Part shown: positions 1-64,000 of the stretch, in pieces
Layout: the number at the start of each line of letters is the position of its first letter
Numbering within the stretch: position 1 is the stretch's first letter
Assembly: GCA_965370555.1 (NCBI GenBank)
Contig: CBDUVB010000002.1
Coordinates: 39,467 to 103,466, forward strand
Reading direction: 5' to 3'
DNA length: 64,000 nt
Source: an uncultured bacterium
GTDB lineage: Bacteria; Bipolaricaulota; Bipolaricaulia; UBA7950; UBA9294
Position numbers and translations under genes: made by a program
Notes under the pieces: model-generated
The model's input: the letters and a program-made list of their open reading frames with translations, nothing else
What the model was told of the DNA's origin: nothing
The model's database searches: none

Positions 1-219
1 GCGGTCTTCTACTTCATGTTGATCCGCCCGCAGCGCAAGCGTCAGACAAAGCACAACGAGCTCGTGACAGGGATTAAGCGGGGAGACAACATAGTTACTG
101 CCGGCGGAATCTACGGAGAGATCGATTCGATTGGCGATACTTCCATCGTTATAAAGCTCGAAGATGGCGGGAAGATTCGTCTCGCCAAGAGCAGCATCGT
201 GAACAAGCAAGCTAAGTAA
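1..219 (+). CDS. yajC: Preprotein translocase subunit YajC (5-prime end cut by window edge)
   Basis: Translation ...FMLIRPQRKRQ...GDNIVTAGGIYGEI...VIKLEDGGKIRL matches the conserved YajC core; reading frame is open to position 1; immediately upstream of secD as in the canonical yajC-secDF operon. Confidence 0.8.
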   Translation, partial: AVFYFMLIRPQRKRQTKHNELVTGIKRGDNIVTAGGIYGEIDSIGDTSIVIKLEDGGKIRLAKSSIVNKQAK

Positions 220-242
220 TCGCGAAGGAGGGTTTTGAGAGA

Positions 243-1643
243 ATGGCACACAGTAACATGACAAGAAATGACTGGCTTCGGTTTGGAACAGTCCTCCTCG
301 TTGCCCTCGGCTCGCTCGCTCTTCTCTACCCGTTCTGGCCATTGAAGGACGTTGTGAACCTCGGTCTCGATCTGCAGGGTGGGGTTAGGATGGTCCTTGA
401 GGCACAGGATGTAGAAGGGATGGATGAGGGTCAGAAGAGAGATACGCTCGATCGGGTCATTGCCATTCTCAATAACCGCGTTGACCAGTACGGCCTTTCC
501 AACGCCGAGATCAAACGGATGGGAACGTCGAGGGTCTTAGTGAACCTCCCTGGAACTAAGGATCCCGAGGAGGCTCGCAACCTGATCGGTCAGACTGCGA
601 TGCTCGAGTTTCGTAAGGTGGTTGAAGCGGGGACGAGCCCCAACTCCGACCTCGTTCCCACCTCTGCCACACAGGAGGTCCTGTACAATCGGGAGGGGAT
701 TCCCTACATCGTGGAATCAACGCCCTTGCTGACCGGAGCGGCCCTTGCCGACGCGAATGTGCGCACCTCTCAATCGATGCAGACTGCTGGAAAGCTCTTT
801 ATCTCTCTCTCGTTCAACCAGGAGGGGGCGCAGCAGTTTGTGGAGGCGCTTCGCCACCTGAAAGGGGACAACCCGGATACGCCGCAGAACGAAGGGGACC
901 TCCTGGCGATCGTGCTCGACCACGTCATCTATAGCGCGCCGCGGATCACCGATTCGATCAAGACGGCCGCTGCGCAGGGTTGGCGGTCGGTACAGAATTC
1001 GACCACCATCAGCGGACAGTTCACCAAGGAGGAGGCGACTCGGATCGCGATCGTCCTGCGTGCCGGTGCCCTCCCGGTTGCGGTGAAGGTTGTCGAAGAG
1101 AACACGGTCGGCCCGACATTGGGGAACGATTCGATCCGGCGCGGGATGATCACCATCGTGGCCGGGTTCATCATCATCCTCTTCTACATGCCGGTATACT
1201 ACCGTGCTCTAGGAATCGTCGCTGATGTCGCGCTTGTTCTCAACATGTTGATCATCTTCGGGGCGCTGGTCGTTTTCAGTGCGACCCTCACCCTCCCGGG
1301 GATTGCTGGTATCATCCTGACGATCGGTATGACGGTCGACGCCAACGTGATCATCTTCGAGCGGATCAAGGAAGAACGGCGTACCGGGAAGTCTCCACTC
1401 GCCTCGGTGCGAGCTGGGTTTGAGAAGTCACTCTCCACCCTGCTCGACGCGAACATCACGACGCTCCTCACCGCGCTTATCCTCCTTCTGATCGGGACCG
1501 GTCCGATCAAGGGGTTTGCGATCACGCTGGGGATCGGTGTGGTTGGTAGCCTGTACTGTGCCTTGGTTGCTAGCCGACTCCTCCTGGAGAGGGCCGGCTT
1601 TGCCGAGCATATTCCGGCGAAGGTGGTGCAGAGCGAGTCGTAA
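243..1643 (+). CDS. secD: Protein translocase subunit SecD
   Basis: 466 aa; N-terminal TM, periplasmic domain with LDLQGG motif, C-terminal 6-TM bundle; RBS GGAGGG 8 nt upstream; follows yajC. Confidence 0.9.
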   Translation: MAHSNMTRNDWLRFGTVLLVALGSLALLYPFWPLKDVVNLGLDLQGGVRMVLEAQDVEGMDEGQKRDTLDRVIAILNNRVDQYGLSNAEIKRMGTSRVLVNLPGTKDPEEARNLIGQTAMLEFRKVVEAGTSPNSDLVPTSATQEVLYNREGIPYIVESTPLLTGAALADANVRTSQSMQTAGKLFISLSFNQEGAQQFVEALRHLKGDNPDTPQNEGDLLAIVLDHVIYSAPRITDSIKTAAAQGWRSVQNSTTISGQFTKEEATRIAIVLRAGALPVAVKVVEENTVGPTLGNDSIRRGMITIVAGFIIILFYMPVYYRALGIVADVALVLNMLIIFGALVVFSATLTLPGIAGIILTIGMTVDANVIIFERIKEERRTGKSPLASVRAGFEKSLSTLLDANITTLLTALILLLIGTGPIKGFAITLGIGVVGSLYCALVASRLLLERAGFAEHIPAKVVQSES

Positions 1644-2562
1644 CGCTAAGGATCAGTTTAAGAAGCGCATCGGAAGGACGAATGCCGCCGCGCTTGACTT
1701 CGAGATCAAGGTTGATCCCCAAGTCGAGTGCGGCGGTTAGCCTTTGCGCCGAGTACCCCTTTGCCTGTGTCGCGAGCCGGCGGACGAGCCAGGATGGCGT
1801 TCCGAGCAGCGTCGACATCTTCGCCTCTGCGATCTTGGAATCGAGGAGGACCCGTACCATCAGGAGTTTCGTCAGGTGGCGTACGACCCCAGAGAAGACC
1901 CGCCCAGGGTCCTCGTGCAGGCGAGAGAGTGTTGCGAGGCTCTCGGGAAGGTTGTGGTCTCCAATGCGGTCGAGGAGAGGGTAGATCGATCCCTCCCCCG
2001 TAGAGAACCCTACTTTCTCGATCGCGACGCGATCGATCGTCCCTCCGGAAGAGAAGGAGCGAAGCTTTCGCGCCTCCTGAGAAAGAACGAGAAGGTCGCC
2101 ATTGCACCGTGCGATCAAGACCTTCAGCGCCTGCGGATCGAGATGAACTCCCTGCGCGACCATCACCTCAGAGGCCGTGCGTTCCAAGGCCTTTCCCTTG
2201 ACAGGAGGGAGGGCCTGCACTATTCCGCGTTTTCTGGCTGCCTTGACGAGCGGGCTCGTCCCCTTCAACCCCGGCGCGAGGAACGTGAGGTGCGTCTCTG
2301 AAGGGAGATCCCGTTCGATGAGGGCGGAGAAGGGCTTCGCCTTGATCGTCTCTGCATGACGGACGACGAAGTGACGGCTCTCAGCAAAGAGAGAAGCGGA
2401 CTGAAGCTCCACCATAAGGGCGGAAAGATCAAGCTCGTCGCCGAACAAGGTGTGTCGTTCGGCCTTTGCGTCCCCTTCGAGAATCCTCGTGTGGCGAGCC
2501 TGCAGGGCCTGCTCGCAGCGGAACGGATCGCCGAAGATCAGGGCTAATTGTGGTTCAGACAT
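1570..2562 (-). CDS. holA: DNA polymerase III delta subunit (HolA)
   Basis: 330 aa; N-terminal LIFGDP...LFGDELDL...SASLFAESRHFVV motif and overall length/fold signature of HolA; low-complexity C-terminal tail overlaps secD 3-prime end by 74 bp (convergent). Confidence 0.7.
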   Translation of the reverse strand: MSEPQLALIFGDPFRCEQALQARHTRILEGDAKAERHTLFGDELDLSALMVELQSASLFAESRHFVVRHAETIKAKPFSALIERDLPSETHLTFLAPGLKGTSPLVKAARKRGIVQALPPVKGKALERTASEVMVAQGVHLDPQALKVLIARCNGDLLVLSQEARKLRSFSSGGTIDRVAIEKVGFSTGEGSIYPLLDRIGDHNLPESLATLSRLHEDPGRVFSGVVRHLTKLLMVRVLLDSKIAEAKMSTLLGTPSWLVRRLATQAKGYSAQRLTAALDLGINLDLEVKRGGIRPSDALLKLILSVTTRSAPPSPEYARQSRPSPGGVG

Positions 2563-2578
2563 AGATCCTCGCTATCAG
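2384..2578. repeat. Copy 1 (native, intact) of the holA 5-prime direct repeat (att-like)
   Basis: Sequence gcaaagagagaagcggactgaagctccaccataagggcgg...gcagcggaacggatcgccgaagatcag recurs imperfectly at 5910-6074 and 9636-9753 in the same orientation. Confidence 0.8.
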
Positions 2579-2897
2579 GTAAGATGGTTAGATCTTAGCC
2601 AGCTCTCGTGCGGGGGGCAATGGGGAGAGGAAGATATCAGCAGTCATCGGCAGCGCTGTTCGATCTTACGGATGGAAGTTGCTCACGGGACCGTGCTAAA
2701 AAGAATCCCAGCAGAAAAACATTAAGAAACAGGATCCGGACCGGTTCTCCACTCAAGGGCCTAATCATAAAATCAATCTAGCGAAGCTGCTGTTGATTTG
2801 CTAGACTTGAACATCAATGCTCAAACTACGACGTTCCTTCCGAACCGCTAACGTTTGACAGCTACATGCGCCTACTAGGCAACGGACAATGCGTAGT

Positions 2898-4328
2898 TCA
2901 TTCTGGCAGAAGCCTCTTCACGAGGTCTACGCCCAGGTAGCTGTATATGCTATCCGGAGTTGACGCTTGTGCTGACCTCCGGAGGCCAGCAATCACGCTG
3001 CCGACCAAGACCTCCCACGGCTTGTTTGAGCCCGCCAGGCCAACGAGCAGATTCCTCATTCCTTTCAGATCGGCGTAGCGCCGATCAAATCCAGAATCAC
3101 GAAACGCAATTACCTCATCACGATACTCATGCTCAGCGGTCGATGCAAGCCACGATTGGAGTTGCTTCTCCAAAGTGGCCCACTCGGTACCCATCGCAGC
3201 TAGTACTTCGTCCGATACTATGAGATTCTCCGCAGCCCTGCAATTCAAGCGCAACCGCACAAGTGGGGGTAAATCCTCAAGGGGTTGTCCAGGTACGTTA
3301 TCTCCATCCCGGAGTGAGTATCCACGCGGGTCGTCGTATACGGCGCGCAGCAAACCGGCAGCCACTTTTTCAAACTCATTCATGCCACCAACACCGTTGA
3401 CCGCACGCGGAAACAACCTAAGGCGTCCATTGGATGACCTGACTGCCTGTTGCCATATGCGCTCATCGTCCACGCCCTCAACCAGGAGGATTGGGGACTC
3501 GTTGAACACTTGCGAAAGCGGATGCGCACCGAATACCGGCAATACACGTCGATGTACCTCGTTCAGCGGCACGAAGGACAGATCAACGTCATCAGACTTC
3601 ATGAAGGCAATATGTACTGATGACACATCGGCAAGCGCCGCCATTAAGGATGTGCTATGAGTCGCCAACAGAACCCGTAGATGACTTCCCGAAAGGTGCT
3701 TGACAACGAACTGCGCAAACCTGTGCTGTAGGTCAGGATGGAGATGGAGATCTGGCTCATCGACCAACAGTATGTTCACTTGACCTTGCGCTGCTTCCTT
3801 CTGGAACACCAGCACCTCGATCGCCAGCGAGATCAGCTCCGCCTCCCCACTGCTAATGTTCCGAGGTTCGATTCGCTGCTCGTTGCCGAGCCGTATCTCA
3901 AACGCTGACCCGGTAGGAGTGATCTGAATGTTGTCTAACAAGCTGTTGATGGATTCGATGACTAAATCGAAATGGTACGTACTGGCACGGATCTCCGGAT
4001 CGTTTTGGATTTGCCGAAGCGTTGTTATTTCTAGATTACGAAACAGCGCTACGCTCTGCTCGCGAAACTGGCTGAACTGATTCGATCGCCTCGTTTCCCG
4101 GAGCCAGGTTTGATTGGTGATGATATTGTTGTCAACGTTGGGCAGGTACTGAAGCATGCCACCTCTCTCTGGAGTGAGGTAGCGAACTGTGGCAATGGTT
4201 TCATCGGCACCGAGAGCCTCTTCGAGCGTCTTGAGTAAACGGCTCTTGCCGCACCCGTTCTTGCCAACAACGACGTTGATGCGTCCAAGATTGCGGAGGC
4301 TATAACCACCTTTATCAAGAAGATCCAT
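2898..4328 (-). CDS. OLD-family-like ATP-dependent endonuclease (AAA_21-type ABC ATPase fused to Toprim-like domain)
   Basis: 476 aa; Walker A VVGKNGCGKS, signature/Walker B LLVDEPDLHLHPD, H-loop LLATHS, then ILLVEGVDDERIW resembling the Toprim LVEGxxE motif of OLD/Gabija GajA/PARIS-type nucleases. Confidence 0.6.
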   Translation of the reverse strand: MDLLDKGGYSLRNLGRINVVVGKNGCGKSRLLKTLEEALGADETIATVRYLTPERGGMLQYLPNVDNNIITNQTWLRETRRSNQFSQFREQSVALFRNLEITTLRQIQNDPEIRASTYHFDLVIESINSLLDNIQITPTGSAFEIRLGNEQRIEPRNISSGEAELISLAIEVLVFQKEAAQGQVNILLVDEPDLHLHPDLQHRFAQFVVKHLSGSHLRVLLATHSTSLMAALADVSSVHIAFMKSDDVDLSFVPLNEVHRRVLPVFGAHPLSQVFNESPILLVEGVDDERIWQQAVRSSNGRLRLFPRAVNGVGGMNEFEKVAAGLLRAVYDDPRGYSLRDGDNVPGQPLEDLPPLVRLRLNCRAAENLIVSDEVLAAMGTEWATLEKQLQSWLASTAEHEYRDEVIAFRDSGFDRRYADLKGMRNLLVGLAGSNKPWEVLVGSVIAGLRRSAQASTPDSIYSYLGVDLVKRLLPE

Positions 4329-4416
4329 AGGTCAACTGTCCTGTCCAGAAATGATCAGTTTGCGACGCTGCAACATAGTGTGCCGCGCATCGCTCCCTGT
4401 AGTTCACACGTATCAC

Positions 4417-4716
4417 TTATCCATCCCTCTCAACCCAGTCTTGCAGCTTCCTCTCGGCTTCCCTTTTAGTGCTAACGTGAAACTTGGCAACAACGATATC
4501 CAACGCGTAGCGCGCGATTTCTTCCTCGCCTCGCATCTTCACTATCCACTTAGCAGGGCCGCTTGGCTCAGTTCTGACGGCGATTACTTCATCGTGGTCC
4601 TTGTCTGCTGTCACGCGTTCGGGATGTCCTTCTGGACCTTTAACCCAAATCTCCTCAAGAGATTCTCCGAGTCCCATGCCTACCTCCTTTCCGGTTGCTG
4701 TGCGACGCACTGCCAA
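4417..4716 (-). CDS. Hypothetical small protein (99 aa; possible internal start giving about 86 aa)
   Basis: ORF with protein-like composition between OLD-like gene and AbiEi-like gene; no recognisable motif. Confidence 0.3.
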   Translation of the reverse strand: MAVRRTATGKEVGMGLGESLEEIWVKGPEGHPERVTADKDHDEVIAVRTEPSGPAKWIVKMRGEEEIARYALDIVVAKFHVSTKREAERKLQDWVERDG

Positions 4717-4912
4717 CTATATCGTGTTGCGCCCGGGGGCGCCATACATAGAACCTTCACACGGCACTGACTTGCCCCACTTCGGCGGTCCACTTCTAAG
4801 GCATTGGGGTCTTGCAAAGCAAGACGTGCGGCTACCCTTTCCCTTCTTGGTTCGCCGGCTGATCTCAGGAAGGCAACGAAAGAGCAGTCGGACCTGGGTA
4901 TCATAGCGGGAG

Positions 4913-5704
4913 TCAAACACCAGGCAACTCCTCTCGCTTTGGCACGGTGATCTGGTACTTCGAGTCGAGCTGGCCTCCCTTGTAGAGTTGGCGTTTCCCC
5001 TTACCAAGATCGACTCGTGAGGGATCCATACGGCCAAACCAGGCATGCCCAACCGTCTCCGCGCTCCAAAGAAACAGCCGTTTGACCTTCACTGATCGGC
5101 AGTTCACCAAAAGGTCCTGTACTACATTCGGCCGTAGTGTGCTGAGTCCTTCCATCAGCTGATACGCTTGTTCGACGTCGTCATTCGTTCTGGCGAGACG
5201 CATCTGCTCCATAATAGCCCGTTCTGCACTCGATATGACGACTTCGAATCCACCGCAGTCCAGTTTAGCGGTGGCCTTGTCCGGAACGTGCTCAAGCAGG
5301 GACAGGCAACGGTGTTCCAGGTTGGCCTCCCACCGGTAATTCCTGAACCATGCTGGTAGCTGTTCCGGCTGGTCGCTTACCAGGATGACCTTCTTTTGCC
5401 GCCCAAGAGGAACGAAGTGGGATAGCCCCTGCAATTCCAATGCGCTACGTCCCCCAACATGCACGGTCATGCCGAGCTGGGTCTGCAGGGCATAGAGGCC
5501 TCCCCGCCAGTCAACCTGATCGCCCGGCTGGGTGAACGCCCTTGCGCCGAAGCGCACTAGCCATCCAGATCCCACATGCCAGTTCGCCAGCTTGCTGGAT
5601 ACCCCAAGCCGGTTAAGCCATGCCTGGGTCGCGACCGTTCCCTTCGGCCACTTCCGAAACACCTGGTTCATTTTTGATGGCTTCTTACTAGTCATCCTAG
5701 TCAT
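4913..5704 (-). CDS. AbiEi-family (type IV TA antitoxin-like) winged-helix domain protein, orphan
   Basis: 263 aa; N-terminal segment RLGVSSKLANWHVGSGWLVRFGARAF fits the AbiEi_4 wHTH pattern (LGVSR..L..LV..G.L.R..RGVY); no AbiEii nucleotidyltransferase partner adjacent. Confidence 0.45.
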   Translation of the reverse strand: MTRMTSKKPSKMNQVFRKWPKGTVATQAWLNRLGVSSKLANWHVGSGWLVRFGARAFTQPGDQVDWRGGLYALQTQLGMTVHVGGRSALELQGLSHFVPLGRQKKVILVSDQPEQLPAWFRNYRWEANLEHRCLSLLEHVPDKATAKLDCGGFEVVISSAERAIMEQMRLARTNDDVEQAYQLMEGLSTLRPNVVQDLLVNCRSVKVKRLFLWSAETVGHAWFGRMDPSRVDLGKGKRQLYKGGQLDSKYQITVPKREELPGV

Positions 5705-5909
5705 CCTCGTGTAAGTCTAAACCAATAATCAGTTCAGTTCGCTTTTCCAACCAATTATCTAGCACACCTGGTTGTTTGTCAACTGAAATAAACCATCCAA
5801 GAGCCTCTCCAACACACAGCGCCACACTCCGTCAGCAGGAACAGCAGGATGACCGGCATAGGCACTCGGACTAATAGCAACAAAGGTATAATAGGGCTGA
5901 CGGGAAAAG

Positions 5910-6074
5910 TAGCGACTCTCTGCAAAGAGAGAAGCGGACTGAAGCTCCACCATAAGGGCGGGAAGATCAAGCTCGTCGCAGAACAAGGTGTGCCGTTCGG
6001 TCTTTGGATCCCCGGTGAGAATCGCCGAAGATCAGGATAAGTGGCTGTTCAGGCATGGGTCCTCGCTGAGCAGT
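5910..6074. repeat. Copy 2 (partial) of the holA 5-prime direct repeat; includes holA start-codon context and has an internal deletion of about 40 bp
   Basis: Aligns to 2384-2578: gcaaagagagaagcggactgaagctccaccataagggcgggaagatcaagctcgtcgcagaacaaggtgtgccgttcgg...gaatcgccgaagatcagg...gttcaggcat; minus-strand ORF 5759..5986 translates FCDELDLPALMVELQSASLFAESR, the same as HolA residues about 38-61. Confidence 0.8.
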
Positions 6075-6207
6075 AGGAATACCCGATCATAGCCTGAAGG
6101 ACGTAGGCAATGATGGAGCGAGGTCGTCAAGCGTTCAGCCGATGTCGCGACGGTTGGCTTCTTATGTTGCGTTACTTAGAGCGTTCCAAAAAGGCACCAG
6201 TAGTGCT

Positions 6208-6930
6208 TCACTCTTCTGCTCCTTTTTTGCTGGAACCTGATCTTCTGATCCGATATGCAAGATACAATAACTGGGATAGCATTGCGACGGAGTCAGCGAT
6301 TAGCCTTACGTGTGAGCCTTCTTTCTCTTCCCATTTCACTGGGATTTCAAGAATGCGGTAGCCTCTTTCCTTTGCGCGATAGAGGATCTCGACATCCCAT
6401 ACATAGCCTGTTGTCACGGTCTGCTGGAGGAGTTCTCTCAGAATGCTTCTCCGAAATGCTTTGAAACCACATTGGGTGTCAGCAAAGTCCGTGGTTATCA
6501 ACAGTTTCCTCAGCAGAGTGAACGCCTCTCCAAGTAACGCTCTCAAAGGTGCTCTTTGAGTTCCCTTACTCCTGACTCCAATCACTATATCGTAAGATCC
6601 CGCCAGATGCTCCAGAAACGGCATGGCTGATTCTATTGGTACTGCCAAGTCAGCGTCTGTAAGCAAAACATTAGGATATCTCGCAGCAACAACGCCTCTA
6701 CAAATTGATAAACCTTTTCCCATCCGCAAATCGTTGACTACGAGAGTGCATTCCGGAAACATACTACGTACTGCGACAGATGTCGAATCTTGGCTGTTAT
6801 CGTCCACGATGATTATTTCGTATGGAACCCCAAAAGTCTTGAAGCAGTTAGAGATGTGCCGAATTGTTGTAGGTATCCGGTTGACTTCATTGTACACAGG
6901 GATTATAACGCTCGTGCTTGCTTCATTCAT
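6208..6930 (-). CDS. Family 2 glycosyltransferase (dolichyl-phosphate mannose/glucose synthase-like)
   Basis: 240 aa; SVIIPVYNE...IIIVDDNSQD...TDADL DXD-type GT2 motifs; 8-bp overlap with upstream membrane-protein gene (operon). Confidence 0.8.
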   Translation of the reverse strand: MNEASTSVIIPVYNEVNRIPTTIRHISNCFKTFGVPYEIIIVDDNSQDSTSVAVRSMFPECTLVVNDLRMGKGLSICRGVVAARYPNVLLTDADLAVPIESAMPFLEHLAGSYDIVIGVRSKGTQRAPLRALLGEAFTLLRKLLITTDFADTQCGFKAFRRSILRELLQQTVTTGYVWDVEILYRAKERGYRILEIPVKWEEKEGSHVRLIADSVAMLSQLLYLAYRIRRSGSSKKGAEE

Positions 6931-7582
6931 TCTTCATGAGTCTCCCGATCGCTGCAGATCGAGCTCGGAGACTACAGACAATCCATATGGCAAGGGGAAC
7001 CGTAGCAGCTGTCGTGATTACCCACACTATACCTATCGGTTTTCCGAAAAGGGTTGTGTTCGCCCATAGATTCGAGAGGATAGCTACCCAAGACAAAATT
7101 GCAGGAATGGATAGAACCACGTATCTACTACCTGCTAAGAACGAATCTCCCGGCCTGCGCATATTATCAACAACAAACCTCTCCCAGGAAAACGCTTTCC
7201 TTGCAGGACGGTTGGCGCATCTTACTCGGGGCGCCAGCTTCTCTTCTATGCACTGAGCTAAGCCTAAGATGTAAGCATCTTGACGGAAATAAACTAAAAC
7301 AAGGAACCAATAGACAGGGATGATTGCTAGTAAAACCCAGAGGAACGTCTCCGAAAGAGCCAGCAGCTCCAGTGCCCCTGATTCTCCTGGTGTGGACGAA
7401 CGAGCAGCCAGCACGCCCAAGAACCCGAGGAAACCTCCGAATAGCAGAATCGCAATATGTACGAAATTATGCTCGATTTGCATCCGCGTTACAATTTCTT
7501 GTCTCAGCGTTCTGTATTCCTCCAGGATCACTTCGAGTTCTTCCTTGACTTCAACTTCGTCTTCCTTAGGTTGCTTTTCCAC
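6923..7582 (-). CDS. Membrane protein with acidic coiled N-terminus and about 4 TM helices (partner of GT2)
   Basis: 219 aa; hydrophobic stretches IAILLFGGFLGFLGVLAA, FLWVLLAIIPVYWFLVLVYF, VVLSIPAILSWVAILSNLW, IVWVITTAATVPLAIWIV; translationally coupled to the GT2 gene. Confidence 0.5.
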   Translation of the reverse strand: MEKQPKEDEVEVKEELEVILEEYRTLRQEIVTRMQIEHNFVHIAILLFGGFLGFLGVLAARSSTPGESGALELLALSETFLWVLLAIIPVYWFLVLVYFRQDAYILGLAQCIEEKLAPRVRCANRPARKAFSWERFVVDNMRRPGDSFLAGSRYVVLSIPAILSWVAILSNLWANTTLFGKPIGIVWVITTAATVPLAIWIVCSLRARSAAIGRLMKNE

Positions 7583-7988
7583 CGCGGTTCCTCCTTACTT
7601 GGCGTACTCACCCATAAGAGTAATAAGATTTGACCTTTTAGCCAATCGTCCTTGGCTCTCTCGAACAACGCTTTAACCTCCCCCGCCGACACAGGTTGTC
7701 CTACGCCCCTATTCGAACCAATCACCTACTGCATAGCCGCGCGCAGAACTACCCCGGACCGCGAGTTACCGCAGTTGCTGACCATTGTACTTAGCAATCC
7801 TAGTTACGCGACCGAAGCTTCCTTTTGTTGTAACATCAGACGGTGGCGAAACCAACATAAGCATCTGCGTAACGCAATCAACATTGGGATTCCGGGGACA
7901 CAAACCATAGTTCCGTGAAGCGCTATGTGAATCGGAGTATGTGTCCCCCGATTCCCAGTATCCTCGCTATGCCCTCTTCCCCCTTGCG

Positions 7989-9287
7989 TCAGCCTTTGCC
8001 ATCACCTGCTGCTAGCCAGACCTCGACTTCCTCTGCAGTCACTGTCTCGAATGCGATCTGCTCTCCCTCGCTCTTGATGGGGGTCAGTGGATTCAAGACA
8101 AGGGGATTGAGAGCAGTTACATCTCCATTGAGTGCTCTAAGAATAGAGGTCGACAATCTGACGATGTTCTCTTCCTCATCCGCAATTACTAAGGGGAATA
8201 TGAGGCTGTCATTGCCAACGTCAACTTCGCCATCGGTCTTTGCGCGGTCCACATGCTTGGATACGAAGTCAGAGACGTTCGTCTGGAGATCCAGGCATAG
8301 GGTACGAAGTCTTTCGATGTGCGCCCGGAGTTGGAAGAGTCTGTTCGTGAATGGCGTGAATTCATATGACGCTTTGGTTATGTCGTATTTGAGGAAGCGG
8401 CCCGACGCCAGTGCTTGATCCAAGAAGCGAGTTGAAAGTTTCCGACCCCTGCTGGTCGTAATGGAGTACGCGACAAGCCATCGCAGATACTTGCCGCGCA
8501 TTCGGCTCCGGTCGCCAAGGCTGCCATCAAAGCAGCGACGTGCGTATGAAGCCCAAACATAGGCGGGCCTTATGCCATGCTTCCCTTTCTCCATGAGGAG
8601 CGCGCTGTTCTCGAGGATCTCACGCCGGAGGTTGGCCTTGAGTGCGGAGTCTACTAGCGTATCTGAGATACCAAGATGTACTCGGAGAACGTCGACGATG
8701 TCACGAAACGTCGTGAAACTGTGAATCCAGTTGGCTCCTGGAAAAGGGGATTGCCCCTCGACTGCCGCTTTCATCTCACTTTGCCGAGAAACCTCATCAA
8801 TGAATGACGAGATGGCTTCCACGTCGGTCATGAGAGGACTAGGATGGCTCGTGATACTACGTCTCTTGTTACAACTTAGACCAAGGTACGAACTCTCCAA
8901 CTCGAGGAACAAAGCCAGCGCTTTCCGATCTTCTCTGATCTTCCACAGCTCATCACGCAGGAATGCCAGAATGCACAGCCTGCCATTGCAGGCCAACTTG
9001 TACGCCTTACGATACTCCATGCGAGTAATGCTGATCCTATTTGGGATATCATAGAACGATCCAACACGTGATCCGATGAGAAGGATGTAGTAGTCAGCGC
9101 GCTCAATTGTTCGGAGACATGCTTCGTAGGTGTTCTTGTCGAGGGCTTTCGGGAAGTCGTTCTGCTCGGAGAGGAATACCTCATAGCCGAGTTTTTCAAG
9201 GTAGTATTTGATTGCGCTGCGAAGGTCACGGAAATCCTGGATCGTAGAAGACACGAAGACTGCAGGCCTCTTTCCCATCATAAGCAT
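7989..9287 (-). CDS. DUF4062-like N-terminal domain protein with uncharacterised 340-aa C-terminal region
   Basis: 432 aa; N-terminus PAVFVSSTIQDFRDLRSAIKYYLEKLGYEVFLSEQ...ADYYILLIGSRVGSFYD matches the DUF4062 (TIR-like fold) pattern (VFISSTxxDL...R......G..V); remainder has no recognisable motif. Confidence 0.55.
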   Translation of the reverse strand: MLMMGKRPAVFVSSTIQDFRDLRSAIKYYLEKLGYEVFLSEQNDFPKALDKNTYEACLRTIERADYYILLIGSRVGSFYDIPNRISITRMEYRKAYKLACNGRLCILAFLRDELWKIREDRKALALFLELESSYLGLSCNKRRSITSHPSPLMTDVEAISSFIDEVSRQSEMKAAVEGQSPFPGANWIHSFTTFRDIVDVLRVHLGISDTLVDSALKANLRREILENSALLMEKGKHGIRPAYVWASYARRCFDGSLGDRSRMRGKYLRWLVAYSITTSRGRKLSTRFLDQALASGRFLKYDITKASYEFTPFTNRLFQLRAHIERLRTLCLDLQTNVSDFVSKHVDRAKTDGEVDVGNDSLIFPLVIADEEENIVRLSTSILRALNGDVTALNPLVLNPLTPIKSEGEQIAFETVTAEEVEVWLAAGDGKG

Positions 9288-9635
9288 TACCCCATCCTAC
9301 AAGACACTAGAGTCTAGATCCTATTACGTGATGCTTGGACATGTAGAAGAAGCGAACCACAAATGACCAAGACAGGCTTCGGGCAGATCTTGGTTTTCGA
9401 CCTCGTCATGCATGACGATACGCCTGATTGTAGAATAGAGCACCTCTACGCACTTTCGCTAATTGGGGTATCCCGATCACCGTCTCACAGACCTTTCGAA
9501 TATTCAACGTATCCCCCCATGAACAAGTACGCACGTTAATAGATGAAAGGAGTGTACAGGTTAAAAGAGGGAACTGTCAAATCTTGTGAAGGGCGGAAAA
9601 TCTAAAGAACGCATCCTTGGCAAAACTATCTGTTT

Positions 9636-9753
9636 GGGAAGATCAAGCTCGTCGCCGAACAAGGTGTGTCGTTCGGCCTTTGCGTCCCCTTCGAGAATCC
9701 TCGTGTGGCGAGCCTGCAGGGCCTGCTCGCAGCGGAAGGGGTCGCCAAAAGGC
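9636..9753. repeat. Copy 3 (partial) of the holA 5-prime direct repeat
   Basis: About 105 bp near-identical to 2414-2523 (ggaagatcaagctcgtcgccgaacaaggtgtgtcgttcggcctttgcgtccccttcgagaatcctcgtgtggcgagcctgcagggcctgctcgcagcggaa), then decays. Confidence 0.8.
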
Positions 9754-9843
9754 CTGCAACTGAACTGCTGTTCATGCTCATCTTGCATGCAACAACCCTC
9801 TTCCTTGTTCTGCTGGATATTCGCGGCTAATCTCAATGACGAC

Positions 9844-10419
9844 ATGCCAGCAATCTCGCGAGTGTGCGATGAGATCATCTCCGTCATCAGCGATAGCCTA
9901 CAAGGTGAGAACCACACGTGTATCATCATCCACGGGGAAATTGGGGTAGGGAAGACACGTCTCGCGGAACAGCTTGCCGCGGCACTTATCGAACGCAGGA
10001 TCAAGACCGGAGGAGTTCTCTCTCCCCGGATTCTCGATGGGAATGAAACCATTGGCTACACGATTCACGATCTCTCAACAGGTGAGGAAGAGCCGTTCAT
10101 CAGGCTGACCCCACCAGGGATCCCGATTGGCAAATTCTATCTGATGGAAGATGGATTAGCATTTGCTCGTGCAGCGATCGAACACGCTACAAGAGCCATG
10201 CAAGTCGTATTCGTCGATGAGGTCGGTCGTCTCGAGTGCGATGGTAAAGGACACGCCCCGGCTGTGCGAACGCTATTACGCTCGCAAGCACTTCCGGTGC
10301 TCCTCGTTCGCTCCTCTTTTGTCGAGCGAGTGGTTGAGACCTTCGGGATCGCGCGCTATGAGCTCCTTTCCGTCGAATCAGGCCTCTCGGATTTCCTTCC
10401 GGAAGAAGGACGCCCATGA
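9844..10419 (+). CDS. P-loop NTPase, THEP1-like (COG1618)
   Basis: Walker A GEIGVGKT, KTGGVLSPRI...GYTIHDLSTGEE and Walker B VVFVDEVGRLE match nucleoside-triphosphatase THEP1 layout; start placed at ATG 9844 after the repeat (longer ORF 9586.. runs through the repeat and is rejected). Confidence 0.6.
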   Translation: MPAISRVCDEIISVISDSLQGENHTCIIIHGEIGVGKTRLAEQLAAALIERRIKTGGVLSPRILDGNETIGYTIHDLSTGEEEPFIRLTPPGIPIGKFYLMEDGLAFARAAIEHATRAMQVVFVDEVGRLECDGKGHAPAVRTLLRSQALPVLLVRSSFVERVVETFGIARYELLSVESGLSDFLPEEGRP

Positions 10420-10832
10420 GCGATCGGTTCTGGGAGATCGTTGAAGGAGTTAGGTTTCCCATCTTTGTGACCAATGGAAAGGACGGGTTTCCACAGGCGC
10501 GGCCGATGACCATCCTTCTCCGTGCGGGGAGGGCCATCTGGTTTGCCACCTCCCGAAGATCGAATAAGGTGAGTGAGATCGCGGCCGACCCAAGAGTGAC
10601 GATCTTCTTTATCGATACGGTTCTATTCAACTACGCTTATCTGCACGGGCGGGCGCGCCTTATCACAGACTCGGAGGAGAAGCGAAAGCTCTGGCAGGAG
10701 GCCTGGACGGATGATTGGCCGGAAGGGCCGTCCGATCCGGACTACGTTCTCATCGAGGTAGTGGGGGAGTACGGCACGTACTACTACGGCGATAGCGATG
10801 AGTCCGGTGATGTGACGTTGTTTTTACATTAA
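10416..10832 (+). CDS. Pyridoxamine 5-prime-phosphate oxidase family protein (general stress protein 26-like)
   Basis: 138 aa; PMTILLRAG...IWFATSRRSNKVSEIAADPRVTIFF pattern typical of PPOX-class small FMN/F420-binding split-barrel proteins; 4-bp overlap with NTPase gene. Confidence 0.55.
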   Translation: MSDRFWEIVEGVRFPIFVTNGKDGFPQARPMTILLRAGRAIWFATSRRSNKVSEIAADPRVTIFFIDTVLFNYAYLHGRARLITDSEEKRKLWQEAWTDDWPEGPSDPDYVLIEVVGEYGTYYYGDSDESGDVTLFLH

Positions 10833-10865
10833 GGCGCAGCGTTTCATGGACTTCTGTAGAAGATC

Positions 10866-13586
10866 TTATTTTGAAGACACGTCAAGAGTTGTCACTGGAA
10901 CGCCGGTAATCTCCTGTATGCGTTTGACAATCCAGCCATGACATGTAAACAGAAACACTTGGCGCTTCTGCGCAATCTGGGAAAGGATCTGTACCCCTGT
11001 CTCGAAACGTTGATCATCCCAGTTAATCAGTACTTCATCTAATACAAGCGGTAGATGTTCATATGCTTCGTCTAGGTGGTCAATCACGGCCAGTCTAAAC
11101 GCAAGGAAGATCTGATCAAGTGTCCCGCCACTTAACGGAAAAGCAATTGGACGATCTTCTCCTGATTTGCTGATCACTGCCAACCGTTCTTCTTCATCTT
11201 CCAGTGTGATGATGCGAGTGTAGCGCCCACTGGTTATCGTGTTTAAATACTCACCGGCCCGCTTCAGTACATCAGGTTGGTGTTCTTCACGAAACTGCCG
11301 ATCAGCTTCCCTTAGTAAAGAAGCAAGCAGCATCAAGCGGTCATGCCGAGTACACACGTCCTCTATCTGTTCCTCGATGCTTTCTATCTTGCCGTCGAAC
11401 TCGCCCACTGAAACATCTCCACGAGCATTATCTATCTCGTTTTGCAATCTGGTTCCTTCTTCTCGCAGACGCTGCAGCTCTCCATCCTTGTCTTGGAGTT
11501 TGTCCCGCCTGATACGTGACTTCTCCACTTCCTCCTGATCTAGGACCCAGGCATCTACGTTGCCTTCTTCTAGATGGTGAATCTCTTCTTGCAATTCAGG
11601 CAGATCTGGATGATCCATCTCTAGTTGTTCTTCGATGTTCTGAATCTTTCTCAGGATCCCTTGCAGTTCAGCGGCTCTTTTCAAGGTCTCATTCGGTGGC
11701 AAATTTTCCACCACGACTTGAGTGACATGCTTCATGAACTCATCACGTGCTCCCGTAGCATCCTGTAGGGCTTTCTTTACCTCCTCTAGTTTTCCATTCA
11801 TATCCTTAATATGCCTAGCAGCCTGGTTGAAGTCTCGCTGGTGATCCTTAGCCGTATCAAGGCGGTCTTCCAGACGATTTACTGCCTCTAGGCTCGCTTT
11901 CTGCTCTCCAAATTCTCCCACCAATTCTTGCAATTCGTGTTGAGCGGCCTCCCAGTTTTCTTGTTGCTCTTGGAGGTGATAAGTCTTTTGCTTCCTTTCG
12001 CCGACATATAACCGCAGGCCCTCTACCGCCTGGTAGAGGAAGAGGTCGGGTTTCTCGATCAAGGCTGCGGCAAGAGGTAGGTCTTTCAGGATCTCTTTTA
12101 CCTCCTCGCGTGCCTCGTTCCGTGCACCATCTGCTTCCCGCTTCTGTTTTTGCAGTCGCTCAATCTCGTCCTGGCGCTGAGCTTCCAGGAGGCTGCGCTG
12201 ATGTCGGATGAAGAAGTTAAACACCAAAGCCGTAATGCCGATCAGTGTCAGGGTAGATCCAGGTGTGATAGCGGCGTGGGAGAACCAGATCCCGAGCAAG
12301 ACTGCCAGGAGACCTACTGTGATAGCTCCCACTGTAGCCCAGCCGGGCAGTTCGCCGATCATCCGTACGGGAGCAACACTTTCGATTGCAGTTTGCCGCT
12401 GTTCGACTGCCTTCTCCTTCTCCTGGAAGTTGTTGGTTCTTGTCTTTAACTCAGGGAGTACTATCCCTTCAACGGTTAGAGAAAAATCATCACGCCAGGG
12501 CTCGGCAAGGATACTCGCAGCAGTCGATTCCAGAGATCGCTGGAGCTCATCCACATCACGCTCGATCTTCTCTATGTTATGTTGTTCCTGCTCATGAGCG
12601 GTCACACGATGTGCCCAACTATCAATCTTTTCTGCACGTTCCAGAATAGAGCGATCTTCCTCGATGAATCGTTCCTGAACATCAAGTTGTGTCTTCCCTT
12701 CTTCTTTCAGTCGTTTGATAGCTTGCTCTGCGTCTTCGACATGGTCGCACAAGTGCCTGTATTCAGTCTCCAAGCCATCTGGTAGGCGTTGGGTTGCCTC
12801 AATATCAGGGATATTAGAGTGCCACTTTCCAATCTTATCCAGCCACTTTTTTAGTGGAAGCAGCAGATCGGCCTTGCGTAACTGCGCACTCAGTTTGGCT
12901 AGCTCTTCTTCAAGAGTACTTATCAGTTTTTCGACTTCGTGAGTCCTTTTCGCTTTATTGCGTATGGCCTGATCTCTTTCCACGGTCTGCTTACGGTCTT
13001 TCCTAGCGTCCTTCAATTTGCCTCTAAGATCTACGTACAGGGGCTTCCCCCTCTTATCGTTCCGCCAAAGTTTTTGGGCCTGCTTCTCAAGGTCAGCGAT
13101 GACCTGCCGTGTCGGGTTGAGTAGCTCGGCACCAAGCCCACTAAGCAATAGGTCGTCGATCTGCTTTCTCTGTGCTTTCTCAAGCGAGCGCATGTTCGCC
13201 TGGGTGAGCGCGTATAGCGCTTTGTAGAGAGTCATACTCACATGCTGCACGAAGGGGAGGTCGTGGTTGGCTAGCTCCTGGGCGCGGTCATCGCGGATGA
13301 GACGCCCCTGGGGAGTACTTGTCAGCTTCCTCCATACCTCTGCCCGAGTGCCATCCTGAAGAGTTAGCACTGCTCGTAGTTCGGGGTATCTATCCACATG
13401 CCATGGGTGGTAGGGAAAATCCGACACGGGATAAAAACCGTACAAAAGGGTGGTCAGAAGGTTGAATAGCGTGGACTTCCCGGCTTCATTCAAGCCGTGG
13501 ACAATCACCAAGTTTTCGGATACGTTCGGAATGCTGCGGTCGACAAAACAACCAAATGAGCCGATCTCTAGCTTCTCAACTCTCAT
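10866..13586 (-). CDS. YhaN/SbcE-like AAA ATPase (SbcC-related, long coiled coil, internal 2-TM hairpin)
   Basis: 906 aa; N-terminal Walker A GLNEAGKST, extensive heptad-rich middle, hydrophobic hairpin WATVGAITVGLLAVLLGIWF...LTLIGITALVFNFFI, C-terminal Walker B PLVLDEVLINWDD. Confidence 0.75.
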   Translation of the reverse strand: MRVEKLEIGSFGCFVDRSIPNVSENLVIVHGLNEAGKSTLFNLLTTLLYGFYPVSDFPYHPWHVDRYPELRAVLTLQDGTRAEVWRKLTSTPQGRLIRDDRAQELANHDLPFVQHVSMTLYKALYALTQANMRSLEKAQRKQIDDLLLSGLGAELLNPTRQVIADLEKQAQKLWRNDKRGKPLYVDLRGKLKDARKDRKQTVERDQAIRNKAKRTHEVEKLISTLEEELAKLSAQLRKADLLLPLKKWLDKIGKWHSNIPDIEATQRLPDGLETEYRHLCDHVEDAEQAIKRLKEEGKTQLDVQERFIEEDRSILERAEKIDSWAHRVTAHEQEQHNIEKIERDVDELQRSLESTAASILAEPWRDDFSLTVEGIVLPELKTRTNNFQEKEKAVEQRQTAIESVAPVRMIGELPGWATVGAITVGLLAVLLGIWFSHAAITPGSTLTLIGITALVFNFFIRHQRSLLEAQRQDEIERLQKQKREADGARNEAREEVKEILKDLPLAAALIEKPDLFLYQAVEGLRLYVGERKQKTYHLQEQQENWEAAQHELQELVGEFGEQKASLEAVNRLEDRLDTAKDHQRDFNQAARHIKDMNGKLEEVKKALQDATGARDEFMKHVTQVVVENLPPNETLKRAAELQGILRKIQNIEEQLEMDHPDLPELQEEIHHLEEGNVDAWVLDQEEVEKSRIRRDKLQDKDGELQRLREEGTRLQNEIDNARGDVSVGEFDGKIESIEEQIEDVCTRHDRLMLLASLLREADRQFREEHQPDVLKRAGEYLNTITSGRYTRIITLEDEEERLAVISKSGEDRPIAFPLSGGTLDQIFLAFRLAVIDHLDEAYEHLPLVLDEVLINWDDQRFETGVQILSQIAQKRQVFLFTCHGWIVKRIQEITGVPVTTLDVSSK

Positions 13587-14824
13587 CGCTTCTGCTCCGG
13601 TACCAACCGGGATGCAGCCTCGCGACCCATATTATTTGCTAACCCCCGTAAGTAATGCCGCACGTCTTCGGTGTTCGAACGGGCCAAGTCCTTGGGGGTA
13701 ATGCAATCTAATAATTCGTCGTCCGTGGATAACCTCTCAAGCAACTCCAGGGCTTCGCCTAACACCGTTGGACTACCTACATAACTTTCCACGTCCACCG
13801 GTCGCACAAGAGAACGGGGCCGTATCTCAAGCCAGGTAATATTCGTTTCGTTCTGAACGATCTCCTCTAAATCTTGCAAACTTTCCGGTTTGTTTATTTC
13901 ATCAGCCAGGGAAGATTCCCCCGTTAGGGTGACACGCACTAAGTGCTCTCGACCGTCATCTAGATCTATCTTTTGGCGAAGGCGTGCCGCCAACTCTGCT
14001 GTTAACTCGGCATCTGTGCATGCGTTCTCAGGGCATGCGAGTTCAACGTGATCCCATACGAGAGGTGAAAGGGGTATGAACTCTGGCTCAATCACGTCCC
14101 TCTTCGATACTTCCACGTAGAGCGCGCCTTTGACACCAGTCTCTCTAGGGTTTCGGCCCTGTATATTGCCGGGGTACCAAGCCGGTAGACTATCAGATAT
14201 CCGTTGGCGTACGTGAATATGCCCTAGCGCCCAGTAATCATAGCCTGGTAATTCAAGATCTTTTTCGGTACATGGAGCATAGCGCTCATGTTGATCTGCG
14301 CTCCTCGCATTGACAACTTGTGTGTGGAGCATTGCCACATGTGGTAAATCATCTTTGGCTTTTTTGTACCGAGTAGCCAAATTGCTACCTTCGCGCGTTG
14401 AGCTGTGTCCAGCAGCAGTTAACCACCCTATCTGCTGTCCTTTACGGTCAACGATTGGGACGGTTTCAGGAGTAGTACTGGTGAATAGATGCACATTACT
14501 CGGCCATTCGAGTTTCTGTGCACGGTAGTTCGCACGGCCGGGATCATGGTTCCCAGTTGCGTAGAAAACTGGGATTCGCGCATTCTGCAGTTTGCACATC
14601 TCAGTCAAGAGAAACCTCTCCGTCGTAAACGACAGTAACTCATTGTCAAACAAATCACCCGCTATGAGAAACGCATGAACATCTCGTTCGATAGCTGCAT
14701 CCACCGCTCCTTTGAACGCCTCTCGACAGGCATTCCGCAATTTTCGGCGCAATAATTCATCACGTCCGTAAAAAGGGGTATCTAGATGAACGTCAGCAAT
14801 ATGCAAAAGGCGTAACGCTTCCAC
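13583..14824 (-). CDS. YhaO/SbcF-like calcineurin-type metallophosphoesterase (SbcD-related nuclease)
   Basis: 413 aa; LHIADVHLD...FLIAGDLFD...ATGNHD...GHIH phosphoesterase motifs; 4-bp overlap with YhaN-like gene. Confidence 0.8.
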   Translation of the reverse strand: MEALRLLHIADVHLDTPFYGRDELLRRKLRNACREAFKGAVDAAIERDVHAFLIAGDLFDNELLSFTTERFLLTEMCKLQNARIPVFYATGNHDPGRANYRAQKLEWPSNVHLFTSTTPETVPIVDRKGQQIGWLTAAGHSSTREGSNLATRYKKAKDDLPHVAMLHTQVVNARSADQHERYAPCTEKDLELPGYDYWALGHIHVRQRISDSLPAWYPGNIQGRNPRETGVKGALYVEVSKRDVIEPEFIPLSPLVWDHVELACPENACTDAELTAELAARLRQKIDLDDGREHLVRVTLTGESSLADEINKPESLQDLEEIVQNETNITWLEIRPRSLVRPVDVESYVGSPTVLGEALELLERLSTDDELLDCITPKDLARSNTEDVRHYLRGLANNMGREAASRLVPEQKR

Positions 14825-14939
14825 GTTTTTCCTCCTCCCTTCACAGGAATTCTAACGCAAACAGGTTATAGGAGCCAGTCAAAAGATATGGAGATGCCAA
14901 GCGAAAGGCAATAAGCGTGTTCAAACTGCACACACCTAC

Positions 14940-15443
14940 ATGGAGCTTTCCCGCAAAGCTTACTGGGATCAGTTCCCACGAACCCCGGAGATGGTCATCA
15001 TGTTCGTTCCAAGTGAAGCCAGTCTCTCCGCCGCCTTTGAGCAGGATCCGGATCTATTGGAGTTCGGCGTGGGTAAACGTGTCCTGATTACTACACCCCT
15101 CATCCTGCTCGCCCTACTGCGCGCTGTGGCTTACGGTTGGCAGCAGCAGCAGATCGCGGAGAACGCCCGTGAGATCGCAGCGCAGGGTAAGGACTTATAC
15201 GATCGAGTGATCCGATTCCTCGAACTATTCCAGAGGACGGGCAAAGGCTTAGGCCAGGCGGTCGAGGCGTACGACAGCGCGATCGGATCACTAGAAAGGA
15301 GACTCCTTCCTTCAGCTAGGCGATTCAAAGAACTGAACGCATCAACCAAAGATCTCCCCGAGCTAACGCCAGTGAACCGTCAGCCCCGCCCACTCTCCTC
15401 CCCTGAGTCCTCCGAGACGGATGTCTCCGAGGCGGTGGAATAG
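14940..15443 (+). pseudogene. rmuC: DNA recombination protein RmuC, C-terminal fragment only (5-prime truncated)
   Basis: 167 aa matching the RmuC C-terminal domain (MVIMFVPSEASLSAAFEQDPDLLEFGVGKRVLITTPLILLALLRAVAYGWQQ); the N-terminal two-thirds of a normal 450-aa RmuC is absent, and the yhaO-like gene start lies 116 bp upstream on the other strand. Confidence 0.6.
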
Positions 15444-15639
15444 GTTTTCACCGAACGGAAAAGGAGGCCAAAAAGAGGCCCCCTTTTCGCTACTACCGGT
15501 AGTAGAAAGGCGGTCTACGCGATAGCGGAGATAACAATAAGCGTATGCCTACCTATCACGCGACCGTCGTTGTCCCTGAAGGAATGGACTTCAGTCACCC
15601 TCGGCGGTTAGAACCCGTACTGTTTGGCCTCTTGTCGCC

Positions 15640-15860
15640 TTTGGGAGAGGCACAGGCATTTCTCTCGCCCGTTCGTTGTACTCACTCAAGCCGCCAAGAT
15701 CGCCAAGAAGAGCCAGTTTTATGTCTACTGCCTGTAGTTCTTTCCTTTCTTCTTGCTGTTCTCTGCGCCTTTGCGTCTTTGCGAGAGGCACAGGCTTTTT
15801 CTCTCGCCCGTTCGTTGTGCTCACTCAAGCCACAAAGGTGTCGCGACACCAAGATCGCCA
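15640..15860 (-). repeat. Two tandem copies of an 85-bp hairpin-containing intergenic repeat (same family as 35150-35345, opposite orientation)
   Basis: ttgggagaggcacaggcatttctctcgcccgttcgttgtactcactcaagcc at 15646-15700 and ttgcgagaggcacaggctttttctctcgcccgttcgttgtgctcactcaagcc at 15784-15845; reverse complement matches ggcttgagtgagtgtaacgaacgggcgagagaaaaggc...ctctcgcaaagacgcagag at 35260-35330. Confidence 0.75.
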
Positions 15861-15872
15861 AGGAGGGCAGCG

Positions 15873-17222
15873 TTATTTTAGCTCTGTCACGAGGCGATCG
15901 AGGTTCATATCCCGCGATCCCTTGACGAGGATAATGTTGCGCTTCCCTTTCAAAGCTTTACGGACGGAATCGGCGAGGCCCTCTTGGCTGGAGAAGATGA
16001 AGGTTCCAGTGGGGGTATCCTTGACGGCTCCTCGAGCCGCCTCTGTGGCGAGATCACCTACCGGAAAGATCGGCCCGATTCCAAGGCGGAGGGCAAGATC
16101 GATCATCTCATGATGGAATCGCGGGGAATCCTCACCCAGGTCAAGCATATTCCCGAAGACGAACCCCCGCCGGTCCGTGGGTAGATCGAGCGAGGCAAGG
16201 GTGAAGAGGGCCGCCCGCGTGGAATCGGGGTTGGCGTTGTAGGTGTCATCGAGGAGGTGTCCAAATGGAGCGGGAAGGAGGTTCAAGCGGTGGAGAAACG
16301 GCTTGAATGTTCTCATTCGGTTCTCGATCGTCTCTTTTGCGAGGCCTAGTTCGAGAGCGCAGGCGACGGCGGATAAGATGTTAGTGGCGTTATGCCGCCC
16401 GAGGAGGTTCGTTTCCAGCCGAAGGGGTGGATTTTCCGTCTCGATGATGAGGCCGGGGCGCGCTCCGACGACCTTTCCATGTACCATCCCACCTTGAAGG
16501 CCAACTGAGATGATCTCTCCCGGCCACCCATCTGCGAACCGGGAGAGCTCCGGGCAGTCGAGGTTGATGATCGCGCTCCCCTGTGACGGGAGTGCACGAA
16601 CGAGTTCCCACTTCTCCTGTGCGATCGTCTCTATACTTCCAAACCCGGAGAGGTGGCCGTGTCCGACCATCGTAAGGATAGCGATCTGCGGGGCGAGGAG
16701 CGCTGCGAGGGGGGCGATCTCTCCTGGCGCGCTTGCCCCCAACTCGAAGATCCCGACCTGTGCGTTGGACGGCATCGCTAGTAACGCGAGGGGGAGACCG
16801 ATCTCGGTGTTGTAGTTGTGCGGGGCGGAGAAGACACGAAGGTCTCTCTCCAGTATATGGGCGAGGATGGCCTTAGTCGTCGTCTTTCCACAGGTGCCGG
16901 TAATCCCGACGAACGTCGCGGGCAACTCGCTCCGCCAAGCAGAGGCAAGGGAGGAGAGTGCGACTTGAGTGTCCTCGACCACGATCAGGTTGCGCCCGTT
17001 CTCGGGGATCGTTCCGGTCTCCGAGACGAGCGCTCCGCAGGCCCCACGCATGAACGCCTCTTCCAGGAAGGCGTGTCCGTCGGTACGTGCCCCTTTGAGC
17101 GCGACAAAGAGATCCCCTTTTTGAACGAGACGGGAATCGTGGATCGCCCGTAGGGGCGTCTCCTCTCTCCCCCTTAGGAGATGCCCGTTCAGCATTCTCG
17201 CGATCTCGCCGATGGAGAACAC
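15873..17222 (-). CDS. murF: UDP-N-acetylmuramoyl-tripeptide--D-alanyl-D-alanine ligase (MurF)
   Basis: 449 aa; Mur ligase P-loop GITGTCGKTTTK, N-terminal MurF-specific domain, C-terminal Mur ligase domain. Confidence 0.85.
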   Translation of the reverse strand: MFSIGEIARMLNGHLLRGREETPLRAIHDSRLVQKGDLFVALKGARTDGHAFLEEAFMRGACGALVSETGTIPENGRNLIVVEDTQVALSSLASAWRSELPATFVGITGTCGKTTTKAILAHILERDLRVFSAPHNYNTEIGLPLALLAMPSNAQVGIFELGASAPGEIAPLAALLAPQIAILTMVGHGHLSGFGSIETIAQEKWELVRALPSQGSAIINLDCPELSRFADGWPGEIISVGLQGGMVHGKVVGARPGLIIETENPPLRLETNLLGRHNATNILSAVACALELGLAKETIENRMRTFKPFLHRLNLLPAPFGHLLDDTYNANPDSTRAALFTLASLDLPTDRRGFVFGNMLDLGEDSPRFHHEMIDLALRLGIGPIFPVGDLATEAARGAVKDTPTGTFIFSSQEGLADSVRKALKGKRNIILVKGSRDMNLDRLVTELK

Positions 17223-17223
17223 T

Positions 17224-19011
17224 CTATTCCGGAAGGAAGAGCGGGACGCTCACTTCCCGTTCGTCATAAAGGAAGTAGCCGGTGATTTCCGTTCTGACCT
17301 TGTCGATCCCTTGCAGTCCGCTGGGAGACATGTAATCCCACGCGAAGAGCTCCACGGTGAGGGTATCGTAGCTTGGCAGTTCTTCGATCGCCTCGATGAG
17401 ATCCCCGAGTGACTCGAACTCTACGGGCGACTCCCCCTCTTCGAGGAAGCGCGGTCCGCTGTAGGCGCGCACCGTGATGTCGTCGGCCAGAAGGTCAATA
17501 GGGATCGTGATCTCTCCTTCTTGCGTCTGTTTCTCCCCGTGGTAGGTCTGCAGTTCGACGGTGTAGTAGATCGTGTCCCCTGGCTCGTAGGCGTATTGGT
17601 CGAGTTCGAGGTGGTTGATGTGCATGGCCCTTATCTCCTGCGTGATCTGCATCGAGGCGGCGATGCGCGTGATCTCGGGGGCCTGGAAGTCGTTGTACTG
17701 CAGGAAGTTGACGATCCCTGCTAACTGCCATGGCGGGTAGATCGCAATATCTTGCGTACTCAAGAAGAGATCATGCCGGTCGAGCGGAAATGGCATTCCG
17801 TCTCCCAGAATCTGATAGCTTACCTCAACTGTCCCCTGCCCGATTCGGTCGAGGGTGGCATCGATCGCTTCGAACCCGGTCGCGAGAAGGAGATTTGGCA
17901 TGATGCGCGGCTCGTCCACGAGATCTATCTGGAAGTTCTGCGAGCAATTGCGATCGAGATCGAGAACCCCTAGAGAGAGGTTGATCAGCTCTGGCTCCTC
18001 CCCGATCCGCCCCCCGATCCCTGGCATGCGATCCTCTAGGATCGTCCCGATCGACTCTCCGAGCGTCCCCAGCTTGAACGAGGCGTCGTAAGCCTTCATC
18101 GTGTCGTAGATATGGACGGTGGTAAGAGGGAAAGCAGCGGTTCCGTTTGACAGGAATGGATGGCCGAAGCCCACGATCGCATTCCCTTCTTCGTAGGTGA
18201 GGGTTCCGAGTGCCCCGATCGTGACATCGCCGCTCGCCAGTGCGACCCCGATTGCACTCCCTGGCTGGAGGGGGGCTCCCCCGTCTGTGTTGCCGGTCGC
18301 CCCACCCGCGATGGGGTTTAGACGGAGGCCGAAGGAGGAGAGTCCGGAGACGGTGGAGGGGAGTCCGGTGGGCAGAAACTTAGAGAGGAGGCCGTCCGGT
18401 GGTGTAGTGGTTCCGTCCATCAGCGTTTCGAGCGCCCGGCCGGAGAGACCGGTGACAAGGAGTGGTGAGGAGACCGGGTAGGCAAAGATCGTGTCCGGTG
18501 CTGCTTGAAGGGCGGTGATCGTGGGAGGGGCATCAACCTCAGCTAGGCTGACACCGGTGAGGAGCATCTCCTCGCTCGGACGGGAGGCGATCGACGTTCC
18601 GTTTATTACATCGATGATTTCGAGCATCTGCTCAATCGGGGTAACCAGGCCGATCGGGGTGATCTCCTTCGACCAGGAGGCGGCGCGACTCAGGGCACCG
18701 ATCATCTTCCCGTCAATGTAGATCGGGCTTCCGCTCATCCCTTGTGCGATTCCACCGGAGCGGCCGATCGCCTCCCCACTCACGCGCACGACGATGAAAT
18801 CCGTGCGTTCCCCAGGTTCGTCGATCACCCCGAGGATCTCCACGTTGAACTCGCTGATCACGTCACCAGCGACGATCGTCTTCCCGATGCCGTGCATCCC
18901 GATTTCGATCTCATCGAGGAAGAGAAAGTCCCCCCGATCATAAGCAAGCCCAGTGACGGCGATTCCAGCGATGAGCAGGGCAATAGCTACCATGCTTGTT
19001 ATTCGTTTCAT
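17224..19011 (-). CDS. S55 family peptidase (SpoIVB-like, PDZ + serine protease), signal-anchored
   Basis: 595 aa; N-terminal TM/signal MVAIALLIAGIAVTG; GMSGSPIYIDGK catalytic-serine motif characteristic of SpoIVB peptidases; adjacent to murF on the same strand. Confidence 0.7.
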   Translation of the reverse strand: MKRITSMVAIALLIAGIAVTGLAYDRGDFLFLDEIEIGMHGIGKTIVAGDVISEFNVEILGVIDEPGERTDFIVVRVSGEAIGRSGGIAQGMSGSPIYIDGKMIGALSRAASWSKEITPIGLVTPIEQMLEIIDVINGTSIASRPSEEMLLTGVSLAEVDAPPTITALQAAPDTIFAYPVSSPLLVTGLSGRALETLMDGTTTPPDGLLSKFLPTGLPSTVSGLSSFGLRLNPIAGGATGNTDGGAPLQPGSAIGVALASGDVTIGALGTLTYEEGNAIVGFGHPFLSNGTAAFPLTTVHIYDTMKAYDASFKLGTLGESIGTILEDRMPGIGGRIGEEPELINLSLGVLDLDRNCSQNFQIDLVDEPRIMPNLLLATGFEAIDATLDRIGQGTVEVSYQILGDGMPFPLDRHDLFLSTQDIAIYPPWQLAGIVNFLQYNDFQAPEITRIAASMQITQEIRAMHINHLELDQYAYEPGDTIYYTVELQTYHGEKQTQEGEITIPIDLLADDITVRAYSGPRFLEEGESPVEFESLGDLIEAIEELPSYDTLTVELFAWDYMSPSGLQGIDKVRTEITGYFLYDEREVSVPLFLPE

Positions 19012-19133
19012 GCTTCCTCCTTGCAGATCAGACGATCTCTCCAGTGTAGAATGAGTCCTTCACGGTTCTCAAGCATAAAGAAGAGGGGCACGAATCGCAA
19101 AAAGATTCCTTTGCCACGAAAAGCAGTCGGTTA

Positions 19134-20648
19134 CTAGATCCCGCGGATGAAGAAGCGGACGAGCATCAGCACGGGGATGATTTCGAGGCGGCCGATCCAC
19201 ATGTTGAAGCAGAGGGCGAGCTTGCTCACGGTTGACATAGTTGGACTGGTGATCCCGACCGACAGGCCGACATTTCCCTGCGCGCTTGCCACCTCGAATA
19301 CAACGTCGGAGAGGGTGAAATGCGGAGGTACGGTGTGCAGGAGGGTGATTATGCCTGCACCCAGGAAGATCACCCACAGGAAGGTGATCAGGGAAGCATC
19401 CTCCAATCGGTGGCCGATCTCGGACTCATCGATCGCGGTTGACCCGATGCGGAACGGAACGATCGCTCCGCGTGGAGAGATGATCTTGCGGAATCGCCAC
19501 CCGACCCCTTTTGATAGGATCAGCAGCCGCACGATCTTGATCCCCCCGGCGGTCGATCCGGCCGCACCGCCGCAGACCATTCCCCCCGCAAGAAGGAGTT
19601 TAGCCGTGGCGCTCCAAGAAGCGATATCTGCGCTCTGAAAACCCGTGCAGGTCAGCGCCGACACGAACTGAAACGCTGAGTCGCGTAGGGAGCGCAATGG
19701 TCCAAGGGCCCACCCATTCTCCAACGCGAGGAAGAGAACCCCGAAGCTCATGAGGATGAATAGCCAGCGGGTCTGCTCATCCTGCCACAGGACCTTCCCT
19801 TTTCCCTGCATCAGCCTGTAGTGCACAGCGAAACTGATCGCCCCGAAGAGCATGATTGGGATGAGCGCCAGCTCGATGGCGAGGCTATTGTAGGAAGCCA
19901 TGCTGTTATCGGTTACGGTGAACCCGCCGGTCGAGATCCCGGTCATCGCGTGATTGAGCGCTTCCCAGATCGGCATCCCCGCACCCCACAGGATGACGAT
20001 GCTGACAAAGGTATACAGAAGGAAGATCCACCACATAGTGCGCAGTGTAGAGACGATGCTCGGGTGGATCTTCTCTCCCCGCGCCTCGGCGTAGTATAGG
20101 CTGTAGTTCCCTGCCCCCGGCTGCGGGCCGGCGAGGATGGCGAGCATGAGAACGATCACACCCATCCCCCCAATCCACTCGATGAAGCTGCGCCACCACT
20201 GGAGGGTCTTCGGTAAGAGATCCGCGCGGGCGGCCATGGTCAGCCCGGTCCCGGTATAGCCGGAGACCGACTCGAAGAAGGCGCTCAACGGATCCTTGAA
20301 GTAGAGGAGAGTCGGTGAACCGAACCCATACCTCTGCGCGAAGAACGCGGTCAAGACGAACGGGAGCGATCCCAGCGCAGCGACGAGGAGCCAGCCGAAG
20401 GCAGCGATGATCATACCGTGTTTCAACTTGGTCTCTCCGGCATCGCGAAACGGGAAGTAGAGGCCTGCCCCTAGGGCGAACGAGGCAAGAGCGGTGATAA
20501 CAAGCGGGAGGAGCGCGTAGGGTTCGTGAAAGATGACCGGTACAACTAGGGAGAGAAGGGCCATCGCCCCGACTATGGGAACGAGGAGGCCAAGGTCACG
20601 CAGGATGATACGTAGGTCCGAGTTAGGGCGAAGGGTCTCTGCTATCAT
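19134..20648 (-). CDS. trkH: TrkH/KtrB family potassium uptake transporter
   Basis: 504 aa polytopic membrane protein with repeated M1-P-M2 selectivity-filter-like segments (GFTVTDNS, TCTGFQS, GNVGLSVG). Confidence 0.85.
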   Translation of the reverse strand: MIAETLRPNSDLRIILRDLGLLVPIVGAMALLSLVVPVIFHEPYALLPLVITALASFALGAGLYFPFRDAGETKLKHGMIIAAFGWLLVAALGSLPFVLTAFFAQRYGFGSPTLLYFKDPLSAFFESVSGYTGTGLTMAARADLLPKTLQWWRSFIEWIGGMGVIVLMLAILAGPQPGAGNYSLYYAEARGEKIHPSIVSTLRTMWWIFLLYTFVSIVILWGAGMPIWEALNHAMTGISTGGFTVTDNSMASYNSLAIELALIPIMLFGAISFAVHYRLMQGKGKVLWQDEQTRWLFILMSFGVLFLALENGWALGPLRSLRDSAFQFVSALTCTGFQSADIASWSATAKLLLAGGMVCGGAAGSTAGGIKIVRLLILSKGVGWRFRKIISPRGAIVPFRIGSTAIDESEIGHRLEDASLITFLWVIFLGAGIITLLHTVPPHFTLSDVVFEVASAQGNVGLSVGITSPTMSTVSKLALCFNMWIGRLEIIPVLMLVRFFIRGI

Positions 20649-21307
20649 CCGGTGAGTTTCTCGATTAGGTCATCGCTCGTTCGTTCGAGCGAGAAGAACG
20701 TGAGCACCTCATTTGTCGTGATGATCGTCTCCGGTGGGGGGATCTCCTTCTTCCCGTCATGTTCGATCGCGACCACCAGGAGTCCGGTGGGAATAGTACC
20801 ACGCTTGGCGCTATCCGCGAGTGATCGCCCAACGAGCGGCGACCCCTCGTTCACCACAAGGCGGAAGATCTGGTCCCCCTGTGAGAGGATAGTGAAGTCC
20901 TTGACCTTGAGGCGGCGTACCGCGGTGTAGAGGTGGTTAGCAACGACGTCCTCCGGGTTCTCCAACACGTTTATCCCGAGCCGGCGGAAGAACTCCGAGT
21001 GTTCCCGGTCGTTCACCACGGAGACGATGGAGGGGATCTTCAATATCTCGGCTATGGAGACAACCATCAGGTTGACCGCGTCGTCGCTGGTCGTGGCGAT
21101 GAGGGCGTCGGCTCGTTCTGAACCGGCCTCGCGCACGGTCTCCATCAGGGTACCGTTCCCGTTTAGGACTGTGATATCGTACTTATTGCTGATCTCCTTT
21201 GCTCGTGCTTCATTTGCCTCGATCACCACCACGTTGTTCTTCTCCTTGGTGGCGATATCGATCAGGCTCGACCCGATGCTCCCCGCTCCCACGATTATCA
21301 TAAACAT
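20645..21307 (-). CDS. trkA: TrkA/KtrA potassium uptake regulatory subunit (RCK N+C domains)
   Basis: 220 aa; Rossmann GxGxxG IIVGAGSIGSSL; 4-bp overlap with trkH. Confidence 0.85.
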   Translation of the reverse strand: MFMIIVGAGSIGSSLIDIATKEKNNVVVIEANEARAKEISNKYDITVLNGNGTLMETVREAGSERADALIATTSDDAVNLMVVSIAEILKIPSIVSVVNDREHSEFFRRLGINVLENPEDVVANHLYTAVRRLKVKDFTILSQGDQIFRLVVNEGSPLVGRSLADSAKRGTIPTGLLVVAIEHDGKKEIPPPETIITTNEVLTFFSLERTSDDLIEKLTG

Positions 21308-21446
21308 AGCAGATCCCTCCCAGACAAAAGGCTATAGTAGCACAGATATCATTCGTGGTCAACGAGCATGAATGATAAAATATCGATGGCAACGGCATTA
21401 ATACCCCATTGAACCTTCTCCCTCTCTCGTCTAGAATCTGGTCTTC

Positions 21447-22460
21447 ATGGCGAAAGGAACGCAGGGGAATAGGTCGGTACAGTTTCTACTGATTGTTGGG
21501 GTAATCCTCTTCTTAGGCGGCTGTCTGCAGCCGGAGACGAACATTCCGCCGACAGCAGGCTTCACAGCGCTCGCGTTGCATGACTACAGTTATGCTCCTC
21601 TCGAAATCCTGTTCGACGCGAGCAAGTCAACCGATCTGGACGGGCGGATCATCGATTACGAGTGGAATTTCGGCGATGGAACGACCGGATCGGGCGTCAC
21701 CATCTTGCACACCTACTCCTCTCCGGGGAGCCATCCGATCGAACTCATCGTCCACGATAACCGCGGGGAAAGCGGGAAGGCGAGTGGTACGGTGGCCGTG
21801 CTCGCCGTTCCCGATGGACAGATTCTCTGCCGCTACGAATGGGAATACGAGAGCGCTCCCCAATCCCTGGAGGTTCTTCTCCCGCAGCACCTCTACCAGG
21901 TCTATCACGATCAGCTGCGTCCCCCTCTCATTGGAACCTACGACTACGATGACTATGTATTGGAGTCGCGCGATGACCCGACCATCAAAGACGTGGCGCT
22001 CGCGTTGCGTAAGAGAGTCGCCGGAGATGATATTGCCTTTGCGCAGTATGCTCTCTCCTTTGTCCAAGGAGGAATCACCTACGCGCTCGACCGACCTGGA
22101 TTTGAGTATCCTCTCTACCCGTTGGAGACCCTGGTCGATCGAGTTGGCGATTGCGAGGATACGACGATTCTCTATGTAAGTCTTCTACGGGCGCTGCAGA
22201 TTCCCGTGTCGATAGCCTTTGTCGATAGCGATGGCGATGACCTTCCCGACCATGTACTAGCGCTCGTCCCGATCCCTTCTGTGACCAGTGTTGGTGGAGA
22301 CTGTCCGCCGGGGACGATCCCTGGAATCTACGAGATTTCGGGGGAGCTCTTCGCCATAGCGGAGACAGCAGCCGATCCGGTGCACAGCGGGTATCTTCCC
22401 CTGGGGTGCGACCCATGGGAAATCGGACCGGACGCGATCGAAGAGCAGTGGGACTTCTGA
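21447..22460 (+). CDS. Lipoprotein with PKD domain and transglutaminase-like cysteine-peptidase domain
   Basis: 337 aa; lipobox LFLGGC; PKD signature FDASKSTDLDGRIIDYEWNFGDGTTGSG; transglutaminase-like core DRVGDCEDTTILYVSLLRALQIPV. Confidence 0.7.
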   Translation: MAKGTQGNRSVQFLLIVGVILFLGGCLQPETNIPPTAGFTALALHDYSYAPLEILFDASKSTDLDGRIIDYEWNFGDGTTGSGVTILHTYSSPGSHPIELIVHDNRGESGKASGTVAVLAVPDGQILCRYEWEYESAPQSLEVLLPQHLYQVYHDQLRPPLIGTYDYDDYVLESRDDPTIKDVALALRKRVAGDDIAFAQYALSFVQGGITYALDRPGFEYPLYPLETLVDRVGDCEDTTILYVSLLRALQIPVSIAFVDSDGDDLPDHVLALVPIPSVTSVGGDCPPGTIPGIYEISGELFAIAETAADPVHSGYLPLGCDPWEIGPDAIEEQWDF

Positions 22461-22809
22461 AATCCTTCAATCCCTGATCCCCATTTCCTTTTAACTCCTC
22501 GCGGGTAAGTCAAGGTGGCTTAAGAGAAAGTCTGAAGAGATGGGCTTCTCGCAAAGGCACCAAGGACGCAAAGAACCTATGAGGAACCCAGGAATCCAGG
22601 AAGACTTACAAGCAGAAACTATAGAAAACTGGACTCTTTCCTGAATTCATGGCTTCCTTAGAGGGTTGCGGTTAGAGATGGTTACAGGTAACAGTAAGAG
22701 CGTGAGGAGCCTTTTTACATGACACCCATCACTGGTCGCTGGTCCACTACTTTGCCGTGCAGCCTTGAGGGAGATATGATCCCCGGTGTGAAGGAGGGAG
22801 CCATCTACG

Positions 22810-23940
22810 ATGAACTGTCTGATCGACCCACGTACACTGTTGCGGTTTGACTTTGGCCCGTTGCATCCGTTCAAAACCTACCGCCTCGGATTGACTTACG
22901 AACTGATGGAGGCCTACGGCCTCGTCGAAGAGGAAGCAGTTCGTATCTTGAAGCCGCGAATGGCTACCGATGAAGAGGTGTCACGTTTCCACACGGATGC
23001 GTATATCGAGGTCCTGCGCCTTGCCGACAGTGGCATGTGGGTCCCGAATCTGTTCTCACACGGCCTAGGGACCGGGGATAATCCGGTCTTCCCCGGCGTC
23101 TATGAGTGGGGAACCCTCGTCGCTGGGTCGTCGATCGACTGTGCGAAGGAGGTCCTCGCCGGCCGAGCCGAGATCGCGTTCAACATTGCCGGCGGGCTGC
23201 ATCATGCCATGCCCTCCCGCGCCTCGGGCTTTTGCCACATCAACGACGTCGTGCTGGCGATCGTCCCCTTGGTAGAGACGGGGAAGCGCGTAGCGTACGT
23301 GGATATCGATGCCCACCATGGCGATGGGGTGCAACACGCCTTCTACAGGACCGATCAGGTTCTCACCCTCTCAGTCCATCAGGACGGGCACACGATCTTC
23401 CCCGGGAGTGGATTTGTTAGTGAGATCGGACAGGGGGAAGGGCGCGGCTACGCGCTGAACGTTCCTCTATCCCCAGGAGCGCGGGATGACGCGTTCGAAC
23501 GTATCTTCGACGAGATCGTCTTCCCAGCCCTCGACTCCTATGCCCCGGATGTCCTGGTGACCCAACTGGGGGCCGATGCCCTGTTTGGCGATCGGGTTGC
23601 AAACTTAAGCATGAGCCTCTCTCTGTTTGAGCGATACATTGAGCGACTGCGCGCGTTGCACATCCCGTGGCTCGCCCTCGGTGGGGGAGGATATGCCGTG
23701 GAGAACGTGGCGCGTGCGTGGACCCTTGCCTGGGCGCGGATGAACGATCTGACCTTGCCGGATGGGATTCCCGTCGAATGGCAAGAGGAGGCAACCCGTT
23801 ACGGGATAAGAGTGAACAGCCTACGAGGGAAGGAGGTGGGCGATGGTCCCTCTCCTGGCTGCGTGCTGGACGAGCTCGACCGCACCGTTTGCTCGCTCAA
23901 GGAGACTGTCTTTCCGTTGATAGGGAATAACGAGTCGTGA
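22810..23940 (+). CDS. acuC: Acetoin utilisation protein AcuC / histone-deacetylase-family amidohydrolase
   Basis: 376 aa; HDAC motifs GGLHHAMPSRASGFCHIND and DIDAHHGDGVQ. Confidence 0.8.
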   Translation: MNCLIDPRTLLRFDFGPLHPFKTYRLGLTYELMEAYGLVEEEAVRILKPRMATDEEVSRFHTDAYIEVLRLADSGMWVPNLFSHGLGTGDNPVFPGVYEWGTLVAGSSIDCAKEVLAGRAEIAFNIAGGLHHAMPSRASGFCHINDVVLAIVPLVETGKRVAYVDIDAHHGDGVQHAFYRTDQVLTLSVHQDGHTIFPGSGFVSEIGQGEGRGYALNVPLSPGARDDAFERIFDEIVFPALDSYAPDVLVTQLGADALFGDRVANLSMSLSLFERYIERLRALHIPWLALGGGGYAVENVARAWTLAWARMNDLTLPDGIPVEWQEEATRYGIRVNSLRGKEVGDGPSPGCVLDELDRTVCSLKETVFPLIGNNES

Positions 23941-24391
23941 GAGGCTGTTGCATAAACCCCTTCTCCTTGCGAAACAGAAGCTTTCACCGCCGAGGACGCA
24001 GAGCACGCAGAGAGCAGAATGGGAACCTCAATGCTTTATCTCGGCGATCTTTGCGCCCTCTGCGGTAAAATGCTTGAAACTAGGATTCGAGCTTGAAGAT
24101 GAGCAGTAGAAAAGGTTTACGCAACAGGCTCATGAGCGATGAGTAACTCCCCGTTCCTTCTCTTTCCTCGTTACTCATTCTGTCTGCCGCGGGCCTTCGG
24201 CGGATCGTGGGGATAATGCCGTAGACAAGCTACAAGGGGAGAGCCCGACGAAAGATGGCTCTTTCTTAATCCCTGCCCCTTAATCCTTCAATCCTGTATC
24301 TCCCTCTCGTCACCCATCACTGCCCTCTCTTTCTTGACACCCCTAGCCTGAAAGGATAGAGTGATGACCCTTTGGAAAGAGAGGAATCACC

Positions 24392-26101
24392 ATGAGTGAA
24401 CGACATCCACAGATTAAGTCGGTGCGCGCCCGTGAGACCATTCAAGTGAGTCTATCCGATGGACGTGTCTTCGAAGGACAGCGGAACACCCCGCTTCGCG
24501 AGTTCTTTCGCCTTGCGTATGGCAATACGGAAAACCCTCCCGTTGCGGCGATCGTGCAGGAAGAACTGCGTGAGCTCGCCTGGCCGGTAGGGAATGATGT
24601 AACGGTGGAGCCTGTCTTCCTTGCCGATTCGGATGGAATGAGGATCTACTGCCGCAGCCTCTCTTTTTTGTTGATCGTGGCGACTCACGAGCTCTTCCCG
24701 GGCGTCCCTCTATTCATCGATTATTCCGTCCCTCACGGAGGTTACTTCTGCCATATAGAAGGGCGGCGCCCGTTCACCTCGGAGGAGTTGGCGAAGATCA
24801 AGGAGAGGATGCGGGCGATGGTTGCCAAGGACCTCCCGATCGAACGGCTCCGCCTCTCCGTTGAAGAGGCTGCGAAGAACTTCCTGGCGCGGAAAGAGAC
24901 GGGGAAGGTGAATCTACTGAGGAACTTAACCGAGGACCACATTCACCTCTATTCCCTGAATGGATTCCTTGACTACTTCTACGGGTATATGATTCCATCG
25001 ACCAGGTACCTAAAAACCTTTGCTCTAGAGCCCTTCTCCGATGGGTTCATCCTTCGGTTCCCACGGCGGGAGAACACAACGCGCCTTCTTCCCTCACAAC
25101 GGTTCACAGCGCTGCGCGAGGTGTTCAGCGAATACGGTAAATGGCTCAATGTGGTGAGAGTTCGCGATGTGAGCTCCCTCAACGAGGCCGTGCGCTCGCG
25201 ACGGATCGAAGAAGTTATCCTCGTTTCCGAGGCACTGCACGAACGACGAATCGCGGAGATTGCAACTGTTCTTGCCGATCGTCATGACGAGGATCACCGG
25301 ATCGTCTTCATTGCCGGCCCCTCCTCCTCGGGAAAGACGACCTTCTCCAAGCGCCTTGCGGTGCAACTTCTCGCAAACGGAATCCACCCCTATCCACTGG
25401 CAATGGACGAGTACTTCCTTCCACGGAACCAACTTATGCAAGAGGGAGAGGAGATCGACTTCGATTCCTTTGCTGCGCTCGATCTTCCGTTCTTCGAGGA
25501 GCAACTGCGCGACCTCCTGCATGGGAAGGAAGTGAAGCTTCCTCATTACGACTTTAAGAGTGGGAAGCGCGTAGCCGGCCCGACAATCAAACTAAGGCCG
25601 GATCAGATTCTAATCGTGGAGGGAATCCATGGCCTGAACCCACACCTTTTGGAAGGTTTTCCCAGGGAGATGATCTACCGTATCTTCGTCTCTGCGCTGA
25701 CGCAGCTCAATCTGGATCGCCATAACCGTATTCCGACCACAGATACGCGTCTCATCCGCCGCATCGTGCGCGACGCTGTCTACCGTGGCTACGACGCGGA
25801 GGGAACCCTGGCGATGTGGGAGAACGTGCGTTGCGGGGAGAAACAGAACATCTTTCCCTACCAAGAACAGGCCGATGTGATGTTCAACTCCGCGCTCGTC
25901 TACGAGTTGGCCATCTTGAAGCCACTCGTCGAACCGCTTCTTCTGCAGGTCAGACGAACACGATTGAGGATCGAGGCCGAGCGCTTGCTGGCCTTTCTCG
26001 GGTGGTTCGAAGCGTATCCCATCGGGAACATCCCGGGAAACTCGATCCTGCGCGAATTTGTCGGCGGTTCGACCTTGCGAAACTTCACACCGGAGATGTA
26101 G
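24392..26101 (+). CDS. Uridine kinase/phosphoribulokinase-family P-loop kinase fused to N-terminal ThrRS-like TGS + SAD-like domains
   Basis: 569 aa; N-terminal TGS-like IQVSLSDGRVFEGQRNTPLREF; C-terminal kinase P-loop FIAGPSSSGKTTFSKRL and LIVEGIHGLNP. Confidence 0.6.
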   Translation: MSERHPQIKSVRARETIQVSLSDGRVFEGQRNTPLREFFRLAYGNTENPPVAAIVQEELRELAWPVGNDVTVEPVFLADSDGMRIYCRSLSFLLIVATHELFPGVPLFIDYSVPHGGYFCHIEGRRPFTSEELAKIKERMRAMVAKDLPIERLRLSVEEAAKNFLARKETGKVNLLRNLTEDHIHLYSLNGFLDYFYGYMIPSTRYLKTFALEPFSDGFILRFPRRENTTRLLPSQRFTALREVFSEYGKWLNVVRVRDVSSLNEAVRSRRIEEVILVSEALHERRIAEIATVLADRHDEDHRIVFIAGPSSSGKTTFSKRLAVQLLANGIHPYPLAMDEYFLPRNQLMQEGEEIDFDSFAALDLPFFEEQLRDLLHGKEVKLPHYDFKSGKRVAGPTIKLRPDQILIVEGIHGLNPHLLEGFPREMIYRIFVSALTQLNLDRHNRIPTTDTRLIRRIVRDAVYRGYDAEGTLAMWENVRCGEKQNIFPYQEQADVMFNSALVYELAILKPLVEPLLLQVRRTRLRIEAERLLAFLGWFEAYPIGNIPGNSILREFVGGSTLRNFTPEM

Positions 26102-26222
26102 TGGGCGATCTGTTGGGATGATTTTCCGGCACTATTTGGCGGATGAGAGCACGGATATGCCGAGCGTCTTTACATTGCTTGCTTTATCGGATAGAATGAA
26201 AGCTGAAAAGGGGGTGAAAGAG

Positions 26223-26393
26223 ATGGCTGAGAAGAAGATGCTTGATAAAATCTCAATATACATTCCACAGAAGAAGATGGAAGAACGGCCCGTCGAGCGT
26301 TTGATCCGGCTCGGCGCTAAGAAGGATCGCTCGATCAACTATCTAGTCGTAGAGGCAATTTTAGAATATCTAGCCAGAGAAGAGAAGAGATGA
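26223..26393 (+). CDS. Ribbon-helix-helix (CopG/Arc-like) small DNA-binding protein
   Basis: 56 aa from ATG 26223 (RBS GGGGGTGAAAG); KISIYIPQKKMEE...SINYLVVEAILEYL fits the beta-strand + two-helix RHH pattern; longer ORF-track start 26058 has no RBS. Confidence 0.45.
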   Translation: MAEKKMLDKISIYIPQKKMEERPVERLIRLGAKKDRSINYLVVEAILEYLAREEKR

Positions 26394-26423
26394 CCCTCCT
26401 TACCTGCTAGGCCGAGTGGATGT

Positions 26424-26470
26424 CCGGCCTCTTCGCTTTCTATTAGCGGAGAGGCCGGATATTCTTTAAT
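26424..26470 (+). terminator. Rho-independent terminator-like hairpin downstream of the RHH gene
   Basis: 13-bp stem ccggcctcttcgc / gcggagaggccgg (1 mismatch) with 9-nt loop, followed by atattctttaat. Confidence 0.45.
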
Positions 26471-26668
26471 AGGGAGAGTTCCCGCCTTCTTATTGCGACG
26501 CCATATTGTGTTGATCGCGCACAAAAGGGAAAGATCTCAGGGTGTCGGCGTTCTTCCCCACCCGTTCTTCCGCTATGAGTATGACTGGTCATCTTATAGC
26601 CACAACAGCACGTAGAGAGAATGAGCCTCCTTCGCTTTTTCGGCAAGGGAAGCTAAACTCTACACGCG

Positions 26669-27895
26669 ATGAGCGAAGAACACATCTACACCATCTCGGA
26701 ATTGAACAAGAAGGCGAGAGGGCTCCTTGAACAGGAGATCGGCCCGATCTGGCTTCAAGGGGAGGTCTCGAACTTCACCCGTGCCCCCTCTGGACACCTC
26801 TACTTCACTCTGAAGGACTCAAAGGCGGAGATCTCCGCAGTCCGCTTCAAGGGACGCTCCGCCCTTCTTCCCACCCCGATCGTCGAGAACGGAATGGAGA
26901 TCATCGCCTACGGAAGGCTGACCCTCTACGAACCGCGCGGCCGCTACCAGTTCATCATCTCCCTTATCCAGCTGGCAGGCGTGGGGAGTCTGCAGCTCTC
27001 CTTCGAGCAGTTGAAGAAGAAACTGAAGGCGGAAGGACTGTTTGACGAGAGCCACAAGAAACCTCTCCCTCAACTTCCCAAACGGATCGGTGTTGTTACC
27101 TCCCCAACTGGGGCAGCAATCCGCGATATCCTGTCGGTTCTCAAGCGCCGTTGGCCGTTGGTAGAGGTCTACCTCTTCGGAAGCTCGGTGCAGGGCAAGG
27201 CGGCCGCCGAAGAGATCGTCGCGGCAATCGGGCAGGCAAAGACGTTCAGCAGCACTCATCTTTCCCTAGATCTATTGATAATCGGACGCGGGGGAGGATC
27301 TCTCGAAGACCTCGCCGTATTCAACGATGAGAGGGTAGCACGAGCGGTCTTTGCCTGCGAGATCCCTGTCGTCTCGGCGGTCGGGCACGAGATCGACTTT
27401 GTCATCTCCGACTTTGTTGCCGACCTGCGCGCTCCTACCCCCTCGGCTGCCGCGGAACTCATCATCCCCGATCGCTCGGAGATCCTTTCCTCTGTCACCT
27501 CCCTCTTCCGGCAGAGTCTGCGCCGTATGCGCACCCTCCTCGACCAGCGGGATAGAATTCTCACCACGAGCCTGAAGGGATATCTATTTCGCATCCCCGC
27601 CCGCAAGGTCGATACGCTAAATCAGCGCCTCGATATCTCCTTGGAGAGACTCCTCCGATCGACCAAGGGAGCATTGAAGGAGCGCGTGCAAAAGGAAGAG
27701 AAGCTTGAAGGGATCCTACAACTATGCGATCCTAACCTCCCTCTTCGCCGTGGCTATTCCCTTACTTTTATTCCAGGTGAGACAAGGCCTCTGCGGGATG
27801 GGGGGGCGCTCTCGCCCGGGGACGAGATCGAGACCAGATTGCTTCGAACGACCATCCTCTCCCGAGTCAAGGAGGTGAAGAAAATTGCCGATTGA
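26669..27895 (+). CDS. xseA: Exodeoxyribonuclease VII large subunit
   Basis: 408 aa; OB-fold N-terminus WLQGEVSNF...GHLYFTLKD and catalytic core typical of XseA. Confidence 0.9.
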   Translation: MSEEHIYTISELNKKARGLLEQEIGPIWLQGEVSNFTRAPSGHLYFTLKDSKAEISAVRFKGRSALLPTPIVENGMEIIAYGRLTLYEPRGRYQFIISLIQLAGVGSLQLSFEQLKKKLKAEGLFDESHKKPLPQLPKRIGVVTSPTGAAIRDILSVLKRRWPLVEVYLFGSSVQGKAAAEEIVAAIGQAKTFSSTHLSLDLLIIGRGGGSLEDLAVFNDERVARAVFACEIPVVSAVGHEIDFVISDFVADLRAPTPSAAAELIIPDRSEILSSVTSLFRQSLRRMRTLLDQRDRILTTSLKGYLFRIPARKVDTLNQRLDISLERLLRSTKGALKERVQKEEKLEGILQLCDPNLPLRRGYSLTFIPGETRPLRDGGALSPGDEIETRLLRTTILSRVKEVKKIAD

Positions 27896-28100
27896 TACCG
27901 ATCTAAAGAGGCTTGAGGAGATGACAAAACGCCTTGAAGCGAACGATCTCCCCCTAGAGGATGCACTATCGCTCTTCGAGGAGGCTCTCTCCCTCGCCAA
28001 GAAGATCAAGGACGAGCTCGACCGAGCAAGATTGAAGGTCACCCAGGTGATCGATGGGGCAAAGGAGGCCTTCTCGCTCCAGGATTTTGACCTCCAATAG
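27885..28100 (+). CDS. xseB: Exodeoxyribonuclease VII small subunit
   Basis: 71 aa; LEEALSLFEEALSLAKKIKDEL helical hairpin of XseB; overlaps xseA stop. Confidence 0.85.
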   Translation: MPIDTDLKRLEEMTKRLEANDLPLEDALSLFEEALSLAKKIKDELDRARLKVTQVIDGAKEAFSLQDFDLQ

Positions 28101-28112
28101 ATCTCATTTATA

Positions 28113-29066
28113 ATGGTACCCGTCATGAAAGAACCGATAGAATACGATATTGTGATCATCGGGGCTGGCCCTGCAGGGCTGACCGCCGCAATCTACGCCG
28201 GGCGCGCCCTCCTCAAAACACTCGTTATCGAGAAGGGTCTTCCCGGGGGCCAGTTGAACGAGACCGACTACATCGAGAACTTCCCCGGCTTCGAGGAGAA
28301 GATCGCCGGACAGGAACTGATGAGCCAGATGCGCGGTCAAGCCGAACGGTTCGGCGCTGAGATCGCCCTCGATGAGGTAAGTGGGATCGAGTCCGTGGAT
28401 GGCCGGTACCGAATCAAAGGGATGGGAAAGGAGTACGCGGCACGTGCGGTGATCATAGCGAGCGGATCACACCCGCGCGAGCTTCCGATCGACGGAGCGA
28501 AGCGCCTCAAGGGAAAGGGTGTCTCCTACTGCGCCACGTGCGACGGTTATTTCTTTCAAGGGAAGAAGATCCTCGAGATCGGAGCGGGTGACTCCGGCCT
28601 GACCGAGGCGATCTTCCTCACCAAGTTTGCAGAGTCAGTGGGGATCGTGATCCGCCATCCTCAGGATGATCCGCACGCCCTGCGCGCCTCGCCGATCATG
28701 CGCAAAGAGGCGCAGGAGAACCCGAAGATCCATTTCCTGTGGAACAAGGTGGTGGAGAAGATCGTGGGCGAGGATCGTATCACCGGCGTCACCTTGAAGG
28801 ACCTCGGAACCGGGAAGCTTGAAGAGGTCGAGACAGAGGGGCTGTTCGTCAACATCGGGCACATTCCCGACACCGGTTTCCTACGTGGAACGGTGGCGCT
28901 CGACGAACAGGGGTATGTCATCACCGACGATCATCTACAGACCAATCTATCCGGCGTCTTCGCCGCGGGAGACGTCCGCATCGGAACGAGCCGTTACGCC
29001 CAGGCTGTCATTGCTGCTGGTGACGGGGCGATCGCTGCCATCGAAGCCGAAAAATACCTGTCTTAG
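28113..29066 (+). CDS. trxB: Thioredoxin-disulfide reductase
   Basis: 317 aa; FAD GxGxxG IIGAGPAG, redox-active CATCDG, NADPH site. Confidence 0.9.
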   Translation: MVPVMKEPIEYDIVIIGAGPAGLTAAIYAGRALLKTLVIEKGLPGGQLNETDYIENFPGFEEKIAGQELMSQMRGQAERFGAEIALDEVSGIESVDGRYRIKGMGKEYAARAVIIASGSHPRELPIDGAKRLKGKGVSYCATCDGYFFQGKKILEIGAGDSGLTEAIFLTKFAESVGIVIRHPQDDPHALRASPIMRKEAQENPKIHFLWNKVVEKIVGEDRITGVTLKDLGTGKLEEVETEGLFVNIGHIPDTGFLRGTVALDEQGYVITDDHLQTNLSGVFAAGDVRIGTSRYAQAVIAAGDGAIAAIEAEKYLS

Positions 29067-29078
29067 GAGGAAGAAATT

Positions 29079-30716
29079 ATGTATCCGACGTTAAATGAGA
29101 TCTTTGATCGCTCCGTTGCCTCGCACAAGGAAGCGATCGCTCTGCGTATGTTGATTCCAAAAGAACGGAAGAAGGGGCGCGGAATCCAGTTGGTCCTAAA
29201 CGAGATTTCCTACAACCGCCTGGGCGAAATGGTCGCCCGCCTCGCTGGTGCCCTTGACAAGCTCGGGGTGAAGAAAGGGGACAAGGTTGCGCTTATCTCC
29301 AAGCCGCGCGTCGCGTGGGCAACCGCCTTCTTCGCGATCCTCCGCTGCGGGGCGGCTGTCGTTCCACTCAACCCCGAGCTACAGCAGAAGGAGATCGAAC
29401 GGATTCTCACCGAGGCTGAGGTAAAGAGCGTCATCATCTCCGGGCTGAAGAGCGACGATCTCCTGGCGATAAAGGAACAATCTCTCTCTCACCTCACCCT
29501 GATCTCGATGGACCATCCCGAGAAAGAGGGAGTCCTCTTCCTCGATGCTCTCCTCCTCGGACGCAAGCCGCTCCCCACGGTGGAGGTGAGTCCGGACGAC
29601 CTCGCCATCCTCATGTACACCTCGGGGACGACAGGAAACGCTAAAGGGGCGATGCTCCTCCACCGCAACATAAGTTCAAACGTCATTACCGCCGTTAAAA
29701 CCGTCGATTTAGTCTCGAGCGACACGTTCCTCACAATCGTCCCATGGCACCATATCTACGGACTGACAGTCACTCTCATTACGCCGATCCTCGCTGGAGC
29801 GACGACGTCCTATGCCCCAGTCGACCGCAATTTGGCCCAGGTGATGTTGAAGGCACGTCCGACGATCCTCCTCGGAGTTCCCAAGCTGTACAACGTCCTC
29901 TACGGAAAGGTGATGACCTCGATCGAGGGCAGCTTATTGAAGAAGTTAATCTACAAACTCTCCCCTACCCTGATGGGCAAACTAGTCACGAAGAAACTAT
30001 TTGGGAAGGACTTCCGTTTCTTCACCTCGGGCGGCGCACCGCTGAGCCCCGAAATCGAGACCGGTTTCCGGAAGATGGGGATTGGGATCATGGAGGGGTA
30101 CGGCCTTACCGAGACTTCTCCGGTCCTCACTATGAGCGAAGCATTCGCCAAGGAACCGGGGATGACCGCCTTCGATGAGGTCAGTATACGCATCGACCGC
30201 CCAGATGAGAAAGGGATCGGCGAGGTAGTTGTGAAAGGTCCAAATATCATGGCCGGATATTACAAGAACCCCGAAGCGACCAACGAGGTGATCGATACAG
30301 AGGGGTGGTTCCACACCGGCGACCTTGGCTCTTTCAAAGGAGATAGGCTCCTCCTCTCCGGACGCGCGAAGAACGTGATCGTCCTCGACACGGGAGAGAA
30401 CGTCTACCCCGAAGAGGTCGAGTTTGAGCTTGTGGCCATTCTCGCGATCGAGGAGATCATGGTCTACCAGGGGGAACGCCAGGGGAGCCCAGTTGTATCA
30501 GCGATGATCTACCCAAATTGGACGATCCTCAAGGGTCTGGAGATCACCACCCCCGAGGCTGCGATCGACCATATTTGGGAGGAAGTCAAGGAGAAGAACG
30601 AAAACATCGCTATGTTCAAACGGATCAAGAGCAAGGACCTCATCGCCCTCGTCGACGAGCCCTTCGAGAAGAGCGTCAAGCTCGATATCAAGCGGTATAA
30701 ATACAGCAAGGTATAA
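29079..30716 (+). CDS. AMP-dependent acyl-CoA synthetase/ligase (long-chain fatty acid--CoA ligase-like)
   Basis: 545 aa; AMP-binding motif MYTSGTTGNAKGAML, GYGLTE, and C-terminal lysine region. Confidence 0.85.
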   Translation: MYPTLNEIFDRSVASHKEAIALRMLIPKERKKGRGIQLVLNEISYNRLGEMVARLAGALDKLGVKKGDKVALISKPRVAWATAFFAILRCGAAVVPLNPELQQKEIERILTEAEVKSVIISGLKSDDLLAIKEQSLSHLTLISMDHPEKEGVLFLDALLLGRKPLPTVEVSPDDLAILMYTSGTTGNAKGAMLLHRNISSNVITAVKTVDLVSSDTFLTIVPWHHIYGLTVTLITPILAGATTSYAPVDRNLAQVMLKARPTILLGVPKLYNVLYGKVMTSIEGSLLKKLIYKLSPTLMGKLVTKKLFGKDFRFFTSGGAPLSPEIETGFRKMGIGIMEGYGLTETSPVLTMSEAFAKEPGMTAFDEVSIRIDRPDEKGIGEVVVKGPNIMAGYYKNPEATNEVIDTEGWFHTGDLGSFKGDRLLLSGRAKNVIVLDTGENVYPEEVEFELVAILAIEEIMVYQGERQGSPVVSAMIYPNWTILKGLEITTPEAAIDHIWEEVKEKNENIAMFKRIKSKDLIALVDEPFEKSVKLDIKRYKYSKV

Positions 30717-30721
30717 GATAC

Positions 30722-30991
30722 TCAACGGATGGAGAACCCATCTATAGGATCTGTTTCCTCCCAATTGATATCGACACTCGCCACCTCGGCTCGAACTGGG
30801 CCGAGGTGACTCCATTCAACGAGGGCACGGACCGCTTCTGCATCCCCCTGCGCCACGATCTCCACTCGCCCATCGGGAAGGTTTCTCACCCACCCGACAA
30901 GGCCCAGGGATCGCGCCTCCCGTTGCGTATCCACGCGGAAGAAGACCCCCTGGACACGGCCGGAAACGAACAGATGCACTCGCTCAGTCAT
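30722..30991 (-). CDS. acyP: Acylphosphatase
   Basis: 89 aa; [11 protein letters not shown] and [12 protein letters not shown] signatures. Confidence 0.85.
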
Positions 30992-31061
30992 TATTCACCG
31001 TGGAGAGGGGAAGATTAAGATTGAGTGATTTAACTTACCGATCATCCGATCTCCTGATCAT

Positions 31062-32372
31062 TCAATCTTCCGATCTCTCAATTTCCTTTGCCCTGTTGAT
31101 CCTTTCCAGCCTCTTGGCCAGATCTTTCTCCAGACCCCGACCGGTCGGTCGATAGTAGCGCCGTCCTTTTAGTGAAGGAGGGAGACACTTCATTGAGGCG
31201 ACACCCGTCTCGAAGTCATGCGCGTATTGGTAGCCCTTGCCATAGCCAAGGCCCTTCATCAACTTTGTCGGGGCGTTCCGCAGGTGAAGGGGAACAGGCT
31301 CGTTCGGCTGGCTTTGCACATCCTTGCGCGCCTCCCCGAATCCGACGTAGAGGGCGTTGCTCTTCGGCGCACAGGCAAGGTAGACCGCAGCCTGCGCTAA
31401 GGCGAGGTCGCACTCGGGTAAGCCGATTGCATCCACCGCCTCCCGCGCGGCAAGGGCCGTATTCAGCGCCTGTGGATCAGCAAGGCCGACATCCTCCGAA
31501 GCGATGCGGATCAACCGTCGTGCGAGAAAGCGCGGATCCTCCCCCGCCTCGATCATCCGCGCCAACCAATAGAGCGCGGCATCAGGGTCGGAGTTACGGA
31601 TTGACTTATGGAGTGCCGAGATCAGGTTGTAGTGCTCCTCCCCGGCCCGGTCGTAGTTGAGGCCCTTTCGTTGCACCGCCCGCTCGATAAGTGGAACGTC
31701 TATTGTTGTCCCCGTCGCGATCGCACTCGCAAGCTCAAGGGTGGTGAGCGCACGGCGGGCATCCCCATCGGAGAGAGCGACAAGGGCGCTTTCCGCCTCA
31801 TTCGTCAGCGTGTATCGTTCGCTTAGGCCCCGCTCCTCCTGAACGGCACGCTGCAGCACCGCGCGCATCGCTCCTGGAGGGAGAGGGGAGAAGCAGAAGA
31901 GCTGGCAGCGCGACAGAAGGGCCGCATTGAGCGCGAACGAGGGATTCTGCGTCGTCGCGCCGATGAAGATGACACTCCCTGCTTCGAGGTAGGAGAGGAG
32001 GACATCCTGCTGTGAGCGGGTGAAGCGATGGATCTCATCGAGGAAGAGGAGGTCGCGCTTCCCCTCAAGCTCGTGGCGCTCCCGCGAGCGTTCGAGAGCG
32101 GCTTTGACCTCCTTCACCCCGGAGAGGGCGGCCGAGAGGTGGACAAAATGGGCGTGTGATCGACGGGCAATGATCTTACCGACCGTGGTCTTCCCGGTTC
32201 CTGGCGGCCCCCAGAAGAGGAACGAGCGATAGGCCTCCCTCTCAATTAATGTGCGAAGGGATGCCCCCTTCCCCAGGATTGTTCCCTGACCCTCGATCTC
32301 ATCGAGGTCGGCCGGCCTCATCCTCTCCGCTAGGGGAGCCTCCCCCGGCTCACCAAACTGAAGGCGGTTCAT
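31062..32372 (-). CDS. rarA: Replication-associated recombination protein A (MgsA/RarA AAA ATPase)
   Basis: 436 aa; Walker A GPPGTGKTT, Walker B LFLDEIHRF, C-terminal MgsA helical domain. Confidence 0.9.
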   Translation of the reverse strand: MNRLQFGEPGEAPLAERMRPADLDEIEGQGTILGKGASLRTLIEREAYRSFLFWGPPGTGKTTVGKIIARRSHAHFVHLSAALSGVKEVKAALERSRERHELEGKRDLLFLDEIHRFTRSQQDVLLSYLEAGSVIFIGATTQNPSFALNAALLSRCQLFCFSPLPPGAMRAVLQRAVQEERGLSERYTLTNEAESALVALSDGDARRALTTLELASAIATGTTIDVPLIERAVQRKGLNYDRAGEEHYNLISALHKSIRNSDPDAALYWLARMIEAGEDPRFLARRLIRIASEDVGLADPQALNTALAAREAVDAIGLPECDLALAQAAVYLACAPKSNALYVGFGEARKDVQSQPNEPVPLHLRNAPTKLMKGLGYGKGYQYAHDFETGVASMKCLPPSLKGRRYYRPTGRGLEKDLAKRLERINRAKEIERSED

Positions 32373-32902
32373 GCTTCACCAGCGCGATTCGTAGCACGTT
32401 CAAGGAGATCGATGTAAGCTCCCTGAACCAGATAGGCTTCTTCAATACCTAACTTCGCCATGATCTCCCGTGCGACCTTCTCCCCGCGTTCCACGGACTC
32501 TCCCTGATCGAGCACAACCTCAAGCTCCAGGAATGATCCTAGCCCTTCGACCGCGTCCAGGTGTATTCTCGTCTTTCCCACTCGGTAGAGCAATCTGCTC
32601 TTCCGCACGATTCCGCGTAGCCCTAAAGCGTTTGCAAGGACAGCATGGAGCGCAGCTGGATTCGTCGTCTCGGCGACCAGGTAGTGCGATGGCTTCGGTT
32701 CGTAGGTATCCTCTCGATCGTAATAGATCAGTTCTCCTCGCTCGGGAGAGAGGGTACGCAGCTTCAGCCGCCCCTTCGGCACGGGAAAGAACGTATCTTC
32801 CTGATGAATCTCCTCGCAAGGGGCATCGCTGATCGCCTCGATACGGTCGCGCAAGGCATCGACGTCCTTGACCCGTGCCTTGATCTCGACATTCATCGCC
32901 AT
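32369..32902 (-). CDS. CYTH-domain protein (class IV adenylate cyclase / CyaB-like triphosphate tunnel enzyme)
   Basis: Start placed at ATG 32902 (MAMNVEIKARV, RBS AGGAG 6 nt upstream); EIK...E motif, then RLKLRTLSPERGELIYYDRED; the 100-aa N-terminal extension of the ORF-track call is low-complexity and unsupported. Confidence 0.65.
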   Translation of the reverse strand: MAMNVEIKARVKDVDALRDRIEAISDAPCEEIHQEDTFFPVPKGRLKLRTLSPERGELIYYDREDTYEPKPSHYLVAETTNPAALHAVLANALGLRGIVRKSRLLYRVGKTRIHLDAVEGLGSFLELEVVLDQGESVERGEKVAREIMAKLGIEEAYLVQGAYIDLLERATNRAGEA

Positions 32903-32925
32903 CGGCCACTCCTGTCCGCATCCAC

Positions 32926-34021
32926 TTAGCCCTTGCCTTTGCTGCCCTGCTCCAGGTACGCCTCGATGAACATGGTGATATCCCCATCGAGGACCGCGCT
33001 GACATTCCCTGTCTCCATCCCCGTTCGGTGATCCTTCACCATCTGGTAGGGATGAAGGACGTACGAGCGGATCTGGCTTCCCCACTCGATCTCTTTCAGG
33101 GTTCCTTGTATCTCCTCGATCTTCTTTGCTTCCTGCTCGCGTAAGAGCTCTCCCAGGCGGGCACGCAGGACCCGCATCGCTGTCTCCTTGTTCTGTCGTT
33201 GACTCCGTTCGTTCTGGCAAGAGACGACGACCTTCGTCGGAAGATGGGTGATCCGCACTGCCGAATCGGTGACGTTAACGTGCTGTCCTCCGGCACCGGA
33301 CGAACGGTAGGTATCGATACGGAGGTCTTTGGAATCGATCTCCAGCTCCTGTTCCTCGGTCACCGGAACGACGCTAACCGCAGTAAACGAGGTGTGTCGA
33401 CGGTGTGCCGAGTCAAACGGGGAAATTCGCACCAGGCGGTGCACCCCCTTTTCTCCCTTGAGCTTGCCGTAGGCGTAGTGCCCCTTGATCTCCAAGGTAG
33501 CGCTGCGAATCCCCGCCTCATCGCCCGAACTCACATCGAGGAGCGAAGTCTTATAGCCCGCTTGCTCGCAGTAGCGTCCGTACATGCGCAGGAGCATCTC
33601 AGCCCAGTCCTGGGAGTCGGTCCCCCCGGCACCGGCGTTAATCGAGAGGTAGCAATCCGCAAGGTCATAAGGGTCGGAGAAGGTGAGTTCGATCCTCAAG
33701 GCGCGCACCTTCTCCTCAAGGGAAGAGAGACGTGGTAAGAGGGCTTTTAACTCCTCCTCGTCAGTCATCTCCACGGCCATCTGATGGAGAACCTCCACCT
33801 CCTCGACACCCTCTGTCAGGGCACGGTAACGGGAGAGTATGGAGCGATTACGCTCCAGCTGGCGGCTCGCCTCGGTGGCACGCTCCCGATCCTCCCAGAA
33901 GCCCGGGGATGCCATCTCTTTCTCTAGGTCTGAAATCTCCGCTTCGATCCCAGCCGGGTCAAAGGTGATCACCGATCCTCGCGAGGACACTGCGCAGGTT
34001 TGAAAGTCTCTCTTCGTCCAT
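32926..34021 (-). CDS. prfB: Peptide chain release factor 2 with programmed +1 ribosomal frameshift
   Basis: Frame-0 ORF ATG(34021) MDEERLSNLRSVLARIGDHL stops at UGA 33959-33961 within CAC CTT TGA CCC; +1 frame continues DPAGIEAE... through SPF and GGQ motifs (RF2); SD-like AGGGGGAT precedes the ATG. Confidence 0.9.
33958..33964 (-). other. prfB: RF2 autoregulatory +1 frameshift site CUU UGA C
   Basis: Heptamer CTTTGAC at codon 21 of the frame-0 ORF; downstream frame encodes the rest of RF2. Confidence 0.85.
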
Positions 34022-34382
34022 TGATCCCCCTATTGGTTCGCGTTCTGATATCTTCTGCCACCGCTATTTGCACGAGTCAAGCATAACTGGATGCCCGATT
34101 GACACCAACTCCGCAATCAAACAGCCATCATCCCCTTTATAATCGGCCGCGCTCTCTACCTCAAGGAAAGAAGTCCTTCATGTTAATGCCCTGCCACCTC
34201 TCTGGAGTAGGGAAGTTCCACGGCGCAGCCAAACAGACTGAATGGGACGCAAGAATCACCACCCCGCTCTGGCGCGTCCGACTTGCACCGCACTAACTGC
34301 ACAGATACTATCAGAGTTGCAACGAGGATATGGTAGTGTATGGGGCGCCGGAGGGAGGTTGTCGCTACGTCATAATTGATGT

Positions 34383-34757
34383 ATGATGTATTCACGAAGC
34401 CATTGGAAGTTGGTCTACTACACCGATTCGGAAGGACGATGCCCTATTGAGGAGTTCATCGATGTGCTACCATCTGCAACCGAGAAGGGGCGGATGATGG
34501 CGCTGCTGCACTTACTTGAGGAAGAGGGGATTCACCTGCACCGGCCCTACGCAGATCTGCTGGAGGATGGGATCCATGAGTTACGAACGAAGGTTTCTAA
34601 GCTGCGGTATCGCGTTTTCTACTTCTTCTGGCAGGGCAATAGAATCGTCATCACGCACGGTATTACAAAGACCACCAAGCGCGTGCCACCCCGTGAGGTG
34701 AGACGGGCGAAGGCCTATCGAGACGACTGGCTGGCACGACACAGGAGTAAGATATGA
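34383..34757 (+). CDS. higB: Type II toxin, HigB/RelE-superfamily (Gp49-like, COG4679)
   Basis: 124 aa; WKLVYYTDSEGRCPIEEFIDVL...YRVFYFFWQGNRIVITHG pattern of Gp49/HigB toxins; precedes and overlaps the HTH antitoxin gene by 4 bp (toxin-first order typical of higBA). Confidence 0.6.
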   Translation: MMYSRSHWKLVYYTDSEGRCPIEEFIDVLPSATEKGRMMALLHLLEEEGIHLHRPYADLLEDGIHELRTKVSKLRYRVFYFFWQGNRIVITHGITKTTKRVPPREVRRAKAYRDDWLARHRSKI

Positions 34758-35107
34758 GGACGTTTAGAGACCATCTGGAGCGGGTGCTCAAAGACAAAGA
34801 GGTTGCGCGTAGCTACGAAGGGGAGTACAAGAAGCTGCGGATTGCCTACGAGGTTCACGCTGCCAGAATACACCTGGGCTGGACACAACAGCAGCTCGCC
34901 AAACGAGCAGGAGTGACTCAGCAGATGATCTCCCGCATCGAGAATGCAACCGTCCCCAACATCTCGCTGAAGACCCTCTCTTTTGTTGGGAAGGCTCTTG
35001 GCTTGGATGTGGGGTTTGTCCATCCAGCCGCACCATTCGGACCAACCACGGTCAAAAGGGGATTTGCCGAGAAGAAGATTGCAAAGAAGATCTCTGCGCA
35101 GCTGTAG
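34754..35107 (+). CDS. higA: HTH XRE-family antitoxin (HigA-like)
   Basis: 117 aa; helix-turn-helix LGWTQQQLAKRAGVTQQMISRIE. Confidence 0.65.
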   Translation: MRTFRDHLERVLKDKEVARSYEGEYKKLRIAYEVHAARIHLGWTQQQLAKRAGVTQQMISRIENATVPNISLKTLSFVGKALGLDVGFVHPAAPFGPTTVKRGFAEKKIAKKISAQL

Positions 35108-35149
35108 GCGTCCTGCTCATTTCTGCAACAGAGGGGCGCACATAGCAGC

Positions 35150-35345
35150 AATAGTTTGTGCCTCTCGCAAAGACGCAGAGAACGCCAAGAAAAACGTAAA
35201 TAGACAAAGAGAAAAAGATGTTTGGAACTCAAGAGTTATGGCCTTTCTTAGCAATCTTTGCGGCTTGAGTGAGTGTAACGAACGGGCGAGAGAAAAGGCT
35301 TATGACTCTCGCAAAGACGCAGAGAACGCAAAGGAAAAGCGGTAA
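35150..35345 (+). repeat. Intergenic repeat family: partial unit (35157-35196) plus full 85-bp unit (35260-35343) with GCGAGAG/CTCTCGC hairpin
   Basis: tgtgcctctcgcaaagacgcagagaacgccaag and ggcttgagtgagtgtaacgaacgggcgagagaaaaggcttatgactctcgcaaagacgcagagaacgcaaag; reverse-complement homologs at 15640-15860. Confidence 0.75.
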
Positions 35346-35496
35346 AATGTGGAAAGGAATAAGAACAAAAAGCATTTCTTGGCGACCCCGTACCTTACCT
35401 GGAGCGTGAGGAGCCAGAAGAACAGGAGAGTGTTAGCCCGACCAAGCCCCGACATCTGCCTGAGAGACGCCACCCGAAACTGAAGGAGGTACAGCC

Positions 35497-35769
35497 ATGA
35501 ACGAAGAGAAGATCCGAAGAGAGGAGTTTGTCATCAGCGGCGAGAAGCTTGTCTCGACGGTCAAGGAGCTGGTACGGCAAGGGAACATCCGCCGCGTCAC
35601 CATCAAGAATAAGGAAGGAAAGACCCTGATCGAAATCCCGCTGACATTCGGAGTGGTCGGAGCGCTCTTCTTGCCCACCCTGGCCGCCATCGGCGCAATC
35701 GCAGCACTTGTGACCGAGTGCACGATCGTCGTGGAGAAAGTTGAGGAGGATGAGAAGGACGAGGAGTGA
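35497..35769 (+). CDS. DUF4342-family small protein (paralog 1)
   Basis: 90 aa; EEKIRREEFVISGEKLVSTVKELVRQGNIRRVTIKNKEGKTLIEIPLTFGVVGALFLPTLAAIGAIAALVTECTIVVEK matches the conserved DUF4342 profile; RBS GGAGG upstream. Confidence 0.6.
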   Translation: MNEEKIRREEFVISGEKLVSTVKELVRQGNIRRVTIKNKEGKTLIEIPLTFGVVGALFLPTLAAIGAIAALVTECTIVVEKVEEDEKDEE

Positions 35770-35881
35770 AGCATAAGAAACACACTTGACAAAGTCGAGG
35801 CGAAATGCTTTCCTTAGAGAAGCTTAAGAAAGGGATCAAGTAGAATCTGGGAACCCTTTCATACAATACAGGAGGTGCACG

Positions 35882-36085
35882 ATGTGCAGTTATTTCGCGA
35901 TACTGGCGGCGATACCTGGTTTCTTTTTGAGCTCTTTCTTTCTCATGCTCTTCTCCAGGGTTATCGGCCCCCACTTCAATCAGCAACCGTTGGACTACAC
36001 GATGGCGATGTTGATCACCATCGCCCTGTGGGTGACCGTGGCGCCACTGGTGACAGCACGGCGTCGGAGAAGCTCTAAGGATTAG
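35882..36085 (+). CDS. Hypothetical small membrane protein (67 aa, 2 TM)
   Basis: RBS AGGAGG 6 nt upstream of ATG 35882; hydrophobic segments ILAAIPGFFLSSFFLMLF and MAMLITIALWVTVAPLV; lies between the two DUF4342 paralogs. Confidence 0.35.
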   Translation: MCSYFAILAAIPGFFLSSFFLMLFSRVIGPHFNQQPLDYTMAMLITIALWVTVAPLVTARRRRSSKD

Positions 36086-36536
36086 CCCGATTGGCTTAGT
36101 AAGAGCAGTCTATCACCGGGGAGCAGGATAGGAACAGAGACCTTGTGTCCCGCCCCCGGTGATGACGTCCGGCCGTAACCTCGTTTAGGTCTCTCGCAAC
36201 CGCCATTGAGGTGCACCGCTGGCTAGGACCAGGATTTGCCATTGTAAAGCCATATCTGAGAGCGATTGGGAAGGAGCACGGACTGCTTTCGAACTTCGCA
36301 AAGCCAACCCCAGAGGTAAAGCGGGTAATTCAGCGAGCCGTTTCTTCCCCGGTTTCCTAATGGCTCCGAGGGCTGTGGGTCAGCGGTTGAACCGAAGTCA
36401 GACTTGTCTGTACCCAGTCCTTCCAGGTTACCCACACCTGTTTACAGTAGGCAGGCCGAATAGCGAAGAAGCTTTTTGGGGAAATTGCTTCCGAACGAGC
36501 TGACTATGCCGTTCATCGACAGAAAGGAGACTCAAC

Positions 36537-36812
36537 ATGGATGAGGAGAAGATCCGAAGAGAGGAGTTCGTCATCAGCGGCGAGAAGCTGGTTTCCACGG
36601 TCAAGGAACTGGTGCGGCAAGGGAACATCCGCCGTGTCACTATCAAGAACAAAGAGGGGAAGACCCTGATCGAGATTCCACTAACATTCGGCGTGGTCGG
36701 AGCGCTCTTCTTGCCCACCCTGGCCGCTATCAGCGCCGTCGCAGCGCTTGTTACCGAGTGCATGATCGTTGTGGAGAAGGTTGAGGATGAGGATGAACCA
36801 TTTCAGGAATAG
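36537..36812 (+). CDS. DUF4342-family small protein (paralog 2, about 93% identical to paralog 1)
   Basis: 91 aa; identical to paralog 1 except a few substitutions and C-terminal acidic tail; RBS AAGGAG upstream. Confidence 0.6.
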   Translation: MDEEKIRREEFVISGEKLVSTVKELVRQGNIRRVTIKNKEGKTLIEIPLTFGVVGALFLPTLAAISAVAALVTECMIVVEKVEDEDEPFQE

Positions 36813-36956
36813 TTTGGCTGCTACCTGGGTAGCTATTGAGGAATCGCAAATATGGTCTCATACCGAGAAGATAAGGCTTGTGTCCCTAGAACGAACAGGA
36901 CTCTCAGCGCCGGAGTTGTCCCGGGTCGGGCATTACCTTGCCCAAGCTCCTCTGTG

Positions 36957-37754
36957 CTAAGTGACACGATACGGCATTGGGCTGCTATCTTTGTCGAATC
37001 TTTCTATTCGAATCTTTTCCGAGCCGAAGCCGCCATCCTGCATGCGACTTTCAACCTGGATTAAGGAGAAGTCACGGATATTGGAGTTCGCGGAACTCTT
37101 CAGCTCCGCCAGTCGCCACTCGATTTCCTTTGTCATGCCGCCAGAAGCATACGAGAACTTCACAATACAATACGATGGCCAGGTGTCCTGCCGAGCTACC
37201 TGCGACGATATAGGAAACTGCATTGGCTTGTTCTCGTAAGGCTGAATCGCCAAAGCTTGTCGTTTGTTGGGGGTACCCAACGTGTACGACTCTCCTGCCT
37301 CGGCAAGGAGTGCCCCGTCTTGAGTCACGAGCTTCACATCATAGCGGCGTGGCAGTATTTGCACCTCGCCTGGATTTCCAACAAGCGCGCGCACTTTAAA
37401 GCCCGGCATTGTGGGAGCTCGCTCCAGTGTAGCAGAATCAAGAACTGGAGTAGGTTCACGAGCTCTTGTCAGCAGCGTTTGGGTCGCTTCCTGCAACGAG
37501 GCAAGCTTCCTTTGGACCTCAAGGGAACCTTGGTGGATGACGTTGCTTCGCTCAAGCACTTCCGTTTGGCGTAGCTGAATATCGCGAAGCCGGATGTAGA
37601 CAGCTGTCAGGATAACTGTGAATCCCGCAGTTAGCCCCGAGAAGCCTTCGGTGCTTTCTCCGCGAATCACCTGTACCAAGCCAAAGATCGCAATTAGTGT
37701 CCCTATGACCCATAGAATCTGGCTCAACTTGCGTGTGTTCTCGCTACGTTCCAC
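36957..37754 (-). CDS. Hypothetical N-terminally membrane-anchored protein
   Basis: 265 aa; N-terminal TM ILWVIGTLIAIFGLV and second hydrophobic segment; remainder soluble with no recognisable motif. Confidence 0.4.
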   Translation of the reverse strand: MERSENTRKLSQILWVIGTLIAIFGLVQVIRGESTEGFSGLTAGFTVILTAVYIRLRDIQLRQTEVLERSNVIHQGSLEVQRKLASLQEATQTLLTRAREPTPVLDSATLERAPTMPGFKVRALVGNPGEVQILPRRYDVKLVTQDGALLAEAGESYTLGTPNKRQALAIQPYENKPMQFPISSQVARQDTWPSYCIVKFSYASGGMTKEIEWRLAELKSSANSNIRDFSLIQVESRMQDGGFGSEKIRIERFDKDSSPMPYRVT

Positions 37755-38035
37755 TTTTCTCGACGCCTCCTAAATAATCTCGGACTAGTTCCAGTCTCAG
37801 CTTAGTAAACGGTCTTTGATGTGTCAAGACGAATGAAAAGGCTTCTAGTGTGTTAGCCGCAACTGCTGAATCGAATGAGATCTATTCTGAGTGCGAGGGA
37901 CACATACCATACTCCCATTGGACGCGTGGTCTATCGAGGAAATAACAGAGCTGATAAACAGGTAGTTATTGAAGAATTGCAAACATACCCCGATACAGTT
38001 TATGACTCTGGAACCCCTAGCTATGTGATATACTC

Positions 38036-38629
38036 ATGTCAATGGATCAGATGTGGAGATTAGCAGCAATGGGATTAACGCTCCTTGGGTCAGTGCTTTC
38101 ACTTGCCGAGGCCATTCGCCTCCCGCGAGTAGGTGCCGCACTCAAGGTCCTCTTTCCGCTCATAGCTTTCTACACTTTACCTCTCATCATGCCGCCACAG
38201 GGAGTATCACCCGAGGATACCGTGATTTTCATGGCAGGTTGGGTGCAATGGGCTATTGTGCTAATGCAGGCAGCGATTTTGGTGACGGTGGGCGTTCTTC
38301 ACCTGGGAATTCTACAGTTTGCTGTCTCCAGAACAGCGTTCTACAAGCGCTGGAGGGCAGTCCGTGCGGCCTTTCGGGTATATCAGACTGTTGTGCTGCT
38401 AGGCGGGATTTTCCCCCTTGTACTAGTTGTGCGAATGGAGACCATCTTCTACACGGGGTTCCTTTGGAGGTTTAGCTTATATGGGTTCTTGGCTGCAGTC
38501 GTCATGGTCGTCATGTATTTCTTAGCCCTGTTCCTCAATAGGGTTTTTCAGGAAAAGCGTACAGCCTTGGTGCTCGCGGTTGTCTGCGTATGCTTATCTT
38601 CCGCTATTGAACTATTTCTCCTGCCCTAG
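38036..38629 (+). CDS. Hypothetical polytopic membrane protein (about 6 TM)
   Basis: 197 aa; multiple 20-residue hydrophobic segments. Confidence 0.45.
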   Translation: MSMDQMWRLAAMGLTLLGSVLSLAEAIRLPRVGAALKVLFPLIAFYTLPLIMPPQGVSPEDTVIFMAGWVQWAIVLMQAAILVTVGVLHLGILQFAVSRTAFYKRWRAVRAAFRVYQTVVLLGGIFPLVLVVRMETIFYTGFLWRFSLYGFLAAVVMVVMYFLALFLNRVFQEKRTALVLAVVCVCLSSAIELFLLP

Positions 38630-38717
38630 CTAATTGAGCTTCTCTTTGAACCCAGCACTATTGCGAAAATGGTCATGGGATATCGTCTTTTGACCTCTCG
38701 TGATGCATTTCAACGGT

Positions 38718-38840
38718 TCACCAGAGCGTACTCACCGGCAGGGCATACAGATTTGAGCCGAAAGGAACGGGTTGATCGCCGGTAGAGAGAACGATCCCTC
38801 GTAGGAAGCGGTCACCCAACGAGTCACGGGATCTAAGGGG
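38718..38840 (-). pseudogene. 3-prime fragment (about 40 codons) of a third DUF4143 AAA ATPase paralog
   Basis: Translates ...SLGDRFLRGIVLSTGDQPVPFGSNLYALPVSTLW*, near-identical to the C-terminus of the 40783..42093 gene; about 150 bp nucleotide homology 38685-38840 vs 40786-40945 including the downstream UTR. Confidence 0.55.
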
Positions 38841-38954
38841 GGCCTTCATTATTAGGATTTCAGCGCCTCACGTTCCACAAAAGCACTTCGCGATCATACT
38901 GGTGCTGGAGTAGAGCGGAGATTGGAGTATGCACCCTCGGGATTCTTCCGATGC

Positions 38955-40172
38955 CTACCCGCCCACCCAATGGAGCACGGGCTTCGCCAGGAACTCGCCG
39001 ACCGATATCCCCTCTCCACCGACAAGCAGCTTGCGCGTTGGCTTGAACGCGGTACTAAATGCGTCCATCCCCGTGAGTGTTCCCCTCACGCGCCCGCTCT
39101 TGACCTCGATTGCAGTAAGCGATCGACTTGCTTGCACGACGAAATCAACCTCGTGGTTGCCCTCTCGCCAGTAAAATACCTTGCATGTACCGGCGCTCTG
39201 TGCATTGGCTAGATGAGCTCCGACTGCGGACTCGACCAATCGTCCCCAGAAAGCGCGATCGCTCAGTGCTTCATCCATTGAGAGTCCCAGCGGCGCTGTC
39301 ATTAGCGCCGTATTCAGCACCTGCAATTTCGGGCTCGATCCACGTCGGCGCACCGTGCTTCCCGAGTACTTCTGGAGTCCCGTTACCATCCCTGCCCCTG
39401 TGAGAAGATCAAGGTAGTGGGCCAGGGTGGTGGTATTTCCTGCATCTTGGAGCTGGCCGAGCATCTTGGTGTATGAGAGTATCTGTCCGGAGTAGTTGCA
39501 TGCCAGCTCGAACAGCCTCCGCAGCAATGCAGGCTTGTCCACCCGCGTAAGGAGCAGCACATCCCGAGCAATCGTTGTCTCGATAAGGGCATCGAGGATG
39601 TAGCGAGACCAGCGCTCAGGATCAGTAATCAGTGGAGCAGCGCCGGGGTAGCTGCCGTGGAACAAGTACGTGTCGAGATCCCAGCCAAAGCAGGAACGCA
39701 TCTCCGAGAAGGTCCAGTGGGGAAGGTGGAGAATCTCGAATCGTCCGGCAAGGCTCTCCGTCAGACCTCGCTGGATGAGCAATGGAGCCGACCCAAGCAG
39801 GATCACCTTGAGATCGCAACCAGAGGCCGAGTCTTCGTCCCACAGACGTTTTACCGTCTCCGACCAGCCGCCAATCTTCTGAATCTCGTCAAGAGCGAGA
39901 ACAACCCCTTTCATGCCTCCCCTGCGTTGCATAAGGCGTGCCGCATCCCATTGTTCCTCGATCCACTGACGTCCGCGTAAGGTTGGTTCGTCAGCGCTCG
40001 CGTACTGGAAGGCCATATCAGAAGAGGCCAGCACTTGCCGCACAAGCGTTGTCTTGCCAACTTGACGTGGTCCGCTCACGACTTGGATGAAGCGACGTGG
40101 CTCCTTGAGTCGCTGTGCGAGAAGCTTAGCCCTCGGGCGTTTGTAGGACGGCAACGCGGCATTACTCAACAT
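38955..40172 (-). CDS. AAA family ATPase (AAA_14 + DUF4143 architecture)
   Basis: 405 aa; Walker A GPRQVGKTTL, Walker B VLALDEIQKI, C-terminal DUF4143-type region. Confidence 0.75.
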   Translation of the reverse strand: MLSNAALPSYKRPRAKLLAQRLKEPRRFIQVVSGPRQVGKTTLVRQVLASSDMAFQYASADEPTLRGRQWIEEQWDAARLMQRRGGMKGVVLALDEIQKIGGWSETVKRLWDEDSASGCDLKVILLGSAPLLIQRGLTESLAGRFEILHLPHWTFSEMRSCFGWDLDTYLFHGSYPGAAPLITDPERWSRYILDALIETTIARDVLLLTRVDKPALLRRLFELACNYSGQILSYTKMLGQLQDAGNTTTLAHYLDLLTGAGMVTGLQKYSGSTVRRRGSSPKLQVLNTALMTAPLGLSMDEALSDRAFWGRLVESAVGAHLANAQSAGTCKVFYWREGNHEVDFVVQASRSLTAIEVKSGRVRGTLTGMDAFSTAFKPTRKLLVGGEGISVGEFLAKPVLHWVGG

Positions 40173-40390
40173 AGTGAGTAATTTTACTCAAAGTCTTGAG
40201 TAAAATCAACTCGAACGATAGTTACCCCCATTGCTAGTCGCAACTATCTCCTGCAAATCAGGATTGCCACGCGCGCTTCCAGAGATACTCTCAAATTCCG
40301 AAAACGCCAAGAATGAAGATCTGACCACAGCTCCCCCTGGCCTTCTGTCGCACGTCGGGAGTGCTGATATTCGTTGCTGCGTGGGAAGAT

Positions 40391-40657
40391 TCAGCTCTCT
40401 TCGTCGTATGGTAGCTTGGGGAGTTGCCTGAGCGCTGCTACGAAGCGCTTGCGGTCGTAGTTTTCGTTTTGCTTGAGAACGTTGTAGAGTTCGTGGACAA
40501 CGACTGTGCCGATCAATTCCACGGCTTCCTCCCTTGAGAAGCCCTCTTTGATCAACCGTCTCAATGTCTGTCGCGTTTCTGGCGGATCGTTGTCGCGGAT
40601 CTGGTTCCCAACGACCTTCAGTATTATCTCCCGGCGCCTTTTCTGGTCTTCGTCCAT
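40391..40657 (-). CDS. Hypothetical small basic protein (about 88 aa)
   Basis: Start chosen at internal ATG (MDEDQKRRREIILK...); upstream part of the ORF-track call is Arg-rich low complexity. Confidence 0.35.
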   Translation of the reverse strand: MDEDQKRRREIILKVVGNQIRDNDPPETRQTLRRLIKEGFSREEAVELIGTVVVHELYNVLKQNENYDRKRFVAALRQLPKLPYDEES

Positions 40658-40782
40658 ACGCCCTCTTTCTTGCGCTCGCGTCTTTCGGTCTCTCCAGCGG
40701 TTCTGAGATCTTCTTCGCACTCCGACTGAACGGATGGTAGTGCAGACCAAGACCGTTTTGCAACTGATCTAATGCGTCGCTG

Positions 40783-42093
40783 TCAGGTCTTGTCTTTTGA
40801 CTTCTCGTGACTCATTTCACTGCTTCGCCAAAGCGTAGTCACCGGCAAGGCATACAGATTTGAGCCGAAAGGAACGGGTTGATCACCGGTATAGAGAACG
40901 ATGCCGCGCAGGAAGCGGTCACCCAACAAGTCACTGAGGTACTTCAACCCCTTAAAGTCGCCACTCTTGACCGTTGATGAGGCCTTGACCTCAATCCCCA
41001 CGACCTTACCGGCAGGGTTCTCCAGCACTATGTCCACTTCCTGTCCTTTTCGCGTGCGAAAGTGGAAGAACTCGGGCTGAATCCCGCTCCAGCTAGCTTG
41101 CTTTCTTAGCTCCATGATGACGAAGTTCTCCAGCAGGGGACCAAAGGTATTTGGATCGGATTTGATCCGCTCTTCGTTCAACCCTGTTAGGTGGGCCAGC
41201 AAGCCGGTGTCATTCAGAGCTACCTTTCGTGAACGGATGAGCCTCTTGCCAAGGTTGGACGACCAAGCAGGAAGTGGCTGAAATAAGAAAGTCATTTTGA
41301 ACAACGCTATGTAACGCTTCGCGGTACTCTGTGGTAGGCCAAGGCTGTTGGCAAGTTCTGAGTAGTTCATCAGCGAGCTAGCGCGCGCTGCCAACAAGGA
41401 AAGCAGGCGGGGCATCATAGTGAGGTGTTCTATGTTCGCCAGGTCTCGAATCTCGCGTTGGACAATGGTGGTAACATACGAGCGGAACCAGGCACTGCGC
41501 CTGCTCACAGATGATTTTCCTACCATTTCAGGGTAACCACCGGTTAGTACACGTTTGATAAGCTCGTCTCTACTGAGATTACTAGCGGCAAATTGCGACA
41601 GTTTGCTAGCGAATATTCGATTTACGAAATCTTCCCTTTGCTTCTCTAGCTCACCTTGCGAAAAGGGCGAAAGAGTCAGGATTTCCATTCTGCCAGCGAG
41701 CGATTCCGATAGCTTAGGCAGGAGCAAAGGATTCGCCGAGCCAGTGAGCAAGAAGCTGCCGGGTACGCGGTTGCGATCGACTGCAGCCTTGATGGCTAAG
41801 AACAGCTCGGGAGCTCGTTGCACCTCATCGAGGACCACAGGACCATCAAAACCAGTCAAGAAACCCGTGGGATCACTGCGTGCAGCGGAAAGCACTGCGG
41901 CATCATCGAGGGTGATGTAGCGTGCCGGATGCGCTTCTCTTGCCAACCATTGCATTAATGTGCTCTTGCCCGTCTGCCTGGCACCGTTAAGCAAGACAAC
42001 GGGAGTATCCGACAGTGCTTCCAGGATAGCTGGCGTGATACTCCGTGGGATCATGAGAAGATTATAGCAACCGACAGGGTGCATTTCAACCAC
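40783..42093 (-). CDS. AAA family ATPase (AAA_14 + DUF4143 architecture), paralog of 38955..40172
   Basis: 436 aa (GTG start; alternative ATG at about 42052 giving MIPRSITPA...); Walker A GARQTGKSTL, Walker B VVLDEVQRA. Confidence 0.75.
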   Translation of the reverse strand: MVEMHPVGCYNLLMIPRSITPAILEALSDTPVVLLNGARQTGKSTLMQWLAREAHPARYITLDDAAVLSAARSDPTGFLTGFDGPVVLDEVQRAPELFLAIKAAVDRNRVPGSFLLTGSANPLLLPKLSESLAGRMEILTLSPFSQGELEKQREDFVNRIFASKLSQFAASNLSRDELIKRVLTGGYPEMVGKSSVSRRSAWFRSYVTTIVQREIRDLANIEHLTMMPRLLSLLAARASSLMNYSELANSLGLPQSTAKRYIALFKMTFLFQPLPAWSSNLGKRLIRSRKVALNDTGLLAHLTGLNEERIKSDPNTFGPLLENFVIMELRKQASWSGIQPEFFHFRTRKGQEVDIVLENPAGKVVGIEVKASSTVKSGDFKGLKYLSDLLGDRFLRGIVLYTGDQPVPFGSNLYALPVTTLWRSSEMSHEKSKDKT

Positions 42094-42110
42094 TCAGTGG
42101 TGGATTAGCA
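42066..42110. promoter_or_regulatory. Two copies of a 15-bp near-palindrome AACCACTSAGTGGTT spaced 21 bp, at the 5-prime end of the AAA ATPase gene (operator-like)
   Basis: ttcaaccactcagtggtggattagcaaccactcagtggttaatt. Confidence 0.4.
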
Positions 42111-42365
42111 ACCACTCAGTGGTTAATTCGCCCGAAAGGAAGAAGAGCTCGACACACACTATCAATTAGCTGGGTGAGACTCGTATCAACAGTGCCTTGC
42201 GGCAGAAGATCACTGTTCCGTCTTGTTTGCTACAGGGCAAACATCTCCTGGAGGACCAGGAGTGAACCTCCCCGCCTACAAGGCGGGGAGGTTCACTCCT
42301 TCTTCGCGGTATGCTTCTCTTGCAAGAGTAATTGACCAGCTACCTGTTTCGCCTATAATACTTTC

Positions 42366-43610
42366 ATGGGAAGAGTGTACAAGAACCGGGACTCACAGAA
42401 GAGGCTCAGCCGAAAAGGTGCCGGTGAGCGGATGTCACTTGCTCCGGAGGAGCTTGTACATCATGGGTGGATGTGGGACAGGACGCCGGTGACCCTCCGC
42501 TCCGTTCAGCCCGAAGATGCACCGGCGTTATGCGCCATGTTTCGTGCTTGTAGCCCAAAGAGCCTTTATCTTCGTTTTGAGCGTCAGTTGAACGAGATCT
42601 CCCTCGATCAAGCTGTTCAACTATGCTCTGTTGATCACGAGAATGAAATAGGCATCGTGGCTGAGATCAAGGAGGCTGGATCTCATAAACTCATTGGGTT
42701 AGGACAGCTGTTCGCCGATCCGGACCACGGGACGGCCGAGTACGCGGTACTCGTGGCCGATCCTTGGCAAGGGAAGGGCCTGGGGAGCAAGTTTACTGAC
42801 TTTTGCTTTGAAATCGCGTGGCAATGGGGCGTCAAAAGGGTGGTGGGTGAGTTCTCTCCAAGTAACGTGCGAATAATCCGTATCCTCCAATCCCGGGGCT
42901 TTCGCTTGCAGCGTGACGGGCAGGAGCAAGTCGTGTTTGCGGAGAAGACCCTCGAGGACCTGGTCTGGATCGCTAAGAGAGGTGAGGCAATGTCAAACAT
43001 GAAGTGGCGCAAATCTCTGCGCCCCATGATCAACGAAGCCAGAGAGGAGCTGACGCTGGTTAGCCCCCAAGAACTAGCCCGTAGGGGAGGTCTGACTTTC
43101 CAGGCCGGCCGGTTGGAGCTTCCTCTACTGGGAAGAGTGTACTCGATCCGCTGGCCGGAGTTGGTGCTCACTGCGCCAGACGGCGAGGCCTGCCCGGAAG
43201 AACTACAGATCCTCCTGCTCGATTACCTGAAAAATGGAGACGGTACACCCCCCACAGGTCGGTGGATTGGCTTTCGCGAGTTGGCCGATGGAGGATTCTA
43301 CTGGCGGGCATTCCAAGGATATTCGGGTGATCAACTGGTCCGAGATCTGGCCGGTAACATCGAAGCCTTCCATCGAGCGACGAAAAGGCTAGGAGGAGAA
43401 CCACTGGACATGGGAGACGCTTCTTATACCTTCCGCACGCTGCCGCAGCTGCCGATGGCGGTGGTCTGGTGGGCAGGCGATGAGGAGTTTCCTGCAGAAG
43501 CGACCGTGTTGTTCGCTGAGACGGCCGGTCACTATCTCCCTACTGATGGTCTGGCAATTCTTGGTCGAATGCTATGTCGAAAACTGGCCAACTTAGCGAG
43601 GGAAGCATGA
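42366..43610 (+). CDS. GNAT N-acetyltransferase fused to DUF3786 domain (DUF3786 is typical of CODH/ACS clusters)
   Basis: 414 aa (likely start MSLAPEEL at about 42432); GNAT acetyl-CoA motif VLVADPWQGKGLGSKF; C-terminal 200 aa resembles DUF3786 proteins encoded in acs operons. Confidence 0.55.
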   Translation: MGRVYKNRDSQKRLSRKGAGERMSLAPEELVHHGWMWDRTPVTLRSVQPEDAPALCAMFRACSPKSLYLRFERQLNEISLDQAVQLCSVDHENEIGIVAEIKEAGSHKLIGLGQLFADPDHGTAEYAVLVADPWQGKGLGSKFTDFCFEIAWQWGVKRVVGEFSPSNVRIIRILQSRGFRLQRDGQEQVVFAEKTLEDLVWIAKRGEAMSNMKWRKSLRPMINEAREELTLVSPQELARRGGLTFQAGRLELPLLGRVYSIRWPELVLTAPDGEACPEELQILLLDYLKNGDGTPPTGRWIGFRELADGGFYWRAFQGYSGDQLVRDLAGNIEAFHRATKRLGGEPLDMGDASYTFRTLPQLPMAVVWWAGDEEFPAEATVLFAETAGHYLPTDGLAILGRMLCRKLANLAREA

Positions 43611-44410
43611 AGCTTGCCGTAGCTGGGAAGGGCGGGGTGGGCAAGACTACTCTAGTGGCACTGCTTGCTCGTGAGGCCGTAACCCGTGGCTATCGAGTGA
43701 TTGCGGTAGATGCCGATTCCGATGCCAATCTTGCCATGACCCTGGGATTCCCCGAACCGATCATTCCGTTAGCAAAAGAGTGGGATCTGATTGCCGACCG
43801 GGCCGGCACCGGTGGGCTGATCAAATTGAACCCCACTGTGGACGACATCCCAGACCGCTACTCGGTTGAGCAGGACGGAATCCGGCTGCTTGTTCTCGGA
43901 GGCGTCCGCCAAGGTGGTGGGGGCTGCGCGTGTCCGGCCAACGCTCTCCTGCACTCCCTCCTCCGCCACCTCTTCCTTCGCCAAGGGGAGGTCGTCTTAG
44001 TGGATATGGAGGCGGGCATCGAGCACCTTGGCCGTGGTACGGTGCAGGGGGTAGATGCTCTGATCGTTGTTGTAGAGGGCGATCGCCGCTCATTGGAGAC
44101 AGCAGCGAGGATCGTCCACTTAGCCCACGAGATTGGCCTTGATCGGATTCTCGCAGTAGGAAACAAGATCCGCCAACCCGAGGAAGAAGCGCTCATCCGC
44201 GAAGGGCTCCCGGATGGCATCCCTCTTCTGAGTGTACTTTCTTACCTGGAAGAAATCCGAGCGACTGGCCTTTCAGGTAATCCTCACGAAGGGTCTTCCC
44301 CGCCGGCCGTTCAAGACCTCTTTTCGCTTCTGGAAGGGCGGCTGGGCTCCGCCCCGTATCGTCAGAGCCCAGAGTATCCTTCTAGTTGTTGTTACGAACC
44401 ACGGCCCTAA
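43607..44410 (+). CDS. cooC: CO dehydrogenase/ACS nickel-insertion ATPase CooC (AcsF-type), copy 1
   Basis: Deviant Walker A AVAGKGGVGKTT (MinD/ParA class) and CxC metal motif GGCACP; ATGA overlap with upstream gene. Confidence 0.85.
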   Translation: MKLAVAGKGGVGKTTLVALLAREAVTRGYRVIAVDADSDANLAMTLGFPEPIIPLAKEWDLIADRAGTGGLIKLNPTVDDIPDRYSVEQDGIRLLVLGGVRQGGGGCACPANALLHSLLRHLFLRQGEVVLVDMEAGIEHLGRGTVQGVDALIVVVEGDRRSLETAARIVHLAHEIGLDRILAVGNKIRQPEEEALIREGLPDGIPLLSVLSYLEEIRATGLSGNPHEGSSPPAVQDLFSLLEGRLGSAPYRQSPEYPSSCCYEPRP

Positions 44411-44519
44411 TTTGGCAGGATCTTCTCAACGTGCTATATTGCTTTGGAATATGACTGCGTGCAGGCCTATGCTTGCGAGCCACCGCAGGGAAGGATGTTC
44501 TTTTAGGAGGTAATAGATT

Positions 44520-46739
44520 ATGTCGAGGATCATCGCGACGGCGGCCATCCGAGGCGCTCACAGCTACGTCGAGCAGGCAAAACAAGAGCTTGACAAGACA
44601 ATCGAGGCATTCGGACCGGAGAAGAATGTCGAGTTTCCTAACACTGCGTACTACCTCCCCATGATCTTAGCTCTCATGGGTCTTGAGGTGAAGACCATAG
44701 GAGACGCGCAAAAAGCTTTGGAGCATGCCGAACGGCTCCTTTCACCGGTACCGACCAGCCAGTTGTGGGTTCCCTATCTTGGCTCTACTCTGGATGCAGG
44801 AATTGCCACCCTGATTGCCGAGGAGATCATCGAGGCACTGAAATACGTCAACGGTCTTGAGCCAGAGGAGCCGTGGCTCGGTTTTACCGACGATGCGACC
44901 CTGAGGACCCAGGGGATCAAGCTCGTCGATGGGCGGATGCCTGGCTTTGCCGCCTGTGTGGGCGCGCTTCCAACTAATGAACAAGCAGTTGAACTTGCAA
45001 GGTCCCTCCAAGAACGAAACATCTTGGTCTTCATGGCTTCCAGCACCAATGGGCACTCGATGGCCGAGCAGTTGGCCGAAGAGGGAGTGGAGATGAACTG
45101 GGACACATTCCTCGTTCCCTACGGCAAGGATACGTCCGCTTCGGTGCACGCGCTGAATTTCGCCGTACGTGCGGCAATGACCTTTGGCGGGATCAAGCCC
45201 GGAGATCTCAATGCGGCTCGGAAGATCCTGCTCTATAACAAGGATCGCGTTTACGCCTTTGTCCTTGCCCTGGGAGCGGATCTTGATCCGCAGGAGAACG
45301 GTGGCCAGCTCCTCACCGACGAGAAATATGCCACCGCAGCGGGGGCGATCAACTTTGGCTTCCCCATCATCTCCGATGTCGAGATCCCCCAGATCCTGCC
45401 GCGGGGAATCTGCACTTACGAACATGTCGTCTCCGGCATTCCGCGAGATGCGATTGTGAACAGGGCCGTCGAGGTCCGCGGACTTAAACTCAAGATAAGT
45501 GAAATCCCTATCCCTGTTCCCTACGGTGCTGGCTTTGAGGGCGAGCGGGTGCGAAAGGAGCAGATGCACGTCCAGTTTGGCGGCAAGTATACGGATGCGT
45601 TTGAGCTAGTGCGCGGTAGGTCAATGGATGAGGTGGAAGATGGCAAGATTGAACTGATCGGTCCAGACATCGATGAGGTCGAAGAAGGGAGCGCACTTCC
45701 GTTAGGCGTCATCGTGGAGGTCGCTGGCCGGGACTTCAAGGAAGACTTCGAAACGGTCCTCGAACGGCGAATCCACGAGTTCACCTCCTGGGCCTACGGT
45801 GTCTTCCACATGGGCCAACGCGCGATCGTTTGGGCCCGGATCAGCAAGGAGGCCTTCGCTAAGGGCTTTCGTCTTACCCATTACGGTGAAATCCTCGTGG
45901 CTAAGATGCACGAGGAGTTCTCCGGGATCCTCGATAAGCTTCAGGTCACGATCATCACCGATGCGGAGAAGCTGAGAGAGCCTCTCGAGAAGGCAAGAGT
46001 GATCTACCACCAGCGGGACGAGCGGATTATGGGGATGCAGGATGAAGACATCGATACCTTCTACTCTTGTGTCCTTTGCCAGTCATATGCCCCGGATCAC
46101 GTCTGCATCGTCACCCCAGAGCGGCTCGGCCTCTGTGGGGCCTACACCTGGCTAGACTGTGCCGCAAGCTACGAGATGAAACCCCACGGGCCGAACCAGC
46201 CGGTGAAAAAAGACGAAGTGATCGATTCGGTGAAGGGCCAGTGGAAGGGAGTCAATGCGTACCTCGAAGTCGCCTCCAACGGGAACCTAAAGCGGTTCAA
46301 TGCCTACTCGATGATGGAGGATCCGATGACCAGTTGCGGCTGTTTTGAATGCATCACCGCCATCCTTCCCGAGACAAATGGAGTGATGATCGCCAACCGC
46401 GAGTACACGGAGATGACTCCAATTGGGATGAGCTTCTCCACCATGGCCGGCCAGATTGGTGGCGGGATCCAGACCCCTGGCTTCATCGGGATGGGGAAGC
46501 TCTACATCACAAGTAAGAAATTCATCTCCGCGGATGGGGGAATCGAACGGGTCGTGTGGATGCCCAAACAGCTCAAGGAGGAGATCTCCGAGCGGTTACT
46601 AAAGCGTCTCGAAGAGATTGGAAAGCCTGATCTGTTCGACAAAATCGCCACCGAGGAGAACGCCGCAACAAGTGAGAAACTCGTGGAGTTCCTGCAAAAG
46701 GTGAACCATCCGGCGCTTAAAATGGAACCAATGATGTAA
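44520..46739 (+). CDS. acsB: Acetyl-CoA synthase (CO-methylating), AcsB / ACDS beta subunit
   Basis: 739 aa; A-cluster ligand motif SCGCFECI and overall ACS length/order. Confidence 0.9.
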   Translation: MSRIIATAAIRGAHSYVEQAKQELDKTIEAFGPEKNVEFPNTAYYLPMILALMGLEVKTIGDAQKALEHAERLLSPVPTSQLWVPYLGSTLDAGIATLIAEEIIEALKYVNGLEPEEPWLGFTDDATLRTQGIKLVDGRMPGFAACVGALPTNEQAVELARSLQERNILVFMASSTNGHSMAEQLAEEGVEMNWDTFLVPYGKDTSASVHALNFAVRAAMTFGGIKPGDLNAARKILLYNKDRVYAFVLALGADLDPQENGGQLLTDEKYATAAGAINFGFPIISDVEIPQILPRGICTYEHVVSGIPRDAIVNRAVEVRGLKLKISEIPIPVPYGAGFEGERVRKEQMHVQFGGKYTDAFELVRGRSMDEVEDGKIELIGPDIDEVEEGSALPLGVIVEVAGRDFKEDFETVLERRIHEFTSWAYGVFHMGQRAIVWARISKEAFAKGFRLTHYGEILVAKMHEEFSGILDKLQVTIITDAEKLREPLEKARVIYHQRDERIMGMQDEDIDTFYSCVLCQSYAPDHVCIVTPERLGLCGAYTWLDCAASYEMKPHGPNQPVKKDEVIDSVKGQWKGVNAYLEVASNGNLKRFNAYSMMEDPMTSCGCFECITAILPETNGVMIANREYTEMTPIGMSFSTMAGQIGGGIQTPGFIGMGKLYITSKKFISADGGIERVVWMPKQLKEEISERLLKRLEEIGKPDLFDKIATEENAATSEKLVEFLQKVNHPALKMEPMM

Positions 46740-46757
46740 AGGAGGAAAAATAGCGTC

Positions 46758-48104
46758 ATGGCCAAACTGACTGGCATCGAGATTTATAAACTTCTGCCGA
46801 AGACTAACTGCGGCGATTGTAACTTTCCAACGTGTATGGCCTTCGCCATGCAGGTGGCAGCGAAAAAGGCCGCGCTTGATAAATGCCCCCACGTCTCCGA
46901 AGAGGCCCAAACTGCCTTGGGCGAGGCGCAAGCGCCTCCGATGTGGACCGTCAAGATCGGTACCGGTGAGCAAGAGTTCGTCACCGGCGGGGAGACGGTC
47001 CTTTTCCGTCACGAGGAGAAATTCTACAATCCCACAGGTATCGCGATCAAGGTAGCTGCCAGCCTCTCACCGGAGGAATTGGACAAACGCATTGAGAAGA
47101 TCAATCGACTCCACTTTGTTCGCGTGGGCGAGGAGATCGGGGTGAATCTCATCGCCCTCGATCACGATGGAAGCGATGGTACCCAATACGCGAAAGCTCT
47201 CGCGCGGGTTAGGGAAAAGTCGGACTTGCCACTGGTTCTCCTTTCCTCTGATCCGCAAGTTCTAGGTCTGGCACTCGAGGCCGCAGCGGGCGAACGGCCA
47301 CTCGTTTGGGCCGCTACGCAGGAGAACTGGGAGGCGATGGCCGATCTTGCCGGAAAGTTCAAGGTCCCTCTGGGAGTCCGTGCTGAGACCCTCGAGGGAT
47401 TAGCCGAGTTGACAGGAAAGATCAAGGAAAAAGGGGTGGAGGATCTGGTGATTGAACCCCCTGGGGTAGATCTCCTCGACAATCTTACCAAGCTTACCCA
47501 GCTTCGGCGGCTGGCCCTGGAGAAGGTCTTCCGGCCGCTTGGGTATCCGACGCTGGTATTAACGGATAGTACCTCGCCATCGGAGGAGGCGAGCGAAGCA
47601 ACGGCCTACATCTGTCGCTACGCAGGTATTGTGGTGATGAACGGGACGGAGAGTTGGGAGATACTCCCGCTTCTCACCACCCGCCAGAACATCTATACCG
47701 ACCCTCAGGTCCCCAACGCCATCGAGGCCAAGCTCTACGACATCGGCGAACCGGGGCCCGATGCGCCGGTCCTCTTTACGACCAACTTCGCCCTTACTTA
47801 CTTCACCGTTGCCGGGGAGGTGGAGAACAGCAAAGTCCCGACTTACATCTGTGTAGCCGATACGGAGGGGCTGGGAGTTTTAAACGCCTACGCAGACGAC
47901 AAGCTGACCGCAGAGAAGGTGATCAAGACGGTTCAAGAGCAAGGGGTGATGGAGAAGGTCAGTCACAACAGGCTGATTATCCCTGGGTTGGTCGCTGTGC
48001 TGCGAATGGAAATTCAGGAGGACTCCGGCTGGGAGGTGATCGTCGGTCCTGAGGACGCCGCCGGGATCCCTCACTTTTTGAAGACCGAATGGAGTCCTAA
48101 CTAG
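46758..48104 (+). CDS. acsC: Corrinoid iron-sulfur protein large subunit (AcsC)
   Basis: 448 aa; N-terminal 4Fe-4S motif CGDCNFPTCMAF...C, TIM-barrel corrinoid-binding remainder. Confidence 0.9.
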   Translation: MAKLTGIEIYKLLPKTNCGDCNFPTCMAFAMQVAAKKAALDKCPHVSEEAQTALGEAQAPPMWTVKIGTGEQEFVTGGETVLFRHEEKFYNPTGIAIKVAASLSPEELDKRIEKINRLHFVRVGEEIGVNLIALDHDGSDGTQYAKALARVREKSDLPLVLLSSDPQVLGLALEAAAGERPLVWAATQENWEAMADLAGKFKVPLGVRAETLEGLAELTGKIKEKGVEDLVIEPPGVDLLDNLTKLTQLRRLALEKVFRPLGYPTLVLTDSTSPSEEASEATAYICRYAGIVVMNGTESWEILPLLTTRQNIYTDPQVPNAIEAKLYDIGEPGPDAPVLFTTNFALTYFTVAGEVENSKVPTYICVADTEGLGVLNAYADDKLTAEKVIKTVQEQGVMEKVSHNRLIIPGLVAVLRMEIQEDSGWEVIVGPEDAAGIPHFLKTEWSPN

Positions 48105-48111
48105 GCAAAAG

Positions 48112-50061
48112 ATGGATGCAGTCAAGGTCACATTCTATCCTGATGGCAAGGTCGTCGAGGCAAAGCGGGGGACGACCTTGCTTGAGATCGCTAAGGATAC
48201 GGGGATTTTCATCGCCTCGATCTGCGGCGGGGACGGAATTTGCGGTAAGTGCCGCCTGATCATTAAGGATGGCGAGGTCAAGGCAAGTCCCACGACCCAT
48301 CTTAGTCGTGAGGAGATTCAAGCCGGCTACGTCCTCGCCTGCCAAACCAGGGTGTTTGGGGACGTTGAAGTACTCATCCCTCCCGAGTCGCGGGCTGAGG
48401 GGGCCCAAATTCTCGTCGATGCGGACGCCCAGCGCTTCCGTGCCCTCTACCCTGGCACGGCCGAGCCGGCCTTCTTTCGCCCCGATCCCCTCACTCAGAA
48501 GCTCTATCTCGAACTCCCTCCCCCAAGCCTGCAGGATAACCTCGGTTGCCAAGAGCGCCTGTTTCGGGAGATCCGCCGACATGTGGATGCGCCGGTCATG
48601 CAGATGGGGCTCAAGGTGCTTAGAACCCTCCCTGACCTTCACCGTGACAGGGCCTGGAAGGTCACCGTCACCCTGGGCCGGCGGGGCGGGACAGTCGAGG
48701 TGATCCAGGTAGAACCGGGGGACCACGCTTCCCAAAACTATGGTGTGGCAGTCGATGTAGGAACCTCGACCGTCGTGGTCCACCTCGTCAATCTTGTCAC
48801 GTCGGAGACGATCGATGCGGAGGCCTGCTACAACTCCCAGATCCCTTTCGGGGAGGAGGTAACGCGGCGGATCATCCACGCCGAGCGGGAGGGATCAAAA
48901 GTCCTCCGCGAAGCTGTTGTCAGTGACATTAACAACCTGATCTCCACGCTTATATCCAGAAATCCGGTCGAATTGAACGAGGTCACCACGCTGGTTGCCG
49001 CTGGTAACACGACGATGCTCCACTTTTTGCTGGGACTGGATCCGTCCCTGATCCGCAAGAGTCCCTACATCCCGGCTGCCACGGTTCCACCACCGGTCCG
49101 CGCTGCCGAGGTGGGAATCAAGATCAACCCCCGTGGGCTCCTCTACGCCATGCCCTCAATCGGCAGTTGGGTCGGGGGCGACATCACCGCCGGTATCCTG
49201 GCGAGTGGCCTCTATCAGACCGATCGGCTGACGATGCTGATCGACATCGGAACCAATGGAGAGATCGTCCTTGGAAACCGGGAGTGGATGCTCTCCTGTG
49301 CCACTTCGGCCGGCCCGGCGTTCGAGGGAAGTGGGGTACGGTGCGGGATGAAGGCAACAAGCGGGGCAATCGAGCGGGTGGAGACCTTAGCCGATGAAGA
49401 GATCTCGTACCGGACCATTGGGGATGTCAAGCCCAAGGGACTGTGCGGCTCGGGGCTGATCGATGGGATCGCCTCGCTCTTCCAAGCAGGGATTATCGAT
49501 CGATCGGGGAATCTACTCCCCTCCCGCTCGGCCTACGTGCGCGAGCGAGAGGGCCAACTGGAGTTCGTTCTCGTTCCAGGGGAGCGGACAGAGACTGGGA
49601 GGGACATTGTGGTCACCCAGCCCGATATCGAGAACGTCTTGCGTGCCAAGGCGGCGATCTATGCCGGAGCAAAGATCCTTCTGGAATCGACACACCACGG
49701 GTTTGAGGATATTGAACAACTCTTCATCGCTGGCGGGTTTGGCAACTACCTCGATCGAGGAAAGGCAATCCTCCTCGGGCTGGTCCCCGACATTCCCTTA
49801 GAGCGGATCCGATTTGTGGGGAACACCTCACTCATCGGGGCAAAGATGGCCCTACTTTCGAGCGAGGCGTACGAGCAGTGTTTCGAGATTGCCAAGAGCA
49901 CTACGTACTATGATCTCATCACCTACCCTAACTACTATGATGAGTTCATGTCGGCGAAATTCTTGCCACACACCGATCTTGACCTTTTCCCAACAGTTGC
50001 TCGCTGGCTAAACAAAGACCGGATCGTTACTGAAGAACTGCCGTTGAAGGAGAGGGACTAG
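48112..50061 (+). CDS. Corrinoid activation/regeneration protein RACo-like (N-terminal 2Fe-2S ferredoxin + ASKHA ATPase)
   Basis: 649 aa; plant-type ferredoxin CGGDGICGKC...C at N-terminus, large ASKHA-fold C-terminal part; position between acsC and acsD as in other acs operons. Confidence 0.7.
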   Translation: MDAVKVTFYPDGKVVEAKRGTTLLEIAKDTGIFIASICGGDGICGKCRLIIKDGEVKASPTTHLSREEIQAGYVLACQTRVFGDVEVLIPPESRAEGAQILVDADAQRFRALYPGTAEPAFFRPDPLTQKLYLELPPPSLQDNLGCQERLFREIRRHVDAPVMQMGLKVLRTLPDLHRDRAWKVTVTLGRRGGTVEVIQVEPGDHASQNYGVAVDVGTSTVVVHLVNLVTSETIDAEACYNSQIPFGEEVTRRIIHAEREGSKVLREAVVSDINNLISTLISRNPVELNEVTTLVAAGNTTMLHFLLGLDPSLIRKSPYIPAATVPPPVRAAEVGIKINPRGLLYAMPSIGSWVGGDITAGILASGLYQTDRLTMLIDIGTNGEIVLGNREWMLSCATSAGPAFEGSGVRCGMKATSGAIERVETLADEEISYRTIGDVKPKGLCGSGLIDGIASLFQAGIIDRSGNLLPSRSAYVREREGQLEFVLVPGERTETGRDIVVTQPDIENVLRAKAAIYAGAKILLESTHHGFEDIEQLFIAGGFGNYLDRGKAILLGLVPDIPLERIRFVGNTSLIGAKMALLSSEAYEQCFEIAKSTTYYDLITYPNYYDEFMSAKFLPHTDLDLFPTVARWLNKDRIVTEELPLKERD

Positions 50062-50832
50062 ATGCCGTTTACGATCGCAGTGGCAGGAAAAGGGGGAACG
50101 GGTAAGACAACCGTCTCCGGGCTCCTCATCCAATACCTGCTTCAGAAAGGTCAGAGGCCGATCCTCGCGGTCGACGCCGATCCCAACGCAAACCTTGGCA
50201 ACCTGCTGGGGCTAGAGGTTGAAATGACCGTGGGTGGCCTGCAAGCCGGGACGCTCAACCAGATCCACGATCTCCCCGCCGGGGTTCCCCTGAACCGCTA
50301 TATGGAATATGAGCTGCACCAAGCCCTGGTGGAGGGAGTGGGCGTCGATCTCTTGGTGATGGGCCGTGGGGAGGGGGACGGCTGCTACTGCGTGGTCAAC
50401 CATATCTTGCGGCATTACCTTGACAAGATCCAAGAAAACTATCGCTATGTGGTCCTGGACAACGAGGCGGGGATGGAGCACCTCTCTAGACACCTCACCC
50501 AGGGGGTCGATTTGCTTCTTATCGTAAGTGATGCAAACCCAGTGGCGGTCCGCTCTGCAGCCCGAATCAATGCCCTGGCAAGCGAGTTGAATTTGAGGAT
50601 AAAAGAACGCTACTTGGTGCTGAACAATCTACGCGGCGAGGTCCCCGAGCGGGTGCAAGAGGAGATCAACCACTCGGAGTTAGAGGTATTGGGGGAGATT
50701 CCCCATGATGAGGCTCTAGCGCGGCTCAATCTGGAAGCACGGCCTCTTTGTGACTTGCTGCCAGTGGCTAGGGCATTATCGGCAATGGAGTCGATGCTCG
50801 GAAAGGCGTTGCGGAAGGAGGAGAAAGTTTGA
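50062..50832 (+). CDS. cooC: CooC-type nickel-insertion ATPase, copy 2
   Basis: AVAGKGGTGKTT deviant Walker A; GDGCYC metal motif. Confidence 0.85.
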   Translation: MPFTIAVAGKGGTGKTTVSGLLIQYLLQKGQRPILAVDADPNANLGNLLGLEVEMTVGGLQAGTLNQIHDLPAGVPLNRYMEYELHQALVEGVGVDLLVMGRGEGDGCYCVVNHILRHYLDKIQENYRYVVLDNEAGMEHLSRHLTQGVDLLLIVSDANPVAVRSAARINALASELNLRIKERYLVLNNLRGEVPERVQEEINHSELEVLGEIPHDEALARLNLEARPLCDLLPVARALSAMESMLGKALRKEEKV

Positions 50833-51806
50833 CAATGGAAATCCCTGATGTGAAGAAAAGTTGGACGAATCCCATCCATGCAGTCACGATCGGAGCCACC
50901 GCTAAAGAGGGTGGCACACGGACTTCCACCGTTACGGTGGGAGGTGAAACCACACTCCCGTTCCACCACTTCGAAGGGGAGATGCCGAACGCTCCGGTTA
51001 TCGGCATGGAAGTGTGGGACATCCCTGCAGAGGGCTGGCCTGACCCGATTAAAGAACCATTTGCGGACGTAATGGCGGATCCCGGCGCGTGGGCAAAGAA
51101 ATGTGTGGATGAGTACGGCGCTCAACTCATCTGTCTGCGTCTTAAAGGATGCGACCCAAACGGAAAAAATAAGTCCCCCGCAGAGGCGACCGAGGCTGCC
51201 AAACGCGTTCTCGAATCGGTCGGGGTTCCCCTCATCCTCTGGGGCTGCGGCAATACAGATAAGGACGCCGAAGTCTTTCCAGCGGTGGCCGAGGTGGCCT
51301 CCCAAGAGAACTGCCTCCTTGGAACGATTACCGAGGGTAACTACAAGACCTTGACCGCCGTTAGCACGGCGTACAACCACAAGCTGATTGCCGAATCACC
51401 GGTGGACATAAATTTGGCCAAGCAGGTCAACATCCTCGCGATGGATGTCGGGTTCCCCCCGGAGAATATCCTGATCTATCCCAGCACTGGCGCACTCGGT
51501 TACGGGATCGAGTACGTCTACTCGATCATGGAGCGGCTCCGAATCGCGGGCCTTAAAGGGGACAAGGTCGTTGCCATGCCGATTCTGTGTGATATCGGGA
51601 TCGAGGTGTGGGGGGTGAAAGAGGCCAAGGCTCCTGAAACTGAAGTCCCTGAATGGGGGGAGGAAAAGCGTCGCGGCCCGCTGTGGGAGGCTGCCACGGC
51701 CTATGTCTATCTCCTTGCTGGAGCCGATATTTTGATCATGCGCCACCCGGAGGCAGTGCGAATGACGAAAGAAACAATCAAACGCTTGATGGGAGGTGGG
51801 GCATGA
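50829..51806 (+). CDS. acsD: Corrinoid iron-sulfur protein small subunit (AcsD)
   Basis: 325 aa; typical AcsD TIM-barrel sequence; 4-bp overlaps with flanking genes. Confidence 0.85.
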   Translation: MTMEIPDVKKSWTNPIHAVTIGATAKEGGTRTSTVTVGGETTLPFHHFEGEMPNAPVIGMEVWDIPAEGWPDPIKEPFADVMADPGAWAKKCVDEYGAQLICLRLKGCDPNGKNKSPAEATEAAKRVLESVGVPLILWGCGNTDKDAEVFPAVAEVASQENCLLGTITEGNYKTLTAVSTAYNHKLIAESPVDINLAKQVNILAMDVGFPPENILIYPSTGALGYGIEYVYSIMERLRIAGLKGDKVVAMPILCDIGIEVWGVKEAKAPETEVPEWGEEKRRGPLWEAATAYVYLLAGADILIMRHPEAVRMTKETIKRLMGGGA

Positions 51807-52600
51807 TCCTAATTGGGGAGCGGATCAACGCCGGGTTTAAGGATATCGCCCGCGCGATCCGAGAAAAGGACCCAGCCCCGGTGAGAAGCTGGGCCGAGAA
51901 GCAGGCGCAGCGCGGGGCCGACTACCTTGACGTCAATATCGGCGCCGCGTCCAGAGATCCCGAGGACATGGCCTGGCTGGTGAAGACGGTTCAAGAGACC
52001 GTGCCCACCAAGATCTCTGTGGATTCTACAAACCTTGAGATCGTCGAAGCCGGTCTGGAGGCAGTGGACGGCCGCGGAGCAATGATCAACTCCACCACTG
52101 CCGATCCCGGAAAGCTCGAACGACTGGTCCCATTAGCGGTGAAGTACAATGTGAGCCTGCTCGGAGTGGCGATGGACAAACGGGGGAGCCCACCGGACGT
52201 CGAGCGGAGGGTGGAGAACGGTGCGATGATCTTCGCGGCTGCCGTGGAAGGCGGCCTTGAGCCGGATCAGATTATCCTCGACCCCATTCTCATGCCGCTT
52301 AAGTTCATGCAGGAGCAGGCGAAGAACGTGCTGGAGGCGATCGGTCAATACACGATCCTCTCCGATCCGCCACCGCACATCTCGGTTGGGCTCTCTAATA
52401 TAGCCTCCAAGGCCGCCGAGCGGGGACTGATCCTTCGCACCTTTCTCGTGATGGCCATAGGACAAGGGCTCGATGCGGCGATCTGTAACGTCATGGATGA
52501 TGAGCTCATCGCGGCGATTGTAACGGCAGAGCTGATCCTAAACAAAGAGATCTATAGCGATTCCTACGTGCGAGCCTTTCAGGCACGGCGTGGGCTTTAG
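51803..52600 (+). CDS. acsE: Methyltetrahydrofolate:corrinoid iron-sulfur protein methyltransferase (AcsE)
   Basis: 265 aa from ATG 51803 (MILIGERINAG...pterin-binding barrel); ORF-track start 51653 lies inside acsD and is rejected. Confidence 0.85.
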   Translation: MILIGERINAGFKDIARAIREKDPAPVRSWAEKQAQRGADYLDVNIGAASRDPEDMAWLVKTVQETVPTKISVDSTNLEIVEAGLEAVDGRGAMINSTTADPGKLERLVPLAVKYNVSLLGVAMDKRGSPPDVERRVENGAMIFAAAVEGGLEPDQIILDPILMPLKFMQEQAKNVLEAIGQYTILSDPPPHISVGLSNIASKAAERGLILRTFLVMAIGQGLDAAICNVMDDELIAAIVTAELILNKEIYSDSYVRAFQARRGL

Positions 52601-52612
52601 AAGGAGGACAAG

Positions 52613-54511
52613 GTGACGCAGGAAAGGCCAAGAAGCATCGACAAAGCCTCTCAGCAGATGCTGAAAGTCGCTAAAGAAAACCAGTATACCACCGCCTGGG
52701 ATCGCTTTGAGGCAATGCAGCCCCAGTGCAAGTTCGGAAGCGAAGGGGTCTGTTGTCGGATCTGCAGCATGGGACCCTGCCGGATCATCCCGGGCAGAAC
52801 AGATCATGGGATCTGTGGAGCTAACGTGGACACGATCGCCGCACGGAACCTCATTCGGATGATCGCAGCCGGAGCTGCAGCTCACTCTGACCACGGACGA
52901 GATGTAGCTCATGCGCTCCTGTTGGCGGCCCAGGATGAGTCAAGCGATTACGAGATTAAGGATCCGGTTAAGCTCCGTGAGGTGGCGAACGTCTACGGGA
53001 TTGGTCTCGATGGTGCCAGCGATCGAGAGATTGCCGTAGCCCTGGCCGAGCGAGCCCTAGCCAACTTCGGCCAGCAGGAGGGGGAGCTGGAGCTGGCACA
53101 CCGCGCGCCCAAAAGAAGGGTCGAGCGCTGGCAGGAATTGGGGATTATGCCTCGTGGTATCGACCGCGAGATCGTCGAGATCATGCACCGCACTCACATG
53201 GGCGTCGATACCGATTATCGGAACATCATGCAGCAGGGGTTACGCTGTGCCCTCTCCGACGGCTGGGGTGGGTCGATGATCGCCACCGAGCTCCAAGATG
53301 TCCTCTTTGGGACTCCCGCGCCCATAAGGGCCACCTGTAACCTGGGTACCCTGGAGAAGGATCAGGTGAACATCGTTGTCCATGGCCATGAACCGGTTCT
53401 CTCTGAGATGATCGTGGTGGCGGCTCAGGACCCTGAACTCCTGCAGCTCGCCGACAAGGTAGGTGCCAAGGGGATCAACATTGCCGGGATGTGTTGCACG
53501 GCTAATGAGATCCTGATGCGCCATGGGATCCCTGTCGCCGGAAACTTCCTTCAGCAGGAGCTGGCGATGATGACAGGAGCGGTCGATCTGATGATGGTCG
53601 ATGTGCAATGCATTATGCCTGCGCTATCCGACCTCTCCCAGCGGTTCCATACCAAGCTCGTCAGCACCTCACCCAAGGCAAAGTTCCCCGGGGTGGAGCA
53701 CGTTGAGTTCTCCGAGGAACACGCTTTGGATATCGCTAAACAGCTCCTCCGCATGGGGGTAGAGAATTTTGCAAATCGCGACAAGGCACCGTTCATCCCC
53801 CAGGAGACGATGGATCTAATCGGTGGTTTTACTGCAGAGTCGGTGTTCAACTTTCTCGGCGGGACCTATCGGGCTACATATCGACCCTTAAACGATGCGA
53901 TCATCGATGGCCGACTACGCGGTGCCGCGGGGATTGTTGGCTGCAACAACCCCAAGATCACCCATGACTTCGGCCACGTGGAGATGGCAAAAGAATTGAT
54001 AAAAAACGATGTCCTGGTAGTGGCTGGCGGCTGCTCGGCGATCGCCGATGCCAAGGCTGGTTTGATGAAGCCGGAGGTGGCGTTTGAGCTTGCCGGTAAG
54101 GGCTTACAGGAGATCTGCGAGGCCGTGGGTATTCCGCCGGTCTTGCACCTAGGCTCCTGCGTCGATAACTCGAGAATCTTGATGACTCTTGCCCACGTGG
54201 TCAACGAGGGAGGTCTTGGCGAGGACATCTCCGATCTTCCGGTCGCCGGGGCAGCTCCGGAGTGGATGAGTGAAAAGGCCGTTTCGATTGGGTTCTACTT
54301 CGTCGCTTCAGGGGTGTTCACCACCCTCGGGATGCCACTCCCAGTTCTCGGGTCTGAAAATCTCACCAGACTTGTGACCGAAGAATTGGAGGGAACCGTC
54401 GGCGGAAAGTTCGCCTTCGAACCCGACCCGGTAAAGGCCGCCCATCTGATGATCGACCACATCGACAAGAAACGAGCCGCACTCAAACTTAAGGATGTGA
54501 TGTATGCGTGA
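52613..54511 (+). CDS. cooS: Ni-dependent carbon monoxide dehydrogenase catalytic subunit (CooS/AcsA)
   Basis: 632 aa; B/D-cluster motif CCRICSMGPCRI and C-cluster ligands. Confidence 0.9.
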   Translation: MTQERPRSIDKASQQMLKVAKENQYTTAWDRFEAMQPQCKFGSEGVCCRICSMGPCRIIPGRTDHGICGANVDTIAARNLIRMIAAGAAAHSDHGRDVAHALLLAAQDESSDYEIKDPVKLREVANVYGIGLDGASDREIAVALAERALANFGQQEGELELAHRAPKRRVERWQELGIMPRGIDREIVEIMHRTHMGVDTDYRNIMQQGLRCALSDGWGGSMIATELQDVLFGTPAPIRATCNLGTLEKDQVNIVVHGHEPVLSEMIVVAAQDPELLQLADKVGAKGINIAGMCCTANEILMRHGIPVAGNFLQQELAMMTGAVDLMMVDVQCIMPALSDLSQRFHTKLVSTSPKAKFPGVEHVEFSEEHALDIAKQLLRMGVENFANRDKAPFIPQETMDLIGGFTAESVFNFLGGTYRATYRPLNDAIIDGRLRGAAGIVGCNNPKITHDFGHVEMAKELIKNDVLVVAGGCSAIADAKAGLMKPEVAFELAGKGLQEICEAVGIPPVLHLGSCVDNSRILMTLAHVVNEGGLGEDISDLPVAGAAPEWMSEKAVSIGFYFVASGVFTTLGMPLPVLGSENLTRLVTEELEGTVGGKFAFEPDPVKAAHLMIDHIDKKRAALKLKDVMYA

Positions 54512-54514
54512 GCC

Positions 54515-54733
54515 ATGGCAAGTATGAGTGGGATGCCGACGAGGGAGGAGCTAGAGCAGGAGATCGTGGCCTTGGAGGAGGAGTTGCGAGAGCGGAAGGC
54601 GGCCCTTCCCATTCATTCCGTCCCCCCCCCGCACTTTGAGGCGATCGAGGAGTTGGAGGAGCGGATCGGGGCAAAAAGGGAGGTGTTGAAGAATCTGAAA
54701 GATCATGGGAACGACGATATTAAGTTTGGATGA
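54515..54733 (+). CDS. Hypothetical small acidic coiled-coil protein (72 aa) containing a C9 homopolymer
   Basis: ORF tightly following cooS; contains ccccccccc at 54620-54628 encoding VPPP. Confidence 0.3.
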   Translation: MASMSGMPTREELEQEIVALEEELRERKAALPIHSVPPPHFEAIEELEERIGAKREVLKNLKDHGNDDIKFG

Positions 54734-54899
54734 TAAGGAGAGAATGGACCTGGAGACTATCATTGTGGATAGGGATCGGGATGAGGCACTCAGGTTCATC
54801 CTGAAGGTGCTCGAGCCGAAGCTCCGGGCAAAGGGGAAGGGTGCCCCAGATACGAAAAAAGGGATGGGTATCTCCGGCTAAGAGGAGGCCTGGTTTATG

Positions 54900-55088
54900 A
54901 TGTGTCTGGCAAGCGTTCAGAAGGGGAAGGGGACTGAGAAGGAGAACCTCCTAGAGGAGGTAGCGCTTATAAGGTTCGAGGGGAAGAAGTTGCTTCTGAG
55001 AACCCTTTTCGGCGAGGAAAGGGCCATCAAGGCCAAGATCAAGGAGATCGACTTCATGAACTCCACGGTCCTCATCGAGGAGGATTAG
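54900..55088 (+). CDS. cooT: CooT-family small nickel-binding protein
   Basis: About 62 aa starting MCLASV...; N-terminal Met-Cys, size and beta-rich pattern (IRFEGKKLLLRTLFGEE) consistent with the CooT family found in CODH clusters. Confidence 0.5.
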   Translation: MCLASVQKGKGTEKENLLEEVALIRFEGKKLLLRTLFGEERAIKAKIKEIDFMNSTVLIEED

Positions 55089-55820
55089 ATGAAGGTCATC
55101 GTCGCGGGAAAGGGCGGCTGTGGGAAGAGCACTGTCTCTACCCTCCTGGCTAAGGCATTGGCTAAGAGAGGAAGCAGGGTACTGGTGATCGACACCGATG
55201 AGTCCAATTTCGGGCTTCATACGCATTTAGGGCTAAAGCGGCCCGAGGATTTCATGAACTACTTCGGTGGCAAGAAAGTCCTATTTGAGAAAGTCAAGTC
55301 CATTCAGAAAAGATGGGAAATAGATGAACTCCCCGCAGAGTATCTAACAGAGAAGGGAAACATAAAACTTCTCGCAATGGGAAAGATCTACGATTTCGGC
55401 GAAGGGTGCGCCTGCCCGATCAACGCCCTCTCCTCCAGGTTCCTGGAGATCCTGGAGCTAAAAGATGACGAGTTCCTAATTGCGGATACCGATGCGGGGA
55501 TCGAGCACCTCGGCCGAGGCGTGGAGAAGGGTTGCGATCTCATCTTGGTGGTTGTGGAGCCCTCACAGGAGTCGATCGGGCTCGCCAACAGGATCGCCGC
55601 GATGGCCAAGAGCATCGACAAACCGATCTACTACATCCTAAATAAAACCGATAGTAATACGGAAGCCCTCCTCCTTGAAGCCCTGGATGGGAGCAGAGTT
55701 ATCGCGGCTGTCCCCCAGGATGAGCGGATCTTCCGCTACGGCTTAGAGGGAAGAGAGCTTGACCTTAACGTTGAAGGGATCGAAGAGCTGGTGGACTTCC
55801 TCTGCGGGCTTAAAGATTAG
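55089..55820 (+). CDS. cooC: CooC-type nickel-insertion ATPase, copy 3 (more divergent)
   Basis: IVAGKGGCGKST deviant Walker A; GEGCACP metal motif. Confidence 0.8.
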   Translation: MKVIVAGKGGCGKSTVSTLLAKALAKRGSRVLVIDTDESNFGLHTHLGLKRPEDFMNYFGGKKVLFEKVKSIQKRWEIDELPAEYLTEKGNIKLLAMGKIYDFGEGCACPINALSSRFLEILELKDDEFLIADTDAGIEHLGRGVEKGCDLILVVVEPSQESIGLANRIAAMAKSIDKPIYYILNKTDSNTEALLLEALDGSRVIAAVPQDERIFRYGLEGRELDLNVEGIEELVDFLCGLKD

Positions 55821-56026
55821 GCCGAACCTCTTTTTGATTTGGAGTACAAGGTGGAGGGCTAAGCCTGTGTGTTTCAATGCCTGATCGCTTCACAGTGCTG
55901 CAAACAGAAGCAACCCGCAAACTTGTGAAGAATCGATTACCCTCGCCAGAAGTGTTCTGCTGGTGCTAGTGTATTGTTTCGAGTAAGGCTTGACAAATCA
56001 AGTAATAGGCGATAATATTTCACATT

Positions 56027-56170
56027 GTGAATCATCCAGCAAAAGCATTGCCTCTTACAGTTAAAGACCGTCGGGCATTGGAGACGTGGGTTCGAGCTCG
56101 TTCCACTCCGCAACAAGTGGTCAAACGGGCGCGAATCATCCTGCTTGCGGCAGAAGGGATACTTCACCAA
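56027..56170 (+). pseudogene. IS630/Tc1-mariner-family transposase N-terminal remnant
   Basis: LTVKDRRALETWVRARSTPQQVVKRARIILLAAEG matches the HTH N-terminus of IS630 transposases; reading frame degenerates immediately after; no DDE domain present. Confidence 0.45.
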
Positions 56171-56425
56171 CACCCATATCACCTAAGCTGTGGTGCTAGT
56201 TGCCCGACCGCAGGGCACAGGGTCAGATACTGTATCGGTTCTTAAGTCTCCTGATTCACAGGTGAGTGGCACGGTTCAAAACTCGTCAAACAGGTCGTCC
56301 TGAAGGGACTTGAACTGCCTCTCAAGCGCTCAGTAGTGTCACATAATGAGGCGGTCTTTCTTTAATAGTAGCATTATGCTAACTTTAGGTTACCCACTTA
56401 AAACAGCGGGGAGCCTAGAAAAAGG

Positions 56426-57850
56426 TCAGAAACCTCGCAACTTCTTTACCAAATTATCGGGAATCGTTGGCTTCGCATCGCCAGAGAGGATCTTTTCCAC
56501 TCGTTCTTCCAGCTTATCCAGCAGAGACGTAAAAGGTGCCTTCGGTTGAATCGTTCCTCGCTCGATGTACGAGGGAGGTAGGTACAGGGATTCCTTGAAC
56601 TTTTTCGCGGTGTGTGGGTGCTTTAAGTAAATCGTAGGGCCTTTCCCCTTAATACTCGCGCGGGCCACATCATCGATCACCGAGAGAGCAAGGTTCTCCT
56701 CGGTCAGTTGCAGCGGCCTCCACATGTAGCGAGCACGGGCGATCATCTCATCGTTTAGTACCAAGAAACGTGCGTCATACAGGGACCCGTAGGCGAGGAA
56801 GCCAACATCATGCACCACGGTCGCTCTTGACTGTAGTGTTAAGAGGATCGATTGAAATGCTTCCTCGCCAGCCTGAGCATCGACCTGCTGAGCATCGGTA
56901 CATCCTGCCCCTCCCCACGAAGGCAGATTATAGAATCGACCCATATCGGCATAGGCAGCGGTTGAGGTAGCACACTCCGGCGATCCGTAGCAGACGATGG
57001 ACGTGCGCATATCGGTCGCCCAGGAGTTCGATCCAAATATGAAGCCAGCCTTGGGGAATTTCAGTTGTAGTATGACCAGCGCAGCCAGTGACTCCGCCGC
57101 CCCTTGCACGAGAGCCCCCTCCATTGTCACCGGACCTCCACCGCCAAGGTTAGAGCTGGCTACCCCCATAGTAGGAATACCCTTCTCACCACAGAACCAC
57201 AGGCGCTCGACAACATGATCTTCGTATTTGAATGGAGACTCGGGCTGGACGTAAGTGATAAAGAATGGTCTTTCCCTGAACGCATCCGCGCTTCCCGCGA
57301 CCAGTTTCGCCATCTCGTAAGGGATCTCAAGATCGGCTAAACAGGTCGAGGTCGCGACGATCGGTTTCGTCGAGTGGATCAGCATCTCACGGAAGACCGC
57401 GGGGTATATCTTCGTTTCTTCGACATCCTCCGGCAACCCCATCGACATCACAAAATCGAATCCGGGTAGTGTTTCAAGTACCCGAACGTTGTCGATGACA
57501 TCCTGTAAACGGGCTCGCCGTACCTGTTCTGTCTCGCGATCCATAACGTAGAGTGAATCGGAACCAGCCCCAAAGTAGACTCGATTAATCCCTAAGGGGA
57601 ATTCCTTATCTTGTGTCTGGTTGTACCACGGCACGCTTGATGGGGCCCTAGCGATTGCGTCTTCTACCATTGCTTCTGGAAGGAGTATCCTTCCGTCTTT
57701 ATCCTCTTTCGCCCCGGCCGCTTTAATAAGCTTGCGTGCTTCGGCATGAGGAAGGTGAATCCCCGTCTCCGATAACACCCTGAGCACGGCCTTGTGCATC
57801 TGCTCTACCTGGTCTTTCACTAAAAAAGCAATAGGTGAGAATTCTTTCAT
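56426..57850 (-). CDS. MttB-superfamily (trimethylamine/glycine-betaine-type) corrinoid methyltransferase, non-pyrrolysine
   Basis: 474 aa; full-length uninterrupted ORF (no in-frame amber), TIM-barrel MttB-like sequence. Confidence 0.7.
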   Translation of the reverse strand: MKEFSPIAFLVKDQVEQMHKAVLRVLSETGIHLPHAEARKLIKAAGAKEDKDGRILLPEAMVEDAIARAPSSVPWYNQTQDKEFPLGINRVYFGAGSDSLYVMDRETEQVRRARLQDVIDNVRVLETLPGFDFVMSMGLPEDVEETKIYPAVFREMLIHSTKPIVATSTCLADLEIPYEMAKLVAGSADAFRERPFFITYVQPESPFKYEDHVVERLWFCGEKGIPTMGVASSNLGGGGPVTMEGALVQGAAESLAALVILQLKFPKAGFIFGSNSWATDMRTSIVCYGSPECATSTAAYADMGRFYNLPSWGGAGCTDAQQVDAQAGEEAFQSILLTLQSRATVVHDVGFLAYGSLYDARFLVLNDEMIARARYMWRPLQLTEENLALSVIDDVARASIKGKGPTIYLKHPHTAKKFKESLYLPPSYIERGTIQPKAPFTSLLDKLEERVEKILSGDAKPTIPDNLVKKLRGF

Positions 57851-57879
57851 CGATACTCCCTTTTCTGCTTACGGTGCCA

Positions 57880-58461
57880 TTAAATCATCGATAGAGCCTC
57901 ACTGCGCGTCGCTAGGTTGGTTTTAAACAACCCGCGAAGCGCTGTGGTCACCATCTTAGTCCCCGGTTTTTGTATCCCGCGAAGCGTCATACATAGATGC
58001 TCAGCTTCCAGGCGCACCAACACGCCATGAGGTCTAAGTCTTCTCATAAATACGTCGGCCAACTGTGAGGTCATGCGCTCCTGGAGCTGCGGACGGCTGG
58101 AGGCGATCTCCACCGCCCGGGCCAGTTTGCTGGCGCCAACGATCCTCTTGTCTTTCGGGATATATATCACAGCGGCCCTTCCAATGAACGGCAGGAGATG
58201 ATGTTCGCATACAGAGTGAAACTGGATATTTCGCACGGCAACCATCTCGTCGTAGTCGGCGCGGAAGAAGGTGGCGATCACATCTCCTGGGTCACGGTTT
58301 ATGTCCCGAAAGAAGTCATCGATAAACATCGAGCTGACACGCCGTGGGGTACCACGTAACCCCTCCTGAGTTAGGTCAAGATCCAGGCCTTCCATCAGCA
58401 GACGTACAGCCTGTTCCACCTTCTGCCTGTCCATTTCACCTTTTCGATGTATCCGCATCAA
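57880..58461 (-). CDS. folE: GTP cyclohydrolase I
   Basis: 193 aa; FHSVCEHHLLPF and zinc-ligand motifs. Confidence 0.9.
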   Translation of the reverse strand: MMRIHRKGEMDRQKVEQAVRLLMEGLDLDLTQEGLRGTPRRVSSMFIDDFFRDINRDPGDVIATFFRADYDEMVAVRNIQFHSVCEHHLLPFIGRAAVIYIPKDKRIVGASKLARAVEIASSRPQLQERMTSQLADVFMRRLRPHGVLVRLEAEHLCMTLRGIQKPGTKMVTTALRGLFKTNLATRSEALSMI

Positions 58462-58473
58462 AACCGATCTTTG

Positions 58474-60231
58474 TTAAAAGAGACCGACAACCTCTTCGTC
58501 ATCATCCACGTCGATATCCATAAAAGCCGGGTGGGTGGCTAGGCCAGGCATGGTGCTCATCTTCCCGATCAGCGGATAGATGAAGCCGGCACCTACGCTG
58601 GCACGCACCTCTCGCACCGGGACAGCAAACCCGGTCGGTGCCCCTTTTAGCGTCGGGTCGTGCGACAGCGAGAGGTGCGTCTTGGCCATGCATATCGGCA
58701 GGTTCCCGAAGCCCGCACGCTCGTAGTTCTCGATCTGCTTCTCGGCCAGTGGATCGTAGGTTACGCTGTCCGCACCGTAGATGTCCTTGGAAATCTTGTC
58801 GATCTTCTCCTTGATCGACCAGTCCAGTGGGTAGAGGAATTTGAAGTTCGAAGGTTTTTCGCAGGCAGAGACGACGGCCTTGGCCAGCTTCGCGGCGCCC
58901 TCGCCGCCGTTAGCCCAGTGCGTGGTAACGACTGAGTCCTTCGCGCCTTGGCCGACAGCGTATTCGCGGATCATCTCCAGTTCGGCCTCGGTGTCATCCC
59001 GAAAGGCATTCACAGCCACCACGACGGGGATACCGAACTTGAGCGCATTGCTGATGTGTACGCCGAGATTGCACAGGCCCTTCTCTAATAGTGGCAAATC
59101 CTCTTTGGTGTAGGCCGCATCCAGTGGCATTCCGGGCCTGACTGTGGGGCCGCCGCCGTGCATCTTGAGTGCCCGCACAGTTGCCACGAGCACGACCGCG
59201 TTCGGGATCAGGCCGGAGGTGCGGCATTTAATGTCGAAGAACTTCTCCATGCCGATGTCCGCGCCAAAGCCGCTTTCTGTAACCACGTAGTCGCCGAGCT
59301 TGATCGCTATCTTGTCCGCAATGATGGAACTGTTGCCGTGGGCGATGTTGGCAAACGGCCCTGCATGCACGAACGCCGGCTGCCCTTCCAGGGTCTGCAT
59401 GAGGTTGGGCATTAGCGCTTCTTTCATCAGGACCGTTACTGCACCGGCCACGCCCAGCTGCTCGACGTTGACAGGCTCGCCGTTTTTGTTGAGGCCTACC
59501 ATCATCTTGCCAAATCGTTCGCGCATGTCCTTAAACGAGGTAGTCAATGCAAGAATGGCCATGATTTCCGAGGCCACAGTGATATCAAAGCCAGTCGCCC
59601 GGGGGAATACCGGGCTTGGTGAGCCATCCTTCAGCTTGTCGTCATTGAAGCCGACCCGGATCTCGCGCAGGGTACGGTCGCACACGTCGACCACGCGCCG
59701 CCAAGAGATGGTGTCCGGATCGATGTCCAGGCGCTTCACACCGCGTTTGGCGAGCTGTTCGTCGGTCTGGCGGCTCTCGTGGTACAGACGCGTGTCGAGC
59801 GCGGCAGCGACCAGGTTGTGCGATACACTGATAGCATGGATGTCACCGGTGAGATGCAGGTTGAAATCCTCCATCGGGACGACCTGCGAGTAACCTCCGC
59901 CGGCTGCACCTCCCTTGATGTTGAAAGTGGGGCCCATGCTGGGCTGCCGAATGCAGCATATCACGTTCTTGCGCAGCTCTGAGCCCATAGCCTGGACTAG
60001 GCCGACCATGGTCGTGGACTTACCTTCTCCGAGGGGGGTCGGTGTGATGGCGGTGACGTCGATATACTTTCCGTCGGGCCGATCTTTGAGTCGCTTCAGG
60101 ATATCGAGCTTGACCTTGGCCTTCCACATCCCGAACGGTTCTAATTCCTCTTCGTTGATGCCCACTTCCCGGGCAATTTGGGTGATCGGCTTGAGTTTCG
60201 CCTCTTGCGCGATTTGAAGATCCGATTTCAT
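58474..60231 (-). CDS. fhs: Formate--tetrahydrofolate ligase
   Basis: 585 aa; [12 protein letters not shown]-loop and complete FTHFS signature. Confidence 0.95.
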
Positions 60232-60379
60232 TCACTAACCTCCTGGTAATTTGGGTGATTAACCTCTTTAGATACTTATTCCTGCTTCCTGCCTATTTAC
60301 GCTGTAGGCTTGAGTTTCACCTCTTGCATAATCTTTAAATTCGACGGCATCTTAGGCTTTTTCATAACCGTTTCCTCCT

Positions 60380-61324
60380 TCAGGTTAAATTTCTCTCTAG
60401 GTCAAGGCCTGCCCCCTCCACGATCTTCGGCACGGCCTCCTCCCACTCGATTGCCATAATGTGAACTCCGTTGATCCCGGGGATCTCACGCACCTGCTGA
60501 ATAATCTCCGTGCAAATTTTGATCCCTTCGTCTGCACGTTTCTCCTTCGGGGTTTTCTTCATCCGGTCCACGATCTTGTCAGGCACGTCCATACCTGGTA
60601 CATTGGCGGCCATATAGCGCGCTGTCCCTAACGATTTGATCGGTCCCACTCCCGCAAGGATGTAAACCTTTTCGTCCAGGCCCATACCAGAGACCTTGCT
60701 CATGTACTCGCGGAATTTAGGTACGTTGTAGACCATTTGAGTCTGGATGAAATCGGCTCCCGCCGCTACCTTCTCAGCCAGCCGGTAAGGGCGGTATTCG
60801 AAGGGCGCAGCGAAGGGATTGGCCGCAGCACCTATAAAAAGACGCGGTTCGACCTTCATCTCTTCACCACACTGAAACTTCTTCTCATCCCGCATGTCCT
60901 TCACTATCTTGACGAACTGAACGGAGTCAATGTCGTAGACCCCTTTGGCCTCGGGATGGTTGCCGAAGGACATGTGATCGCCGCTGAGGCAGAGGACATT
61001 ATTCATCCCGAGCGCCGCAGCGCCCAACACATCCATCTGGAGGGCGATCCGGTTCCGATCGCGGCAGGTCATCTGAATCACCGGCTCCAGCCCCTCCCCC
61101 TTCTGGATGAGGCAGGCTGCCCAACTGGCCATGCGGACCACCGCCGTCTGGCCATCGGTGACATTGAAGGCATCGGCATATCCCTTTATCAACCTTGCCT
61201 TTCTCTTGACCACTTCGGGATCGGCGCTCTTCGGCGGACCGAGTTCTGCCGTAACTGCAAAGTTCCCTGACTCCAGGACTCTCTCCAGATTGCTCTCTGT
61301 TTTCATAGGTTTTGTCCCTCCCAT
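60380..61324 (-). CDS. metF: Methylenetetrahydrofolate reductase (acetogen-type MetF), copy 1
   Basis: 314 aa (possible start at MKTESN, 61306); FAD-binding TIM barrel motifs TCRDRNRIALQ. Confidence 0.85.
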   Translation of the reverse strand: MGGTKPMKTESNLERVLESGNFAVTAELGPPKSADPEVVKRKARLIKGYADAFNVTDGQTAVVRMASWAACLIQKGEGLEPVIQMTCRDRNRIALQMDVLGAAALGMNNVLCLSGDHMSFGNHPEAKGVYDIDSVQFVKIVKDMRDEKKFQCGEEMKVEPRLFIGAAANPFAAPFEYRPYRLAEKVAAGADFIQTQMVYNVPKFREYMSKVSGMGLDEKVYILAGVGPIKSLGTARYMAANVPGMDVPDKIVDRMKKTPKEKRADEGIKICTEIIQQVREIPGINGVHIMAIEWEEAVPKIVEGAGLDLERNLT

Positions 61325-62013
61325 TATTCGAGGCTGAGTGGAGCAACCTCGATCTTGCGAGGTCTCTGCATCTTGCTCCAGTCCTTTGGCTCTCTCATTT
61401 CTCTTAGTCTGTCGAACTCACCAAACGCCTTCAGCCTCTCGTAGATCATCACCCAGGCGCAATCGCGCTCGGGGTCTACCTCGCACTTGCCATCTTTGGT
61501 AACTCCTCCACACGGGCCATTAAGAAACCCTTTGGGACACTGGGTAAATGGGCAGATACCAGCGAGCCTGCCCAGCTCGCATTCGCCGCACTGCTGGCAC
61601 TTCTCCTTAAAGAGAGAAGGCCCCCCTCCCATGTGACCTATGGGATTGGTTGCCGGGTAGATGGGCTTCTGGAGGCCGAATTCCTCCTCGATGATGAGCT
61701 CTCGCACGACTTGTAGTCCATCACCGCAGCTTAGCATCAGGATGGCATCGCATTCCTTGATCTCCTGGCGATACTTGCTCAGGCGCTCTTTGCTCCAGGG
61801 AGCGTAGCAGGTGAACTCCCCGAACGGTGGCGCAACAGTAGCAAGAATGTTCTTCCCGTGCTTCGAAAGGGTGTCTGCCATCTCTTTCACCTCCGGCTCG
61901 CCGCCGGTGTGGAAGACCGTGGCGCAACCGCCGCACCCAACCAAGACTACCTTCTCTTTGCCCTGGAGGTATCCGAGGATCTCCTCGAGGGGCTTCTGAG
62001 TCTGCCCGATCAT
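61324..62013 (-). CDS. metV: MetV (MTHFR-associated zinc-ribbon/Fe-S subunit), copy 1
   Basis: 229 aa; Cys clusters VGCGGCAT and CQQCGEC...CPF.QCPKGFLNGPCGG. Confidence 0.8.
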   Translation of the reverse strand: MIGQTQKPLEEILGYLQGKEKVVLVGCGGCATVFHTGGEPEVKEMADTLSKHGKNILATVAPPFGEFTCYAPWSKERLSKYRQEIKECDAILMLSCGDGLQVVRELIIEEEFGLQKPIYPATNPIGHMGGGPSLFKEKCQQCGECELGRLAGICPFTQCPKGFLNGPCGGVTKDGKCEVDPERDCAWVMIYERLKAFGEFDRLREMREPKDWSKMQRPRKIEVAPLSLE

Positions 62014-62112
62014 GTTCTTCCTCCTTCAATTACGGTCTTGTCTAACTCTAATTCATTTGTAAACCAGCATCGCAATTTCCAGGCATTCCTGTATTGTTCT
62101 TACTTTCAGTTG

Positions 62113-62985
62113 TCAGATCGATATGCCTACTTCCGTGAGGATAGCCGGCACATATCGTTCCCAGCCCATCGTCATCAGATGTATCCCTTGACACATCTCC
62201 CGCGTCTCTCGGATGATGCGGGCGGTGATCTTGATGCTGGTGGCGACCTTATCGCTGGTCTCCTCCATCTCGGTGATAATTGAGTCGGGGACCTTTACTC
62301 CGGCCACGTTCTTGTTCATGTAGCGAGCCATCCCAGCCGACTTTAGAAGCACTAGTCCAAGCATCACCGGAACACCCAGCTCCTTTGCCTCTTCCATGAA
62401 CCCCCTGAACAGTTCCGGGTCATAGACAGCCTGCGTCTGGAAGAACTGCGCCCCGGCGGTTACCTTTCGCTGCATCTTTAGCAGCTGAAGATCCATTGGC
62501 TCATATCCCGGCGTGACCACTGCCCCCAAGAGGAAAGAAGGTTTCCCCTGCAGCTTGTTTCCAACATGGTCATATCCTTCCTTAAGTCTGTTTGCGGTCA
62601 TAAGCAGGGAGACTGAGTCGAGGTCAAACACCGGTTTTGCCTGTGGGTGATCCCCCAGTGTAACGTAGTCACCGGTGAGGCAAAGGACGTTCTCAATGCC
62701 CAGCGCATAGGCGCTTAAGAGATCGGATTGTAGCGCTATGCGATTGCGGTCTCGCGTGGTGAGCTGGAATATCGGTTCGAACCCTGATTCTTTGAGGAGA
62801 CGGCAGGAAGCGAGCGATCCCAGCCGCATCACCGAGCTCTGTTGGTCGGTTACGTTGACGGCGTGTACTTTTCCGCGTAGGTACTCGGCGTTCTTCAGCA
62901 TCTCGGAGACGTCCACCCCCTTGGGGGGCGCAACCTCTGCGGTGACGACAAACTTACCCTCCTTGAATAACTCACTGAGCTTCAT
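62113..62985 (-). CDS. metF: Methylenetetrahydrofolate reductase (MetF), copy 2
   Basis: 290 aa; about 45% identical to copy 1 (TTRDRNRIALQSDLL). Confidence 0.85.
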   Translation of the reverse strand: MKLSELFKEGKFVVTAEVAPPKGVDVSEMLKNAEYLRGKVHAVNVTDQQSSVMRLGSLASCRLLKESGFEPIFQLTTRDRNRIALQSDLLSAYALGIENVLCLTGDYVTLGDHPQAKPVFDLDSVSLLMTANRLKEGYDHVGNKLQGKPSFLLGAVVTPGYEPMDLQLLKMQRKVTAGAQFFQTQAVYDPELFRGFMEEAKELGVPVMLGLVLLKSAGMARYMNKNVAGVKVPDSIITEMEETSDKVATSIKITARIIRETREMCQGIHLMTMGWERYVPAILTEVGISI

Positions 62986-63697
62986 ATCCTGGCAACCTCG
63001 CTTTCCGGGGAGAATTGAGCACCTGCTGAAGACCGGAATATAGCCCTCTTATCCAAGGAGAGGCTTCGCGGCTTGCCCCACTTGGAGTAGTCTTTGGGTT
63101 CATAGTACCTATGCATCAGGTCCAATCTGCCGATGGCCTTCAATCTTTCGTAAATCAATTGCCAGCCGCAATCACGTTCCCTATCCACCTCACACTTACC
63201 ATCGCTAGCGCCGCCGCAAGGTCCATTCAGAAGCCCCTTAGGGCATAAGGTTACCGGACAAAGACCCCCGGTGTACTCAACGATACACTCCCCACAGAGG
63301 GAACAATACTCTGTGATGAAATCCTCGCTCAGTGTCTCACCACCGAAGATCGTATCGCAGCCGGGATGGACTATTTTCCTGTCATCGGTAGCGTCCAAAA
63401 CCGTATGCACCCCTTGCCCACAAGCAAGGACCAACAGAGCGTCGGCCTCTAAAACGGCCTCCCCATGCTCTTCGGTAAGCGACGTCTTCACATCCGAAAG
63501 TTTGCAAGTGCCAGGAGGAACCACCCACCCTGCAATCACTTTGCCTTTGTTTTCCAAACGCGACTTCATCTCCTTAGCCTCAGTCTCTCCGCCTGACTTA
63601 CATTTTGTAGCACAGTTTCCACAGCCGACGACAAAAACCTTGTTCTCTCCGTCTGAATAACCGAGGATCTCCTCTAGAGATTTCTATATTGCGGCAT
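62982..63697 (-). CDS. metV: MetV copy 2, interrupted near 5-prime end by a -1 frameshift in an A-run (annotated ORF begins only at Met 63569)
   Basis: Strong RBS GGAGA + ATG at 63697 gives MPQYRNL then TAG; the -1 frame continues KSLEEILGYSDGENKVFVVGCGNCATKCKSGGETEAKEMKSRL..., homologous to the MetV1 N-terminus; restoring one A in AAA (63681-63683) would give an intact 238-aa MetV. Confidence 0.65.
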
Positions 63698-63734
63698 GTA
63701 TAAAATCTCCTCTCTTATAAGATTGGGTTAAGTG

Positions 63735-64000
63735 TTATTCTTTCTCCTCTTCTACGGCCCACATTCGCGTCGATCTTATCTTGTTAGGTGGTCGCATCCT
63801 GGCATAGTCTTTGAAATGGGTTTTGCTCTGACTAAGCAGATCAAGGCGGTCTTGCCTCTTTAGGCGCTCGTAGACAATCTGCCAGCCGCAGGGTTGCTCC
63901 GGCTCCACCTCGCACATGCCATCGTGGGAGCCCCCGCAGGGGCCGTTCAGGAGCCCCTTAGCGCAGGCGGTGAGGGGGCAGACCCCCCCAGTGTACTCCA
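63735..64000 (-). CDS. metV: MetV-like protein, copy 3 (5-prime end beyond window)
   Basis: Reading frame open to window edge; translates ...TGGVCPLTACAKGLLNGPCGGSHDGMCEVEPEQPCGWQIVYERLK, the conserved MetV C-terminal Cys motif. Confidence 0.6.
   Translation of the reverse strand, partial: EYTGGVCPLTACAKGLLNGPCGGSHDGMCEVEPEQPCGWQIVYERLKRQDRLDLLSQSKTHFKDYARMRPPNKIRSTRMWAVEEEKE

Follow-up and report, generated by a model that had tools for sequence, protein, structure and literature searches.

An acs gene cluster of Candidatus Bipolaricaulota with three apparently ancient CooC paralogs and a probably young GNAT-DUF3786 gene fusion

The closest described counterparts of the locus analysed here are the acs clusters of Moorella thermoacetica and Carboxydothermus hydrogenoformans, in which the genes follow the order cooC-acsA-acsB-acsC-RACo-acsF-acsD-acsE. 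In Moorella, one CooC-type gene heads the cluster and a second one (AcsF) is located inside it before acsD (PMC8671834). Further points of reference come from nickel delivery to CODH: Rhodospirillum rubrum carries the gene order cooC-cooT-cooJ, Cys2 of CooT plays a role in nickel binding (PMC6006190), and CooT occurs together with CooC in clade-E CODH operons tied to one-carbon metabolism (bioRxiv 10.1101/2025.09.14.676152). With regard to protein acetylation, the Pat/PatZ-type acetyltransferases (9IT0/9ISQ; Streptomyces PatA GNAT 4NXY) possess a large NDP-forming acyl-CoA-synthetase-like regulatory domain, and in the acetogen Clostridium ljungdahlii the single-domain GNAT At2 acetylates and inhibits FDH, with CODH/ACS being acetylated as well (PMC7439476).

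Within the window, which is the whole 64,000-nucleotide stretch of DNA that was analysed, Candidatus Bipolaricaulota (Acetothermia) carries a standard acs cluster of the bacterial type (CODH/ACS, carbonyl branch), with all genes on the forward strand. [quoted passage not shown] Acetyl-CoA synthase, the A-cluster subunit AcsB (44520..46739), passes the equivalog model NF040764 with 1021 bits at a cut-off of 800, and is followed by profile-supported genes for the large subunit of the corrinoid iron-sulfur protein (acsC, 46758..48104), the reductive activator of the corrinoid protein (RACo/AcsV, 48112..50061), the small corrinoid subunit (acsD, 50829..51806), the methyltetrahydrofolate:corrinoid methyltransferase (acsE, 51803..52600, with the start corrected to 51803) and the catalytic subunit of Ni-CODH (cooS/acsA, 52613..54511; TIGR01702, 694 bits at a cut-off of 478). 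The complete order DUF3786-cooCa-acsB-acsC-RACo-cooCb-acsD-acsE-cooS recurs across the Bipolaricaulota in species-level genome loci. Overall, this is an ordinary cluster in which a few details are modestly new, and we infer all biochemical roles throughout it. For the explanation as a whole, namely a standard acs cluster, three ancient CooC modules, a fusion by a 30-bp deletion, lysine acetylation by the GNAT domain and a chance C9 run, we estimate a probability of about 0.75.

The enzyme set is the same as in Moorella and C. hydrogenoformans, the AcsB of the window matches Moorella 1OAO with 696 bits, and Moorella and the window share a CooC-type gene at the head and another one between RACo and acsD (PMC8671834). 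In contrast to both described clusters, cooS is shifted to the end, a DUF3786 domain fused to a GNAT domain precedes the head CooC, and downstream of cooS there is a CooT-CooC tail that includes two small ORFs. The closest solved relatives of CooS are 6T7J and the CODH subunit of the Clostridium autoethanogenum CODH/ACS, and the protein is nearer to these two and to other stand-alone CODHs (6VWY and 6B6V) than to the Moorella enzyme. We take these four to be clade E CODHs.

Upstream of the cluster, a sigma-70-like promoter match (TTGACC-16-TATAAT, 42332..42359, forward strand) ends 6 nt before the ATG at 42366; this short distance points to a GNAT transcript that is leaderless or nearly so. 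The motif is conserved ahead of GNAT homologues, where it appears in pseudo-translation as Y-x-x-F/Y-M-G. Just 5' of this site lies a perfect inverted repeat of 20 bp with a 3-nt loop (42258..42300), and strong similarity to the sister lineages starts at about 42290. A second promoter-like site (TTGGCA-17-TATATT, with TG; 44412..44440, forward strand) is located inside the 110-nt gap 5' of acsB.

All three CooC proteins are CbiA/MinD-type ATPases with the deviant Walker A motif GKGGxGK[ST] including the signature lysine, and each carries a CxC motif at about residue 107. The CooC1-like copy (a) (43607..44410; GKGGVGKT, CAC) most likely starts at ATG 43607, which overlaps the DUF3786 stop codon as ATGA, and not at 43574; copy (b) (50062..50832; GKGGTGKT, CYC) occupies the position of AcsF, with RACo and acsD on either side; and copy (c) (55089..55820; GKGGCGKS, CAC) begins directly after the stop codon of cooT. 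For each of them, C. hydrogenoformans CooC1 (3KJE) is the top solved relative, sharing the deviant Walker A and CxC motifs, but only copy (a) is close to it (E-value 7e-45, 157 bits, compared with 1e-20 and 78 bits for (b), and 3e-20 and 76 bits for (c)). Copy (a) differs from CooC1 by a 20-aa C-terminal tail ending in SSCCYEPRP. In a neighbour-joining tree the copies fall into three deep clades, the third represented by (c), with 3KJE attached to clade a. Since they are pairwise only 33-37% identical at the amino acid level and share essentially no nucleotide similarity, they are neither recent nor assembly duplicates, which agrees with the initial description of three separate genes. That description had also considered three CooC genes in one operon unusual. 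However, copies (a) and (b) occupy fixed positions in at least 26 Bipolaricaulota species loci, and the CooT-CooC(c) tail is kept even where CooC(c) is down to 70-75% identity, so that three copies are the norm of the lineage. From these comparisons, the three genes appear to be ancient, lineage-typical paralogs that each belong to a conserved module of their own.

The first of these modules, DUF3786-CooC(a), heads the cluster, with its two genes translationally coupled through the ATGA overlap; copy (a), which falls together with CooC1 of C. hydrogenoformans, would serve the C-cluster of CODH. In the second module, RACo-CooC(b)-AcsD, copy (b) would insert nickel into the A-cluster of ACS. Its designation as AcsF is putative and follows gene position, as RACo-cooCb-acsD is found in the window and in at least 26 related loci. 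The earlier proposal of dedicated maturases for the A-cluster and C-cluster plus a spare is compatible with our data: (b) has the AcsF position, whereas (a) falls together with CooC1 and has degenerated in one sister lineage. In the latter case (loci L003/L012 and L104-L108), the P-loop of CooC(a) is mutated and its gene contains a stop codon together with an internal deletion, while the CooT-CooC(c) tail is intact, and this pseudogene makes some redundancy among the CooC proteins likely. Besides, Eubacterium limosum tolerates a frameshift in cooC2 under nickel-replete growth (PMC7079680).

The third module consists of CooS, two small proteins, CooT and CooC(c). The predicted nickel-binding chaperone CooT (54900..55088) matches PF10133 with 57.9 bits (cut-off 27) and the C. 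hydrogenoformans protein 6FAN with an E-value of 3.8e-5; its most likely start is the second ATG, at 54900, from which it reads MCLASV with the Cys2 typical of the family, and relatives likewise begin with MCLASV or MCLANV. Upstream of it are orf72 (54515..54733), a conserved small helical protein of 72 aa without family assignment whose start may be M4, and orfB (54705..54881), the overlooked conserved protein of 58 aa, which overlaps the end of orf72. As in the CooCTJ system of R. rubrum, cooT and cooC are direct neighbours downstream of cooS, with cooC directly 3' of cooT in the window, but the order differs, with small ORFs-cooT-cooC instead of cooC-cooT-cooJ, and orf72 and orfB, both without His/Cys motifs, stand in place of the His-rich CooJ. 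A CooJ-like His-rich C-terminal tail is absent from both (three His in total in orf72, none in orfB), and a phmmer search of the PDB with E-values up to 10 showed no similarity to a solved CooJ, the sole hits being coiled coils matched by chance. The tail is conserved in relatives, with CooC(c) being 91-97% identical in L092, L093 and L097, 75% in L094 and 70% in L178. We propose that CooS-orf72-orfB-CooT-CooC(c) would form a CooT/CooC nickel hand-off module, which would supply nickel to CODH and overlap functionally with CooC(a).

In this context, homologues of CooC(c) from other phyla (62-64% identity) have to be considered, as they are encoded beside a PF04060 Fe-S protein and an ArsR-type regulator and not beside CODH, so that clade c may not be CODH-specific. 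In L095 and L096, which form a sub-branch of clade c, the gene is located between the ArsR-type regulator and a PF04060 protein whose tail is rich in Gly and Arg, near thioredoxin, Fur and disulfide reductases and without cooS. Taken further, CooC(c) would be no nickel insertase of CODH at all but a member of a wider, highly conserved clade of CooC-like proteins whose partners in redox or metal homeostasis are small Fe-S proteins of PF04060, with cooT as a chance neighbour. We regard this as unlikely, because the gene stays directly 3' of cooT down to 70% identity in the order cooS-small ORF(s)-cooT-cooC, the CxC nickel motif is kept, and CooT accompanies CooC in clade-E CODH operons of one-carbon metabolism (bioRxiv 10.1101/2025.09.14.676152).

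The C9 run (54622..54630) inside orf72 encodes Pro-Pro-Pro. As a nine-base homopolymer within a coding region, it could in principle act as a slipped-strand switch of the small ORF and, by polarity, of cooT-cooC(c), but this is highly improbable: at the same site close relatives show CCCCCCCGC and CCACCCCGC with equal length and in frame, no length variation was seen among three near-identical loci, which differ by substitutions alone, and the more remote relatives L094 (the 75% lineage) and L097 (a sister lineage) read SVRPAQ. The tract is thus not conserved in relatives, and both members of the orf72 protein cluster carry the same tract. Judged by these alignments, it appears to be a chance run of Pro codons with no sign of a switch.

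An odd gene of the cluster is the first one, a fused ORF of 414 aa (42366..43610) with no stop between its parts. Here, a GNAT domain (PF13302/PF00583, residues 42-184) precedes a DUF3786 domain (PF12654, residues 234-405). The in-frame connection and the intact acetyl-CoA motif reported at first are both confirmed, with the QGKGLG loop and the catalytic Glu being kept, and the 414-aa protein or relatives 88-99% identical to it are found across many independent JGI, ENA and NCBI assemblies, so the fusion does exist in other genomes. As to a stop codon between the two parts, which had been named as an objection to the fusion, the frame is open in the window, but sister strains do carry such a stop between two genes. 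Aligned to these (alignments A1 and A3), the window and L003 show an identical 30-bp gap, with the deletion junction at 42954/42955 in the window, whereas L009, L010 and L011 retain the TGA stop, the spacer, the Shine-Dalgarno sequence and the ATG. The linker (E)DLVWIAKRGEA (42954..42989) was thus intergenic spacer before the deletion and has since become coding sequence, and the Shine-Dalgarno sequence GAGGTGA of DUF3786 is still present at 42979-42985. That the fusion reflects a sequencing or assembly error, or that the CooC genes are assembly duplicates, might be suspected from the source, a metagenome-assembled genome, and from the two separate genes of some near-identical relatives. The probability of such an artefact is close to nil, as contigs from at least eight different samples and an NCBI MAG, all of one clade, share this 30-bp gap, the deletion is in frame with otherwise collinear flanks, and the CooC copies are just 33-37% identical.

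We therefore favour an evolutionary origin of the fusion. Originally, a single-domain Pat-type lysine acetyltransferase gene, separately transcribed, would have been located directly 5' of DUF3786. A single in-frame deletion of 30 bp then removed the TGA stop of the GNAT gene together with half of the 60-nt spacer, so that the GNAT frame now continues via 12 former-spacer codons into DUF3786. Since the ribosome-binding site and the ATG of DUF3786 survive, the cell could probably make free DUF3786 in addition to the fusion. In a DNA tree the fused (1179-nt) forms constitute a single clade, and among 3073 DUF3786 cluster representatives the fusion is found only in one clade with at least 88% identity; it persists across diversification into at least four sub-lineages. 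With pN/pS values of 0.37 in GNAT when fused and 0.31 when split, and of 0.26 in the fused DUF3786, both halves are under purifying selection. AlphaFold predicts two independent domains for the whole fused protein (pTM 0.52), with a disordered linker (pLDDT below 50 at residues 199-210) and without inter-domain packing. From the sequence comparisons, the fusion thus looks like a young evolutionary accident that has since been retained and not like an old designed architecture, and the first-pass annotation, which took the fusion as a hint of a role in acetyl-CoA sensing or modification, overstated the case for what is one young 30-bp deletion in a narrow clade with split sisters.

The DUF3786 part itself (42990..43610), which retains its ancestral start codon as M209, matches PF12654 over the full length (positions 2-175 of the 176 in the profile; 167.9 bits, cut-off 27) and shares the conserved motifs FYxQAFQGYSG and HYLPTDGLAILG with the stand-alone family. 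Nearly all of the approximately 3000 cluster representatives stand alone, with lengths of 200-245 aa, whereas it forms the C-terminal half of a 414-aa ORF here; other rare fusions among them involve a LacI-type regulator and an SDR. CooC(a) lies directly 3' of DUF3786 in 28 of 80 species-level loci, in four others (L038, L040, L045 and L046, three of them labelled Fraserbacteria) DUF3786 follows cooS without an adjacent CooC(a), and in 48 of the 80, mostly from Chloroflexota, an acs or CooC neighbour is absent. DUF3786 is also intact in lineages with decayed CooC(a). Its link to CooC(a) or to acs is not strict.

The GNAT part (42366..42953) is assigned to the Pat-type protein lysine acetyltransferase domains by its sequence matches among solved structures, and carries the catalytic Glu in AEYAVLV (aa 124-130) as well as the acetyl-CoA loop QGKGLG (aa 135-140), which conforms to the Q/RxxGxG/A loop of Pat GNAT domains. 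Among solved structures, it is closest to the GNAT domains of an 886-aa 'Protein acetyltransferase' (9IT0, residues 727-874, E-value 5e-14, with AEYAVLV paired to AEFAVLV), 4NXY and 3F8K. In contrast to the homologous Pat/PatZ-type enzymes, with which it shares the catalytic Glu and loop, no N-terminal NDP-forming acyl-CoA synthetase-like regulatory domain was found by profile scan and AlphaFold, only about 40 disordered residues before GNAT (1-21 of the fused ORF are predicted to be disordered); the domain is present in relatives of at most 47% identity, whose ORFs are about 900 aa long. The single GNAT domain resembles At2 of the acetogen C. ljungdahlii (PMC7439476), and the fusion to DUF3786 distinguishes it from At2 and the Pat/PatZ enzymes alike.

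Alternatively, the fusion may be an adaptive innovation, in line with the first-pass idea of acetyl-CoA sensing or modification. In such a scenario, DUF3786 would dock on CODH/ACS or on the CooC1-type maturase, and the tethered GNAT would let acetyl-CoA control the complex via lysine acetylation. The retention through at least four sub-lineages under purifying selection on both halves, the intact catalytic motifs of a Pat-type GNAT, a further member of its subfamily (45% identical, E-value 7e-48) directly after DUF3786-cooC(a) in another lineage (L015) and the acetylation-dependent regulation of Wood-Ljungdahl enzymes in C. ljungdahlii (PMC7439476) speak in its favour. It nevertheless seems doubtful to us, given the lack of inter-domain packing at a pTM of 0.52, a disordered linker that is translated spacer next to the preserved Shine-Dalgarno sequence and ATG of DUF3786, and the confinement to one clade of at least 88% identity among the 3073 representatives. 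In addition, the neighbours of GNAT change with distance: more remote homologues adjoin hyp (hypF), cob (cobU), fdh or metF genes and not DUF3786, which weakens the earlier idea of GNAT and DUF3786 as a functional pair.

Apart from the fusion, the GNAT domain itself would most likely acetylate lysines of Wood-Ljungdahl or metallo-cofactor proteins, by analogy with At2 of C. ljungdahlii. It would use acetyl-CoA, the product of the pathway, and a role in acetyl-CoA feedback is plausible.

Pfam and NCBIfam scans of the plus-strand open reading frames at 42366-55820 bear out the gene order named in the first-pass annotation, with five corrections drawn from the sequence and from relatives. The cluster opens with a 414-aa ORF (42366-43610) in which GNAT (residues 42-184) precedes a complete DUF3786 (residues 234-405), followed on the same strand by a first MinD/CbiA-type ATPase (CooC(a)), AcsB (NF040764, 1021 bits), AcsC, RACo/AcsV, a second MinD-type ATPase (CooC(b)), AcsD, AcsE, CooS (TIGR01702, 694 bits), a 72-aa ORF (orf72), CooT (PF10133) and a third MinD-type ATPase (CooC(c)). 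The CooC(a) start is placed at 43607, where its ATG and the stop of DUF3786 overlap as ATGA, the AcsE start is corrected to 51803, and CooT begins at its second ATG (54900), which gives MCLASV... with the Cys2 of the family. Going by the names of identical or near-identical proteins, the window belongs to Candidatus Bipolaricaulota. As an Rfam scan of the whole window returned no matches, the gaps contain no riboswitch. Just downstream, the methyl branch is encoded convergently on the minus strand (56426-63569), with genes for an MttB-like protein, the GTP cyclohydrolase I FolE, FTHFS and two tandem MetF–MetV (MTHFR + DUF5981) pairs. As acs clusters go, this one is ordinary and typical of its lineage. 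CODH/ACS clusters and their maturases CooC, AcsF and CooT are familiar, and acetogenesis has already been described in Bipolaricaulota; the pathway itself offers little new. Modestly new are a documented fusion of which both alleles survive, the coupling of DUF3786 to a CooC1-type maturase, a small gene absent from annotations (orfB) and, in a sister lineage, a natural CooC loss together with an enzyme core that has been swapped.

The in-frame joining of GNAT and DUF3786 is real, and it goes back to a recent stop-codon deletion. DNA alignments show that in three relatives with split alleles, i.e. two separate genes (L009, L010, L011), the GNAT gene ends in ...AAG ATC CTC GAA TGA, followed by a spacer of ~60 nt in which GAGGTGA stands 5 nt upstream of the DUF3786 start codon. 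In the window and in the related locus L003, exactly 30 bases of the spacer region are missing, TGA included, and the frame therefore runs through 12 spacer codons ((E)DLVWIAKRGEA) into M209; the peptide spanning the linker is EKTLEDLVWIAKRGEAMSNMK. The Shine-Dalgarno sequence and ATG of DUF3786 are still present in the fused allele (42979-42992), and from this ATG the N-terminus reads (M)SNMKWRK. Since the fused alleles (window/L098-L100, L003/L105/L106, L107/L108, L012/L104) form one clade of the GNAT–DUF3786 DNA tree and the split alleles the other, the deletion happened once and has been passed on since; the fused alleles have now diverged by up to ~9% of nucleotides. Other genomes thus share the fusion, L003 among them, but in a search of 5.8 billion proteins the architecture is confined to four clusters, all of at least 88% identity, and L009-L011 are split. 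The remaining matches are DUF3786 (~227 aa) or GNAT proteins that stand alone, or large Pat-like proteins, and the 90% cluster includes members present as separate proteins on one contig. For GNAT, pN/pS is 0.37 among fused versus 0.31 among split alleles; for DUF3786 it is 0.26 among fused alleles, the split-allele value being left out because a 3-nt indel made it unreliable. Judged by these ratios, neither half of the fusion is decaying. AlphaFold models DUF3786 alone with a pLDDT of 92.8, and in the whole fusion (pTM 0.52) each domain is well modelled while the linker (199-210) and the N-terminus (1-21) are disordered. Packing between the domains was absent from the whole-protein model, which predicts an arrangement as beads on a string.

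Searching 1.84 billion cluster representatives with a profile of DUF3786 retrieved 3073 proteins, of which the best 150 are nearly all 200-245 aa long. The only other fusions among the matches listed involve a LacI-type regulator and an SDR. P0231 (763 aa) combines a LacI HTH, a periplasmic-binding-like domain and two DUF3786 copies, and P0014 (466 aa) joins DUF3786 to a short-chain dehydrogenase. A second profile search with one genome per species yielded 80 loci, which were annotated against the proteins of the window. Among these, the order DUF3786–cooCa–acsB–acsC–RACo–cooCb–acsD–acsE–cooS is the rule in Bipolaricaulota/Acetothermia, and CooC(a) follows DUF3786 immediately in 28 of the 80. 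Such tight coupling across a phylum suggests that DUF3786 may work with the CooC(a) maturase or with the client of that maturase. Three observations argue against an obligate partnership: DUF3786 remains intact in genomes with a decayed CooC(a); in four loci, three of which are labelled Fraserbacteria, it comes after cooS and lacks a neighbouring CooC(a); and in 48 of the 80 loci, mostly from Chloroflexota, it has neither an acs nor a CooC neighbour. The neighbours shared by these 48 genes are just membrane and peptidase genes of housekeeping appearance, with spurious ORFs of high GC content partly masking the picture, and the literature searched holds a single incidental mention of DUF3786 or PF12654.

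Among solved structures, the GNAT half is closest to the C-terminal GNAT domains of an 886-aa ‘Protein acetyltransferase’ (9IT0/9ISQ, 5e-14), besides the Streptomyces PatA GNAT (4NXY) and Sulfolobus Pat (3F8K). The Glu in AEFAVLV of the 886-aa enzyme (residue 809, counted from the alignment) is conserved as AEYAVLV, and the acetyl-CoA motif, which had been read as intact, is present as QGKGLG. On these grounds the domain is probably a Pat-type lysine acetyltransferase that has lost the large regulatory domain of Pat; relatives at 47% identity or less retain it. A promoter-like TTGACC-16-TATAAT ends 6 nt upstream of the GNAT ATG, and a pseudo-translation Y-x-x-F/Y-M-G in front of GNAT homologues suggests that this arrangement is conserved. 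GNAT looks like its own transcription unit, and a second promoter-like site lies upstream of acsB. In a metagenome scan with the GNAT alignment, homologues of at least 83% identity always stand upstream of DUF3786–cooC(a)–acsB, those of 56-64% between cobT/cobS/cobU and hypF-hypD-hypE-hypA, and those of ~50% near metF/metV, fdhA/fdhD, FTHFS or RACo-like genes (also in L001/L002); L015 has a 45% homologue placed between DUF3786–cooC(a) and Hdr-like genes. In other Bipolaricaulota-like contigs (L112-L118, L001/L002, L129, L137), the stand-alone homologues are found between cobT/cobS/cobU and the hyp genes or beside fdhA–fdhD–mobA, metF/metV and FTHFS. All these neighbourhoods are Wood-Ljungdahl or metal-cofactor settings, but the adjacency of GNAT to DUF3786 is itself young. 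In C. ljungdahlii, CODH/ACS is acetylated, and At2, a GNAT with a single domain, acetylates FDH and inhibits it (PMC7439476); by analogy, a role of the present GNAT as an acetyl-CoA-dependent regulator of the Wood-Ljungdahl pathway is plausible. Two candidates were discarded: the AMP-binding enzyme at 29079-30716 as a Pat substrate, which looks like a FadD-type ligase and has no obvious PX4GK acetylation motif, and a 242-aa gene upstream of the stand-alone DUF3786 of L006 as a diverged GNAT, which has no Pfam match and is not a GNAT.

Three CooC copies in one operon had been regarded as unusual, which does not hold: three are normal in this group of Bipolaricaulota. With 33-37% pairwise identity and essentially zero nucleotide similarity, CooC(a), CooC(b) and CooC(c) are distinct and neither recent nor assembly duplicates. 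All three retain the deviant Walker A (GKGGxGK[ST]) and the CxC motif, and the best solved relative of each is CooC1 of C. hydrogenoformans (3KJE), which scores 157 bits with CooC(a) versus 78 and 76 with the other two. A neighbour-joining tree built from CooC1, the CooC(c) relatives and every CooC homologue of the 80 loci has three deep clades, and CooC1 joins that of CooC(a). CooC(b) occupies the RACo–acsD slot which in Moorella-type clusters is held by the second CooC-type gene, the other being at the cluster head (PMC8671834), and by this position CooC(b) would be AcsF. CooC(a) carries a C-terminal tail of ~20 aa (44330-44410), ending in SSCCYEPRP with a Cys-Cys pair, that is not present in CooC1, CooC(b) or CooC(c); its coding sequence is kept even in the pseudogene of a sister lineage.

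This sister lineage is represented by L003/L105, L106-L108, L104 and L012, which come from no fewer than five samples plus one NCBI MAG. Its CooC(a) gene has become a pseudogene, located at 5337-5744 of L003 and corresponding to 43607-44410 of the window. The P-loop reads GKGEVGKT, a stop codon interrupts the frame after 29 codons, and ~440 nt have been deleted internally, the CxC motif among them; the orf–orfB–CooT–CooC(c) tail on the same contig is undamaged. This combination is the best available support for the earlier idea of a “spare” CooC, and the decay agrees with the frameshift in cooC2 that is tolerated by Ni-replete E. limosum (PMC7079680). A natural CooC loss beside a surviving CooC module bears on which maturases CODH really needs. 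Compared with the window (L003/L097, L012, L104-L108), nucleotide identity is 92% over GNAT–DUF3786–5' cooCa (42290-43911), 65-71% over acsB–acsE (44348-52566) and 91-94% over cooS–cooC(c). The acsB–acsE enzyme core of the sister lineage has been swapped by recombination, and its CooC(b) clusters with Fraserbacteria-labelled versions in the neighbour-joining tree.

The tail cooS–orf72–orfB–cooT–cooC(c) is complete in L092, L093 and L097 (CooC(c) 91-97% identical) and also in L094 (75%) and L178 (70%), the last with the orfB-type small gene alone and without the orf72-type. Three CooC copies are therefore the norm of the group and not a peculiarity of this genome. The closest solved CODHs to CooS are 6T7J, the CODH subunit of C. 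autoethanogenum CODH/ACS and other stand-alone CODHs, all of which we take to be clade E. According to a recent survey of gene context, CooT and candidate CooJ genes are confined to certain clade-E and clade-F operons, mostly one-carbon-linked (bioRxiv 10.1101/2025.09.14.676152). Homologues of CooC(c) with 62-64% identity in other phyla (L095 7476-8762, L096 7548-8744) adjoin an ArsR regulator and a small PF04060 Fe-S protein with a long Gly/Arg-rich tail, among thioredoxin, Fur and disulfide-reductase genes; as no CODH lies near these homologues, the CooC(c) clade may not be CODH-specific. Directly upstream of cooT, the unannotated orfB (54705-54881, plus strand; 58 aa, MGTTILSLDDKERMDLETIIVDRDRDEALRFILKVLEPKLRAKGKGAPDTKKGMGISG) overlaps the 3' end of orf72, matches no Pfam family and is conserved down to the L178 lineage. 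The preceding orf72 is a real, conserved small helical protein; its identification as CooJ was rejected. Its poly-C run, first placed at 54620-54628, is actually at 54622-54630 and encodes Pro-Pro-Pro. The site reads CCCCCCCGC and CCACCCCGC in two near-identical loci, its length unchanged, and SVRPAQ in the more distant L094 and L097. No sign of slippage was seen among the relatives compared, and the tract is trivial.

Upstream of the cluster, two AAA_14/DUF4143 ATPase genes flank a 185-aa ORF (38955-42093, minus strand). The minus-strand DUF4143 ATPase gene begins with two tandem 22-nt repeats (42087-42130), each containing the palindrome ACCACTCAGTGGT, and a perfect inverted repeat (20 bp, 3-nt loop; 42258-42300) lies between this divergent gene and the GNAT promoter-like site. 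In place of the ATPase genes, relatives carry either an MttB-like gene (L012, L025, L101, L103, L104) or nikR–znuA–fmdE–ABC transporter genes (L003), so the upstream flank has been rearranged among strains.

Taken together, a speculative reading, to which we assign a probability of about 15%, would be that Bipolaricaulota carry a dedicated minimal Pat-type GNAT which reads acetyl-CoA and tunes the Wood-Ljungdahl pathway, that either CODH/ACS or the CooC1-type maturase has in DUF3786 a partner not recognised so far, that GNAT and DUF3786 are tethered in the fused clade, and that orfB–CooT–CooC(c) adds a small accessory protein to CODH nickel insertion. Besides, the locus provides a clean, datable case of gene fusion via stop-codon loss, and the coexistence of split and fused alleles is a ready-made experiment on the cooperation of GNAT and DUF3786. 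For DUF3786, a family of ~3000 clusters, it adds evidence for translational coupling to a CooC1-type maturase across a whole phylum. If the reading is true, the fusion would serve as a natural ‘Rosetta stone’ for a pair of uncharacterised components in the oldest pathway of carbon fixation.

Follow-up and report, generated by a model that had tools for sequence, protein, structure and literature searches.

Two substitutions probably disable one of three metV paralogues in a Wood-Ljungdahl operon of an uncultured Bipolaricaulota bacterium

The metV2 gene in a 64,000-nt stretch of DNA from an uncultured Bipolaricaulota bacterium (the window) is probably a natural loss-of-function allele of a redundant paralogue, closed by two transitions, ATG to ATA at the start codon and CAG to TAG at codon 6, and not by a frameshift. 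We put the probability of this reading at roughly 0.8. MetV is the small iron-sulfur/zinc subunit of MetVF-type methylene-tetrahydrofolate reductases (MTHFRs), types II-IV of acetogens (PMC8760232). The allele would illustrate, on a small scale, how a Wood-Ljungdahl operon loses a redundant electron-transfer subunit while intact alleles survive in the same habitat type.

The locus comprises metV3, metV2, metF2, metV1 and metF1, in that order and all on the minus strand. Only a 3′ fragment of metV3 falls within the window (63735–64000), comprising the last 87 codons and a TAA stop at 63737–63735 (PF12225, E = 4e-23). The full-length protein has 225 residues in contigs L001 and L002, and its gene adjoins the 3′ side of a [NiFe] hydrogenase large subunit gene. 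The metV2 reading frame (62982–63701, 720 nt), a probable polymorphic pseudogene, is colinear with intact alleles of 239 aa, and its C-terminal PF12225 domain (DUF5981/MTHFR_C) is matched over profile positions 2–95 of 95 with E = 3.9e-33. Its stop overlaps the start of metF2 in an ATGA at 62985–62982, and metF2, which encodes a 290-aa MTHFR catalytic subunit (62113–62985; PF02219, E = 4e-38), is predicted to be translationally coupled to it. These genes are followed by metV1 (61324–62013), encoding an intact 229-aa protein with CGGC at the CxxC position, and by metF1 (60380–61324, 314 aa), the start of which overlaps the metV1 stop. PF02219 is found on both MetF proteins and PF12225 on all three MetV proteins, and the open reading frames together with these matches bear out the gene order and strand of the original prediction. 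Its description of the locus as a tandemly triplicated metF-metV module does not hold, however: the three metV genes are accompanied by only two metF genes, the unit is metV followed by metF, and metV3 is preceded by a hydrogenase gene rather than by metF. A MetV2-type gene is followed by MetF in most of 80 genome loci. Alignment of the paralogues, a check that the original prediction had proposed, gives identities of 40–47% among the three MetV proteins and 40% between the two MetF proteins, pointing to old paralogues and not to a recent triplication. No RNA family was found in the window with Rfam at the gathering threshold, and a promoter and terminator scan of 60200–64000 gave background level only.

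It had been proposed that metV2 starts at a ribosome-binding site and ATG at 63697 and that a single A missing at 63681–63683 shifts its frame by −1. An ATG is indeed present there, opening a mini-ORF that ends in TAG after seven codons (MPQYRNL; 63674–63697, stop at 63676–63674). The neighbouring frame does carry the conserved cluster ascribed to it, reading KSLEEILGY..VVGCGNCAT, with Cys27 at 63623–63621 and Cys30 at 63614–63612, and is open to the stop at 62982. However, the ATG at 63697 is incidental and out of frame, and is present in every close intact allele (L003 and L091–L094). The real start codon lies 4 nt upstream (63699–63701) and is ATA here, through a G-to-A change at 63699, versus ATG in all seven contigs with intact alleles. 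The second substitution places a premature TAG at codon 6 (63684–63686) in place of CAG for Gln6, which, like Cys27 and Cys30, is invariant in 121 homologues of 234–267 aa; M1–I5 are conserved in at least 90%. The Shine-Dalgarno sequence AAGAGAGGAG (63707–63716), as read from the sequence, is the same in intact and broken alleles and is separated from the ancestral start by 5 nt and from the out-of-frame ATG by 9 nt. The seven closely related contigs with an intact 239-aa MetV2 have 5′ ends equal in length to that of the window and differ from it there by substitutions only; the window aligns without gaps to one of them, L003, with 19 of the 20 differences falling within metV2. Because the intact alleles carry the same three-base run (CAG AAA YCT or CAG AAG CCT), no A is missing at 63681–63683.

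Contigs L001, L002, L085, L086 and L087, drawn from JGI, ENA and Logan and representing five samples and more than one assembler, share with the window exactly the same broken 5′ end, ATA CAT GCC GCA ATA TAG AAA TCT. In seven contigs the 5′ end has the intact form, ATG CAY GCY ACM ATW CAG. Apart from the short run of A, nothing speaks for a sequencing or assembly error, such as a homopolymer indel, in the window contig: there is no difference in length from the intact alleles, the lesions are substitutions, and the recurrence of the same allele in five other assemblies excludes an assembly error, so that we give this explanation next to no chance. Among the options offered in the original prediction, a recent inactivating mutation therefore comes closest to the truth, and an indel or assembly error drops out. 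A DNA-pattern scan of metagenome contigs with a metV2 35-mer gave no match, and alleles were therefore sampled through exact-protein look-ups. A scan of genome contigs missed the window's own species (best match 74% identity) and so serves as context from other lineages only. Contig L088 (2x coverage) differs at many scattered positions, which were taken as noise, and was left out. Within the 90% protein cluster there are five different 195-aa sequences and several different 239-aa ones. Since natural populations carry the gene in broken as well as in intact form, metV2 looks like an ordinary dying gene copy, and the broken allele would segregate beside intact alleles in related populations.

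Two overlapping frames behind a strong Shine-Dalgarno sequence could also suggest that ribosomes starting at the ATG at 63697 shift by −1, in a programmed manner, to reach the conserved frame. However, no X XXY YYZ slippery heptamer is present in ATGCCGCAATATAGAAATCTCTAG (63697–63674), and the close intact alleles, which share the out-of-frame ATG, retain their own start in frame and so have no need of a shift. The two-frame layout is seen in none of about 120 homologues and none of the seven intact-allele contigs, all of which have single open reading frames. The window does contain a genuine programmed frameshift, in prfB, and this one shows the canonical CTT TGA C motif. A programmed shift in metV2 is thus extremely improbable.

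Recoding could in principle still supply a nearly full-length MetV2, either by initiation at ATA with read-through of the TAG or by re-initiation, after the mini-ORF, at a near-cognate ATC (63668–63666). This in-frame ATC has GAGGAG ahead of it and lies 5 nt beyond the mini-ORF stop, and there is a nearby gene of the MttB family, a family sometimes tied to pyrrolysine (TAG) decoding. Yet the MttB homologue here is without an in-frame TAG, and TAG is an ordinary stop in this DNA because it ends 9 of the 39 long open reading frames in the window; reassignment of TAG was rejected. ATA and ATC are both very poor initiators. In addition, codons 1–44 of the broken alleles have acquired five private nonsynonymous changes and zero synonymous ones, which is unexpected if this segment is translated and needed. 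We regard recoding as very unlikely.

If metV2 is a loss-of-function allele, ribosomes at the unchanged Shine-Dalgarno sequence would most probably use the out-of-frame ATG, 4 nt further on, and yield a heptapeptide ending at 63674, and full-length MetV2 could not be made from the ATA and TAG allele. The first in-frame ATG, GTG or TTG after the lesions is Met45, 3′ of both cysteine codons, and it opens the sole reading frame with such a start that is left in the conserved frame (62982–63569, 195 aa; five sequence variants from gene callers). At most, a 195-aa product could be made, and it would be without the first β-strand and the Cys27-x-x-Cys30 of the N-terminal domain, in agreement with the earlier statement that an open reading frame from the Met at 63569 would lack the first Cys pair. 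In the AlphaFold model of MetV2, β1 (residues 21–25) and the CxxC loop (27–30) belong to a confident α/β domain (pLDDT 87–98). Because no solved MetV was found in the PDB by sequence, profile or fold (Foldseek returned generic Rossmann-like α/β matches, E ≥ 0.005), we infer from their invariance that C27 and C30 are possible metal ligands.

The substitution pattern is consistent with loss of function. With L089 as the outgroup, changes private to the broken alleles number 13 nonsynonymous to 5 synonymous (dN/dS ~0.75) versus 4 to 10 for those private to the intact alleles (~0.12; Fisher p = 0.03), counts that are small and drawn from strains that recombine; the background dN/dS between L003 and L089 is 0.12. 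Owing to this strain recombination the assignment of substitutions to lineages is approximate, and L085 is a mosaic. Near-invariant residues replaced in the broken lineage are T4, V56 and S88, with F222 also replaced in L086. metV2 would on these grounds be drifting under relaxed constraint. When metF2 and metV3 were compared between broken- and intact-allele contigs for decay of metF2, few private changes were found; metF2 shows at most 2 nt differences among the window, L001, L002, L003 and L087, and between some contigs it diverges far more than metV2.

The same data bear on whether the N-truncated 195-aa MetV2 is made and functional, keeping the C-terminal Cys-rich PF12225 domain and the coupling to metF2. 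From Met45 onwards the relaxed-constraint signal alone is not significant (8 nonsynonymous to 5 synonymous changes in broken alleles versus 3 to 8 in intact ones, p = 0.12), no further stops or indels occur 3′ of Met45 in any broken allele, so that the frame stays open to the normal stop overlapping the metF2 start, the PF12225 domain is intact, and Met45 is preceded by a GAGG at a distance of 8 nt. Set against this, the sequence around Met45 is that of ordinary coding DNA and does not differ in intact alleles; V56 and S88 (and F222 in L086) are replaced inside the residual frame; and none of the 120 best MetV2 homologues is shorter than 234 aa. Moreover, because β1, α1 and the invariant C27 and C30 are missing from a confidently predicted α/β domain, the N-terminal domain of the short form would be unlikely to fold. 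A functional short form is therefore improbable, somewhat less so than recoding.

Loss of MetV2 is probably tolerated, as the operon still encodes MetV3 and the MetV1-MetF1 pair. In the complete genome of the relative J31 the order is HydS-HydL-MetV-MetF-Fhs, with no MetV2 between MetV and MetF. The J31 MetV shares 58% identity with MetV3, and the J31 MetF 56% with MetF2. Because a MetV3-type gene there directly precedes a MetF2-type gene, MetV2 looks like a redundant insert, and from gene order only we infer that MetV3 pairs with MetF2. The loss of metV2 is also a hint that MetF2 may accept another MetV as partner. In annotation, metV2 here is best entered as a pseudogene with a lost start and a nonsense codon, neither ‘repaired’ by an added base nor given a programmed-frameshift label.

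Just beyond the window, directly upstream of metV3, lies a group-1a-like [NiFe] hydrogenase. The best PDB and NCBIfam matches of its subunits are periplasmic NiFeSe/NiFe enzymes (E = 1e-111 and 1e-70, below equivalog cut-offs), and the Ni-binding motifs RxCGxC and DPCxxC are present as RICGVC and DPCLAC. Most MetV-linked small subunit genes, those of J31 and the window lineage among them, have an in-frame stop only ~15–40 residues ahead of the first CxGC, and all 12 copies examined lack an RRxF motif. A Tat signal peptide would not fit into so short a stretch, and the MetV-linked hydrogenase should therefore be cytoplasmic. A group 1a [NiFe]/[NiFeSe] hydrogenase beside metVF has been noted from genomes of Ca. 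Bipolaricaulia (PMC11287216), so the link is already known from the literature, where it is mentioned only in passing. A hydrogenase-MetV-MetF module of this kind turns up in records carrying the labels of at least five different lineages. The original prediction had suggested that multiple paralogues reflect alternative electron-donor coupling and that hdr/mvhD or rnf partners be sought beyond the window. The idea of alternative coupling gains indirect support from the adjacent hydrogenase, whereas no partner of the suggested kinds turned up: no hdrABC/mvhD or rnfC2 was found among the scanned window open reading frames of at least 150 aa or among the L001 genes upstream, which extend 5.5 kb beyond. 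It is possible, although we hold it at well below even odds, that the Tat-less hydrogenase, MetV3 and a MetF form an H2-linked methylene-THF reductase, a fifth coupling type beside types I–IV, which may run in reverse when methylated substrates are demethylated via the flanking MttB, corrinoid and RACo genes; metV2 would then be an optional adaptor, gained and lost to re-route MetF2 between electron partners. If this were true, metV2 knock-outs would be in-situ evidence of a second MetV as an optional adaptor. The module is the more interesting lead, and lies mostly outside the window.

Compared with known systems, metV2 resembles acetogen MetV (PMC8760232) in its Cys-rich, C-terminal PF12225 domain, its length of ~230–240 aa when intact, and its position directly upstream of and overlapping metF inside a Wood-Ljungdahl gene cluster. 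It differs in having no usable start and a stop at codon 6, and the locus differs from acetogen MetVF in combining three MetV paralogues and two MetF in one operon. Type III (rnfC2) and type IV (hdrABC/mvhD) MTHFRs have partners that were not found among the scanned open reading frames of the 64-kb window or in the 5.5 kb beyond. The neighbourhood, here and in J31, is that of the group 1a HysAB-like locus of Ca. Bipolaricaulia (PMC11287216), with metV2 and metV1-metF1 as extra genes, apparently inserted, in the window lineage relative to the J31 module. Unlike periplasmic group 1a hydrogenases, the MetV-linked enzymes have small subunits without a Tat signal peptide, and in this lineage a large subunit that ends in DPCLACAVQ without a C-terminal extension. 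As a probable polymorphic pseudogene, metV2 is atypical in lying inside a core energy-metabolism operon with its downstream partner metF2 still conserved. There is otherwise nothing unusual about it: its point lesions, intact alleles in close relatives and intact paralogues in the same operon are those of segregating pseudogenes of redundant bacterial paralogues, and the dN/dS of the whole gene, raised on small counts, would fit them too.

On the minus strand, the end of the window carries a 3' fragment of metV3 (64000-63735), the disrupted metV2 (conserved frame 63701-62982), metF2 (62985-62113), metV1 (62013-61324) and metF1 (61324-60380), followed past metF1 by fhs, folE and an MttB-family methyltransferase gene. 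Pfam assigns PF12225 to all three MetV and PF02219 to both MetF. Pairwise identity is just 40-47% among the MetV and 40% between the MetF proteins. The copies are old paralogs rather than products of a recent tandem triplication.

The original prediction had metV2 starting at ATG 63697 and split by a -1 frameshift, with one A missing at 63681-63683. The raw observation was accurate: ATG 63697 encodes MPQYRNL followed by TAG, and the adjacent conserved frame (...I*KSLEEILGYSDGENKVFVVGCGNCAT...) is open as far as the normal stop. The gene is genuinely broken, but the cause is not a frameshift. When MetF2 was looked up as an exact protein match, three contigs from other metagenomes came back: L001 and L002, in which MetV2 is called at 195 aa just as in the window, and L003, which has an intact MetV2 of 239 aa. 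Across 1913 nt, L003 and the window differ at 20 positions and align without a gap. The intact 5' end reads ATG CAT GCC ACA ATA CAG AAG CCT CTA GAG and that of the window ATA CAT GCC GCA ATA TAG AAA TCT CTA GAG. Because the alignment is gapless and the 5' ends differ in this way, we conclude that two substitutions closed the conserved frame: ATG>ATA at the true start (63701-63699) and CAG>TAG at codon 6 (63686-63684). The A run is equally long in intact alleles, and ATG 63697 is an out-of-frame cATGcc that close intact alleles also contain. Inserting an A would create an ORF, though not the ancestral one. The N-terminus of the family is MHATIQKPLEEIL; across 121 homologs there is no variation at Q6, C27 or C30, and conservation of M1-I5 is 90% or higher.

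In the 90%-identity protein cluster, the 239-aa form occurs in several different versions and the 195-aa form in five, and we retrieved the DNA for most of these. An identical ATA...TAG 5' end is found in the window and in L001 (JGI 3300009494), L002 (ERZ25073599), L085 (Logan SRR21487742), L086 (ERZ23498918) and L087 (ERZ25748669), and the intact ATG...CAG in L003 and L089-L094. That the broken 5' end occurs in the window and five other assemblies excludes an assembly or sequencing error. The broken metV2 is a genuine allele segregating in natural Bipolaricaulota populations, in which the gene is polymorphic. Nothing points to reassignment of TAG, as this codon terminates 9 of the 39 long ORFs in the window. 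Programmed frameshifting can be rejected because the 63697-63674 interval contains no slippery heptamer and the two-frame layout is not seen in orthologs. In contrast, the release factor 2 gene prfB (34021-32926, minus strand) has a genuine recoding site, a known feature of this gene: the classical programmed +1 site CTT TGA C at 33964-33958, with a leader frame of 21 codons from ATG 34021. For the housekeeping protein RF2, as for the hydrogenase large subunit discussed below, the closest named relatives are all Candidatus Bipolaricaulota.

Substitutions among close metV2 alleles were polarised against the outgroup L089, whose metV2 is about 11-13% divergent. Private changes number 13 nonsynonymous and 5 synonymous in broken alleles (dN/dS about 0.75) versus 4 and 10 in intact alleles (dN/dS about 0.12, matching the background value of 0.12 between L003 and L089), a difference with Fisher p = 0.03; lineage assignment is approximate because the populations recombine. 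Broken and close intact alleles show four fixed differences, M1I, T4A, Q6* and L16S, each of them nonsynonymous and within codons 1-16. Further broken-lineage replacements affect the near-invariant V56 and S88 and, in L086, F222. For codons 45-239 alone the nonsynonymous:synonymous ratios, 8:5 versus 3:8, do not differ significantly (p = 0.12). Over the whole gene, these patterns suggest that the broken metV2 is decaying. Recombination among strains has made a mosaic of the metVF locus: L085 is itself mosaic, and metF2 diverges by 11-17% between contigs that differ by 4-13% in the adjacent metV2 and by 3-11% in metV3 (window versus L091, L094 and L089). In L001, fhs has a dense patch of 23 differences (59377-59730).

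The residual ORF begins at Met45 (63569). In the AlphaFold model of the cluster representative (mean pLDDT 70), the N-terminal domain of MetV2 is predicted with confidence (means of 82-98 for 10-residue blocks across residues 11-110) and adopts an alpha/beta fold in which beta1 (21-25) is followed by the Cys27-x-x-Cys30 loop and a helix (28-34). Translation from Met45 would yield a product without beta1, alpha1 or either of the invariant cysteines. We found no solved MetV structure for a ligand check. MetV has been described as a subunit that carries Fe-S and Zn and greatly stimulates MetF (PMC8760232). The short form, if made, is probably not a working MetV.

The complete genome of the Ca. 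Bipolaricaulota relative J31 has the order HydS-HydL-MetV-MetF-Fhs, and its MetV and MetF are closest to MetV3 (58%) and MetF2 (56%), respectively. From this gene order, metV2 appears to be inserted within what is naturally a MetV3/MetF2-type pair. Such a pair, lacking MetV2, would offer a simple possible explanation for the viability of a metV2 null. We regard metV2 here as probably (about 0.8) a redundant MetV paralog turned into a null allele by start loss and a nonsense codon, which is ordinary biology and chiefly an annotation point.

The window also contains a full acs/cooS Wood-Ljungdahl cluster (43.5-54.5 kb), with the complete bacterial-type gene set cooC, acsB, acsC, RACo, cooC, acsD, acsE, cooS and cooC at 43574-55820. 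Ahead of it lies a GNAT-DUF3786 fusion (42366-43610); J31 also has a DUF3786 gene adjoining cooC and acsB. Set among housekeeping genes are some that resemble defence or mobile-element-type genes: two AAA_14/DUF4143 ATPase paralogs (38955-42093), and an AAA_21/AAA_15 ATPase gene (2898-4328) with an AbiEi-like antitoxin gene (4913-5704) close by.

No hdr, mvhD or rnfC gene was found among the long window ORFs scanned. Immediately beyond position 64000, L001 encodes, in this order, a corrinoid protein, RACo, and the small and large subunits of a [NiFe] hydrogenase (L001:2764-5096; also L095:8141-11991), followed directly by metV3. The corrinoid protein is of the glycine-betaine/methylamine type and, with this second RACo activase, occupies L001:114-2567. 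On the other side, downstream of the metVF genes, the MttB-family gene (56426-57850, minus strand) has no in-frame TAG. Because these genes flank the hydrogenase-metVF genes on either side, the neighbourhood suggests that methyl groups of methylated amines may feed the folate pathway here, with MTHFR possibly running in the oxidative direction.

HydS and/or HydL also occur at 11 of 80 genome loci with MetV2-type genes, 8 of the 11 having a MetV3-type gene; by record title these 11 represent at least five lineages (Omnitrophota, Dehalococcoidia, Planctomycetota, Nitrospiraceae and an archaeon). The hydrogenase resembles periplasmic group 1a NiFe/NiFeSe enzymes most closely. A twin-arginine (Tat) motif is absent from all 12 MetV-linked small subunits examined, most of which leave no room for a signal peptide, and the large subunit in the window lineage and J31 ends in DPCLACA[VI]Q with no C-terminal extension. 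This hydrogenase-MetV module is the more interesting lead, although most of it is outside the window and the literature has noted it before: a group 1a hydrogenase adjoining metVF in Ca. Bipolaricaulia has been published, and was suggested from genomic inference to be the electron source for methylene-THF reduction (PMC11287216). The hydrogenase-metVF arrangement falls outside the four biochemically defined MTHFR types (PMC8760232).
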